A stretch of DNA of 64,000 nt. Origin: Octopus sinensis (taxonomy: Eukaryota). The stretch covers positions 172,422,001 to 172,486,000 of the forward strand of contig NC_042997.1 of the NCBI RefSeq assembly GCF_006345805.1, written 5' to 3'. The notes beneath the pieces were generated by a model. That model did no database searches. It saw only the letters and a list, made by a program, of their open reading frames with translations, and was not told where the DNA came from. A program made the translations under genes and the position numbers. Shown piece by piece: positions 1 through 64,000 of the stretch. Position 1 is the stretch's first letter. The number at the start of each line of letters is the position of its first letter.

Positions 1-12
1 ATATATATATAT

Positions 13-199
13 TAATAGTAATGGTAAGACAACAAAAGAATGAAAGAAACCTCGATATTATGTAAAGAGAGGAATTTATTTGTAATATAATATGTAACAA
101 TTATTTGGTTACCATAATAAAACTCCGAGTTTCGGATGTCTGAATGGAAACTCGGAGTTTTAATAGGGCAACCGGATAACTGTCACATATTATATTACA
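13..199 (-). mobile_element. Penelope-like terminal-repeat remnant with fold-back
   Basis: Inverted repeats 81-95/185-199 (TGTAATATAATATGT) and 119-133/147-161 (AAAACTCCGAGTTTC); minus strand reads GAAAC-TCGGA-GTT then a pyrimidine-rich tail ending in (TA)n. Confidence 0.5.
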
Positions 200-828
200 T
201 ATATATATATGTGTTTACATACATATATTTACATCTGTCTGTGTGTGTCTTACAATCATGCTAAGTTTGTCTCTGGACTATATTAAAAGTACACCTGTCT
301 GTGAAATACTCAGCTCTGTACACTACAATACGGCGAATAGGTAACTTCATTGATATAGTTGTTTAACACCAGACCAGCACTGACCAGAGACACCTGTTAA
401 AACCATTATCCAATATTGTATTTTGTTTGTCTTTTTGATTTAAAAAAAAGTTGAGTTTGATTTGAGAGAGATTTGGGTGCTATTTCTTGCCAGTTATTGA
501 AATACGTAGAAGCTTGTTCACAAATAGAGCAGGACAACTAGGGCCTTCACTTATTAAAGCCAACATATATCTCTGCCATATGTATTTGCATATATATATA
601 TATATACACACACACACACGTATATATACATGTGTGTGTGCTGTGTAATATATATATGTATGTTTAGAGGTTCAGTCTGTAAAATCACATCTATGCTATT
701 CAATGGGTCCTCCATTTTGTTGTGAGACACGAGAAAAGACATACATGTATACATACATACATATATATATTTAAACAGATTAGAAAATATATGCTCAGAT
801 GTATGAACACAAACACACCTGTGTTTAT

Positions 829-1200
829 AGGTGTAAACCTGGCTGTGTGGTAAGAAGTTTGCTTCTCAAACATATGGTCCTGGGTTCAGTCACACTGCAT
901 GGCACTTGGGGCAAGTATCTTCTACTATAGCCTGGGCCAGCCAAAGCTTTGTGAGTGAATTTGTTGGACAGAAATGCTTACCGGTATTTCGTCTGTGGTT
1001 ACATTCTGAGTTCAAAATCCACCAAGGTCGACTTTGCCTTTCATCTTTTTGGGATCGATAAATTAAGTACCAGTTACGCACTGGAGTGGATGTAATCGAC
1101 TTAATCCCTTTGTCCTTGTTTGTCCCCTCTGTGTTTAGCTCCTTGTGGGCAATAAAGAAATAAGAAGCTGAAAGAAGTTTGTTATGTATGTGCCTGTGTA
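829..1200 (+). mobile_element. tRNA-derived SINE (group 1) head interrupted by a group-2 SINE fragment
   Basis: A-box TGGCTGTGTGG and B-box GGTTCAGTC at 840-890; group-2 sequence (GCCTTTCATC...GATAAATTAAGTACCAG) at about 975-1165; group-1 sequence resumes at CTGAAAGAAG. Confidence 0.75.
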
Positions 1201-1482
1201 TACATATACATACTTATTAAGCCTGGTACACATTCTGTTGTTTCCTTTTGCTGAGCCACTAAGTTATGGGGATGTAAACAAACCAACACCAGTTGTCAAG
1301 TGAAGGCCGAACATAAATGTAAAGACACATATGCACACACAAGGCTTTGGTTTGCCTTAGGTTATAGAAGACATTTGCCCAAAGTTCCACACAATGCAAC
1401 TGAACTTGTAACCATGTGGTTGGGAAGCAAACTTCTTGCTACACAGCCATGCCTGCACTAAATATATATATATATATATATA

Positions 1483-1842
1483 TACTCTCTTTTACTTGTT
1501 TCACTCATTTGACTTTGACCATGCTGGAGCACCGCCTTTAGTCGAGCAAATCGACCCCAGGACTTATTCTTTGTAAGCTTAGTACTTATTCTATCGGTCT
1601 CTTTTTGCCGAAACACTAAGTTATGGGGTATGTAAACACACCAGCATAGGTTGTCAAGCAATGTTGGGGGAACAAACACATACACACAAACATATACATA
1701 TACAGTTTCCGTCTACCAAATCCACTCACAAGGCTTTGGTCAGCCCGAGGCTATAGTAGAAGACACTTGCCCAAGGTGCAACGCAGTGGGACTGAACCCG
1801 GAACCATGTGGTTCATAAGCAAGCTCCTTACCACACAGCCAT
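1483..1842 (-). mobile_element. tRNA-derived SINE group 1, near full length
   Basis: Near-identical to copies at 41198, 55963 and 63517; tRNA-like head at the right end on the minus strand. Confidence 0.9.
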
Positions 1843-2139
1843 CTATTGATATATATTATATAAGAAAAGAGAAAAGAATAAATGATTATCTTATGAACTT
1901 CATTAGCTTACAACTGTTTCCACTATATGTGGTGAACTCAGTTGAGTGCCTGAGTTTCATTATAACTTCAAACATGAAATGCTCTTCACCACATCTTACA
2001 GTGGAAATAGCTGTAAACTAATAATGTTTCTAAGATAATTGTTTAGTCCTTTGTCATCGTTTTTCTTATTACCACTCTATACTCGACTAACACTTTGTTT
2101 AGAGGTGTACATATATTGTGTTCTACACCAGGTTATTAG

Positions 2140-2621
2140 TATTACTAGTCTCAATCTTCATTACTCCACTCTCTCTCTTTCACTGTGTAACTATGTACCT
2201 CCTCCACAGCAAGACACCTGTTTCTGTCTCTCTGGCACACTCTTACCTTTCATCATCTGGCACAAGATCACCTTCTATTCCTCCTCTCCTCTCAAAGAAC
2301 CTTTGGTCTTGCAAGTTACTTGGTGGACCCTGCCAGCGCTGGTACCACGTAAAAAGCATCCAGTCCACACAGCAAATTGGTTGGCATTTGGAAAGGCATC
2401 TGACTGTAAAAAAAAAACATGACAAAACTGACTTCACCTGTGCTGGTGCCATGTAAAAAAGCACTCGGTCCACTTTGCGGAGTGATTAGTGTTAGGAAGA
2501 GCATTCAGCCATAAAAACCATGTCAAAACAGCCAGCAAAGCATGGTGCAGTTTTCTGCTTTGCCGGTTCCTGTCAAACCGTCCAAACCATGCCAGTGTGG
2601 AAAGCAGATGTTAAATAATGA
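2140..2621 (+). mobile_element. RTE-type 3' end / RTE-tail repeat
   Basis: Same motifs (GGCATCCAGC-GTAGAAAC-like, CCAACCCATGC-AGCATGG-like, ending TAAATAATGAT) as the RTE 3' UTR at 19040-19500. Confidence 0.65.
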
Positions 2622-3477
2622 TACATAGTTTAAACAAATGAGTGTATATATATGTACATAAATATGTGCAAGCACATAAATGCAAAACAAGGTGGAGTAT
2701 ACAGCACCGCAAAATCAAAGGCAGACTTAAATGTAAAGTTTTAAATTTATTGAATCAGTTATGATAAAGTCAATGGTCATGCAGTTAAATTCACTTCTCA
2801 GTCAAATAATTTTGGATGCAGGTCTACTGCACTGCAATAGAAATGAATCCAAAACAGTAGATGACACTTGCACCATTGGCAGATATTATCTACTACAGCC
2901 TTGGGCCAACCAAAGCCATATGAGTGAATTTGGTTGATGGATACTGAAAGAAACCCGTTTTGTGTGTGTCTTCACTTCTGTGTACTATGAAAGTTGCAAG
3001 CTATGAGAGGTGTTATTGTTATCACTTCTGTCAAGTGATTGTCTGCTAGTTTTGTGCCTTCAAAGATGTGTGCAAAACAGATCAGGATTTATGGCAAGAA
3101 AGTATCTGGCTGTAAAACAGTGCCTCATCCCATATCAGCCTGGAAAAATAGTAAGCTAGCTGTCAGCTCCTCTGTTTCTCTTTTCACAAGGAAAATGCCT
3201 GTCATGTGTCACCTTCTACTGTTTGTTTTTACATATGCTTTCCCACGCTAGCATGAGTTAGGTAAATGTGTGATTGAAGCATTTGTTTCAGAGTTGTGTG
3301 CCCTTCCTGACGTCAATGCTGACTTGTTTTCCACACAGCTTTGAATGCAAGAAGGGAATGGGCTATTTATTGACAAAAGAAGTGTCAACAAGAATACTGT
3401 GTAAATGTCATGATTTTCATATGAGTGGTAGGTTTAAATGAACACAGATACATGTATACACACATCTATTTATCTAA

Positions 3478-3626
3478 GTAGGTATGGCTGTGTGGTAAGA
3501 AGCTTGCTTCCCAACCACATGGTCCCAGGTTCAGTCCTACTGTGTGACACCTTGGGCAAATATCTTCTACTATAGCTTCTGGTCAACCAAAGCCTTGTGA
3601 ATAAATTTGGTAGACAGAAACCCATC

Positions 3627-3670
<44 letters not shown>

Positions 3671-4075
3671 CGAAATCCACTCACAAGGCTTTGATTGGCC
3701 CGAGGCTGTAGTAGAAGACACCTGCCCAAGGTGCCATGCAGTGGGACTGAACCTGGAACCATGTGGTTGGGAAGCAAGCTTCTTTTATTCATTCAGTTGA
3801 CCACAAGAGGCTTACAAAGAAAGGAAGCTTCTTACCAAACAGCCATTCCTGTGCTTATATATATATGTGTGTGTTTGTGTCTGTCTGTCCCTACCTCCCA
3901 TTGCTTGACAACTGATGTTGGTGTGTAACTTAGCGGTTTGGCAAAAGAAACCGATAAAATAAGTACTAGGCTTACAAAGAATAAGTCCTGACATGAATTT
4001 GTTCAACTAAAAACCCCTTAAGGTGGTGCTCCAACATCGCCACAGTCAAATGACTGAAACATATAAAGAAGTAAA
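3478..4075 (+). mobile_element. SINE group 1 with an opposite-strand SINE head (about 3670-3850) nested in its (TA)n middle
   Basis: Head 3478-3627, (TA)n 3628-3668, inverted head, then tail ending GACTGAAAC...AAAAGAA. Confidence 0.8.
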
Positions 4076-4544
4076 CAAAAAAAGAATATATATATATATA
4101 TATCCGAAAACAGAACTGTTGTGTCTTTGGAGTCACTTGTAGCACATTCTTTTGGCAGTGCTAGGGAGAAAAACATTGTTATTTATGTACAGAATAATAA
4201 ACATATATGTCTTGTTCAGCAATGCAATAAATTAGAATCATTTACCACATTCTTGGCTTATAGATTCTGTTTATTCCTGTTTGGTCAATAACAGGAATTT
4301 TCAACTTCTTTCACTCCCTGGTACTGAATAAGGTACAAAACTGTTATGGCATGGTTTTCTCTGTAACCACGTGGTTTTGGATTCAGTCCCACTGTACATC
4401 ACTTTGGGTAAGTGCCTACCATTACAGCCTTAAACCAACCAATTCCTTGTGAGTGTTAGTAGTAGACAGAAACTTTGTGAAATCCCATTGGTGTGTGTGT
4501 GTATCTATGCATTTGTCACTTATTGCTTGACAAGCAGTGTAAGT

Positions 4545-4863
4545 TTGCTTACAACCACTGGTTGTTGTTTGTTGCTTCTCGAGCCATGCCTGGCTCATAA
4601 GGGCCGGTTTCCTTGCAGTTTAGGTTCCCCACCTGGACGGGACACCGGTCCATCGCAGGTGAGCTGCAAGATACAGGAGGAAAGAGTGAGAGAAAGTTGT
4701 GGCGAAAGAGTAAGCAGAAGTCCGCCATTACCTTCTGCCGGAGCCGCATGGAGCTTAGGTGTTTTGCTCATAAACACACACATTGCCCGGTCTGAGATTC
4801 GAACCCGCAATTCCTTGACTGCAAGTCCGCTGCTCTAAACACTAGGCCATGTGGCTCCACACA
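4545..4863 (-). mobile_element. tRNA-derived SINE group 3 (CORE-like body)
   Basis: Minus strand: TGGCCTAGTGT A-box, GGTTCGAATCT B-box, TGTTTATGAGCAAAACAC core-like block, (CAA)n-type tail. Confidence 0.8.
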
Positions 4864-5039
4864 ACCCCTGGTTGACAAAAGATATATTAAGAAAAGAAGA
4901 CTGCTAGAATAAGTATCAAACTTGGAATATGTATGTGGGTCAATTTGACTAAAACCTTTCGTTGTGTACTCTTGCATGGTTGCAGTCCAATGACTGAAAC
5001 AAGTACAAGAATAAAAGATTATATATATACACACATGGA

Positions 5040-5360
5040 TTACACTGGTCTCTTACGTTGATGAGAAATCACCTCAATACACCACAACATTTGAACTTTT
5101 CTGAACAATATTTTGTATTTTCTGCTTTTTCCTATTGTCATTCTTGTCCACCTCTGTCCAGCCATCACCATGATTGACTGCTAGCCATTAAAACCGTCTT
5201 TTTTTATTGTCTCTCTGTTTGTTTTCTCATGTACCTTTCTGTTGAAGAACGTAGACTCGAAATGTAAAAGGCTTTCTGACCTTCCCGAGCATTAAACTAA
5301 TACACCTGTTTGTTGTTTACACACCTGTCTTCATCTTTTGATTTTTGTAAATTCCAACTA
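5040..5360 (+). mobile_element. Penelope-like 3' terminal repeat with hammerhead-like motif
   Basis: CTTT-CTGTTGA-A-GAACGTAGACTC-GAAAT-GTA-AAAG at 5235-5270, then a tail shared with 18555, 23401 and 57725, ending in (TA)n. Confidence 0.55.
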
Positions 5361-5380
5361 ATATATATATATATATATTT

Positions 5381-5755
5381 TCTTTAACTTGTTTCAGTCA
5401 TTTGACTGTGCCCATGCTAGAGCACTGCCTTAAAATGTTTTAGTTGAAGAAATCAATCCCAGGACTTATTCTTTGTAAGTCTAATACTTATTTCATTGGT
5501 CTCTTTTGCCAGATCACTAAGTTATGGGGGCGTAAGCTCACAGGCATCAGTTGTCAAGCAATGGGGGTGGGGCAAATGCAGACACACACACACAAAAATA
5601 TATACAGTAGGCTTCTTTCAGTTTCCATCTACCAAATCCACTCAAGGCTTTGTTGACATGAGGCTACAGTAGAAGATTCTTGCCCAAGATGCCACACAGT
5701 GGGACTGAACCTGGAACAATGTAGTTGGGAAGCAAAGTTCTTACCACACAGCCAT
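5381..5755 (-). mobile_element. SINE group 1, older copy
   Basis: Colinear with 41198-41585, with CpG decay. Confidence 0.85.
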
Positions 5756-6161
5756 ATATATGTAAAAAAGACAAGAATATTAAATTTATTTTAAAACAAA
5801 TATGAATGTTCACATGTACAATGCTGCAAAGAAATATGCCTACACCAATACTGAGCATTAATATAATGCAAGTTTTCTAAATATCCTGATATCTTTCTAT
5901 TCACCTCAAAAACCCATCACACACAAATGTGCAGGGTACAATGGTTGAAAACTTTTGATCTAGAAAGATAAATATTTTCTTTATTATCAGTGCAGTATAG
6001 TCTGTTATTTGACTACTTCTTAGTAAAAAAAAATATCTGTTATCTGTGACCATCACTATAGACTTCTGGGTTGTAAGCTTCATGCCTTTCCCAAAGGCAT
6101 CAGTTGAATCTGAGAACTGAGTCTAGGTTGCAGTTAATTGCTCAATACATTAGCATTGTTG

Positions 6162-6562
6162 AGGCAGCGAGCTGGCAGAATCGTTAGCATGCCGGGCGAA
6201 ATGCTTAGCGGTATTTCGTCTGCTGCTACGTTGTGAGTTCAAATTCCACCAAGGTCGAGTTTGCCTTTCATCCTTTTGGAGTCGATTAAATAAGTACCAG
6301 ATACACACTGGGGTCAATCTAATCGACTTAATCCATCTGTCTGTCCTTGTTTGTCTCCTCTGTGTTTAGCCCCTTGTGGGTAGTAAAGAAATAGGTATTT
6401 CATCTGTCTTTACGTTCTGAGTTCAAATTCCACCATGGTTGACTTTGCCTTTCATCCTTTCGGGATTGGTAAATTAAGTACCAGTTGCAAACTGGGATCA
6501 ATCTAATCAACTGGCCCCGTCCCCAGAAATTTGGGGTCTTGTACCCAGAGTAGAGAAGAATA
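6162..6562 (+). mobile_element. SINE group 2, partially dimeric
   Basis: GAGCTGGCAGAATCGTTAGC head, GAGTTCAAATTCC B-box, core GCCTTTCATCCTTT-GG-GTCGAT-AAATAAGTACCAG present twice. Confidence 0.85.
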
Positions 6563-6611
6563 TATTAGCATTGTTCCATTTTGGTAGTCACTATATAAAC
6601 AGTATTTTTAG

Positions 6612-6814
6612 CCCTTTAGCAATTCAGATTACTCTGTTAAATGTAATGCTTATTTATTCACATTATTTTAAACTAATCTTGGATTATCTCATAGTTTTGA
6701 GATTTTAGTTTTAGAATGACAATGTAGGGTAGGTGTGAATGGCTGGCCTTGGCTAGTTTGAACAAAAAACATGGAATATTTGGGCCAGATATGGCTGGTT
6801 TCAGTGCTAATGGG
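6612..6814. mobile_element. piggyBac-type MITE (CCCTTTAGCA family)
   Basis: Termini CCCTTTAGCA...TGCTAATGGG, right flank TTAA; four more copies in the window. Confidence 0.8.
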
Positions 6815-6917
6815 TTAACTTTGAAGAGTGTAAGAATACATCCTATTGATTACAAAAAATCAACTGTGTTTAGTTTCCTTCTCTCCAAAGTGTATGTATG
6901 CAAAAATTATATATTAT

Positions 6918-7451
6918 CAGGTGCTCTCAACCACTTTTTATCTACGGACCCCTTTGATTACTATTTTATTCTGGGGGACCCCCATTGCTATTCGATGTTT
7001 AACCCTTATGACACCAACCCGGCCCAAACTGCCTCTGGCTCTGTAGTACAAATATCTTACTTTCATAAGTATTGAATTAAAATCTTCCACCAAACCTTAG
7101 TCACAATTTATATTCCCAACACTAGCTTAATGATAACTAAGTTCTTTTACTAAATTCTTTGTTATATTTAAAATTAATTGAATGAAACGCAGAGCATCTC
7201 AAAATAAATACGGTAACGAAAGGGTTAAAAACTAGTTAATAGAAACTTCTTTCCAAATTTTTATTTTGTTTCTCACACATTAACTTGTGTTGATTGAATT
7301 ACGTAAAATGTTAGAGAAAGAAACCTAGCTGTTGCTTGCAATACATACCAATACATACATCTAAAGCAAAATTTTTTCCGGGACCTATAAAATACTATTG
7401 TGGAACCCCACTCTACTATTTTGTTCCGTGGATCCCGGTTGAGAACCACTG
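6918..7451. mobile_element. hAT/Charlie-type MITE hosting a nested piggyBac MITE
   Basis: TIR CAGGTGCTCTCAACC / GGTTGAGAACCACTG; right flank TTTTAGAG fits the Charlie target consensus. Confidence 0.7.
7003..7224. mobile_element. piggyBac-type MITE (CCCTTTCGTTACC family)
   Basis: TTAA at 6999-7002 and 7225-7228, CCC...GGG termini; homologous to 43973-44193 in the opposite orientation. Confidence 0.85.
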
Positions 7452-8133
7452 TTTTAGAGTGTTAGTGTATGTGTGTCAATTAAGTTACATGTGGTTTCTG
7501 TAAGAGCATATTTATGTATTCGTATTTTTATCAGTTATCTTTTAGGTTTCTTATATTTCAGATTTATCAAGTCTCACAGTGTCTCCATATACTGTATAGC
7601 TTGTAAAATTAGCTTTGTATTTGTACAGAAGTTTAAGTAAACACTATTTCTTTCTGTGTTCTAAGCAAGGCTTCAATTGTTGTTCTTCATCTAAACTGTT
7701 TTTATAATGCCGAATCTTGGAACATATCACTTCCACTGAAGCTCACAGCACTTTTGGAACATGCCTGAAGTGTTCGTATTTATCTAGGGTAATCATCCTG
7801 GTGTCTTCCAATCCTAGTTACTAATTGTTGATTTCTCAGCACTGTAAACTACTTACCAAATTTATAACATTGCTGCTAAAATCAACAAGTTATATTGACT
7901 ATATACTATTTTCAGCTAAGTTGACCAAGCTATTTGTGAGTTCAGTGTCTTAGTTATGCCACAATACTATGCCTCTGACAAAAATATGAACCACAAATGT
8001 CTTAGGTGTCCAACATTCCATCCACTTGGGATTGTATAGTAAATCATTGTTAAATACCTCTGCAATCCAATTCCAGTATCTGCTTTGTTGCTCAGAAAAG
8101 ATGTCTACTTAAATTGTGGTAGGGTGTGTTTAA

Positions 8134-8347
8134 CTCTTTAAATTTATTCAGATTACTCTGTCAAATGTAATGCTTATATAGTCATACTTGTTTTAAATTA
8201 GTCATCCATTATCTTGTAACTTTGAGGTTTTGATGACATGATTGTTTATTTGTTGAATGATATTGTAGGGTAGGTATGAAAGATAGGATCTGGTTGGTTT
8301 GAAAAGAAATCAAGTGGAAGGTTTTGGCCAGTTTAAATGCTAAAGGG
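8134..8347. mobile_element. piggyBac-type MITE (CCCTTTAGCA family)
   Basis: TTAA at both ends (8130-8133, 8348-8351); ends AATGCTAAAGGG. Confidence 0.8.
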
Positions 8348-8999
8348 TTAAAATGTCTTATATCTCAAATCTTATCTTTAAAGAAGATGGACAAATGAGA
8401 TTGTGTTGTCCATGATAGGCAAGGACATAACTGGAATGTGTTTAATCTTAGGTCTTCTCGATTAGTGATGGCTTGGAGTTTAGTCGAAACTGAAAAAATT
8501 AAGCTCCCAGGTGACCGTATAACAATGAAGCCTGTACATGTTTGCATGAACTGGTAGAAATAGTGACCAAATCACACTGTATAAAGATGAAGTAGTTTCA
8601 GATAAACAAAGCAAAAAAAAAAAAGAATAAAAGAGAAGTCACAGTTGTAATGCTTTGATATCATAGAACTATAGGCAGTTTCGAGCAGGCTGGTATCAAA
8701 AGGGTTTTAAAAAATACTAAAGAGCAGACTGTAGTCTGAGGGGCTGTCTGAAAAGAGGATGATCATAGGTCTGCTTGGTCAGGACTGATCTGGGCAAAAA
8801 AAAAAAACACTGGTAGTTGACAGAAAGATTGACATTTTTTTCCAGTTTACCTGAATGCTATTCAGGAGACAAACAAGACTTTGATCTTATCCAAAAAGCT
8901 GAGAAGTGATTATAAGCGACAAATCATACATATGTAGACAGTGACTAACGTTTTATTTCCGTGTCTAAGATTGGTCACTGTTAATTAGATAATCCTTTC

Positions 9000-9208
9000 T
9001 TCTATAGGCACAAGGCTTGAAATTGTGGGCGAGGAGACTAGTCAATTACATTGACACCAGTGTTTCACTGGTACTTAATTTATGGACCCTGAAAGGATGA
9101 AAGGCAAAGTCAACCATGGCAGAATTTGAACTCAGAACATAGCAACTAGTGAAATACCACTAAGCATTTTGTCCAACATGCTAACGATTCTGCCAGCTCA
9201 CCACCTTA
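9000..9208 (-). mobile_element. SINE group 2
   Basis: Reverse complement of the 6162 head and core. Confidence 0.75.
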
Positions 9209-9788
9209 TTGTTAATTAATTAGATAATAATATTCAAACTAATAACGTGGTCTTCAGAAATTTTAATATATTCATCTATGCAATGTTTCAATGGGTTTCA
9301 TCTCTGTTCTTTATCATCAGGTGTTTTATTTCTGTGCGTGTGTATGTGCATTTACAGTTATAATGACCTTTACCACTATGCTACTGACTTATATACATGT
9401 GTCACTGACCTTCCAGATAAATATGTTTTGTTTTAGGTTCTTAGTCCAAATGTAGTCTGGGACTGCGTATGCACTCTGGAATAATTCATGTGTTGACAAT
9501 CTGAGATTAAACTGATCAAAATGTTGTTATGATATATATAAAAAAAAAATTATTTACATAATTAATAATGAGATTATGTCTGAAATATTATCTTAACAAC
9601 ATTTTTCCTACTGAATATTCATGTCTAATCTAAAGCTTCTTCGTTTGATTAACTTCTTATTTTAAGTTTTTGCTAATTTAAGAATAAAAATTGAAGCAAC
9701 CATAGAAAATAATACACTCTAAACTCTATAACCTCGATATTTTTCTTTTAGTTGTTTCCTTAATTTATGTACAAATAATGTTATTTCG

Positions 9789-10045
9789 TGGAGACGCGTG
9801 GCTTAGTGGTTAGGGTGTCAACATCATGATCGTAAGATTGTGGTTTCAATTCTTGGATCGGGCAGCGCGTTGTGTTCTTGAGCAGAACACTTCATTTTAC
9901 GTCACTCCAGTCCACTCAGCTGGCAAAAATGAGTAACGCTGCGATGGACTGGCATCCTGTCCAGATGGGGAACACATACGCCATTGAAACCGGGACCATG
10001 AGCCTGGCTAGGCTTTAAAAGGGCGCATTTATTTATTTATTTACT
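9789..10045 (+). mobile_element. SINE group 3 (CORE-like)
   Basis: TGGCTTAGTGG A-box, GGTTTCAATTC B-box, GTGTTCTTGAGCAGAACACTT core, (TTTA)n tail. Confidence 0.8.
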
Positions 10046-11184
10046 TATTATTAATGTTATTTCAATGAGGTATTTCTTCAAATATTGGTCCAAATTGGAT
10101 AGGTTACAATTTGGCTGTAAATAAAAATAAAGAGGAGTGGAGAAAAGTTTTAAATCTTCTGAAAATATTGTCTCTGCTTAGTTTCTGTGTATGAATAATA
10201 TTCACATACATATATTTATGTGTATGTATGTATGTATAAGCATGTTTGCGTGAGGAAAAATATTCACACCAAAAGTTATAGAATTTCAATTGTGTATGCA
10301 TGAGAATTAAACTGTTACTTTTCTTGAAAGTACCATTTTGAAAAAAACCTACAATGTAGATATCTGCTGCCAATTTTTCTGAAGATAATTAAAATCAAGT
10401 ATTTACAATATATTGGCTCGAGCAATTCTTGCTTCAGGCATAATTTTCTTAAATTTATTTTCTATTTGCTACCATTTCTGTTACGACTTGGGATACTTAA
10501 TTCCATCTATGGTAGTGTAACAGTTGTTGTTTAGTTCCAGATATCTGTTGATCAAGGAGACCTATTGATCAATGGCATTTCAGTTATGGCTGTATTTTTC
10601 TCTTTCTTTTTCTCTTTATCTCAATAGCTATCTAGTGCTACTTTATCCAATCTCTTTCTTGTTTTTTTTAAGACAGTAGGGTGTGATTTGAAGATTTGGC
10701 TCCTAATTTCAGCAAGTCAATTATATAAAGGCTCCTTTGCATGTTGTGTTTGTGTGTGTATGGAACTGTGTAACAAAAGCATTGAAAAATATGTGAGTAT
10801 ATATGTGTGTGTATGTATATGTTTATATTTATATAAACATATATATTCATGTGCATATATATATGGTTTATCTCAATTCTATATTATAAATCCGTGGTTG
10901 GGCTCTAGTCAAACAGGTTTTTTCACAGTGATATATAAGATATACATGGTTATAACCAGAAATAGCTTTGAATAAAGTAGTATTAATTTTCTTAGGTTGT
11001 TCAATTTTCCTTAATTGTTCAATAAACCAATAGAGTAAACCTATCAGTAATGTACCTATAATGACTACTGGAAACAACTGTAAGCCAAATTTACTCCAAT
11101 AAAGGAAAATATGTAATAACCATTGTTTTTATATATATATATATATTATATATATATATATACAGAGAGAGAGAGTGTTTTATC

Positions 11185-11545
11185 ATCTTTTACTTGTTTT
11201 AGTAATTGGACTGTAGCCATGCTGGTTATAACCTTGAAGGGTTTAGCCAAGCAAATTGACCACCCAGTACTTATTCTATAGATCTCTTTTTGTTGAACCA
11301 CTAAGTTACAAAAACAAACCAACACTTGGTTGTCAAGCAGTAATCAGGAACAAATATAATCACAATGACACACATACATATACACACATACATATACACA
11401 CATACAACAGGCTTCTACATAGTTTACACCTACCAAATTCACTCACAAAGTATTGGTCATCCTGTGGTGAAGGTCTATAATTGAAGATTCTTGCTCAAAG
11501 GACTGCATAGAGGGACTGAACCATGTGGTTGTAAATTGAGCTGAA
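11185..11545 (-). mobile_element. SINE group 1, degraded
   Basis: Colinear with the group-1 consensus seen elsewhere in the window. Confidence 0.75.
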
Positions 11546-11859
11546 CACAAAGGCAGTAGACTGATGAGAGAATTGTTAAAGCATGGGATGAAACATGTAG
11601 CCATATTTGTTCAAGCTCTTTATGTTCTGAGTTCATCTGTAACAGTACTGGTGCAAGGCTATGTAGGCTCTTGTCTTCTCTGTGGACAACATGTGGTAAA
11701 GAAAGAGGAGACTTGCTAGTTTTCCATAAGAAACCATGTCATGGCTTGTTTTCTGGATGGGGACTTTCCTGGTGAAGATATATAGTCAACCCTGAAAATA
11801 CTATCAGTAGATATGACCTCATACTTCATATGTTGGTATTTTATCAGTATAGCCATTTC

Positions 11860-12260
11860 ATTATTATCATCGTTTAATGTCTGTTCTCCCTCCATGCTGG
11901 CATGGGTTGGATAGTCTGACAGGAGCTGGTGAACCAGTGGACTGTACCAAGCTCTACTGTCTGTTTTGGAGTGGTTTCTATGATTAGATGTCCTTTATAA
12001 TACCAACCCCATTATAGAGTGGACTGAGTGCTTTTTATGTGGCACCAGAACCAGCAAGGTCACCAAGTAACTTTCAAGAAAAGACACCCCGCCTCAACTG
12101 AGAAGGGATGTAGTATTTGAGAGAGGTACCTTCATGCCAGGTGACAAGGGATTAAAGTATGATAGAGGAACGGTTACAGTTATCTTGCTGCAGAAGAGAC
12201 ACATAGCCACCCCAGTTGGAATAAAGAGACAGGGGAAGAGAGAGAGAGAGAGAATACCAT
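11860..12260 (-). mobile_element. RTE-tail repeat
   Basis: (CAT)n then CCATGCTGGCATGGGTTGGA, as at 19040. Confidence 0.65.
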
Positions 12261-12819
12261 ATAAATTGTTCAAATTTTGATACATTTCTCAGAATTTGCT
12301 TTTTCAGTACAGGAACATATATAATCCGTTTATTTTAAAATGTTCATTTTGTCACTAACATACTGTCAATGTATATATATTTCTTCCTGTGACTCTTATT
12401 TGTTGGTCAGTTATATTGCAGGTTATATGTAATATCAGCTACTAACAATACTATGTAATTTAATTTCGGTTTTAACTTTAGTATTATTGATTGCTGTTTA
12501 ATGGGGAGAAAGACCGAGTTCTGTGTTATTCAACTATTTTCATATTGTTCCTTTGTTATTATATGTTATTTTTCTATCAACCTCTAACCAATGAGATTAC
12601 TATTTCCTTTCTGTCGTCTATATTCATCTTGAGTAACAGTGTTAAAAGACATGTTTACAACCAATCCATCATTCCAACAAATTTCTTACAGCGCAGAAAC
12701 ATTGAACCTGACAAAAGAACTAACAAGCTCAGAACAGCTCAAAATACTTGCAAACACATTGTGCTTGAAGTAATAATATAGCAGGACCATTAAATAATAA
12801 AATGAATATGAAAACAAAC

Positions 12820-13080
12820 AAAACAAGATGATGTTTTCACATATATGAAATTATTGAAATGGAGTTTGCCTGGAGACATCCAAAAGATGAGTGAGAACAG
12901 GTGGATGTAAAAGCTAACAGACAAGAGTCTGACAGATCACAAAAGAAAAAGAGGACAACAGTGAACAACTGGGGGAATGGACTGGATAAGATTTAACTAA
13001 AATTGAAGATCAGAAATGCTATGATAAAAGAATGGAATATTTAGCAGAAAGTGTTTACACAGTGAGGCAACAGTAGCAAA
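12820..13080 (+). mobile_element. Decayed RTE LINE 3' coding fragment
   Basis: With frameshifts reads KWSLPGDIQKMSENRW..DHKRKRGQ..TTW, resembling the RTE C-terminal KWRWAGH..NRW..KRKRGRP..RW motif. Confidence 0.5.
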
Positions 13081-13374
13081 TTTGATTGATAATACTGTCG
13101 AAACATGCTTGCAACTATCCTGCATTCATGATTTGCAATTGTTAGTTTTCATTCATAAATCTTCAAGTGACTGGTCATAGAATTGAAAAGCAGTGAGGAA
13201 AAAAAGTACATTGTAGTAGTTAGTTATGTTATTTTATGTTCTGTGTTCAAATCCCATTGAAGTTATCCTTGATGGTCATTCTTCCAAGATCAGCAAAGTA
13301 AGAACCAGTCAAATACTAAACTCTCATCAAATTTGTGGTTTGTTCTTTAATTACAAATTGCAATTATTATTATT

Positions 13375-13600
13375 AAGTGGCAAGCTGGCAGAACCATTAG
13401 CATGTTGGGTAAGTGCTTAGCAGCATTCTGTCTTTATGTTCTGAGTTAAAATTCGGGGTCAATAAAATAAGTACCAGTTGAGCACTGGGGCTGTTGTAAT
13501 CAACTTATTCCCTCCTCCCAAGATTGCTGGCCTTGTGCTAAACTCTGAAAGCATTATTGTTAAGGTGGCAAGCTGGCAAAATTGTTAGTGTTGGAAGAAG
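13375..13600 (+). mobile_element. SINE group 2 fragments abutting the tandem array
   Basis: GCAAGCTGGCAGAA heads at about 13378 and 13566; AAAATAAGTACCAG core. Confidence 0.7.
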
Positions 13601-13726
13601 TTGATGACATAACCTGTTCACAATCAAGGTTTGTTTTTGGAATGTAACTCAAGAATTATGATAGAAGATTCAAAATCAAATATGACTGACCATCTTTGCT
13701 AGGTTGGACTGTTGAATGTGTTCTAT

Positions 13727-16582
13727 TGTGTCCTTGGAGAAATGTAACTGAAAGCTAGACCAGTGCCTTGCTGGGATCCCCGCAAATAGCATAATTGCTG
13801 AGGAGGGGAGACTGATGTTGATAGATAGGCTGTGTCCTTGGAGATATTGTAACTGAAAGCTAGACCAGTGCTTTGCTGGGGTCCCCACAAATAACATAAT
13901 TGCTGAGGAGGGGAGACTGATGTTGATAGATAGGCTGTGTCCTTGGAGATATTGTAACTGAAAGCTAGACCAGTGCTTTGCTGGGGTCCCCACAAATAAC
14001 ATAATTGCTGAGGAGGGGAGACTGATGTTGATAGATAGGCTGTGTCCTTGGAAATATTGTAACTGAAAGCTAGACCAGTGCTTTGCTGGGGTCCCCACAA
14101 ATAACATAATTGCTGAGGAGGGGAGACTGATGTTGATAGATAGGCTGTGTCCTTGGAGATATTGTAACTGAAAGCTAGACCAGTGCTTTGCTGGGGTCCC
14201 CACAAATAACATAATTGCTGAGGAGGGGAGACTGATGTTGATAGATAGGCTGTGTCTTTGGAGATATTGTAACTGAAAGCTAGACCAGTGCTTTGCTGGG
14301 GTCCCTGCAAATAACATAATTGCTGAGGAGGGGAGACTGATGTTGATAGATAGGCTGTGTCCTTGGAGATATTGTAACTGAAAGCTAGACCAGTGCTTTG
14401 CTGGGGTCCCTGCAAATAACATAATTGCTGAGGAGGGGAGACTGATGTTGATAGATAGGCTGTGTCCTTGGAGATATTGTAACTGAAAGCTAGACCAGTG
14501 CTTTGCTGGGGTCCTGCAAATAACATAATTGCTGAGGAGGGGAGACTGATGTTGATAGATAGGCTGTGTCCTTGGAGATATTGTAACTGAAAGCTAGACC
14601 AGTGCTTGCTGGGGTCCCTGCAAATAACATAATTGCTGAGGAGGGGAGACTGATGTTGATAGATAGGCTGTGTCCTTGGAGATATTGTAACTGAAAGCTA
14701 GACCAGTGCTTTGCTGGGATCCCTGCAAATAACATAATTGCTGAGGAGGGGAGACTGATGTTGATAGATAGGCTGTGTCCTTGGAAATATTGTAACTGAA
14801 AGCTAGACCAGTGCCTTGCTGGGGTCCCCGCAAATAGCATAATTGCTGAGGAGGGGAGACTGATGTTGATAGATAGGCTGTGTCCTTGGAGATATTGTAA
14901 CTGAAAGCTAGACCAGTGCTTTGCTGGGGTCCCCACAAATAACATAATTGCTGAGGAGGGGAGACTGATGTTGATAGATAGGCTGTGTCCTTGGAAATAT
15001 TGTAACTGAAAGCTAGACCAGTGCTTTGCTGGGGTCCCCACAAATAACATAATTGCTGAGGAGGGGAGACTGATGTTGATAGATAGGCTGTGTCTTTGGA
15101 GATATTGTAACTGAAAGCTAGACCAGTGCTTTGCTGGGGTCCCTGCAAATAACATAATTGCTGAGGAGGGGAGACTGATGTTGATAGATAGGCTGTGTCC
15201 TTGGAGATATTGTAACTGAAAGCTAGACCAGTGCTTTGCTGGGGTCCCTGCAAATAACATAATTGCTGAGGAGGGGAGACTGATGTTGATAGATAGGCTG
15301 TGTCCTTGGAGATATTGTAACTGAAAGCTAGACCAGTGCTTTGCTGGGGTCCCTGCAAATAACATAATTGCTGAGGAGGGGAGACTGATGTTGATAGATA
15401 GGCTGTGTCCTTGGAGATATTGTAACTGAAAGCTAGACCAGTGCTTTGCTGGGGTCCCTGCAAATAACATAATTGCTGAGGAGGGGAGACTGATGTTGAT
15501 AGATAGGCTGTGTCCTTGGAGATATTGTAACTGAAAGCTAGACCAGTGCTTTGCTGGGGTCCCTGCAAAAACATAATTGCTGAGGAGGGAGAGGAGACTG
15601 ATGTTGATAGATAGGCTGTGTCCTTGGAGATATTGTAACTGAAAGCTAGACCAGTGCTTGCTGGGGTCCCTGCAAATAACATAATATGCTGAGGGGGGAG
15701 ATGATGTTGATAGATAGGCTGTGTCCTTGGAAATATTGTAACTGAAAGCTAGACCAGTGCTTTGCTGGGGTCCCCACAATAACATAATTGCTGAGGAGGG
15801 GAGACTGATGTTGATAGATAGGCTGTGTGTCTTTGGAGATATTGTAACTGAAAGCTAGACCAGTGCTTTGCTGGGGTCCCTGCAAATAACATAATTGCTG
15901 AGGAGGGGAGACTGATGTTGATAGATAGGCTGTGTCCTTGGAGATATTGTACTGAAAGCTATAGACCAGAGCTAGACCAGTGCTTTGCTGGGGTCCCTGC
16001 AAATAACATAATGCAGGGAGACTGATGGAGAGGGAGATGATGTTGATAGATAGAGGCTGTGTCCTTGGAGATATTGTAACTGAAAGCTAGACCAGTGCTT
16101 TGCTGGGGTCCCTGCAAATAACATAATTGCTGAGGAGGGGAGACTGATGTTGATAGATAGGCTGTGTCCTTGGAGATATTGTAACTGAAAGCTAGACCAG
16201 TGCTTTGCTGGGGTCCCTGCAAAAACATAATTGCTGAGGAGGGGAGACTGATGTTGATAGATAGGCTGTGTCCTTGGAGATATTGTAACTGAAAGCTAGA
16301 CCAGTGCTTTGCTGGGGTCCCTGCAAATAACATAATTGCTGAGAGAGGGAGACTGATGTTGATAGATAGGCTGTGTCCTTGGAGATATTGTAACTGAAAG
16401 CTAGACCAGTGCTTTGCTGGGGTCCCTGCAAATAACATAATTGCTGAGGAGGGGAGACTGATGTTGATAGATAGGCTGTGTCTTTGGAGATATTGTAACT
16501 GAAAGCTAGACCAGTGCTTTGCTGGGGTCCCTGCAAATAACATAATTGCTGAGGAGGGGAGACTGATGTTGATAGATAGGCT
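13727..16582. repeat. Tandem array, 27 units of 105 bp
   Basis: Unit TGTGTCCTTGG...GATAGATAGGC starts at 13831, 13936 and 14041 (period 105); 27 units counted; about 46% GC; no CpG in the consensus. Confidence 0.98.
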
Positions 16583-17146
16583 AAATTAACTTTTAGGTAT
16601 TTAAAATTTAGAGCTTCATTTCTTTCAGTAATTTCTTGTGTAATCAATACATCAGCAGTTTGGCAAGGCTCTTTAAAAGGTTATATATTTATCTCTTTTC
16701 TAAATCTCTGCTTGACTCTTTAACTCTCTCTCACTCTTACCCCGTGTTTATGTGTATGCACATACTTGTTGTTAATGTATCTGAAATTAGTTTGTGTGTG
16801 TGTATATTGTTATATGGTTTAGTATGCAATATGAATATGTCATACATATGCAGTGTGTGTCTGTGGTGGTATATGTTCTGTGTGTGTCTTTTATATCTGT
16901 TAAGTGACTTCAGGAAATGTTGTACCAATTAAATAAAACTTACACACATTAATTCAAAATGGTGATGTACAGTCATCAGTTACACAGCAGAAACACACAG
17001 AAACAAGATTAAAATGAAAAGAAAAAGAGATAAAAGAAAATGAAAATCATGAAACAAATATAAATTTTTGATCATTATTTTTTTTTAAAAATCATTATTA
17101 TCGTGTTTTAATCCTTTCGCAGAAATGTTGACTAAATTATATATAC

Positions 17147-17917
17147 ATACACACACATGCACATATATATATATATATATATATACATACATACATACAA
17201 ATCTGACATGGGCGATTCTTTCTTGTTTTGGGATTCACAGTCAAACGGCTGGGCAAAATTGCACAAAAAATTACTCAGATGTGTAGAATGATCCCATGGT
17301 TACTGAGATAGTCTACTATAATAATGCTCTTATGTTTATGAATGAGAAAGGAAGGAAATGGTGATGTCATATTCTTTCATAGCTCCATGGTTACCAAGAT
17401 AATCTACTATAATAATACTCTTCTGTTTATGAATGAGAAAGGAAGGAAATGGTGATGTCATATTTTTTCATAGCTCCCATGGTTACCATGATAATCTACT
17501 ATGATAATACTCTTCTGTTTATGAATGAGAAAGGAAGAGGTGATGTCTTACTTGGTAGTGGGATGATGAAAATTGTACGCTGAAAAAATTAATGAAACAG
17601 CATTTCAACTCTGTGCATATATGTGTGTGTATGTAAAAGAGGGTGGTATGTGAATGCATGTGTGTTTGTGTGTGTGCGTGCAATGGAAGTGGGATGGTTC
17701 ATCTTTGCTTAATATTTGAGTTTATTTTTTGATTTGGTTGAATCTTGGTTGTTTTTTTTTGTTGTTGGTCAGTTATTTTTAGTGTTTTGACAGAAAAAAG
17801 TCATTCTAAAATTGGTTTTTAATGTAAGCATGCCCAAACAAATCGAATGCTTACACAGAGCAGGTTTTACAGCCACATCATCCAAACCGACCGGGTGAAA
17901 CCGGGCTTAGCTGCTAG
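17147..17917 (+). mobile_element. Non-autonomous Helitron-type element with internal tandem repeats
   Basis: 3' end CCGGGTGAAACCGGG hairpin followed by CTAG|T at 17914-17918; 5' boundary uncertain. Confidence 0.55.
17294..17550. repeat. 3 x 91-92-bp tandem repeat
   Basis: CCATGGTTAC at 17294, 17385 and 17477. Confidence 0.9.
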
Positions 17918-18656
17918 TATGTATATCTTAATTGTTTCAGTCATTTGACTGTTGCCATGATGGGGCACTGCCTTGAAGGGTTTTAGTCAAACAAATTGAC
18001 TTCAGGGCTTATTTTTTTATGCCTAGTATTTATTTTATCTGTCTCTTTTGCCAGTCTGCTAAGTTAGAGGAACATAAATATACCAACACTAGTTGTCAAG
18101 CAGTGGTGGTGGTGGTAAACACTGAATTGAAGACATATGCATGCATACACACACACACACAATAGATGCATGCATACATACACACATAAGAAACAGATAT
18201 TCCCTATATAGAATACACTCAGTAGTGCTCAAGAGATTTAAACTTGGGTGGGTAGAGAAGTAAATGAGGGGATAAACAAGCTAGACAGATCAGTATATAA
18301 AGTATATTAAATACATGAAATACAAAAAAAATGTATATATATTTACGTACGTACATACATACATATAAATGATGGCCTTCTTTCAGTTTCTGTCAACCCA
18401 ATATATTCATGTTTTGGTCAGCCTGTGGCTATAGCAGAAACACTTGCCCAAGGTGCCAATCAGTGGGATACTACACAGCCATGCTTGTGCCTTTGAACTA
18501 TTAATCCTTACACATTTTTTTCTCTCTCTGTTTTTTAATTTTTTTTTCCCAAGGTCAAACTAATACACCTGCTTGTTGTTCTTTCACCTGTCTTTGTCTT
18601 TTGTTTTCTGTAAATTTTGAACTATATATATAATTATTACTATAATAAAAAGGAGG

Positions 18657-18761
18657 AAAAATATTGTGGATATTTTATTTTATTTTATTTGTATCACAAT
18701 GTGAACATATTTACTATGTTCACATTGTGATACAAATAAAATAAGTATCCACAATATTTTT
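18657..18761. repeat. Long inverted repeat / hairpin
   Basis: Perfect 30-bp stem 18680-18709/18715-18744 with a 5-nt loop, plus a 16-bp outer stem 18657-18672/18746-18761. Confidence 0.9.
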
Positions 18762-19039
18762 TTCTTACAGTAATAATTGTATATTAGACTGTTTATTCCT
18801 ATATATTGAGAGAATTCTCTCAATATATCATTGATAACACCAGTTGATCTCTGGATTTTATAATCCCTAAAGCAGACACTATATCCTCAACTGACTGAAT
18901 GACTATATATATATATAGAAATATTATTTCTAAGTTTCTCTGAAGGAGACTATGGCAGCGGTACTGGATATTAACAGTTATCACCAAGCTAAAATGGCAG
19001 TCCATAAATATAGGACGAAAGTCGCCATTATGGCATCAT

Positions 19040-19645
19040 CATCATCATCATCGTTTAGCGTCCGTTTTCCATGCTAGCATGGGTTGGACGGTTCAACTGG
19101 GGTCTGTGAAGCCGGAAGGCTTCATCAGGCCTAGTCAGATCTGGCAGTGTTTCTATGGCTGGATGCCCTTCCTAACACCAACCACTCCGTGAGTGTAGTG
19201 GGTGCTTTTTACGTGCCACCCGCACAGGTGCCAGACAGAGCTGGCAAACGGCCACGAACGGATGGTGCTTTTTATGTGCCACCGGCACGGGGGCCAGGCG
19301 AGGCTGGCAACGGACACGAATGGATGGTGCTTTTTACGTGCCACCGGCACGAGGCCAGTCGGGGCGGCGCTGGCAACGGTCAGGAACGGATGGTTCTCTT
19401 ACATGCCACCGGCACTGGTAACACATCTGCAATTTCCATTGATCGATTTCGATTCTGATCCTCACTTGCCTCAACAGGTCTTCACAAGTAGAGTTTTGTG
19501 TCCCAAGAAGGGAAGGTATGCATACGTAGGCTGGCTCCATCCCATGTAGAAGGCCATGGGTTATGGTCTCACTTGTCCTGCCGGGTCTTCTCGCGCACAG
19601 CACACTTCCAGAGGTCTCGGTCTCTAGTCATTTCCTCGGTGAGAC

Positions 19646-19650
<5 letters not shown>
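19040..19650 (-). mobile_element. RTE LINE 3' end (5'-truncated, young)
   Basis: Minus strand encodes GLTEEMTRDRDLWKCAVREKTRQDK*, then a CpG-rich 3' UTR with four 62-66-bp repeats and a (GAT)n tail. Confidence 0.85.
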
Positions 19651-19694
<44 letters not shown>

Positions 19695-20834
19695 TATATA
19701 TAGATTCAGATGAATATGGTACTTAAGTTGAGGCACCAGAATTTAGTACAGTATTATCCATACAATTTTTAAAAAAAGAGGATTAAAATCAAAGTAAGCA
19801 ACAAAGATATCCAGTGGTAATGCAGTACAGTCATTTCATGCAACTCCATTTAATTGAGCAATGCAATCATTTCATTACATCAATTTAAAATGTAGAGCAA
19901 TCTTCAGCTGCACAAAGACATGGAATTTAATTAAATTAGAACAGATGGACACATTAGTATAATTATACCTAAAATCTCCAAGAAGTTAAAGAGATAGACA
20001 AAGAACATGTACCTACAACAGCATTGCCATAACAGCTATGTTGAGTTAACTTGTTTCTGATCATCAACTGGTAAACCGAACCTGGTTTTCTTTTGAAAAT
20101 TTTTTGAAATATAAAATGAAAGTTTGAGGAAAATGCTTGTTTCATTTAAAAACGTTTGTGAGTGCCACTTGCAAAAACAGCTGCTTCAAGCTCGTGTTTT
20201 TGATTTAGTTTCTGGTTCTTGAAATATTATAAATGTCTTAAACTTCATACAAGTGAAATCACTTTGATAAAGTAGTTGATGTCATTTTTTCAGCTAATTA
20301 TTTAGGGCAACAAATTAAGTGTTTTTCTCCTTTGCTTAAGAGGGACTTTTTTTTTTTTTTTACTAAGTGTGAATTATAGAATATTTACTGAGCACTGCTA
20401 CTTGGAATCTTTGAAAAATACCTTTAGATACAAGTGTCAGTCTTTGACTTAATTCAATGAGAGAAATGCCACCATTTACTGACAAAACAAACTGGCATTG
20501 ATATTTCTATGAAGCTCTACATCACTCAATAATTATTGTAGTTCAGCCCCTATGTCAGTGCTGATCAGTAGCATTCCTGCCACAACTATCCCATCTCTTT
20601 TCCAAGTATGGTGTGTCTAGGTTATCCAGTATGACTTTTTTTAAATTTTGGCATTAGGGAGGGCATCCAGCTGTAAAACCGTGCCAAAACAGGATGTGAA
20701 GCCTGGTCCCAGCATGGAAAATAGACATTAAATGATGATGAGGATGATCTGGTGTAATTTGAGGGAGATTTTGTTGGTATTTCTAGCAGGTTGAGCAACA
20801 TGTAGTGGTTCTTTGATTAGTTCCTGCTGTTTAT

Positions 20835-21475
20835 CCCTTTAGCATTCAGATTGCTCTATCAAATGTAATGCTTATTTATTTACATTGCTTTCAATTTATC
20901 ATGCACTAGCAGCATAGCCCGGCGTTGCCCGGGTATGTAAGAGCCCCTAGTAGGCAACGACTAATCCCAGTCTAGTCCTTTCCCTCTAGGGAACGAAGGC
21001 ACATGTGTAGGTTGCAATGTCTTCTCTTCACTCCCAAATAACTATTAAACAGCTATCAATAATTCAACCCAACCAATTCCTACCAGGAAGAAATTACATT
21101 CGAGACTTTACCCCCAACACCGCCACTTCTGCTAATAGCTGCTGCAGCCGCAAGTTATTTGAATACTTTTTCAGAACTGGGGGAACTTTTCAAAATTTTT
21201 ACTGTGTTAGTTTTGAATTATGACATTGGGCTATGTGTGTGTCAAGTTTCATCAGAATCGGTTGAAAGCCGTGGTCAGGGTGAGGGTACAACCTGACAGA
21301 CACACAGACAGACAAACTGCGGTTTATATATAGAGAGATTATCTTGTAGCATTGAGATTTCAGTGATGTGATTGTTTTATTCTTAGAATAACATTGTAGC
21401 GCAGGTGTGATAGGCTTGACCTGGTCAGTTTGGACATAAAACATAGATATTTGGTTGGTTTGAATACTAAAAGGG
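20835..21475. mobile_element. piggyBac-type MITE (CCCTTTAGCA family) split by a Helitron-type insertion
   Basis: CCCTTTAGCATT...TACTAAAAGGG termini; both flanks TTAT; the two halves rejoin as ATGCA|TTATCT. Confidence 0.8.
20906..21338 (-). mobile_element. Non-autonomous Helitron-type element
   Basis: Minus strand begins TCTCTCTATATATAAA..(TGTC)n and ends with hairpin CCCGGGCAACGCCGGG plus CTAG; inserted between A and T with no TSD. Confidence 0.85.
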
Positions 21476-21756
21476 TTATACCCAGGTTAGCCCTAATGAA
21501 GCAAATCTGTAACATGTAGAAATCTTTTCGTGTCATTTTAACTGCGAGAAGTCTCAGCCAAATTTTCCTCAGTCTTCACCCTAGTATTTATTACTAGATA
21601 AGTATGTGCTGGAAAAAATACAAGATGTCCACCATTAGGATGCTGGTAAATTGCTGAAAATTCAACAGAAATATTAGTTGGTGAATTAGGCCTGCATTAA
21701 CTGCATTTTGGTAACATACTGCTTTGATTTTATGATACAAATTTGTTTTTATTTAA

Positions 21757-22252
21757 CGCTTCGTGAGCCAGCAAATTCTCTTGGGATCCTATCAAATTTT
21801 AAACATTATGCGACTTTTACATTTTCTATTTAAATGATTTTATATCTCATGACTTTTATCGTCAATAGGTTATGTATACACATACAAATTTTGAGTTAAA
21901 AATTTCCAGTCATATGGATGTTATAGCATAAAATACGTTCATTTGGGGCCAACTGGACCCCATTGGCCTTCTGTGAAATTAAGTTTTTCTGTTATTTTTT
22001 CAGATATTCTGATAAACTACTGGTATGAATCAATATACTAAATAATTTTGTTTCATTTTATATTATTGCTATATTTATAGTTTATAAAACTATGAAAAAA
22101 AAAAGTACTAAATTTCTGTGTTGTACCATGCACTCTCACATATATACAAGATTATTCAAATACTACTTTATGGATAGTATGGAAATGCGCAAAGATAAAA
22201 GGGGACCCCAATAGCCTTATGTGTAATTCCAACTCTGCTGGCCCATGAAAGG
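21757..22252. mobile_element. piggyBac-type non-autonomous element
   Basis: TTAA at 21753-21756 and 22253-22256; TIR CGCTTCGTGAGCCAGCA / TGCTGGCCCATGAAAGG. Confidence 0.7.
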
Positions 22253-22301
22253 TTAAAGTAAAATTTTCTGTCGTAATTTATGTAAGGATGTTTGGTTATT
22301 A

Positions 22302-23042
22302 CTGTAAAAACCCATGTAACTTATGCATTTTTTTTTTTTTTGCAAAATAAAAGTAAACTTTAGGGGTGCGTAAATTACATGAGCAGATCATCTCCAGAAT
22401 TTTTTTTTCTTTTTTTTTTTGTTGACAAAAACAACATACAAAGCATAAACATTTATACCAGAAGTTGACTCATTTAATGTCAGAATAGGTTTTTACAGAA
22501 AAAATAAGGACTTAAATATAATGAAGTTGAGTTTTATTTATGCTGGGCAGTATAATGCTTACTTTTACTGTATTAATTTACTAAAACCATTAATATTCAT
22601 TGGTAATTAAACTTGATTTGCAACACCTGTGCATATTTATCAGCTTTATTTTTGCTGATAATTCTTATCTACAACTTTTCCTGTGATCATGATTTGAGAA
22701 GACATACAGCAGATCTGACATAATCTCTTGTGGGCAAGAAATGTAAAATAAAGTTTATTATAAACAATACAAGCACTTTGTAATTTAATAGCTTTTAATG
22801 TGATACCTGTTAAACAGAAATTATATTTATTTAATGAACATTTAATAAAATCTAATCATAAGTAAGTGAAATTATACTAAATACAACTAAATTAAAAATC
22901 TTTTTTTTCCTGGTCATGTTGGCAATTCTGAAAACTTTTGGGTGCGAATTTCACATGAATAGAAGCTTTTCTTTAACAAATTTTATTTTGAAAATCACCT
23001 GCGTAAATTAAACAGGTTCACAAATTACATGGATCTTTACGG
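22302..23042. mobile_element. pogo/Tc1-type MITE
   Basis: TA flanks; TIR CTGTAAAAACCCATGTAA / TTACATGGATCTTTACGG. Confidence 0.7.
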
Positions 23043-23400
23043 TATGTTTCAGAGCTTAATTATTTACTTTTTATTTTTGAGCTTAATGGGAAAGTTAGTT
23101 ATTTAACTAAACCAATTCTAAATTCTTAATTATTTAAAAAATCAATTGAAACACATGCTTTCTATCTTTCACTTGTTTCATTCATTGGACTGTGCCCATG
23201 CTGGGGCACTACCATAATTGGTTTAGTTGAATATATTAACCCTAGTGCTTACTTTTATAAGTTTGGTGCTTTTTCTATCAGTTTGTTTTGCTGAACTACT
23301 AAGTTGCTGGGATGCAAACAATCACCAATTATCAAGTGGTGGGGGAACTAACACAAAGAGAAACACATGTATAATGTGTTTATATATATATATATATATA

Positions 23401-23515
23401 TAAACTCGAAATGTAAAAGACTTTTTCTATTCCTGAGCATTATACTAATACATCTGTTTGTTCTGTACACCACCTGTCTTCGTCTTTTGTTTTTTTTTCG
23501 TGAACTCTCCCCCCA
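23401..23515 (+). mobile_element. 5'-truncated Penelope-like terminal repeat between (TA)n tracts
   Basis: Starts CTC-GAAAT-GTA-AAAG; tail matches the 57725-57880 copy. Confidence 0.55.
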
Positions 23516-24284
23516 TATATATATATATATATATATGACAGGCTTCCTCACAATTTCCATTTACCACATTCACTTACAAGGCATTGGTTGACCCTTGGCT
23601 ACAGTAGAAGATACTTGCCCATGTAGTTGCAAAGCAAGCTTCTTAACCACACAACCCTGTCTGTGTCTTTGCCTTAATATAATAGTGATTGGAGAGTTAT
23701 TGATACCTGGATTAGCTGTAATAATTCTTGTACAGTTCTGCAACTTGTTTGTTTATTTGGTGTTCTTCTGAAGTAATATGGCTGCAGATTACTTTAGCTG
23801 ATATACTCTTACAACTTTGTTTCTTGTAAATGTAAACTCTTTAATTAACTTCAGGAACTTTGTGTGTTTCTATCATGTCATCATTGCATGTCTCTTGGAA
23901 AAACTGAACTGCTGTATGTTCTGGCTTTAAGCACCTCTTAGAGTTAATGCACTGAAACATTGCAGTGTACTGCTGCTTATTCTAGACAAATAGGTTTTAA
24001 CTCAGCATTGTGTTGATTAGATTTTAGCTATTGTTACATGCCAATCCTATGCAAATCAGTTGTCACAACCTCTTTCTATTGGTCAGTAAAAATAAAATGT
24101 GCACATTATGACATAAAATGTGGAGAATTTCGGAAAGTATCCCTCTGTCAAAAGTGAGTTACTTTGGTTCCTGAGCACTCAAGTGCACATGCACAGAGCT
24201 GAGCATACTTGTTTTCTGCACTGTAAAGCATAACTCATCACTGCAACGTAACAAAATGCTTGTTAATTATAGAGGGCAGTTATT

Positions 24285-24465
24285 AAGGTGGTGAGCTGGC
24301 AGAACTGTTACTGCACCCGAAAAAAATGCTTAGCAGCATTTCTTCCTTCTTTACATTCTGAGTTCAAATGCTGCTGAGGTTGACTTTGTCTTACATCCTT
24401 TCAGGGTTGATAAAATAAGTACCAGTTGAACACTGAAATTGCTGGCCTTGTGTCAAAGTTTGACA
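24285..24465 (+). mobile_element. SINE group 2
   Basis: GTGAGCTGGCAGAA head and GATAAAATAAGTACCAG core. Confidence 0.75.
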
Positions 24466-24565
24466 TCAGTTATAGAGAGCAGTAAAATAGCAAAAGCTCC
24501 CAAGTCCTAGGCTTGCAGTATTTAATATTTAGTGTTCAAATTATGCCATTCATCCTCAAGGAGTA

Positions 24566-25060
24566 CCGTAAATCCTTGAGTATAATCCGCATTTCCCCCT
24601 CCAAATTTAAAGGTCAAAATCCCTAGTGTGTACTATATACGAGGTTAAAAGTGAAAAATATATTCTAAGCAATATCCGAGTCTCTATTTGCTGTCTGGCT
24701 ATGTTTATTCAGACGCATTTTGTGATGTCGGGCATGAAAATACCTTAAACTAAGCCTGAAAGCAATGAAGTCATAAAAGGATCATCCATAACTTGCTGTA
24801 AACAACATTTATTGAATTTTATTACTGTTATTTCTTTATTTTCTGCAAACAAAATGCACGAAAAAGCTACACGTTTGCATTATGTTATATACACAATAAT
24901 AATAAAGGACGTTACCGTATACAGTTTTACAAACCAAGGACGTTATATAGACCTCCTTGACTCAAGTTAGAGAAGGGGTGCGCATTATACACAAGGTTTA
25001 GGTTTTTCAGAGGTACAGCCCCCTAAAAATCCCCTGTGTATTATACTCGAGGATTTACGG
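24566..25060. mobile_element. pogo/Tigger-type MITE
   Basis: TA at 24564-24565 and 25061-25062; TIR CCGTAAATCCTTGAGTATAA / TTATACTCGAGGATTTACGG. Confidence 0.85.
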
Positions 25061-26774
25061 TAAATGAAATAGCCACCAGTAATACATTTCTAATCAAGAG
25101 ATCCAGTGTAGTGCCTTCCCTCCAACCCTGAGATTTACTTATAGTTATTTATAATTCTGCCATTGAAAGATTACTAAATATTCAACAGAGTGCATGTGAT
25201 ATGTGTTTGCTCTTTGTCTAGGAACTTGATATTATATCTCTTCAACCAACTGTGTTGGTACACTTGCTAATTACTGTTTTCAACTGGAATAGAGCAAGAA
25301 TACAAAATTACTTTAATTATGCCAGCAACACTTTGCATTGATCCGGCAAATGATGTATTACAGTTACATCATTATTATACTCTTGTTTCTGTTTCTTTGG
25401 TGCTGTTAAAAACTACTTTAACTTAATGCATGCTTTCACTGCACAGCCAGACACAGCTGTGTGTATGCATGTTGGGTATGTATGAGGTTTTGTTTTAGGG
25501 GATTTTTTATTCTATTAAAAGTACTCGATATAATGTATGTACAGGGGCCTACATGACTTTTTTTTCTGTGTGTTGCGTATATGTGCAAGTACTAGGGTTT
25601 TAGGAATGACAAGTTTTTGGTTATTCCCAAGGCATCAGTTATTATGAGGATTGTTTTGTTTCCAATTTATATATGGATAGCATCTTAATTTTTTTTCTAG
25701 ATGTATTGTTGTTATTGTATATCTTGTTCAAATCTAGCTGAGATCAACTTTACCTTTCTTCCCTCCGGGGTCAAAAAAATATAATATCAGTCCAGTACCA
25801 AGTGGTACTCTGGTTACAGCAACGAGTGTTCCACTTAACCTAATCAACAGAACAGCCTGCTCATGAAATTAATGTGCAAGTGGCTGAGCGCTCCATAGAC
25901 ATGCATACTCTTAACGTAATTCTCAGGGAGATTCAGGCTGGCACTTTGAAATACAGGTACTACTCATTTTTGCCAGCAACTACTGTTGCACACATTTTTG
26001 GAAATCCAGTGTGAAGTCATCTTTTGAAATTATTCGAAACTCACTTTCAGTATGGAAACTTCTTCATACAGTCTCTCATTCTTTCTCACTATCTTTTATA
26101 CACATATGTACCTTTTCACACACACACTGATTTGTGCTTCAAAGATGAATACACAGTCATATATGATTTGTTGTTACTGTGAAACTATAGACATTGAAAT
26201 TGAATCACTTAGAGTATACAAAAGTCTTCACAGAAACACATGTTTGTCTCTATGTGTTTTTCTCTCTCTATGTGTCTCCTCCCCCACACTCTGTCATATG
26301 CAGACACGTACCTTTTTCACACACATGTACTCTCTCTCATTGATCTATTGCCTCAGACAATACCTTCCACACTGTCACTTGTGATTACTGTGAAGATATA
26401 GACATTAAAATTTCACAAATTGTTGTCCAGAGATAAAAACTTCAAACAAAATTTCAAATAACAATTTCTGTTTGCGACCAACCATTCATTAATAAATTGA
26501 ATTTACTTACACATAAGAATTTGTGTTTGTAATAGGACTCTACTATTCTTTGTGATTGTAATGAACAATTAGTCTATTATTGTATTTATTTTTTTGAATA
26601 TATACAACCAGTACAGCAGACAGTTGAATCAGCATCCATTTATTTTAAAGAAACCCTGTTGCTAAATAGAAAAGTAGTGACATCTTTCTTTACATAACTT
26701 AAAATCTTGGCCAAGTTCTTTTCCATTTTTTTATACATGTGTGTGCATGAGGAGAAAGAGGGTGAGTTCATTTA

Positions 26775-29020
26775 ATTGAACACTAATGGACAGAGAAGAC
26801 CTGTGCATCACTAGCACCCTCTTTCAACAGTGGGACATTTACAAGGTGTCGTGGATGCACCCATGTTCCAAAAAGTGGCATCCTCCTAGACTACATCATT
26901 GTCCGTCATCGAGATATGGGCGATGTCCTCCATACTTACGCAATGCATGGATCAGATTGCTGGATGGACCACAACCATATCCACTCCATGCTTAGAATCA
27001 ACATTTGACCCCCTAGCCAACAGCATCAAAGTGACTGAACACCACAAAACTATGATCCTGAGAACGGTGGCCTCTTTTAAGATCAGCTTGCCATCAAATT
27101 GGATACTCTCCCACTCCCCGATCCTACCTTGGTAAACTAAAAGGAGCTAGATGATATATGGGACAAACATATCTCCCTGATCTCCTCGGTTGCAACCTAA
27201 CAACTAGGACACACTAGACGTCGCAATCCTGACTGGTTTGATGAATCTGCTAATGAGATCCTCCCTCTTCTCAGAAATAGAAACCGGGCTCATGATGCCT
27301 ACCTCTCGAGTAGGTCCAACGCACACCTCCAGAATTGGAAAGATCTTCACTTGGAATGCCCGAGCAGACTTAGGCAGATTCAGAACACTTGGTGGAAGAA
27401 CAAAGCTACAGAAATTCAACGTTTTGCAGATGAAAATAAGATCCACGAGTTCTACACTGCAACCAAATCCATGTACAGTCCATCCTCCAATCATATCAAT
27501 CTGATACGATCTTCATACAGCAACACTCTCTACAAGGAAAAGACCCAGATCCGTGACAGATGGGCAGAACACTTCAACTCCTTGTTGAATACGATAAATC
27601 CTACAGACACCACACTGATTGATGAGATCCCTCATCTCCCTCCCCTTCCTGAGCTGGATACGGAACCCTCTCTCGTGGAAATCCATACAGCCCTCTCCTA
27701 CTTAAAAAACAGGAAATCACCTGTATCAGATGGTGTGTTGGGAGAGATCTATAAATATGGGGTCCTGTTCTTGTCCAGCGTCTTCATCTGATTATCCTCT
27801 ACTGTTGGAAAAGTGTCTTGATCCCTCAACGCTGGAAACACGCTGACATAATCACCATCTTCAAGAAGAAGGGAGATCGATCAGACTGCAACAACAGCAG
27901 AGGTATTTCGCTCCTGGATGTTGCAGGAAAGGTCTTGGCATGCATCCAGCTCTCTCGACTTCTTGGGCCACTTCGTCGAAGGAATCCACCCAGAGTCTCA
28001 ATGCGGTTTTAGAGCTAACCGTAGTACTATTGACATGGTCTTCGTCTTCCGCTTCCTGTTAGAGAAGTGCCAAGAACAGCAGTATGATGCCTTGTTTGCC
28101 TTTATTGACCTAACTAAAGCTTTTGATACTATTAGCTACCCACTACTATGGCATGTCCTGCAGAGGTATGGATGGCCTCCTAAGCTTCTTGCCATGCTAT
28201 GCCAGTTCCATGAGGGCATGCAAGCATGGGTGACATTAGGTGGCGATCAGTCTGACTACTTTAACATTCAAGTTGGTGTTAAACAAGGCTGTGTCCTGGC
28301 CCCTGTCCTCTTCAATGTGTTCCTTGTGGCTGTGACGTTACTATCTTGCTACGACCTCAAAACCGAAGATGGCATCCCAATTCACTATTGCCATAATGGC
28401 AGTCTCTTCAACTTGAGGAAACTAAAATCACTAACAAAGACAGTCCACCACTCTCTTTGAATTACAATATGCTGATGACTGTGAAGCTCTCACCCATGAA
28501 CCAGCCAGCCTTCAGCAGAATCTAGACGTGTGCAGCGCCTATCATCAAGCTGGCTCCAGGTTAACACCAAGAAAACAGAGATCCTTCAATGCTCCAAAAA
28601 TGGTTCACCCTCTGTGATTCTTTCAATCCAAGACAACTACCTAAAGAACACAAAGAAATTCACCTATTTGGGTTGCATTATTTCAGAAATTCAGAATCGC
28701 ATCTATCTTGCCTCCTCCACTCTTCTCAAGGATAGGGTCTTCCTTAATCGTGATCTGAATCTCTCCATGAAAATCGAGGTTTATCGTGTTGTTGTGGTTT
28801 CCATGTTTCTGTATTCCTCAGAAACCTGGACACTTTATTGTCATCATGTCAAACCCCTCAAATCCTTTCATACATGCTGTCTCCAACGCATTCTTCATTT
28901 GACCTAGAAGGATGAGATCCCACATACAGAGGTCCTGAGATGAGCGAAATTGACCTGCATCAAATGCGTGATCCTCAAATGTCAACTGCACTGGGTGGGG
29001 TATGTTATCAGGATGCCGGA
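26775..29020 (+). mobile_element. Decayed RTE-clade LINE (endonuclease C-terminus plus reverse transcriptase), truncated at both ends
   Basis: ORF pieces: LCITSTLFQQ..WMHP..KWH (APE end), KKKGDRSDCNNSRGISLL, PESQCGFR, FIDLTKAFD, GVKQGCVLAP, ELQYADD (about 28459), FTYLG, LYSSETW, WVGYVIRMP; many stops and frameshifts. Confidence 0.93.
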
Positions 29021-29050
29021 AAACTGTATGCGTGTGTGTATATATATATG

Positions 29051-29113
<63 letters not shown>

Positions 29114-29159
29114 AGTGTGTGTGTATGTGTGTATGTACACACACATGCACAAACATATA

Positions 29160-29335
29160 TACAACAGGCTTCTTTCAGTTTCAGACTACCAAATCCACTG
29201 ACCAGGCTTTAGTTGGCTGGAGGCTATAAGCAGAATAAACTTACCTAATGTGCCATGCAGTGGGACTGAACCCAGAGTTATGTGGTTAAAATAAACGTAG
29301 CAAACATCTTTCCACACAGCCACATCTGCACCTGT
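29160..29335 (-). mobile_element. SINE group 1 head
   Basis: CTTCTTTCAGTTTC...ACCACACAGCCAC block. Confidence 0.75.
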
Positions 29336-29661
29336 GTATGCTACTTCAGCTGATATCATATGTAGAACAAACATTTCTCTTTTGTTGACACAGTGTCAAA
29401 TGGGCCATATTCTGTGGGCACAAGTGTATGTAATTTGAACTGGCAAACTCCGGAGGGCTGTGTCGGCAATTAGGTACACCTGGTGAGCACAGCAGCAGCA
29501 CTTCAAATACAGACTGGCTGAGACTCAGTGCATTTCAAGCCAGAGCACAAAAGTAAAAATATCACTGTAGTTATGTGTTAAAATGTAAAGTGGTTACCAT
29601 ATATATATTTATATACACACATACATATATATATATATATATACATATATATATACATATA

Positions 29662-29810
29662 TATGGTCCCATATATGGACACAATATGGTCCCATTATTC
29701 AATCGGATTTTGGTAATTTGTGCCTTTCGAAACACGTGTAGAATGAAATAAAACGATTTCTGTTCAATCTGCGTTCAGCTCCATTTCTTCAATTCACCAA
29801 TAATGTTTTA
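29662..29810 (+). mobile_element. Short Penelope-like tail between (TA)n tracts, 3' half of a hammerhead
   Basis: GAA-ACACGTGT-A at 29729-29740 (palindromic helix III, GUA triplet); no CUGANGA upstream. Confidence 0.4.
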
Positions 29811-29888
29811 TATATACATATATATATATATACATATATATATACATATATATATATATACATACATACATACATACATATATATACA

Positions 29889-29924
<36 letters not shown>

Positions 29925-30140
29925 TACATACATATATATATATGTACATACATACATATATATATACATACATATATATATATGTACATACATACATATA
30001 TATATACATACATATATATATATATGTACATACATACATATATATATACATACATATATATATATATACATACATACATATATTATATATATATATATAT
30101 ATATACATATATATCTATATATACATACACACACACATAT
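29811..30140. repeat. Compound (TA)/(TACA) microsatellite with 40-bp higher-order period
   Basis: Identical 40-mers at 29941 and 29981. Confidence 0.95.
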
Positions 30141-30481
30141 AAATATATGCACCCACACTCATATGTGTTTTTTTTTTGTGCATTTTGTCAAAATTGCAGA
30201 CAGTCTGTTTATTTCCTTTGCTATTGTTGTTGTTGGGTGTTCTTATGCTCTTCTCTTTGTTAATGATGATACTACTACTGTTGATGCTGTAAATACCATT
30301 GCTAGTATTGCTACCAATGTTAGTGTTCATATTGTCACTGCTTGTTCCTAGCAATTCAAACCTTGTTAACCAAAAAGATGGTGCATGTTTTTTGTGTATA
30401 ACAATGAACACAATAATCCACTTCTAGGAGTGTTCTTTGAGCATTTTGAGATTTGTGTATGTCCGTCTAGATAGTCTGTAT

Positions 30482-30687
30482 ATAGTCACCAACTGTCAGT
30501 TAGCTTTCACCTAAAAGATACATTAATACCAGAAACATTACTATATATATGCACACACAGAAAGATTTACTTGCATAGAAACACATATACACTTATACAT
30601 TTATTTGCATATAAACACATATATATATATATATATATGGTATTAATGTATCTTTTAGGTGAAAGCTAACTGACAGTTGCTGACTAT
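30482..30687. repeat. 50-bp inverted repeat flanking a 106-nt spacer
   Basis: 30482-30531 versus 30638-30687, one mismatch; the right arm starts immediately after (TA)n. Confidence 0.9.
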
Positions 30688-33600
30688 CTCTTTAGTATGT
30701 TGTGTAAAAATGTCTTTTCTGTTGATAACAATGGAGAAAGATCTGTACTTTGAGGGCATTGTGTGTAGAATGAGCCATGTTGATGACAATGTGTGTAGAA
30801 TGAGTATTATTTGTTTGATGACATCATGTATAGAAAAATCTGGACCTCAAGTAGCATTGTGTTTAAAATGAGTGATATTCTTCAAGCAGCTATGTTCATG
30901 ATCCTAACTGTGCTAGGACTGTCAGTTATTAGGTGTGCCTGTTGATATAACAGCCCAGTAATCACTGACAGGTTGACAGTTTACTCAATTCAAGCAGGAG
31001 TGTATAAAGTAAAACTGCTAACCCAAATTTGCATTCCACTACATCACAAAATTTAGTCTACCCTTCTTCAGGAGCAGTTCCTTACATTATTATTATTATT
31101 ATTATTATTATTAAAGGAATTATTTATTTATTTGATTCTTCTGCTGCTAATTACTGAACCTTGAACAAGACTAGAGCTTATCAATCAAATAAACTATCAA
31201 GGAGGTGTGTAATGCAATTTTGCAATAAGGCTTGATTTCATTGGTGTGTAGCTAAGCAGTCTATAGTTCCTCATAAAAGTAAGGATTTGCAAATGTTAGA
31301 AGCTTTATCCTCTCTTCGTGTTATGACTCAGATTTATAACAATTAGTAATTTTATAACCCATAACCATTACAGCAATTAGCAATAAGGTTACTGGAGTAC
31401 TTCGTCACATAGTCATGAGGTGAAGCCCTACTTCAGCATTATATTTCATTGCTTATTAACTCTGTAACTTTTACTGTTATGTCATGGCTGAATGATTAGC
31501 AGCAGAAAGAACTACCTAATATAAAACAAATCTTCCAACAAAGTAAAAATGATTTCATCCTTTTTTATTCTTTGTTGTCATCAAGATTTTAGCATACTGT
31601 AGACATTTGTGACCATAGTTTATTAGTTTTATTACATTATGTGCTTTTGTAATTTATTGCTTATTGCCTTATGTGCTTCCATACATTATTTATCATTTTA
31701 TTTACTTAGATGTTTGTGTACTTGGTTACCTCAGTGTTCGTTATTTAAATTATCCACTGGGACTGTAGATTGGCAGAATTGGTAGCACTAACTAATGAAA
31801 TATCTTGTGGTATCAACATCATCATCATTATGTTTTCCATGCTGACATGGGTTGGAATTTTTTGGCAGGATCCAGCAAGTCATGGAAATGTATCAGCTTT
31901 GGCATGCTTTCTACTGTTGGCTACCATTTCTAATACTAACCACTTTACTGTGTGTCTTAAGCGCTACTTTTTCTTTATGTGCCACTGGCTTTTGCAAGAC
32001 AAGGAAGGAATGGTAAAAAGCCTCATTGGCTAAATTGGGTAGAGAAAATTATTTGAGAGGGCGAAGTAACTTTATACCAGGTGTTAAGAGGCTAAAGTAT
32101 GGTAGATTTACAAGCACAGGTGTCTTGCTATAGAAAAGATACATAATTACCCTGCATTATATAAGAGTGGGTGGGTGTAGCTGGGAAGATGGGAAGAAGA
32201 TAAAGATGTTAGTGATGGAGTGCCTAATCATATATCTTATCATCCTGAGTTCAGATTCTGTGAGGCTGACTATGCCTTTTAGGATCGATAAAAGAATTAC
32301 CATTCATGTACTAAAGCTGATATAATTGGCTGTGTCTTCCGACCAGAATGTGCAGTCTTTTGTCTGTGCTAGAAGTCATTATTTAAATTGTTCATTATAT
32401 TGCATTAACTATTGTCAGCAAACTGCCATTAAAAGGTAATTTAAATTTCTATATGCTTGTGTGATTTGTACTTTTAAGCAATCACATACAAGAAAACATT
32501 GTTGGAAGAAGCTTTTGTTGATGTTGCACGTAGTCTTTATAACAGAAAATAGATGGCATAATGAAATACATGTCAACTTTGAGTTATTGTATTCTTATGT
32601 TAATGGTAACTTATTGTGTATTGTAATGGAGTAGGATTTTGGGTAACCCCAGGTTAGCCATGATAAAATGGCATTCCAGCCATGGCCAGCCTACATATTT
32701 GTTTTTCAGGCACAGTTTATCTAGAACAACATTATCTAATGTGTCCATTCCTTTCAAAAGAAAGTAATTAGAATAATTTTAGAAAGATTTTGTTGCTATT
32801 TCTTGTGCATAAATGCTATATCGTTAGTTCAATAATGTAAGAAGTATGGAAGTGCAATTTGCTGCTGTTTATAGCCAAAGGCCAGCCCATATACGAGTAG
32901 ACCTATGCTACAAGTTGTCAAAGATGTAATCATCTTGTCTTTTTTCATCAGGCAATGCTGGTGATATTTTAAAGACACCTAGTACACTCTTTGGAGTGAT
33001 TGGCATAAAGAAGGGCATCCAGCCACAGAAACCAAGCCAAAATGGACTGGATCCTTGTGCAACTCTCCAGCTTACCAGTTCCAGTCAAACCATCTAACCC
33101 ATGTCAGCATGGAAAACAAATGCTAAATGATGATGATTCATCTTGGATTTTTATTATCCTTTGCATTCTCTCTCTTTTTTTTTTTTATTCCTTCATAGTG
33201 TGAGTCGAGGAAAATTTATCTTCAAGTTTTTGAGGGTTGAATGATTGCAGATATGCTTCCTCGTCTTGATTTAGGGTTTTTGTCAAGATTGCTACCAATA
33301 TTTCATGTTTCAAGTAATTATTTTTTGCCTCATATCTCCAGAAATATTTTTATTCATTTTGTTTCCATCTTATGAATTTAGTCTTCATATGACAAGAGGA
33401 AAGAGGGATGGAGATTACCATGGTTACTTCAGAATAGATTTAAAAACAATATGGTATTGCCAGCAGTGGTGATTATTTTGCTGCTTGCTATGGAAGTTTG
33501 CTTAGGAAGGAAGGATTTCTGTTTATTAACTGGTGCTGTTAGTTTTAAATATTTAGCTATAATTCTCTGATATCATCCCAGATTAATGTTAACATTTAAT

Positions 33601-34480
33601 TAAAATATCATTTCCTGTGTTGACAAAATATTGTTAGGCCTACTCAAATATATTTCACATAAATTGCTGACTTTATATGGTACAATGTTGACTGGAAGAA
33701 ATTGTGAATTCTCTCATTCATTGTCACTGTCATTAAAGTACAGTGTACTTTGTTAAATTACTGTTTGCAAACAGAAATCTTATAAGCTAAGCTAGCAGCA
33801 GTTATTCTATTTGAAGTATATCATGAACTCTATCCAGTGCATATAAGCTAAGACTAAATTATCTGAAAATTTGTTTATTTAATGGTTTATTGTATTATTC
33901 ATATGACTGTTTATAAGACCACATTTAGAGGAGCGTGAAAAACAAGATTGTGTAACCTTTATATTTTTTACTTGTGAGAGTCTCCCCCAAGCTGTTTCAC
34001 CTGTTAGAAATAGCAACCAAATCTTGCCTAGGTCACACTCTATATTGCTAGGAAACCAACCAAAAACACATTGGATAGCGTGGGCCAGATACTTGCTCAA
34101 ACGAGGCACCAGTTGTGCTGCCTGTACTATCATCAACATAGCTGTGAAAGAGTTAAAAGTGGAAAAAAGAAAAGTAGAAACTTAATCTGCTTGATTTCTT
34201 TGTCTTTCCATATAAAAAAAAACCTAAACAACATAAAAACACAATAATTCAGTTTATATAACTTACTAGTACACTGTCAAAAGTGCTAGTAAATGTCAGA
34301 AACCTTCTCTTTTTATGGAGCATCAAACTAATACATTCCATGTGCACATCCTCTTGTTTTGTTATTGTTATTTTTAATGTTCGATTATTCGATTTTATTA
34401 GCATGTCTATTATTGATGAAGTTTGTTGGTTTCAAAAGTTTAAACAATATGATTGACTTAGGTTGGTCATTAGTTTTAGG

Positions 34481-34603
34481 CAGAGCCGTGGAGTTGAAAC
34501 AAAAAAATCTCCAACTCCTATGTAATTAGGTAATTGTTGTCTATTTTACCGACTCCGACTACCCCTTAATTGTTTCTGACTCCACGACAATTCCACAGCC
34601 CTG
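34481..34603. mobile_element. Tiny hAT MITE (123 bp)
   Basis: Perfect 8-bp TSD GTTTTAGG (34473-34480, 34604-34611); TIR CAGAGCCGTGGAGT / ATTCCACAGCCCTG. Confidence 0.85.
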
Positions 34604-34681
34604 GTTTTAGGGCATATATGGTTAGATCTCAACCCCATTTCCATAGTGTATAAGTGACTGAGATTACTGTTGTTAATGCTG

Positions 34682-35000
34682 AAGGCTCATGGCTTAGTGG
34701 TTAGGGACACTCAGCTCATGACTGCAAGGTCGCAAGTTCAATTCCTACTGGTACATCGTGTCGTTGAGCAAGACGCTTTATTTCATGTCACTCCAGTCCA
34801 CTCAGCTGGCATTAACGAGTAGTACCTGTAATTCAGTGGGCCAGCCATGTCACATTCCGTATCATGTTGGATCTCCCTGAGAGCTACATTAAGGGTACAT
34901 GTGTTTGTGGAGTGCTCGGTCACTTGCATGTTAATTTCACGAGAAGGCCATTCCATTGATCAGATCAACCAGGACACTTGTTATAACCAACAGAGTTTCA
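34682..35000 (+). mobile_element. SINE group 3 (CORE-like)
   Basis: TGGCTTAGTGG, AGTTCAATTCC, GTCGTTGAGCAAGACGCTTTA. Confidence 0.8.
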
Positions 35001-35099
35001 GTTAACTCTTATCTGTTTTTCATGTAAGGGGTCTATTATTCTATATGCCTTTGAAAATACAAATCCCAGGGAGGATTTTTTTGATAGGGAAAATGACAA

Positions 35100-35460
35100 C
35101 AACATTATTACTCACCCCTCCAATCGCTGACCCATTCACTGTCACCACCATCCTCTCTCTCTCTCCCCCCACCTGAGGCAGCTTTGTTTCCTCTCTAAAG
35201 CAAGACTCCTTTTTCTGCCCCTCAATACTACTCCTCATGCCACCATTCAGTTTAGGGGTCTTGTCTTGCAAGTTACTTGTTGACTTCACAGCTGCTGGTA
35301 CCACATAAAATGTACCCACTTCATTCTGTAAAGTGGTTGGCATTAAGAAGGGCATCCAGCTGTAGAAACCATGTCAAAGTAGACAAGTGGGATTAGCGAA
35401 GTTTTCTGACTTGCCAGTTCCTGTGGAACCATCCAACCCACACCAGCATGGAAAATGACG
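35100..35460 (+). mobile_element. RTE-tail repeat
   Basis: GGGCATCCAGCTGTAGAAACC...CCAACCCACACCAGCATGGAAAA. Confidence 0.65.
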
Positions 35461-36678
35461 ACAGTTATCCCTTGGTTCACATGGTAGATTAGTTTCACTT
35501 GTTACCATATAACTTGGAATTGTGTAAATCTAAGGAAATGCAATTTTTAAAAATATATTATCAGCAAAAAACAAAAACCCACACTGGTGGTGTTGATAGA
35601 ATATTGTTTTAAGAAACCAGTAGTTTCTGTATTATTATTATTATTAGCACTACATAGTGCCGATCAGCAAAAATAATTCAGGAAACATGTTGCAAGCAGC
35701 AAAACGCACTATATAAAAACTGATAATGAGTGTCATGTTAACTGTCAGTGGTTGTCTTAAAACCTTAGCATGAAGTTTGGAGAGGTATATTTTAAAAGCC
35801 AACAGAGGCTAATCAACTCTATGGTGGCTGTGTCTGATTAAGAAAAGTCATGCAATTATCTTAATTGAGTGTACTCGATTCAGGTGACTATTTATTGATT
35901 GGTTGGTTTATTTTCTCATAATTAAATTCTTCAAAGTCTTTCATTCACACATCTATACTATTCGATCGTTGATGATTCTGTGAAATATATTTAGGTAACA
36001 ACCTTCCACCCAACCAATTAGGGTCTTTTGCCATATGTTGTTTTTATTTTTAAATAAACATTGAAACATTTACTGTTAATCAAATTACATTTTTCTTTTT
36101 AATTGTATGTCGTGTTTATTTAAAACTAAGTGTGGACACACATGCAGTTAGTATTTGAAAGAAGAATAGGTGCAGGTATGGTTGTGTGGTTGAGAAGCTT
36201 GTTTCCCTACCATGTGGTCTTGGGTTCAGTTCCATTGTGTGGCATCTTGGGTGAGTACCTTCTTAGTGCCTTGGGCTGACCAGGACCTTGTGAGTGGATT
36301 TAATTGGCAGAAACTGAAAGAATCCCATCTGTGTGTGTGTCTACATACTCCTGTCCTGATACCATGTGCTGGTCATAAACAAACATCACCATCATGTAAG
36401 CTTTTTTTATATTTTAGTCTTCTGTAGAAGGACATATCTGGCCATGGGAAACGGTTCCTTGGTTAGAAACAAGTGAGGATTGACAATAGGAAGATTACCC
36501 AGGTGTAGAAAATCTGCTTTAAAAAATTCTGCCTGACCTATGCAAACATAGAGAAATTGACATTAAATTCTGTTTGACCTATGCAAACATGGAAAAATGG
36601 ACATTAAATGATAATGATGATGAATACAAGAGTTAACATTTGGTAGGTTTTAGATGAAGGCTAATGTATGAAGATTCA

Positions 36679-36898
36679 CTCTTTAGCATTTAAACCAGCC
36701 ATGTTCAGCCAAAATATTCTACCTGTTGTCATCTTCAAATTAGCCCGATCTGGCCTCTCACACCTACCCTACAATGTCACATTAAAAATAAACAATCACA
36801 TCATTGAAATCTCAAAGCCACAAGATAATGCATGATTAATTCAAAATAATGTGAATAAATAAGCATTATATTGTGACAGTAATCTGAATGCTCAAGAG
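36679..36898. mobile_element. piggyBac-type MITE (CCCTTTAGCA family, reverse orientation)
   Basis: CTCTTTAGCATT...AATGCTCAAGAG|TTAA. Confidence 0.8.
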
Positions 36899-37126
36899 TT
36901 AAATAGTAGGTGTGACATAGGACAAGATAAATGCCTGACATGCCAACTCAAAGCTGCCTTCAATTCACTTAGTTTGTAGATCTATTTCTTGAAAAAAGGC
37001 GACCAAGTTCCTAAAAAGACTGTCACTGCTTCTGGTACTTTTTTTTTTGTCCTATAATTCTTAAGTTTCATAGTTAATTAGTGAGAGCAGTGATAAATCC
37101 TTCCAGTGTGTGCAGATAATCTAGAG

Positions 37127-37627
37127 CAGTGCTCCGCAACCTTTTTTTCACTTGTGGTACACTTAATTCTTTTCAAAATTCGGTGGCACACCTGAGCTAA
37201 AAATATAACTAAAAACATAGGAAAAAAATTACGTTTATATATTTGTTTTGCAAGATTCTTGATGTGAAGTCGCGTGTTGAAACAAATGTTGTTGTATTTA
37301 GGAATGGCCATGTTGCCAGTTTAGCCAATAAAAACACACGCACTATATATTTGGTGTTTGGTGTTAATTTGCTTCAGCTTTATTTATTTTATTTTTTACA
37401 TTAATCTTAATCTTATTTCGGCCAGAGTTCTTTCGTCACACTTCTGTGACCTCATCAGTGGTCCTTTGCTTTCTTCTTTCTTATTTGTGTGTCTCTCCTT
37501 ACTAACAGTCAGCCATTTTGTATTCCTATTGTATGTGTCTTTATTTGTGTATCAGGTTACACTACAGCACACATAGCATCACCTTGTGGCATGCCAGTAT
37601 GCTATGGCATACTGTTGCAGAGCACTG
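37127..37627. mobile_element. hAT/Charlie-type MITE
   Basis: TIR CAGTGCTCCGCAAC / GTTGCAGAGCACTG; TSD ATCTAGAG / GTCTAGAG. Confidence 0.8.
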
Positions 37628-37780
37628 GTCTAGAGTCAGCTCTAATCGAGCAGATCCATGACCAAATGCATTCCAACCATGACTGCATCATCTTTTTAGA
37701 GGTATGTAAGGGCTACATTATCCAGTTTGTCCTTTTTAACAACAATGTACTGTTGTATACTATCTTATATAGTGAAGGCT

Positions 37781-38428
37781 CTTGGCCTAGTGATAGGTGT
37801 TGCATTCATGATTGCAAGATTGTGGTTTCAATTCCCTGCATTGTGTTCTTGAGCAAAAAAACACTTCAGTTCACATTGCTCTGACATCTGACGTGTGGTA
37901 CACCTTGCACCTGTACAGACAATAGAGATCTGGAGGAGGTAAGTGAATGTACAGCAGAAACATTTGATCACTATAAACAAATCATTTGTGCAGGATCTTC
38001 TGCAAGAAATAGCAGAACTCTCATCTGTTTTCTACAACAGTAAGGTCCACCATGATACTGTTTGATTGTTTGAATATTATACTGGTTCATGTGAAGGTGC
38101 ATGGCTCAGTGGTTAGAGCGTCGAGCCTACAATTGTGAGGTTGTGAGTTCGAATCCCGGACCAGACTGTGTGTTGTGTTCTTGAGCAAGGCACTTTATTT
38201 CACGTTGCTCCAGTTCACTCAGCTGTTGAAATGAGTTGCGACATCACAGGTGCCAAGCTGTATCGGCCTTTGCCTTTCCCTTGGATAACACTGGTGGCAT
38301 GGAGAGGGGCGGTCGGTATGCATGGGCGACTGCTGGTCTTCCATAAACAACCTTGCCTGGACTTGTGTCTGGGAGGGTAACTTTCTAGGTGCAATCCTAT
38401 GGTCAGTCATGACTGAAGGGGGTCTCAG
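37781..38428 (+). mobile_element. Two adjacent group-3 SINEs (about 37781-38065 and 38091-38428)
   Basis: Second copy has TGGCTCAGTGG A-box, AGTTCGAATCC B-box and GTTCTTGAGCAAGGCACTTTA core. Confidence 0.8.
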
Positions 38429-38819
38429 CATATACTGGCTCATTAGTGGTTTGGTTGCTGTTTCTAGCAGGTCAGTCTACCAAATTGTCTTGTCATTCCA
38501 GTATAGTCTTCTCAGTAGTGATTTGATATCAGAACAAGTTACATATAAAATAAAAGTACTTCTAAAACAGAAAGTAGTGCATCAGAAATGTTTAAAGGCT
38601 TAGATAGCATAACAACCAAAAATGTATATGAGAATAGTCTTTCAAATATAAATAAGCAAGAATTCTTTCTTTGTTGGGGTACATCATAAAAGCAAAATGT
38701 ATTTACAGAATGTATGCATTAAAACTATTTATGAAGGCCACAGTTTGTAATTATAGTTTACTAAAAGTTCAGTGTCTAACTGGATCATTTTTTTTTTTCC
38801 AAAGAACCTGTAGAAGTCT

Positions 38820-39245
38820 ACTGGTTTTAAGACGTTAAGTGGATTTTTGTTGCAACTGACAGCAAAAAGGCAGATTGTAAGATGATTGGGCTACACCATT
38901 AAGTACTTCTGAAAAATATAGACAGGTAAAGTAGAGGGGCCTGTAGCATCTAAAAGGAATGAAGTGTGGATTCATTGGATGTAGAATGCAAACTTATGGA
39001 ATGTATTGATTTTGGATAATCAGCTAATGTATGCCAGTAAGAGACAACCGAGCTATTATGGACATGTAATGTGAATGGAAGGTGAGAGCTGGGTGAAAAC
39101 ATACTGTCTGCTGCTGACAGTGAAAGGTACCTGCAGCAGAGAGAGGATATGAGAAGTAGTAAGGTCAGATATCTGGATGTTGGGCATTGGAGACAAGATA
39201 GATGAAAATATTGAGAGAAGTGGTGACATGTAATAGAGTAGACTT
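38820..39245 (+). mobile_element. Decayed RTE LINE 3' fragment
   Basis: YYGHVM*MEGESWVKTYCLLLTVKGTC resembles RTE WYGHVMRM..SWVK..TVEGTC. Confidence 0.65.
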
Positions 39246-41197
39246 CTCACTATCACCACTGCCATTGTGTAAGAAATAAACATTAAAATGAGGATGATAG
39301 TGAAAAAAGAAGAGAGACAATTCTTTTTCCCAAACTGCGTTGGACTGCCCCTTGTTCTATAATACAAATTTTGTGTTTTAAAGGCATCTAAATTAAAGCC
39401 CAACAAAATTTCATGTTAATTTATGTTGTAAATATTAGCTTTATAACAACAAAGTTATTTTGCTAAATTTTTAATTATTTTCAAAATTAATTAAAATAAA
39501 GTCAGTGTGCTTCTTCGGAAATGTTGTCAGAAAAGTGATAAGGAATAGAAAGATGAAAAGCATCATAAGAGACTCAAGTTTCTGTTTCTAAGAATTATTA
39601 GCTTTTTTTTTTTTTCTTGTAATATTAAATAATTAGAATTAACATATTTTGCAGCTCAGTATCTGCTGTAAATCTGGATATATTTTAACTAAAGAAAACT
39701 TGGAGAGTAATTAATAACAGTAATTTGAGTCAACTTAAAGAGAATTGCAATCAACAGAGAAATTGTCTGATTATTACTACATAATATGATGGAGAGAACA
39801 TGTATATGAAATAATCTTAACAATCATTGAATTACTGTCAAAATGATAAATATTTAAATTTTTCAAAAAAAAAAAAAGAAAAACCTTCTGCAATTTCACT
39901 ATTCATTTATTAGAAAAATAAATTTCCTTAGTTTTATTATGAGTTCAATTATTTTCAAATTAAATGTTATTTCTTTTACTAATACTTTAGTTGGAGATGT
40001 TTGGAGTAGCTTTAAATGATGATAGTAAATTGGTTGTTGAGCTGGTTGTAGTTGCAATGAAATTAATCTTATTTAATTATTAATAGAAACCTGTTGAGTG
40101 ACAGGTCTATCAACTTTTCAGTTCAATTGTCATATGGTTACAGTATTTGGACTATAGGCTCATTAGTCTTATTGGCATCGGGGAAGTAGCTTTACTCAGT
40201 ATGTATTAAGGAAATACTTAGAAACTTAATGTACTATGTATACACAGATCATGCAGTGGTTACATGCACGGGGTGCAGTGGAAATTCTGGTAGACTGATA
40301 GATAACCAGGACTTAAGAGGCATGTATGAAATGAAATGCTTGAATTGCTCTGATGGTTCACTAGTAGTAGGAGATAATTTGTTTCTCAGGTGACTTAATG
40401 AGTGTTGAAGGTAGACGTAATGATAGATCAGAATGAGATGATTGATTGTGGCTGTTTGGTTGTGAATGATTTGGTATGGCTGACTTGTTTTGGCACTGGA
40501 GGTAAACACACACGCACACACTTATAGATGGACAGTGAGAGATATATATTGAGAAAGAAACAATTTATTAATTGAATATGAGTGGCTTAAATACTTTCCC
40601 TCTCCTCATACACGCACAAAGACTCATGTAGCTTTCGACACACTCATACACACAGACGTTCGCACACATACATCACAGGCACACTTGCATGCATGCACAT
40701 CACAGAACACACACACAGAAAGACAAAGACCAAGCAAGCTATTCACCCGTTCAGCTGACTCTTACATGATGCTATTAACTGTGTCGTGCCGGTTGCATTG
40801 CAATGATGTTACACATCCGTACACTTATTACCTTTCTTCTTAGACACCACTAGAATTCGACCTCAAAATCATATGCTTTGTCCTAGGATTCCTATATTTG
40901 AACTGTGAGGAATTACCGAGATGTCCCTGTTCAACATAGACCAGTCTTCTTAGGTCATTGTTTTGACTAAAATTGTTATTGTCGAACAGTTTTTTTTTTG
41001 TTTTTGTTTTTCATGAGAGAAATATACTTACGCACATAAACGTAAAGAAGAGAGTGAGAAGAACAAGAGCATTGAAACATCTGATGTCAAATTACTTGGT
41101 ATCAAATCAGCAACACTAGATAGTCAACACCAAAATGACTGTGCCAAACATTTCTTACCTATGATAGCTTGGTTGAAATTTAGAGAGCTGGTACCTA

Positions 41198-41585
41198 TAC
41201 TCTTTTACTTGTTTCAGTCATTTGACTGCGGCCATGCTGGAGCACCGCCTTTAGTCGAGCAAATCGACCCCAGGACTTATTCTTTGTAAGCCCAGTACTT
41301 ATTCTATCGGTCTCTTTTGCCGAACTGCTAAGTGACGGGGACGTAAACACACCAGCATCGGTTGTCAAGCAATGCTAGGGGGACAAACACAGACACACAC
41401 ACATATATATATACATATATACGACAGGCTTCTTTCAGTTTCCGTCTACCAAATCCACTCACAAGGCATTGGTCGGCCCGGGGCTATAGCAGAAGACACT
41501 TGCCCAAGATGTCACGCAGTGGGACTGAGCCCGGAACCATGTGGTTGGTTAGCAAGCTACTTACCACACAGCCACTCCTGCGCCT
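41198..41585 (-). mobile_element. SINE group 1, full length, young
   Basis: Intact tRNA-like head, CpGs retained, near-identical to 63517-63890. Confidence 0.92.
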
Positions 41586-42179
41586 TATGTTGGTAACAAC
41601 TTTCTCAATTTTTGTAAAAGGCAAAATGTATAAAGCTGAAGTAGGTTTCTCATTCTTACTATGGTATATTTTTTTGAGAAAAATTTCTTTCTATCTTCAA
41701 TCATAAAATCTGTTTTTTCTCACCAAATTGTGTTAATAAGTTATTTCTATTACAAATTATTTCCTTATTTTATTGAGATAATGTGTTTACTTTTATTTTT
41801 CAAATTTAATATTGAAGTACAATCATTTTGTCATACAGTTTAATATTTTTTTAAAAAAAGAAAAGATATTTTATCTTGGTGGTGGAAATTTGTAGTATTA
41901 AAGTTGCTACAGAAGTTCAAAGATCCCCAAATATTCAATAACATATTTTGATAGGACACAAACAAATTTTTCTCAGAAATAATACATTGAATTCAGATTT
42001 AAGTAAAAATAATATCACTGGCTATACCCATGGAAATTCCAAGGTTATTTTTGAAAACTGCAAGATGGTTGAAATGTACAGAAAATCATGGAGTATGTAA
42101 TTTCTTTTCAAATTGTAATTTTTATTGAAACATTTGATTCTATAGATGGCATACAAGTTCATATAGGTAATATTAATGT

Positions 42180-42465
42180 TACAGTCTTAGTGGGATGCTG
42201 GGGCTGGAGAAATCGGTGGAACAGCTGGTAAGAGCAGATGGAGTGCGGTGGTATGGACATGTGTTGAGGAGGGATGAGGATTGTGTTCTGAGGAGAGTGC
42301 TTGAGTTTAAAGTGAATGAACCGTGAAAGCAAGGTCAACCAAAGAAAACATGGAGGAGGAGGTTGGGAGGATTGACTTGAGGAGGGAGGACACCCAAAAC
42401 CAGGTGAGATGGTATGAGAGTGGTTGCTGTAAGATCCAGCCACCCACCCACCTGGATTTAAATTA
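42180..42465 (+). mobile_element. RTE LINE 3' fragment (second family)
   Basis: LVRADGVRWYGHVLRRDEDCVLRRVLEFKV; homologous to 55480-55870. Confidence 0.75.
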
Positions 42466-42984
42466 TTGGAATTCAGTCTTAGTGGAGAACATCTTTGGAA
42501 GCTGTATTCTTTGTTATACACTTGTTAACTCTTCTTAGGTATTGTTATCCATTATTCTTCATTTACATCAAGAACTAATCAATTGAAATCAAGCACATTA
42601 CCTATATTATTTTGCTACTGTATGATTATGTTGGTAAAGCTTTGATAAATCTTAATATTGTGTTATGTTGTATTTTCATAATTGAGAAAAAAGTTCATAT
42701 TGGTTAATCCACATTTGTATGAGCTGTGGATTCTAAAAAACCATAGAAGCACAAGTATGGGCATATGTTTAAAAAGTTCCTTTCATTATGATATGGTTTT
42801 GGATTCAGTTTCATTGTGTAGAACATCTTGGTCAAGTTTATTCTGTTACAGCTTTGAGTTTATTAATGCCTTGGGTGAAATTTAGTAGACAGAAACTGTA
42901 GTGGAGCCTCTCTCTCTCACACACACATACTCACGTACACCCATGGGTTTATATTTATGTTGCTTAAAAGTGGTTATGTTATTT

Positions 42985-43360
42985 ATGTGTGTGGCAAGAA
43001 GCTTGCTTCCCAATCACTTGATTCCAGGTTCAGTCCCATTGCATAGCACTTTGGGCAAGTGTCTTCTATAGGCTCAGGTTGACCAAAGACTTGTAAGTGG
43101 ATTTGGTAGACGGAAACTGAAAGAAGCCAGTCATATATATTTATGTGTATCTGTGTTTGTCCCTCTATCATCGCTTAACAACTGATGCTGGTTTGTTTAT
43201 GACCCCTGTGACTTAGCAGTTTGGCAAACAAGACCAATAGAATAAGTACTAGGTTTACAAAAAATAAGTCCTGGGGTCAATTTCTTCGACAAAAAAACTC
43301 TTTAAGGTGGTGGCTCCAGCATCGCCGCTGTCAAATGACTGAAACAAATAAAAAGAAAAA
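42985..43360 (+). mobile_element. SINE group 1
   Basis: Head, (TA/TG) middle and tail all present. Confidence 0.85.
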
Positions 43361-43972
43361 AACATATCACTTCAACAAAACCACAATAGTTGATGTGCTT
43401 AACTAACTCATTGAAGGCAATGTCCACTATGGCTGCAATCCAGTAACCAATAAAAGAATGTATAAGCCAAACTTAATTTTAAAATATTTGTTTATCAGTT
43501 GATTGCCTTACAAATAGTATAACTGTTATATTTCTAATAGATTATGCCTTTGATTTCATTCCAGAGTTTATCAGTTAGTTGTCTTATGGATAATGTAAAT
43601 TTTATGTTGTTGATTTTGTTTCTCTAGTTAAAGCAGACAGGCAAATATGAAAAGTTTGGTTTAGCAGACAATAATTGTATTAAAGTATATTAATTGCATG
43701 ACATTGAAAACAATTAGTTCAATAAAGGAAAACTACACTGTACACTGCTCCCATCTTCATCAACCAATATCCCTGCAGATAACATCACCACTGTCACTAC
43801 TGTAACAGCTACCACAGCTCTCAGTATGTCACATGTGTGCAATGTTCTCTTTCTCTTACCTCTCATTACTACCGTGTTCCCTCCATGCAACACATTTCTG
43901 TCTGTCTGTCTGTCTGAACATATAATAGTGTTCAATTTCTACCTCTCACTGCTGTTGTATCCTCTCCATTAA

Positions 43973-44193
43973 CCCTTTCATTACTGTATTTATTTTGAGA
44001 TGCTCAGTATTTCTTTCAGTTACTTTAAATATATCAAAGAATTTAGTAAAATAACTTAGTTATCATTAAGCTAGTGTTAGGAACATAAATTGTGACTAAG
44101 GTTTGGTGGAAGATTTTAATTCAAAACTTATGGAAACAAGACATCTGTACTAAAGAGCCAGAGCCGGTTTCAGCCAGGTTGGTAACAAGAGGG
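43973..44193. mobile_element. piggyBac-type MITE (CCCTTTCGTTACC family)
   Basis: TTAA at 43969-43972 and 44194-44197. Confidence 0.85.
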
Positions 44194-46239
44194 TTAAACG
44201 ACATTCATTTTCTCTCTTTTCAACAAACCATTTCACTGCCTCACATACATAGCTACATTAGCAGATTAATATCACAGATACTTGTTACAGGCCGAAAAAC
44301 AGAATAATGGGGTTTATTTGAATTTGGAGTAAATTATGCAAACATTAAATTTCAGTATAAGAATTCAATAATTCCTTGATTGTGGCATTCTTTGTAAAGA
44401 TACTTGATTATGTGTTTGTCTTAAATAATTTTAAAATAACAAAAAAAAATGGTGAAAATAAAGCAAGTATCTGTAACCCTGAGTAACAACTTGATTTAAT
44501 GTAAAATTGATCATCTTAGAGATTGTCTTTGATTTTAACAGACTTAAGATCAAAGCCATTCTACAGCCAAGAGCATCTTGTCTTTTTTTGATTTCTATTT
44601 GTACTGTATCTTGGACTAAATTATCCTATAAGTTCTTCCTGTGTGATCCAATGTTAGTGTGAGAGGGTTTTGTTTACAATCTGTAAATACTTTTATTGGT
44701 TAAATTTGCTTCCTTATTTTCTTATTCTGAAAATAATATCATCATTTAACTATTTTGATACCAACTCACTTGAAAATTCCAATCATTCTTTGATGTAAAA
44801 GAGCCTGTTTTAAAGTGGTTCATATATAAGTAGAACTCTCCATCATAGTCTTTTGATAAATTGCATTTGCCAACATCATTTTACTCTACCGATACTCCTA
44901 ACTCACGAATATCTTCAAAACAAATTGAAACTCAAATAGTGTATTTTGTTAAAAATTTGGTTACAAAAATTTTTAGGTATGTGTGTACTGTATGCATGTA
45001 CTGCATAAATGCACCCATGCCAGTGACATGTAAACAGCACCCAGCACACTGCTAAGTGGTTGGCATTAGGAAGGGCATTCAGCCGTAGAAACCATGCCTC
45101 AACAGGTAGTTGGATTCTGGACTGCTCCCTGCTAGCCAGCTCCATGTCAAACGGTCCAACCTATGCCAGCATAGAAAGTGGACATTAAAAGATGATGATG
45201 ATATATAATATATATCATTATAATCATTTAACAACTACTTTCCTGACATGGGTCAGTTGGAATTTGTTGAGGCAGATTTTCTATGGCTGGATGCCCTTCT
45301 TGTCACCAACCTTCACCTGTTTCCAAGCATGGTAATATTTCCCCATGGCCAGACATGCTTTTCTTGGAGAACTGGAAATTAACATCACCACATGCTTGTT
45401 TACAATCATCACATGATGACAAGACAAGAGTACACACTCACACATGATGGGCAGGCTTACTTCAGTTTCATTTTACTAAATCCATTATTCACAAGACTGG
45501 TCAGCTTGGAGCTATAGTAGAAAATGCTTGTGCAAGTTGCCATGTAGTAGGACTGAACCCAAGAACATATGGTTCAGAAGCAATCTTCTTAACGATACAG
45601 TTATGTGCATGCACACACACACACACAAGTTTTATCATTTAAATTGAAAATAAGGCTGTTTGGATTGTTTAACTTCAATTATTTGTGTTTATTTAATCAT
45701 TTATGACTCAAACTAATAATTGAAGAGAAAACGAATTTTTTTACTCTTAAATTATTTAACTTTAAGTATAAAATTTTAAAGCTTTTGTGCTTAAATTGAT
45801 GCATTTACTGAGAGTATCGATAATACCATGAAAACAAATCTCACTTAATTGAACATTTAAAGCATATTATTGGTTGAGAAGAATGAAGTCATATAGGACT
45901 AATATTTGGTTGAGTATTAGGCAGCAAGCAGGCAAGATCATTAGCATGCAGTACAAAATACTTAATGATACTTTGTTTGTCTTTATTTTGTGAGTTCAAA
46001 TTTCACTGAGGGTGACTTTGCCTTTCATCCTTTTGGGGTGGATAAAATAAGGACAAGTCAAGCACTGGGGTTGATGTAATTTATTTATCCCCTTCCCTGA
46101 AATTGCTGGTCTTGTACCAATATGTGGTTGGGTACTCAAAATATCACAAAATGGAATCACATCTGCAAGGCATCGCATCTATAAGTATGAAAATATTTTG
46201 TTCATGTAGAATTTCTTCCCATTTTTTTTATTATTACAT

Positions 46240-46700
46240 AATCATATAATGATGGTATTCAGTCAATCTTCTGGATTTTCTGTATTGAATGTTCTTGTCA
46301 GTCCATTTCAATTTGATTTAAATCCCAAGAGTGTGCTGTATTTTGTTACTTTTGATAAATCCCTTCATTATTCTTGCAGTATGCTTCAGGTATTTGCCAT
46401 ACTTTCCACAATTAGTCCAAATAACTTCTGACATGTGGAAGCATAGTGTTTTCCAAGATCTTTAGATAGGCAGTACTATTCTTGATATACTTAATTTGGT
46501 GTATGGAACCAACACTCTTTCCAGACAGATTGCCTCCAGCCTTAACATTACCACCATAATGTTTATGGTGAAATTCTTTTACATAACATTGAATATTCCA
46601 GTCATCAGAGACAAATTGAATTTGTACTCCTCCAGCCACAAAATTCTGTTTTTTTTACCAGTTTAGTGACTCCCAATTCATTTTGCTCTTGGCTAAACTG
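46240..46700 (-). mobile_element. Tc1/mariner transposase relic (DDE region)
   Basis: Minus strand: EYKFNL (ESKFNL-like), KHYGGNV..GKSVGSIH..YLKILENTMLPH, KHTARIMK and DLNQIE (PDLNPIE-like), with frameshifts. Confidence 0.75.
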
Positions 46701-46743
46701 AATATGGGTACATAGGTTTTTCAGAGTAATATACAATATTTAA

Positions 46744-46963
46744 CCCTTTAGCATTCAGATTACTCTGTCAAATGTAAAGCCTCTTTAATCACATTGTTTT
46801 AGATTAATTGTACAGCATCTTGTAACTCTGAGATTTTGATGATGTCCCTGTTTATTTTTAGAATGACTTTGTAGAGTAGGTACGAGAGGTCAGAGCTGGC
46901 TGGTTTGAGCATAAAACAGGAAGACAAATTTGGCCTGATATGGCCAGTTTAAACACTAATGGG
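46744..46963. mobile_element. piggyBac-type MITE (CCCTTTAGCA family)
   Basis: TTAA at 46740-46743 and 46964-46967. Confidence 0.85.
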
Positions 46964-47109
46964 TTAATGTGCAACACTTTCCACAAACCCAAACAGTTTT
47001 TGTTGATTTTTAATAGTAGTGACACTAATCTGCATGTACGTATTTCCGTCAAACTTTGTTTAAAATAACAGCAGCAGTCATTTTCCTGTTATTCATCAAC
47101 TAACAGTGA

Positions 47110-47182
47110 ATGCATCGATTCGTCCTTTCAGTTACGTATTTTTTGCTGCTGCCTTGTTTGAGTGAGGTCAGAATAGCTACAA
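47110..47182 (+). CDS. Candidate first coding exon encoding a signal-peptide-like sequence
   Basis: Acceptor-like CTAACAG at 47100-47106, ATG at 47110, MHRFVLSVTYFLLLPCLSEVRIAT, phase-1 donor A|GTGAGC at 47183; local CpG retention. No homology recognised. Confidence 0.22.
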
Positions 47183-48769
47183 GTGAGCAGCAGCAGTTGC
47201 TGAACTTCCAGTTTCAGCAACTACAAGCTTGAAAACTCCAATTCAGTTCATGTAGTTAAGCAATTCTTGATTGCATCGACGATGATAAGCTCTTATTGTT
47301 TATTTTTTAATAACAGATGTTAGGATAATATGTATTCTAATAGTTATTAATAGCTTGTCTTTTTTAGATAGATTATAATTTCAAATGTTGAAATTAGATT
47401 AATATTTTCTAAAATGTTCTTCATTTAAATGATGTCTTTGTTAATATTGTCAAATAATTGCATTATTTTGTATATTTAAAAGAGTAAAAAAATTCTCTTT
47501 TCTTTATATATAGTTGGAATCATGTTTAAATAAACAGAAATAATTAACATTTAATCATCCATATGTTCTTGTCTGTGAACTAAATGATGCCATTGTATGT
47601 ATGTATGTGAGTCTGTATGTGTATGTATTTTTTTTTAGAGATTCACTTAAGAATAAATGTTGAAATACATTTTTATATTTAATCTATGTCTGCTGATGAA
47701 ATGGAAGAGAACCAAGTGGAAGCACCCAGTGGGTTACTGTTTTATAATATAGTTTTGTTAAAACTATGCCACCAGTGCCAAGAAGCCAGTTAACCATAAA
47801 CCATTTCATTGTAAATGTTTCTACAGATATTTGCCAAGATGCCAACCTATGTCAATATATATATATGTAAAAAAATAAGAAAAAAAATTGAAGTTTGTAT
47901 TCCAATTATGCTATAAATTATAATACTTGAATACAATGTATTTCTAGCAGATTTACAGAAATTTGATAAACTGCAGTATTGTATATAGCAAGAAATATGT
48001 AATGAATTTGACTTGTACCAATAATCATATCAATAATTTCATCTTTTAAGAGTTATTTATTATTCATTCAGGTGTGTTACTATTGTTGCCTTTACTACCA
48101 CCACCACCACCACTGCTATTACTATTACATGCAGTGCTTTGTAATACCATTTTATGATATGACTTTGCCTTTGACTTTCTATTTGACATAACTCTTCATC
48201 GTTTTTTGGTTGAATAAAATACATAAGTCACGTTCTGATGTCAGTCTATTCAAGTGACTTACTGTGAGAAAATTTTTGTGGTGCAACAATAAATATATGG
48301 CTACTTTTAAAGTCATTAATATATATGGTTCTTGAATCTAAATTATGTGCCATGGCCACCTTTATTTTATATTATGCTGGGTTTGATTAAATAATTATAA
48401 GCAGTGATTGTTGTTTAGCCCCAGGTAAGCTTCGATTAAGCAGACACAATCAAAGGCATTCTGACCATGTCTATTCCTTTCCCCCTTGCACTGTGTATCT
48501 AGGACTACATAATCCAATGTGTCATATTTTTTTTTAAGACAGTAGGATACAATAAAAGCAGTGGGTTGATGGAATTGTTAGAACAGTGGACAAAGTGCCT
48601 TGTGGTATTTGTTCTTGCTCTGTCCCTATTTTGAGTTTTTTTTTTTAATGATGACACTAGTGTCAATCTATGCCAAATTTTCCTTTTGATATTGGTGTGA
48701 TGGAGAGTGGAGGCTTGTATGAGTGCTTTATGTGAGACTCTCTTGATGAGTTGTAATTAATGTTAATGT

Positions 48770-49520
48770 CTTTTACTGGTTTCAGTCATTAGACTGCAGC
48801 CATGCTGGGGCATCTCCTTGTAGAAATTTTAGTTCAGTGAATCTACCCCATGACTTACTTTTTTAAACCTAGTACTTATTATTCATGTTATTCATCTCTT
48901 GCTGAACTTTTAAGTTATTGGGATGTAAACACACCAACACTGGCCCTCGAGCAGTGGTGGGGAACAAACACAGACACAAAGACACACACATACACATATA
49001 TACAATGGGCTTCTTCCAGCTTCTGTCTACTGAATCCTCTTACAAGGTTTTGGTCGACCCAAGGCTATAATAGAAAGCACTGACCCAAGGTGCCACATAG
49101 TGGGACTGAACCCAAAACCATGTGGTTGGGAAGCAAACTTATTTTTTTTACTGCCCACAAGGAGCTACATACAGAGAGGACAAATGGATTAAGTTGATTA
49201 TATTAACCCCAGTGCATAACTGGTACTTATTTAATCGACCCCAAAAGGATGAAAGGCAAAGTCGACCTCAGCAGAATTTGAACTCTGAATGTAGTGGCAG
49301 ACGAAATACCCACAAGGAGCTAAACACAGAGAGGACAAACAAGGACAGACAAACGGATTAAGTCGATTATATCGACTCCAGTGCATAACTGGTACTTATT
49401 TAATCGACCCCGAAAGGCAAAGTCGACCTCGGCGGAATTTGAACTCGGAATGTAGTGGCTGATGAAATACTGCTAAGCATTTCGCTCGGCGTGCTAATGT
49501 TTCTGTCAGCTTGACACCTT
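48770..49520 (-). mobile_element. Adjacent SINE group 1 (48770-49135) and group 2 (49140-49520)
   Basis: Diagnostic head and core motifs of both groups; the group-2 part is duplicated. Confidence 0.8.
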
Positions 49521-49789
49521 CTTACCATACAACTACTCCTACACCTGTATACTAAGATTTATTCATTAGATCATACCTACAGTTTCCTAAAAATTTGTAA
49601 ACTTGTGCCAGTATGAAAGATTTTTGTTAAGAATGGTAGGAAGTATAAAATGTCTGGCAGAATTTAGTTACATTGAGAGTTCATTTTCTGCAGAAGTTGA
49701 CTTTTCATGTTCTGGGATTAATATAATTGACTTGGCCACTTTCTTTAAAAGTAGTAGTAGTAGCAGTAGCAGCAGCAGTGTGACATGCT

Positions 49790-50550
49790 GGAAGAGCCAT
49801 TACCATGCCAGACAAAACGCTTAGCAGCATATCTTCCAGCTGTTTTATGTCCTGAGTTCAAATTCAACCATGGTTAACTTTGCCCTTCATCCTTTTGGGG
49901 TTGATGAAATAAGTATCAGTTAAGGAGTGAGAATGTAATCGGCTAACCCCTTCCCCTCAAAATTTCAGGCCCTGTGCCTGTAGAAGAAAAGGTTGTTATT
50001 ATTACTATTATTGTAAGGCGGTGAGCTGGCACGCCAGGTAAAATGCTTAGTGGCATTTCATCCATCTTTACGTTCTGAGTTCGTTGGGGTTGATAAAATA
50101 AGTACTATTTGAGCGCTGGAGTTGATGTAATCGACTGATAACCTACCCCGAAATTGCTGGCCTTGTGCCAAAATTTAAAACCATTATTGAACCACATGGT
50201 TCCGGGTTCAGTCCCACTGCATGGCACCTTGGGCAAGTGTCTTCTACTATATCCTCGGGCTGACCAAAGCCTTGTGAGTGGATTTGGTAGACGTAAACTG
50301 AAAGAAGCCCGTTGTATATATGTATGTGTGTGTTTGTGTGTCTGTGTTTGTCCCCCTTCCCAGCATCGCTTGACAGCCAATGCTGCTGTGTTTACATCCC
50401 CGTAACTTAGCGTTTCGGCAAAGAAGACCGATAGAATAAGTACTATGCTTACTAAGAATAAGTCCTGGGGTCGATATGCTCGACTAAAGGCGGTGCTCCA
50501 GCATGGCCGCAGTCAAATGTCTGAAACCAGTAAAAGAGCAAAAGAGTAAA
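49790..50550 (+). mobile_element. SINE cluster: group-2 fragments then group 1 (50186-50550)
   Basis: Core motifs as above. Confidence 0.8.
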
Positions 50551-50894
50551 AAAAAAATGGCCATGGTAGCAAGCTTATCAAGACTAAGTGGAGGTGGACA
50601 GGCTGTGTACAGGATGAAGAGAATCAATTAAGATAATCATTTCCCCTGCTGACTAAATTTATGAAGATTTAAGATGTAACTTATATATACTGAAATATTC
50701 TGGTGTTAGTTCTTAATTTGATTTCCACTATCAAAACCATCACTTGTGGCAACACTCTATTATTTCTCTGTTGACTTCTCCTGGCATCCCTTAGATAAGT
50801 TTTATCTTGTGGACTTGTATATTGGTGTGGTGTTTTTTTTATCTTCTTTTGTATTAGTTTTTAATGTTTTCCTATAGTAGTCTCTGCTGTGTGA

Positions 50895-51027
50895 TTATAT
50901 GCCTGTATGTCGGTGTGTGTATATATATGTATGTTTGTATTTATATATGTGTGTGTATCTGTATATGAATACATATGCATATTTGTACGTATGTATATTT
51001 GTATATATGTGCATGTGTATATATCTA

Positions 51028-51068
<41 letters not shown>

Positions 51069-51071
51069 ATC

Positions 51072-51112
<41 letters not shown>

Positions 51113-51250
51113 ATCTATTTAAGCATGTGAGCTTATAACTGTATATAGTATGTATGTCTATATATAGATATATAGGGTAGTCTTTATACACGCACACACG
51201 TGTGTTTGTGTAATGTATGTATGTGTACATTCATATGCGTATGTTGTGTA
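50895..51250. repeat. (TA)/(TG) compound microsatellite
   Basis: Directly visible. Confidence 0.95.
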
Positions 51251-53333
51251 TGTGAAGAAACATTACCCAAACTCTATTTCGCAAAGAAAGTTTTATGTTT
51301 CATTTTGAGTTATCACTATACTCCCCACCGCACCCCTCTCCATCACCATTCATTCAGTGTGTAATTCATTTGATAACCTAAAGCTGTCATCTATCAAAAT
51401 AATTGAAATATCATTATGAAAGAAGCAGGAAAAAAAATCTCTCTTCAACACCTCCCTTGGAGCTTTCTTCATATTACTTCTCGTGAAAAATTTTTTTTTG
51501 TTTTTGTTACCCTCTGATCTACTACTTTTAAACCGGTTATTGTAAGAATGAAGATGCTTAACAAAATTTAAATGAGACTAAATTTTGATGTATGTATATA
51601 TGAGATGGTCTTTTTCATGTGTTGTTTGAATAAATTCAGATATTGTTCACGAGAAACAGGTGTTCTACAGATGGATTCTGCTGCCTCTGTCTAATATCGA
51701 TAGATCACATGCTGTCTGTAAAGTTGGAAATATCTGGTGAGCCAAAGAAAAATCTAGTTAAAAATGTTGTACTTGGGGTGCTGCTATCTGTGGCATGGGG
51801 ATGCTGCTTCACATCCAGATATCTTGGAGCATTTGAAAGAAATACGGTAGCATATCACTTTCCATGTATGCTGGTGTATACGCCAACTGGCTATATAAGA
51901 TGACCCCAGAATTTCCTTTTAAAATGCAGGCTATGGGCTATATTTGTTGTATGAGACTACCTAGCAACATTTCACCCTTGATGCAGAGGCTAGGAGGTAC
52001 GTGAGGCAGAGCTCAGGCTTATCATCAGGAGCCAGCCAGGTAGAAGACTGCACCAGGCCTACTGTGTCTGTTTTGGCATGGTTTTTACAGCTGGATGCCC
52101 TTCTTAACACGAACCACATCACAGCGTGGACTGGATACTTTTTACATGGCACCAACACTGGCAGGGCCACCAAGTAACTTGCAAGACAAAGAATTTTGAG
52201 AGGGGAGGCATCAGAGGAAGTGATCTTGTGTCAGATGATGAAAGATTATAACCATACCATTGTAAGCTTTCCTAACATATCTGTTAAGTTTCAGCAGCAA
52301 ATATTTAGTGGTCAGACCATAGGAACTATGCAAGTATTTTACATTGTTCTCTGTCTGCCTTGATGACATTCTAACCCACAGCATGTTAAGATTTGGATAT
52401 TATGCTTGGTGTTTAAGATGACTCCTGGTTTGGGGGTAAAATTTTTAAGGTTGAAATCTCATTCTGTATACTGACATAGTATGTGATGTGGTGAATTGAA
52501 AAAAACTTAGATCAACTGAAATTATCCCAATAAATAGACAGGGGCATTTAAAAATCAGGGAATGAAAAACAAGGGTGATAATTCCAATAAGATCAATTGA
52601 TTGAAATTCAAAGACAGTATGGATTGTACAGATTGGAGTGGTTCTAGTTTCTAAAGCCAGCTGGTGGAAGTTTTGGACATATTTTTGCTTTATATTAAAC
52701 CTCTTCAGTGAAGCATATTGTACTCAATTTGCAAAGGAAGCCAACTAGTTTAGTTCTGAATAAAATTATCTGTTTCATTGGTGCAAAAAAAAAAAAAAAA
52801 AAAATTGCCTTATCAGCACCCTAGACCTTCCCTTCCCCCTCCGGTACTCCAGATACTCTCTTTCTCTTCTGTCTGCATTTTCTCGCAACTGAAATGGACT
52901 CTCCCTTTCAGTTATCTGAATATCCTCTCTAACCTGGCCCATCCGCCTTACTGTGTATCTCCATCCAGATAAGCAAACCTCCTCCTAGCTCTGGATCTCT
53001 GTGGACTGATTAACTTCACCCCCCTCCCTTCCCCCTGTTTCTCTGTAGCCATGTCTTCCCTCCTCCTCTTCCCCCTGTCACTATTCTTGATGCACTCTCA
53101 ACCTTCCCATTTCAGATTCACTACTTTGCAATGTTTTAACCCAACTCTATGGAAATTATCTTTTTCCCCATTGTGTCAACCTAACAGTGACTAAATTGTA
53201 ATCACATTGCCTTATGTAAGCTGTTCTGTCTGTCTGTCTGTCTCTCTCATAAATATGTGTATGTATTTATATAAATCTTTGTTTACTCATATTTAAAAAA
53301 AAATCTTTTGTCTCCTTGTCATGTTGCTTTGAT

Positions 53334-53375
<42 letters not shown>

Positions 53376-54769
53376 CACGCTCATATGAGAAAGACATTTG
53401 CTGTGAGATTTTTACTCCTTTTGTTGCCTAGTGTCTTTCATTTATTTTATTTCCCTTTATTGATCACTCATCATTTCTCTCTTTCTCTCTCGCTCCTTCA
53501 TTTCTTTTAGTCTTTCTTTCACGTTGTCTTTCTTGTCTCTTGATTTCTGTTTCTTCCCTTCCATTCTGTCTCTCTTGCCTCATTATTTCTATCACTTGTA
53601 CTTTCTTCTTGCTCTCCTTCTCTCTCTCTCAATCAGTTTATCTCTCAAACAAGAACTCTGAACAACTCACTTGTCAATTGTCAGACTGTATATTGTGTAC
53701 TGAAGACAACTAAAGACTGGTTTCTAATGATAGACTATACCTGGTTCTGATAATTTCATGTGATTGCTGTTTCCTTACAACTTTCTTTCTCTCTACTGCT
53801 GTCATAGAGAATGTGTTAAGAAAGAAAGTGATGCACATGTTATTTAATGCTCTAAGGGTTACAGTGGAACGAACAAGAGACCAAAGTGACAGCAGGAGTT
53901 GATTCCATTGATGTAAGATGTCACCTGAAGTGTTTAGGTTGAAGCCAGGGAACTTCTAGGGAACAGAAAACTGTACTAAGTATATATATCCTATGTGTGC
54001 ACTAGTAGAGAAGCAAAAGGAGAACCAGCCGTAGTTCATTTTAATTGATCCTCTAGTAACTGATGGATAGTACATAAATTAAATGAATGCATCTTCTGAT
54101 TTTGATATAAATAATTAGTGAAGCTTTGCAAATGTAGGCACCAGATCTATCATTGGAGATGGAACAAGATTTGTCTTGTGCAATGTTTATGAAGGCATGC
54201 ATATATGTGTGTGTGTATTTGGTATATATAAAAATAATAGTTATGTATATGTATTAATAATAGTGTTATATATCAGCAATAGTTATCATCATCATCATCA
54301 TCCTCTAATATCTGTTTTCCATGCTTGGGTGGGTTGGACAGTTTGACTGGGGTCTGGGAAGCCAGGAAGAGTTATATTTATTAATAATAGTTTTATTTAT
54401 AAATAATAGTTATACATACTTATTGATAATAGTTTTATATACCAATTATAGTTGTGTGTATGTATGTGTGTGTGTTTGGAGAGATATATTATCTGGGTGG
54501 ATACACAGTTAAGATCCAGTTAATGGCTAACCACAATGACCAGTATCTAATGTCTGTGTCTACATTTACTTGTTATTCACTCTGTGAATTCTTCCGATGG
54601 GTAATTCTGTGTTCTCTTCGCTGGACAGTAAAAACTGTCTGGAGTGTATATTTATATTGATAATAATAATAAAGAGTATAGAGATTTGTCCTTCCACAAA
54701 GTTATAGTTATATACAGCATATCATAATGACCTACGTGTGTTTACTTACAACACACACACACACAATCT

Positions 54770-55170
54770 TCAACCACCTGTCATGTTCAATATGCATTAG
54801 GTGTTCATGCTAGTGCAGTTGTCGTGCTTGCATACTACAGCTTATTCCTCTTACACCCACTTTCTCTCTCAGCTCATCTATGCCTTGTCATTGATCCACA
54901 GTAATATTACGCATTCAGCAGATTATGCTCATCTCATTTCGTTTCAACTTTTGCACATCCTCTGCATTTAGCGTCCCTGTCTGACTACCATGCAGCATCA
55001 CAGCTTGTACTCATGCAAAATATAGTCTACTCTTTGCTCTGTGGGAGAATCCCTTTGTTATCAGCATAAGTAGTCACTCCCTGTGCTTCTCACCCTATTT
55101 TCATTCTGTAGTCCACCCTACCCTGAAGCTACTTATATCTCCTAGGTAACAGAACCTATCAATAACTACT
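54770..55170 (-). mobile_element. Highly decayed RTE LINE fragment
   Basis: Minus strand begins VIDRFCYLGD (RTE FCYLGD motif) and continues as a decayed RT C-terminal region. Confidence 0.55.
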
Positions 55171-55479
55171 ATAGAGCCCTTTGAGCATTGCAAAAAGTTT
55201 ACTTTAATGGTCATCTGAAGGCATATTATTCCTTTATTATTACATTTGGAAAATTCTCTATTCACTATCAGCTGACCTTTGATTCCACTACACCTGTTGT
55301 GCAGCCATTGATCACACGGAGTGCACTGTATGGAATTTTTATCTACTCTTTTCTACTTGTCAAGCATGGCAATTTCCCTGATGAAACCAGTCATGTCTAC
55401 TTTTCTACTAAAACTTTAGTTCTTCAGTAATTTTACCCCAAGGCTTTCTTCTTCATCATCATCATCATCATCATCATCC

Positions 55480-55870
55480 AGTGTTTTAAATCCTGGCTTT
55501 GTCCCCGTTAACGGGGGTGGCTAGATCTACCTCAGTGCCATAGCAACCGTTCTCCCTTCCTTCTGAAACCAACCTGCCCAATCTCCTCCACCTGTCCCCT
55601 CCATGTCTTCCTTTGTCTATCTCGCTTTACCACAAACTCAAGCACCCTCCTCAGAACATGCTCCTCATTGCTCCTCAACACATGCCCATATCACTGCTCT
55701 CCATTCGCCCTTGCCAGCTGTTCCCCTCCCCCCCGGATTCCTCCAACCCTAGCATCCCCCTCAGTCCTTCTCAAAATTTCCATTTCTCTCTTCCTCAGAC
55801 ACCATCTCTCACTTCCATATAGCATTGGAACTCTCATACAACTCCTGTAGACCCTTTTCATTTTCAAATC
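55480..55870 (-). mobile_element. RTE LINE 3' fragment (second family)
   Basis: LKMKRVYRSCMRVPMLYGSERWCLRKREMEILRRTE. Confidence 0.8.
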
Positions 55871-55962
55871 ATATATATATATATTTATTTGTACTAGCTC
55901 CTGTGGAGGACTCTTCATTGGGCCTTGGGCCCAACAATGATACTTCATGCATTGAGTTCATA

Positions 55963-56293
55963 TTCTTTTACTTTTTTCAGTCATTTGACTGTAGCCATGC
56001 TGGAACACTGCATTTAGTTGAGCAAATCGACACCGGGACTTATTCTTTGTAAGCCTAGTACTTATTCTATCAGTCTCTTTTGCTGAACCGCTAAGTTACG
56101 GGGACGTAAACAATCAGCATCGGTTGTCAAGCGATGTTGGGGGAACAAACACAGACACAAAAACATACACACACATATATACAACAGGCTTCTTTCAGTT
56201 TCCGTCTACCAGATCCACTCACAAGGCTTTGTTCGGCCCGAGGCTATAGTAGAAGACACTTGCCCAAGATGCCACACAGCCACTCCTGCGCCT
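55963..56293 (-). mobile_element. SINE group 1 with an internal deletion in the tRNA head
   Basis: GCCAC is joined directly to ACAGCCACTCC; the B-box segment is missing. Confidence 0.88.
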
Positions 56294-56459
56294 ATATTAA
56301 ATTTTATTAAACTTGACCAATATTTTTCAAGCAATGAACAGTTTTCACCAAAACAATTATATAATTTGTAGACTTAGACCTTAATGCAAAGCTGCATGAT
56401 AAACAACATTTTTTTATCTTTCCATTCAGGGGTCAGTACATTATTTTTTTTCTGTCTAA

Positions 56460-56497
<38 letters not shown>

Positions 56498-56859
56498 TTC
56501 AGCCATCATCAGTACCATCACCATCACAACTGCCATACACACACCATTCAGATTTCTGACACTGCCACCATCAGTGCCTTCCCCTCCACCACCACCATCA
56601 CCACTGTCTTTCACATCACTTATTATCACTGTCATCCCTGACTGACCACCAGTACCATCATCACCATCTCCTCTGCTTCTATCACAATTACAGCTCTTAC
56701 TATTACTGTCAGCCCATTACCATCACAACAGGCAGTCTACTAGTCTCTATGCCTACTATTACTCTCACCCATAACAAAGAATAGTGGAAGTGTCATTGAA
56801 TAGTGTGAGAGGGGGGCAAAGTGTGACACTGACACTCAGAAATTCATTTTGGCATTTAT

Positions 56860-56909
56860 TATTATACATGTATAATGTATACATATATATTTATATGTAT
56901 TATGTGTGC

Positions 56910-56950
<41 letters not shown>

Positions 56951-57105
56951 CATACATATATTTATGTGTGTGTATATATATATACATACATATATTTATA
57001 TGTGTGTATGTATACATATATATATATATATAATATATATATGTATGTATATATATGTGTATATATAAAATATACATATTTATATGTATTTATATTTATA
57101 ATATA
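56860..57105. repeat. (TA)/(TG) compound microsatellite
   Basis: Directly visible. Confidence 0.95.
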
Positions 57106-57328
57106 TACAAGTGAGTGGACAAACGAAAGAAAAGGATACTCAACACATTTAGTAGGAGTTACATGTATTATTTAAAACAGCTTGATTCAGTTCTGTGCTA
57201 CTTCAAGTTTCACAGGACTCTGGCAGGGGATCATTCCAGACACCTGAAGAAGTCAGGTTCCCATTACGGGGCCTGTGAAACTTGAAGTAGCTTGAAACCA
57301 AATCAAACTGTTTTGAATAATATATGTA
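57105..57328. mobile_element. Penelope-like inverted terminal-repeat pair with hammerhead-like motif
   Basis: Arms 57160-57216/57272-57328; CTGAAGA at 57244, helix II, GAAAC-TTGAA-GTA at 57277-57289. Confidence 0.55.
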
Positions 57329-57370
57329 TAGTATATACATATATATTTTATGTGTATATATATATATATA

Positions 57371-57537
57371 TATATTGCAAATAAGAAAATGGAGGAGAAC
57401 AATAGTTAGTTCATCAACTTTAGGACATTAAAAATGTTAACTTATTTATCAAACTGAAATAAATAAGTTAACATTTTTAATGTCCTAAAGTTGATGAACC
57501 AACTATTGTTCTCCTCTATTTTCTTATTTGCAATATA
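57371..57537. repeat. 79-bp-stem fold-back adjoining (TA)n
   Basis: 57371-57449 versus 57459-57537, two mismatches, 9-nt loop. Confidence 0.92.
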
Positions 57538-57724
57538 AATTAATAGTAAAATATCTCTTTGCCTTTACCCATTTAATACACTAGGTAATGTTATTGCATT
57601 GCAATAAAAACACTTGTATTAATAATTGGGTATTCTACCAACAGTATATTGGATAGATATTATCCCTTAGTGGGTTGGATTCACAACCCCTAACTTTCTT
57701 GGAGTTTTTATATATATAATGGGA

Positions 57725-57880
57725 AAGTTTACGAAAATAAACAAAAGATGAAGGCAGGTGGAGTACAAACAAATAAATGTATTAGTATAGCGCTCAGGAA
57801 TAGAAATAGAAAAAGTCTTTTATGTTTCGAGCCTACGCTCTTCAACAGAAAGATACACAGAAAAAAACAAGGAGAGAAAA
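57725..57880 (-). mobile_element. Penelope-like terminal repeat with hammerhead-like motif
   Basis: Minus 57852-57817: CTTT-CTGTTGA-A-GAG-CGTAGG-CTC-GAAAC-ATA-AAAG; flanked by (TA)n. Confidence 0.6.
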
Positions 57881-58320
57881 ATATATATATAGGTGTGTAT
57901 TTACATAATTGTGTGTTAGTAAACCAGTTTGAAGGTGACAAGTTGGTCAGATGATTAGTCGCAGTGTGTGTGTGTGTGTATATATACATATATATATTTA
58001 GCAACTTTTTATTATATGTACATGAATCTGTTATGTACAATTAATCCTCTACTGCAAGGTGTGGTTATACAGCACACAAGAAACCCAGAATATAAATATT
58101 TCTGTCAGAAAAACAAAAGCATTGTTCCTTCAGGAGCAATGTTAACTCAGCCATTTCATTCAATTCATTTCATTCAACAAAGTTTTTATTGTTTGTGTCA
58201 TCATAACAAGAAATGGAAGCATAATATAATGCTTCTATTTGTTCCTTTTTTCCTTTTTCTGTAAATAGAAATCTTATTCACAATCTGCTATGACATAAAA
58301 CGGTTACTGGAATAACTTAC

Positions 58321-58378
58321 CTTGCTTCTTTACTAGACTTGCAGTCTTTGTTGGATCTTCATGCAGACCAAACAAAGA
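58321..58378 (-). CDS. Candidate internal exon SLFGLHEDPTKTASLVKKQ
   Basis: Perfect donor AAG|GTAAGT, acceptor CTTGTAG, only one of three frames open. No homology recognised. Confidence 0.28.
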
Positions 58379-60339
58379 CTACAAGTATAGCTTAGATTCT
58401 ATCTTTACTGTTCAAATTATATTCTAACTTTATTGATCTCTCTCACTCTCTCTTTCTCGAAGTTTCATTCTATATTGTCAACCATAACTAAAGAACTTTA
58501 AAGATTTAGTGATTGGTTGTTTCTTATATGTATTGTAGAATCCACCAAGATAATAAGTAATGCAAGACAACAAATAACAAAAATGATAATCTTTTATACT
58601 AAAGCCACAAGGCCTGAAATTTTGGGGGAGAAAACTAGTCAATTACACTGATCTGGCAGTATTTCTACAGCTGGATGCCCTTCCTAATGCCAACCACTCT
58701 GTATATATATATATATATATATACATACACACACACGCACAATGGGATTCCTTCAGTTTCCGTCTCCCAAATCCACTTAGAAGGCTTTGGTTGGCTTGAG
58801 GTTATAGTAGAAGACACTTGCCCAAGGTGCCATGCAATGGGACTGAACCCTGAACCATGTGGTTGGGAATCCAGCTTCTTACCATATAGCTACGCCTGCA
58901 CCTAGTTCTACACACTGAATCCAAATTCCACAAAGGTTGACTTTTCATCCTTTCAGGGTTGACAAAATAAGTACCAGTTGAACACCGAGGTCATTGTAAT
59001 CAACTAATACTCTTTCTCTTCCCCTCAAATTTCTTGGCCTTGTGCCAAAATTTGTAGTGGCATAGTAGTAGCAGTAGTGGTATAGGTGTGAACAAGTGAG
59101 TGGTATAATTTGGTTGCAAAAACTCTATTGATGTTCATACACCAGTTTTTTTATTATTCCACCACCACCCCCTTAAATTAAATAATAACTTCCATTAAAA
59201 ATATATTTTTTAAAAGTTGTTTTAAACATTTTCATACTGATTATTTTCTTCTGTAAATTTTGTTCCTGATGTTTTAGTTTTATTTTGTATTTTTGTCAAT
59301 TTTTTTTTTATTCTTTCCGTTGTAATAACTAATTAATAAAGCTATTAAATGGGGGAAAAATAAGTAAACAAAGATAAAACAGCAATATACATATATGCAT
59401 GTGTATATACATATATAATATATATATATAGACATACACACACACATACATATGCATGTATATATGTTCATATATATATATATACATATATATATGTATA
59501 CATACACACATATATATAAAATATATATAATGTTATTGTATAATTTAGCTGTCTAGGTTATATTGATGTAAAATTTTATTTCTGTTTATGTCTTCTGTAT
59601 CGACATTGGTACAGTTGTATTGAATTGTCTGTAAAAATAGTTATATTTCCTATCGGTGCCCCAGTATGACCAGAAACAAGGATATAAATCAATTTAAATA
59701 CACCTGATGTCACCACATGCAGTCTTAATAATGTAGTAACTTTTTTGTCTCTACGCCCCCTTTAATTAATGATAATGATTTATTTTTAATATTATTTACA
59801 GAGATGAAAGATTGTTCTTTTTTCGTTATCGTCAAGTGTCTTATTACTACGTTGAGCACTAGTAGTCTAGTGAATTAAAATTTTATTATTATTGATGTAG
59901 CAAAAACTTTGTGAGTAGATTTGGTAGAACAGAAACTGAAGGGAAGCCCTTCATGTGTGTGTGTGTGTATGTTTGTATATATGTGTGTGTCTGTTTATCC
60001 ATCACTACCATTTGATGACTGGTGTTTGTTTGTTTATGGCCTGCATGACTTAGCAGCTTGGTAAAAGAGTCTGATAAAATAAGTACTGGAGTGAATTTGT
60101 TGAGCAAAAAAAAAATTTTTAATTTTAGGCAGTACTCCAACATGACTGCATTCCACTGACTGAAGCAATATTAGCTAAGAAATGAAGATCCTTCGTGTTA
60201 ATCCAATATATTACTATGTACATATCTAGGAATAAGATACATAGATTCTTATTAGAGTTTCATTGGCTATAGTGATTTGTGGTAGCTGTTTCCATTTGCA
60301 GTCATGAGATAGTGTTGTTTGTAGCTACAGTGCTTGCCA

Positions 60340-60860
60340 TTGAATATCAGTAGTTGCATTGATAATACCAAGCAAAAACGACTGCTTAATATTGGAGCAC
60401 ACATGCTTGAATTTTGAAGAAAATCTCATGGTCTTACCATGAGATTCTTGCAGATGCAGAGATCAATACCACCATTATCTACTGGATCCCAGAGCAGATG
60501 CATGCTAGGTTTTTAGGCAGTAAATTGAAGAATTATAGCAGCAGATTCTTTATGTTTAACCTTATGTAAGAACATTTGGAAGGAAATTTGCTTGGTAGAT
60601 TTGATGAATTTGCATATACTATAGAGTGTTACCTTTTTTTAAGCCAGTACGAGTTTAACTCTAGCAGTCCGGCTGTGGTGACCCAGTCTGAACTTGATCA
60701 ACTTCTGTTTACAGTACCAGGGATTCACTGGCTGTAGGTAAATGCCCAAACAAGTACAAATAATACCTCTTAACAATGTCTGGGAGCCCATTGTGTGTCC
60801 GTTCATCCGTGTCCCAACCCACTTGATGACTGGTTCATATTTCATTGTTGTGGCATAAGA
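60340..60860 (-). mobile_element. Probable ancient R2/NeSL-type non-LTR retrotransposon relic (RT thumb region)
   Basis: Minus strand: RMNGHTM..CLGIYL..VNPW..KKVTL..HLLWDPVDNGGIDL, resembling INGE.I..YLG..NPW..QKV.L..LY.P...GGLGL; contains in-frame stops. Confidence 0.4.
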
Positions 60861-62651
60861 GATATAAAGACATGAGTAAGGAGGATGTAAAGTTTGGGGG
60901 AAGAAGGATTCTGATGAAATGTTCTTTAGAGTGATTTACTGAGGCTGAGATGCGGAATACTTGCATTGAATGAGCTTAGTTGTGGATTGCTGCTATACAT
61001 GTATAGTTGAACAAACAATAGGTGTTGTTTGACTTTGAGATAATCCTCTTTGAGCAGATCTGTGATCAATGCTGTTCATATTGTGACTGTCCTGTCTCTT
61101 TCATTATTTTAGTTGTAATCTGGGTGTGCTACACTATTCAATGTCTTTTGTTAAGTGATTTGAAGGAAATTGGGTTATTATTTCAAGCTAGTCATGTGAC
61201 CATGAATTTTCATGTAGAGGCTTCCCTATTAGTTTGAGTAACCATGTAAGGTTTTAACAGAGAAACAGACAGAGAAGCGGATAGTTTATCTGTGGTTAAT
61301 TTAGACAGTGAATATAGACTTTCCTATTAGACGTAGTGTACAAAATATATAAATGTGTGCGTAGTAGGGATTATATGTTGCTTACAAAATATACCAATTA
61401 TAAGGATAGAATAATGTTTCTGTGGTTAAATATTATTTGTAGGAGAGGCTATGAAAGTCAGTGATAGACTGAGATGAAATATAAGAAAGCTTAATTTGTT
61501 ATAGGCTTTTCTGTTGTAATATCATAATGTTAGTTATAACTAGATAGATAGATACTGGATGGACTGACAGTTTCTTTCTCTCACTCTCTCTTCCTTCCTT
61601 TCTTTATCTTTCTTTCTTAATGGCATGAGGCCTTGTTGCTAGATGCATTTCTTCAGTTCAGTTCATTGGGGGGATACTTTTCATGACAGTTGTATAGCAG
61701 CACCATTCCAGTTGTGTGAAGAACTGAAGCTAGAGCATGATGGGTTTTTTTTTTCTCTTTGAAACGACTAGAGTTAATATATTTTTATGGGCCAAACAAA
61801 AAAAGGCAGATACTGCCATTTTTGATAATAACTTTGCCATATAAAGAGAGAGAGAAGAACATGGAATTTTGTAAGTGTGCCTAGTGCAGAGCTGTTAGTA
61901 TTTGCCATGTCATTTTTTGAGTTACTATAAATAATGTGATAAGGACATTTTTGTGTATCATGTCTGATTAACTGACATGTATGTCTTTATGAGTCTGTAC
62001 TTGTTTCTGAAGTCATACAAGTATGCAAGCTTATGATTGGAAAATAATGCTGCAAGTAAGTAAATGTATTTGTATGGATTGACTGATTGTTACATATTTT
62101 ACCAATCATGAGCATTGTGGTATGAGTTCATATTTTTATATCCGTGTTTGTATTGATGTGTGTCTTTATATATGTATTTATGACCTATATTGATATATAT
62201 GTTTACGTATACCTCTATGTGTATATATATGTATATACAGATGTGTGTGTGTGTGTATATATATTATATACTTTTCTATGCATATGTATATACACGTTTG
62301 CATGTGTGTATGTAGGTGTAATTGTATGGTTAAGAACTTTGGTTCCCAATCACTTGGTTTTGGATTCAGTCCCCAATGCAGAGCACCTAGGGCAAGTGCC
62401 TTCCATATAAATCCATGCTCATCAAAACCTTGTGAGTGGAATTTGTCGACAAAAACTGAAGACGCCCATTGTACGTTTGTGCGTCTCCTAATCTTGACAA
62501 AACGTTATATTTACTTCTGTATAAACATATCTGGCTTTGAAGAAATTACTTTACTTGAAAACAGGAAGGGTGACCAGCTATAAATGAATATGCTTCAGTA
62601 AACTTTGTCTAACCCATGCAAGCCTGAAAAAGTGGATGTTAAATGACAAGG

Positions 62652-62715
<64 letters not shown>

Positions 62716-62719
62716 AAGT

Positions 62720-63005
62720 AGGAGGGGTTAGTTCATAGGTGATCTAAACGATTAGGTATGCTAGGTAAGTGCTGTAACGGATTACTGGAGCTCCAAGGTT
62801 GTAGCCGAGGTCATCTTATTGATATATACCATTCTTATTTTTCCGTTTTTTTTTTTTTTACTTTTTTGTCTCTGATGATGGAATATTCCATACTCGAAGA
62901 TATTCCAGAAACAGCTGTAAGATTTTGAATTTCTTCTTGTAATATTGCATATGACTTGAGATCTTTGCCTTGCCTTAATGTTTGACATCCTGTTTAACAA
63001 TTATA
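62720..63005 (+). mobile_element. Short Penelope-like/retrozyme-like element between (TA)n tracts
   Basis: Contains the hammerhead at 62868-62923; flanked by (TA)n at 62655-62700 and about 63005-63040. Confidence 0.55.
62868..62923 (+). ncRNA. Minimal type I hammerhead ribozyme motif
   Basis: Helix I GUCU/AGAU, core CUGAUGA (62872-62878), 8-bp helix II UGGAAUAU/AUAUUCCA, GAAA (62908-62911), palindromic helix III ACAGCUGU, GUA triplet (62917-62919). Confidence 0.7.
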
Positions 63006-63212
63006 CATATGTGTGTGTGTATATATATATGTATATATATGGAAAGGATAATCAATCGACAAACATCGGCCTGTAGACATTCATTTATATCTATTAATTG
63101 ATTACAATCATATGTATAATTGATCCAAATATACGAATGAAATAAGCAAATAAACAAGTAAATAAATAGATAAATAGATAAAAATAAACGAATAAGCATA
63201 AATGAGTAAACA

Positions 63213-64000
63213 AATGCTAAACCCTTATAGCTATTTCTACCATGGGGTTGCCCAATCTTCCAAGTTTTCCACATCACGCCACAATGTCTTACCCTCGTTA
63301 TTTCCCCCAGTAAAATTATAATACATTGTATCTCTCAGGACCTGTGAAAATTACTCCTGGGAGTGACTTTCTTTACCATAAAATGTAATCCCATGGATTA
63401 TGGAAATCACCTTGGAATTGACGTTTTTGACCATTCCTTACTATTTCTATTATTTTATTATTTTACGTTCCTCACATGTTAGATTCCTAACATTATGGTC
63501 CAACCCTCTTTTTTTTCTCTTTTACTTGTTTCAGTCATTTGACTGCGGCCATGCTGGAGCACCGCCTTTAGTCGAGCAAATCAACCCCAGGACTTATTCT
63601 TTGTAAGCCCAGTACTTATTCTATCGGTCTCTTTTGCCGAACCGCTAAGTGACGGGGATGTAGACACACCAGCATCGGTTGTCAAACAATGCTAGAGGGA
63701 CAAACACAGACACACAAACATATATATATATACAACAGGCTTCTTTCAGTTTCCGTCTACCAAATCCACTCACAAGGCTTTGGTTGGCCCGAGGCTATAG
63801 CAGAAGACACTTGCCCAAGATGCCATGCAGTGGGACTGAACCCGGGACCATGTGGTTGGTTAGCAAGCTACTTACCACACAGCCACTCCTCTCCAATGTT
63901 TGTCCAACTTTGTAAAATCCCTGTATATCACTGGCATGATGTGGAAAACTTGGCAGATTGGGCAACCCCATAGTGGAAACAGCCGTAAGAGTTTAGTATT
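63213..64000. mobile_element. Long-TIR fold-back element hosting a SINE; right arm reaches the window edge
   Basis: 63213-63281 is the imperfect reverse complement of 63932-64000. Confidence 0.65.
63517..63890 (-). mobile_element. SINE group 1, full length, young
   Basis: Shares private variants with 41198-41585. Confidence 0.92.

What the first reader, a model, noticed from the sequence alone, without database searches (positions are those of the whole stretch)
62720..63005. Structurally complete minimal hammerhead ribozyme in a non-coding, (TA)n-flanked element
Seen: all core nucleotides (CUGAUGA, GAAA, GUA), helix I 4 bp, helix II 8 bp, helix III an 8-nt palindrome; predicted cleavage after 62919. 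Deviation: U-A instead of the usual G-C closing helix II. Known: such motifs mark Penelope-like elements and non-autonomous retrozymes, and palindromic helix III favours dimeric cleavage. Inferred: together with the motifs at 121, 5235, 23405, 29729, 57244 and 57817, this is a diversified system of short ribozyme-bearing retroelements targeting (TA)n. This is the best candidate here for an under-described system, although Penelope hammerheads as a class are known.
Basis: partly seen in the sequence, partly recalled or inferred. Interest (0 to 1): 0.75.

Follow-up and report, generated by a model that had tools for sequence, protein, structure and literature searches.

The report
Penelope-type hammerhead in octopus repeat
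A complete hammerhead-ribozyme motif really is at 62868-62923, inside one copy of a short octopus repeat whose best-conserved bases are the ribozyme core; it is most likely a leftover of Penelope-like retroelements, a known kind, and probably cuts nothing at this solitary locus.

Summary
The motif is in the sequence exactly as described: GUCU / CUGAUGA / 8-9 bp helix II / GAAA / palindrome ACAGCUGU / UA, cut after 62919 / AGAU. It is rarer than chance. About 1.8% of composition-matched decoy cores give any full motif in this window, and none gives this geometry independently.

The window is octopus DNA. In 88 kb of Octopus vulgaris I found homologous copies of 62860-63005: one head-to-head inverted pair and one single copy. 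Across three independent copies the hammerhead core and cleavage site are 78% invariant, against 33% for the rest (p = 1e-5).

Only the window copy has an intact motif. It has no partner copy for the dimer that its helix III requires. No Rfam hammerhead model matches it, and it carries U10.1-A11.1 instead of G-C.

Of the six other cited sites:
- Three (5235, 23405, 57817) belong to a second ~190-bp family ending at (TA)n. It has a Penelope-style minimal hammerhead-like motif, but with U at core position 6.
- Two (121, 57244) are plain palindromes.
- One (29729) has only a 3' half.

Verdict: a genuine but ordinary Penelope-type minimal hammerhead relic, a new member of a known kind. The "system" reading is partly right. 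Cleavage is untested.

The parts
62654..62718 (.). left microsatellite, (TA)24 followed by (CA)6
62825..62867 (+). T-rich leader just upstream of the motif. It may be part of the repeat unit, because copies of family A2 have a similar T-rich leader (inferred).
62868..62871 (+). helix I, 3' strand GUCU (positions 2.4-2.1)
62872..62878 (+). core C3-A9, CUGAUGA
62879..62907 (+). helix II hairpin. UGGAAUAU pairs with AUAUUCCA (8 bp plus one U.G); the closing pair is U10.1-A11.1. The 5' strand is also part of the 14-nt palindrome AUGGAAUAUUCCAU, which forms a competing hairpin.
62908..62911 (+). core G12-A15.1, GAAA
62911..62918 (+). helix III as the 8-nt palindrome ACAGCUGU. As a monomer it gives 2 bp plus the AGCU loop; between two copies it would give 8 bp.
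62918..62919 (+). U16.1 and A17; predicted cleavage 3' of 62919 (triplet GUA)
   Evidence: hammerhead NUH rule (established knowledge)
62920..62923 (+). helix I, 5' strand AGAU (positions 1.1-1.4)
62924..63005 (+). 3' tail of the repeat copy, homologous to O. vulgaris L003 (both arms) and L002; ends in TA-rich sequence
63002..63040 (.). right microsatellite, (TG)5(TA)n
46483..46625 (-). possible diverged partial copy of the same family. It shares UUUGUCUCUGAUGA-C-UGGAAUAUUC, but has UAAA in place of GAAA and no helix III.
   Evidence: (28 nt, 92.9%, E 1.7e-5). It was not recovered by the HMM built without it.
5197..5388 (+). family A2 copy with a minimal-hammerhead-like motif: CCUUU CUGUUGA A GAAC GUAG ACUC GAAA UG UA AAAGG. 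Its 3' end lies at (TA)n.
23381..23541 (+). family A2 copy, 5'-truncated inside the motif so only ...CUC GAAA UG UA AAAGA is left; (TA)n on both sides
57703..57894 (-). family A2 copy: UCUUU CUGUUGA A GAGC GUAG GCUC GAAA CA UA AAAGA
18506..18649 (+). family A2 copy, 3' part only

Best explanation
The window is octopus DNA. Bases ~62860-63005 (perhaps from ~62825) are one copy of a short, non-coding interspersed repeat, which I call F1. Its ancestral sequence carried a Penelope-type minimal type-I hammerhead ribozyme.

**How such elements work (inferred from published PLE biology, not shown here).**
- The element is transcribed as part of a longer or multimeric RNA.
- Two hammerhead copies pair through the palindromic helix III (ACAGCUGU) to form a double hammerhead.
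- Each RNA is cut 3' of GUA, here after 62919.
- The RNA is copied into (TA)n-rich DNA by the RT/GIY-YIG protein of an autonomous Penelope-like element, starting roughly 80-90 nt downstream of the cut site. This leaves short copies with a common 3' end, 5' truncations and inverted pairs.

**At this locus.** The copy is solitary, with no partner for the dimer and no coding partner nearby. It is best read as a relic that happens to keep the full motif, not as a working ribozyme.

**Wider picture.** A second, more abundant family (A2; 5235, 23405, 57817, 18557) has the same layout but U at core position 6. So two families of PLE-derived short elements populate the (TA)n-rich DNA of this window.
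For: **Shown**
- The motif is complete and rare against decoy cores.
- The organism is an octopus: the LINE RT ORF hits O. vulgaris proteins at 76% identity.
- Homologous copies exist in O. vulgaris:
  - L003 20190-20471 is a head-to-head inverted pair.
  - L002 12395-12230(-) is a single copy.
  - Local alignment to L003 scores 78-86, against 35 +/- 6 for shuffles.
  - nhmmer recovers L002 at E = 0.0019 with a model built without it.
  - The 18-mer CCAGAAACAGCUGUAAGA, allowing up to 3 mismatches, occurs at 4 places in 152 kb. My own estimate of the chance number is about 0.1.
- Across the three independent copies, the hammerhead core blocks are identical in 25 of 32 columns and the rest in 33 of 99 (Fisher p = 1.1e-5). 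The most conserved stretch is 62905-62919, which is G12 to A17.
- Each copy's deviation from the core falls at a different position: U3 in L003, C4 in L002, U12 at 46.6 kb. The majority consensus is therefore a full hammerhead with helix I GUCU/AGAC.
- The geometry fits PLE min-HHRs: helix II 7-8 bp, helix I 4-5 bp, palindromic 15.2-16.2/loop 3, mostly dispersed single copies, some pairs on opposite strands (PMC4209133).
- The cut site is 79-86 nt from the 3' end. In anole Poseidon the cut is 26 bp and the RT start 111-118 bp into the ORF (PMC11167929).
- PLEs prefer (TA)n and occur in Octopus (PMC8557442).
- A degenerate PLE RT (motifs DKG, PKIHK..P.IVS, RYIDD) lies in O. vulgaris L004.
- Family A2 shows the same architecture, with 92% of cells paired and two helix-I pairs changed on both sides.
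Against: - No Rfam hammerhead model matches at E <= 10, even in an 81-nt search.
- Two hallmarks of PLE min-HHRs are absent: G10.1-C11.1 (here U-A) and the extra nucleotide after A9.
- The predicted monomer fold is a competing hairpin at -10.7 kcal/mol. The hammerhead fold is -5.0 kcal/mol, an ensemble fraction of 3e-5. The double hammerhead at -25.9 is not the best dimer, which is -32.8.
- Only 3 independent copies were available, and only one has an intact motif. Helix II is not kept in L002 or at 46.6 kb.
- There is no sequence link to a PLE ORF. No RT or EN lies within about 4 kb upstream or 1 kb downstream, and none of PLE type is anywhere in the window. Homology does not extend upstream of the motif.
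- The alignment is anchored on the conserved blocks, which inflates the conservation contrast somewhat.
- Self-cleavage is untested.
Confidence: 0.68

Rival explanations
1. Chance look-alike inside a foldback or MITE-like repeat. On this view the family is a palindromic DNA element, with L003 as the full-length form and the window copy as a half element. The block CCAGAAACAGCUGUAAGAC would be conserved for another reason, such as a protein-binding site or an E-box-like CAGCTG. The hammerhead likeness would be coincidental and would never have supported cleavage.
For: - L003 20190-20471 is an 81% self-complementary 282-bp foldback flanked by TA-rich DNA.
- The candidate's helix II comes from a 14-nt palindrome plus a direct repeat, which also forms a more stable competing hairpin.
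- U-A at 10.1-11.1 and the lack of any Rfam hit.
- Full motifs arise by chance at about 0.018 per 64 kb, which scaled to my assumed 2.7-Gb genome means hundreds per genome.
- Two other TA-flanked units in the window are plain palindromes.
Against: - Three of the four loci are single-arm copies, not foldbacks.
- Head-to-head inverted pairs are a described PLE insertion signature (PMC8557442).
- The most conserved columns are exactly the catalytic core and cleavage site, which the hammerhead model defines in advance.
- The observed geometry was matched by no independent decoy core.
- A second family in the same DNA has the canonical min-HHR layout, including the extra nucleotide and G10.1-C11.1.
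Confidence: 0.2
2. Active non-LTR retrozyme or currently mobile ribozyme element. On this view the locus, or close relatives, is transcribed, self-cleaves, circularises and is still being mobilised. That would make it a live system rather than a relic.
For: - The window copy keeps every core nucleotide and all three helices.
- The double hammerhead is more stable than two separate monomers, -25.9 against -21.4 kcal/mol.
- Retrozyme-like elements are widely expressed in invertebrates, including a mussel (PMC7229834).
Against: - There is no tandem repeat at or near the locus, and direct tandem copies are what define retrozymes and allow circles.
- There are no loop1-loop2 contacts.
- The sampled copies are old. 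In the three-way alignment 44% of columns are identical in all three copies, and most cores are broken.
- PLE min-HHRs cut poorly even as dimers (PMC4209133), and HHR mutants did not affect PLE insertion in vitro (PMC11167929).
- No expression data were available.
Confidence: 0.07

Closest known systems
Minimal type-I hammerheads of Penelope-like elements (min-HHRs; Cervera & de la Pena 2014, PMC4209133; Lunse et al. 2017, which I could not read)
   Same: Type-I topology. Long helix II (8-9 bp). Short open helix I (4 bp). Palindromic 15.2-16.2/loop 3, which implies dimeric cleavage. Dispersed single copies and inverted pairs. Species-specific, highly variable families. Not captured by the standard models.
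   Different: U10.1-A11.1 in place of the highly conserved G10.1-C11.1. No extra nucleotide between A9 and 10.1. A large loop 2 (11-13 nt). No demonstrated position inside the pLTR of a coding PLE.
Metazoan non-LTR retrozymes (de la Pena lab 2020, PMC7229834; Li et al. 2026 preprint, 10.64898/2026.07.22.740005)
   Same: Short (~150-450 bp), AT-rich, non-coding units that carry one type-I hammerhead with a short palindromic helix III. They are proposed to be non-autonomous derivatives of the PLE pLTR.
   Different: Retrozymes are direct tandem arrays with canonical helices and loop1-loop2 contacts. Here copies are solitary or inverted, helix I is open and 4 bp, and no tandem repeat exists in the window.
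Naiad and Neptune PLEs with (TA)n target preference (Craig et al. 2021, PMC8557442)
   Same: Insertions embedded in (TA)n, so that target duplications cannot be read. 5'-truncated copies and inverted pairs. Present as old remnants in cephalopods, including Octopus spp. Some carry only hammerhead-core-like strings.
   Different: Naiads lack canonical hammerheads. No Naiad or other PLE ORF could be tied to either family here. A degenerate PLE RT lies 1.2 kb from an A2 copy in L004, but a (TA)n tract separates them.
Schistosoma Sm-alpha / Sj-alpha SINE-like elements with hammerheads (as summarised in PMC6765202)
   Same: Short, non-autonomous, high-copy retroposons that carry a type-I hammerhead.
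   Different: Those have canonical, active hammerheads and a pol III promoter. No promoter boxes or activity were examined here.

Membership tests
Hammerhead ribozyme (any type) | Conserved core C3 U4 G5 A6 N7 G8 A9 / G12 A13 A14 / A15.1-U16.1 / H17 | tested here: met
   CUGAUGA 62872-78, GAAA 62908-11, U16.1 and A17 at 62918-19
Hammerhead ribozyme (any type) | Three helices around the core in the right order | tested here: met
   Helix I 4 bp, helix II 8-9 bp. Helix III is 2 bp as a monomer and 8 bp as a dimer. The fold is not the predicted minimum-energy structure.
Hammerhead ribozyme (any type) | Match to a curated covariance model (Rfam hammerhead models) | tested here: not met
   No hammerhead hit at gathering score or at E <= 10 in searches of the whole window, 1.1 kb or 81 nt
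Hammerhead ribozyme (any type) | Site-specific self-cleavage | not testable with these tools
   Needs in vitro transcription and cleavage assays
PLE minimal hammerhead (Cervera & de la Pena 2014) | Helix II 7-8 bp and helix I 4-5 bp, type I | tested here: met
   criteria from PMC4209133
PLE minimal hammerhead (Cervera & de la Pena 2014) | Palindromic 15.2-16.2 and loop 3 (dimer helix III) | tested here: met
   ACAGCUGU 62911-18. It is identical in L003 (both arms) and L002.
PLE minimal hammerhead (Cervera & de la Pena 2014) | Highly conserved G10.1-C11.1 | tested here: not met
   U62879-A62907. A11.1 is present in all family copies. Family A2 does have G-C.
PLE minimal hammerhead (Cervera & de la Pena 2014) | Extra nucleotide between A9 and 10.1 | tested here: not met
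   Absent in the candidate and in L002. Family A2 has it, as A.
PLE minimal hammerhead (Cervera & de la Pena 2014) | Belongs to a multi-copy consensus family with compensatory changes | tested here: inconclusive
   A family exists: 3 independent loci, with the core 78% invariant against 33% for the rest. There are too few copies to test covariation, and helix II is lost in L002.
PLE minimal hammerhead (Cervera & de la Pena 2014) | Lies in the pLTR of an element that encodes RT plus GIY-YIG EN | tested here: inconclusive
   No RT/EN near the candidate and none of PLE type in the window. A degenerate PLE RT exists in O. vulgaris L004 but is not contiguous with either family. The cut-site-to-3'-end distance of 79-86 nt resembles Poseidon.
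PLE minimal hammerhead (Cervera & de la Pena 2014) | Second copy nearby, to form the dimer | tested here: not met
   Single copy in the 64-kb window, apart from a degenerate fragment 16 kb away on the other strand
Non-LTR retrozyme | Direct tandem repeats of 150-450 bp, each with a hammerhead | tested here: not met
   TRF and self-BLAST show no tandem copy. The L003 copies are inverted.
Non-LTR retrozyme | Circular RNA products | not testable with these tools
   No transcriptome data could be reached
MITE / foldback DNA element | Terminal inverted repeats in every full copy, with TA target duplication | tested here: inconclusive
   Only L003 is a foldback. The candidate, L002 and the 46.6-kb fragment are single-arm copies. 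The flanks are TA-rich, so duplications cannot be read.

The most novel reading that the evidence does not exclude
Octopus genomes may carry tens of thousands of dispersed ~180-190-bp non-autonomous elements derived from Penelope pLTRs. There would be at least two families, F1 and A2. They would not be tandem like retrozymes, and they would have kept amplifying after the hammerhead lost canonical features: A6U fixed in A2, and U10.1-A11.1 in F1. That would be natural evidence that ribozyme catalysis is dispensable for PLE-type mobilisation. It would also suggest that part of what is counted as octopus 'SINE/unknown' repeat, and part of its (TA)n landscape, is PLE-driven.
Probability: 0.3. Interest if true: 0.5.

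Novelty: new member of a known kind. Interest (0 to 1): 0.3.

Why it matters
If confirmed, it adds an octopus family to the catalogue of Penelope-type minimal hammerheads. The family has an unusual U10.1-A11.1 closing pair that standard covariance models miss.

It also shows how short PLE-derived units sit in the (TA)n-rich DNA of cephalopods. The sister family with a fixed A6U core change is a natural test of whether hammerhead catalysis is needed for spread.

None of this opens a new class. PLE hammerheads, their dimer mode, their (TA)n targets and PLE-derived non-autonomous elements are all published.

Tried and rejected
**Searches that found nothing useful**
- Rfam at gathering and at E-value thresholds (whole window, 1.1 kb, 81 nt) gave only (TA)n/(TG)n microRNA artefacts and a 12-bit SNORD14 match caused by UGAUGA. 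No D box is present, so a C/D snoRNA is rejected.
- Exact look-ups of two ORFs over and next to the element, and a protein search with the ORF that spans the motif, found nothing.
- The metagenome scan with the block-A pattern gave one unrelated chance hit, L001.
- The genome contigs and viral-contig scans with block B gave nothing.
- The third protein search, with the upstream LINE ORF, gave no further O. vulgaris proteins to fetch.
- Pfam on ORFs between 58.6 and 64 kb gave nothing, and a regex for GIY-YIG and RT motif C found only the LINE YADD at 28468.

**Readings I changed or dropped**
- I first concluded that the element was unique and that the six other sites were not hammerheads. That rested on an exact-core scan, and I revised it after fetching O. 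vulgaris loci and allowing one core mismatch.
- A poly(A) tail on the minus strand could explain the T-run at 62832-62865. I dropped this because other copies lack it and A2 copies have a similar T-rich leader.
- A register shift of the A2 core to UUGAAGA is rejected. U4 would then vary and helix II would be lost.
- Homology between the F1 and A2 tails is only a loose T-rich/TA resemblance, so I do not claim it.
- Collinear homology upstream of the motif between the L002 and 46.6-kb copies consists only of scattered SINEs.

Full report
**What is there.**
- GUCU lies at 62868-71 and CUGAUGA at 62872-78.
- Helix II pairs UGGAAUAU (62879-86) with AUAUUCCA (62900-07). That is 8 bp plus a U.G, with an 11-13 nt loop.
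- GAAA lies at 62908-11.
- ACAGCUGU (62911-18) is an 8-nt palindrome.
- UA lies at 62918-19, with the predicted cut after 62919, and AGAU at 62920-23.
- The closing pair of helix II is U-A.
- The flanks are (TA)24(CA)6 at 62654-62718 and (TG)5(TA)n at 63002-63040.

**Is it more than chance?**
- A type-I descriptor of my own finds one hit in the whole window on both strands, which is this site.
- A first-order Markov null gives 0.016 such motifs per 64 kb, and 0.001 if helix II must be at least 8 bp.
- A stricter control keeps the real sequence and permutes the core letters. Of 5039 decoy cores, 92 (1.8%) give some full three-helix motif. Only one gives a helix II of at least 8 bp with a palindromic helix III, and I infer (not checked) that it is a decoy reading this same site.
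- Taken alone this is suggestive rather than decisive. Scaled to my assumed 2.7-Gb genome, hundreds of loose chance motifs are expected.

**Arguments against a working ribozyme.**
- None of Rfam's hammerhead models matches, at gathering score or at E <= 10, even when only 81 nt are searched.
- The predicted monomer fold is not the hammerhead. A hairpin built on the 14-nt palindrome AUGGAAUAUUCCAU sequesters CUGAUGA at -10.7 kcal/mol, against -5.0 for the hammerhead fold (ensemble fraction 3e-5).
- A double hammerhead of two copies (-25.9) is better than two monomers (-21.4) but worse than the best dimer (-32.8).
- The element has no second copy in the window and no tandem repeat.

**Source organism.** A LINE RT ORF at 27918-28457 hits Octopus vulgaris proteins at 76% identity. 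The window shares many repeats with four O. vulgaris loci that I fetched through those proteins (L002-L005, 88 kb).

**The turning point: the candidate is not unique.**
- Its right-hand 145 bp are homologous to O. vulgaris L003 20190-20471. That stretch is two copies head to head, forming a 282-bp foldback that is 81% self-complementary and flanked by TA-rich DNA.
- They are also homologous to L002 12395-12230 on the minus strand.
- The local alignment to L003 scores 78-86, against 35 +/- 6 for shuffles.
- An HMM built without L002 recovers it at E = 0.0019.
- The 18-mer CCAGAAACAGCUGUAAGA, with up to 3 mismatches, occurs at 4 places in 152 kb. My own estimate of the chance number is about 0.1.
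- A 28-nt match at 46615-46588(-) shares GUCUCUGAUGA-C-UGGAAUAUUC but little else, so I count it only as a possible fragment.

**Conservation pattern in this family (F1).**
- Across the three independent copies, 44% of 131 aligned columns are identical.
- In the hammerhead core blocks, which the ribozyme model defines in advance (62872-84 and 62905-23), 25 of 32 columns are identical. Elsewhere 33 of 99 are (Fisher p = 1.1e-5).
- The most conserved stretch is 62905-62919, that is G12 through the cleavage site.
- Each copy departs from the core at a different place: UUGAUGA in L003, CCGAUGA and GUU in L002, UAAA at 46.6 kb.
- The majority consensus is therefore a complete hammerhead with helix I GUCU/AGAC and U10.1-A11.1.
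- Only the window copy is intact. Helix II is kept in L003, with a bulge, but not in L002.
- Caveats: three copies are too few for covariation statistics, and alignment anchoring exaggerates the contrast.

**Comparison with published work.**
- Cervera and de la Pena (PMC4209133) describe min-HHRs of Penelope-like elements. These are type I, with helix II of 7-8 bp, helix I of 4-5 bp and a palindromic 15.2-16.2/loop 3. They act as dimers, cut weakly, occur mostly as dispersed single motifs from truncated PLEs, and are sometimes paired on opposite strands. They also carry an extra nucleotide after A9 and a highly conserved G10.1-C11.1.
- F1 meets the first group of features and fails the last two.
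- Craig et al. (PMC8557442) report (TA)n as a preferred PLE target, inverted 5'-truncated copies, and PLE remnants in Octopus spp.
- Frangieh et al. (PMC11167929) place the Poseidon cut site 26 bp, and the RT start 111-118 bp, into the ORF. That puts the cut 85-92 nt from the 3' end of insertions.
- In F1 the cut site is 79-86 nt from the TA-rich 3' end. In family A2 it is 94-99 nt.
- A degenerate PLE RT (motifs DKG, PKIHK..P.IVS, RYIDD) is present in L004. I could not link it physically to either family.
- No RT or GIY-YIG remnant lies within about 4 kb upstream or 1 kb downstream of the candidate, and none of PLE type is anywhere in the window.

**The other six sites.** My exact-core scan had dismissed them all. 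That was too quick for three of them.
- Sites 5235, 23405 and 57817, together with 18557, are copies of a ~190-bp family, A2. It has 8 copies in 152 kb, every 3' end abuts (TA)n, and 23405 is 5'-truncated with (TA)n on both sides.
- Allowing one core mismatch shows that A2 carries a textbook min-HHR layout: (C/U)CUUU CUGU-N-GA A GAGC GUAG GCUC GAAA CG U(A/U) AAAG(G/A). It has the extra nucleotide, G10.1-C11.1 and an ACGU palindrome. In the window copies that palindrome reads UG or CA, which I take to be CpG decay.
- Position 7 varies, as expected for N7. Overall 92% of cells are paired, and two helix-I pairs are changed on both sides.
- However, position 6 is U in five of the six copies that carry the 5' half, where A is invariant in active hammerheads.
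- The sixth copy, in L003, reads CUGACAA. That is consistent with a decayed CUGACGA.
- Sites 121 and 57244 are ~170-bp palindromes without a hammerhead.
- Site 29729 has only GAAA-CACGUG-UA.
- A further half motif at 37458-37431(-) has the extra nucleotide and G10.1-C11.1, but a non-palindromic helix III.
- Half motifs with helix II of at least 6 bp number 2 in the window, against a decoy mean of 0.05.

**Interpretation.**
- Most likely (about 0.68), F1 is a short non-autonomous derivative, or a 5'-truncated 3' end, of a Penelope-like element whose ancestor carried a dimer-type minimal hammerhead. The window copy is then a solitary relic that happens to keep the motif.
- The working cycle is taken from the literature and is not shown here. 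It runs: transcription, dimer formation through ACAGCUGU, cleavage after GUA, then reverse transcription into (TA)n by a PLE RT/EN.
- The main rival (about 0.2) is that the family is a foldback or MITE-like element whose conserved block only resembles a hammerhead.
- An active retrozyme-like system (about 0.07) is unlikely without tandem copies.

**Verdict.** Two companion sites are not ribozymes, there is no coding partner, and nothing here is under-described as a class. This is a new member of a known kind and of modest interest. The A6U-fixed sister family is the more curious by-product.

Noticed in passing
window 5197-5388(+), 23381-23541(+), 57703-57894(-), 18506-18649(+); L002 9382-9549; L003 15631-15819(+) and 15927-15799(-); L004 15216-15028(-): Family A2, ~190 bp, 8 copies in 152 kb, with every 3' end at (TA)n. 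It carries a Penelope-style minimal hammerhead-like motif with U fixed at core position 6 (CUGU-N-GA), the extra nucleotide, G10.1-C11.1, a GUAG loop and an ACGU palindrome. The L003 minus-strand copy has CUGACAA instead.
   Followed up: partly
window 37415-37465 (-): Half hammerhead: GGACCA CUGAUGA G GUCACA GAAG UGUGAC GAAA GAAC UC UGGCC. It has the extra nucleotide, G10.1-C11.1 and a 6-bp helix II, but helix III is not palindromic and helix I is bulged. It is single copy and not homologous to the candidate.
   Followed up: partly
window 55-226 and 57160-57328: Two ~170-bp imperfect palindromes (79% and 74% self-complementary), each lying between (TA)n tracts. They look like MITE or foldback elements and have no hammerhead core.
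   Followed up: partly
window 29700-29800 (+): GAAA-CACGUG-UA, which looks like a hammerhead 3' half with a palindromic helix III, inside a unique TA-flanked 164-bp segment. There is no CUGANGA upstream.
   Followed up: no
window, whole: There are 36 clusters of (TA)>=5 in 64 kb, and 12 gaps between clusters are 320 bp or less. Short TA-flanked units are therefore a general feature of this DNA, and they hold unrelated sequences.
   Followed up: partly
window 13727-16582: A 105-bp satellite with 27 copies at 95% identity. It is G-rich on the plus strand (GC skew +0.3) and gives long spurious ORFs on the minus strand.
   Followed up: no
window 27201-28904 (+); 54300-56000 (-): Degenerate non-LTR (LINE) fragments. 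One is an RT with YADD at 28468 and 76% identity to O. vulgaris proteins. On the minus strand there is a LINE-like C-terminal region with a weak PHD-finger hit.
   Followed up: partly
window 1650-2018, 3473-3784, 41347-41703, 50108-50512, 63400-64000 and others: Many copies of an abundant SINE-like repeat, also present in all O. vulgaris loci at 73-89% identity. It is recognisable in translation as ...RLPNPLTRLWSARGYSRRHLPK...GTEPGTMW....
   Followed up: no
L004 17783-16430 (-): Degenerate Penelope-like RT in O. vulgaris (IKPADKGGAVVVW, LPKIHKPNNPGCPIVS, RYIDD). It is cut off by a palindrome plus a (TA)n tract at 16440-16210, and no GIY-YIG part was seen.
   Followed up: partly
L005 about 20114-20040 (-): Another hammerhead-like string in O. 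vulgaris: GAUCAC U CUGACGA GUUGC...GCAAC GAAA CCGGG UU GUGAUU. It has G10.1-C11.1 and a possible 6-bp helix I, but an extra U before C3.
   Followed up: no
window 19201-19415: GC-rich 62-bp tandem repeat, 3.4 copies at 82% identity.
   Followed up: no
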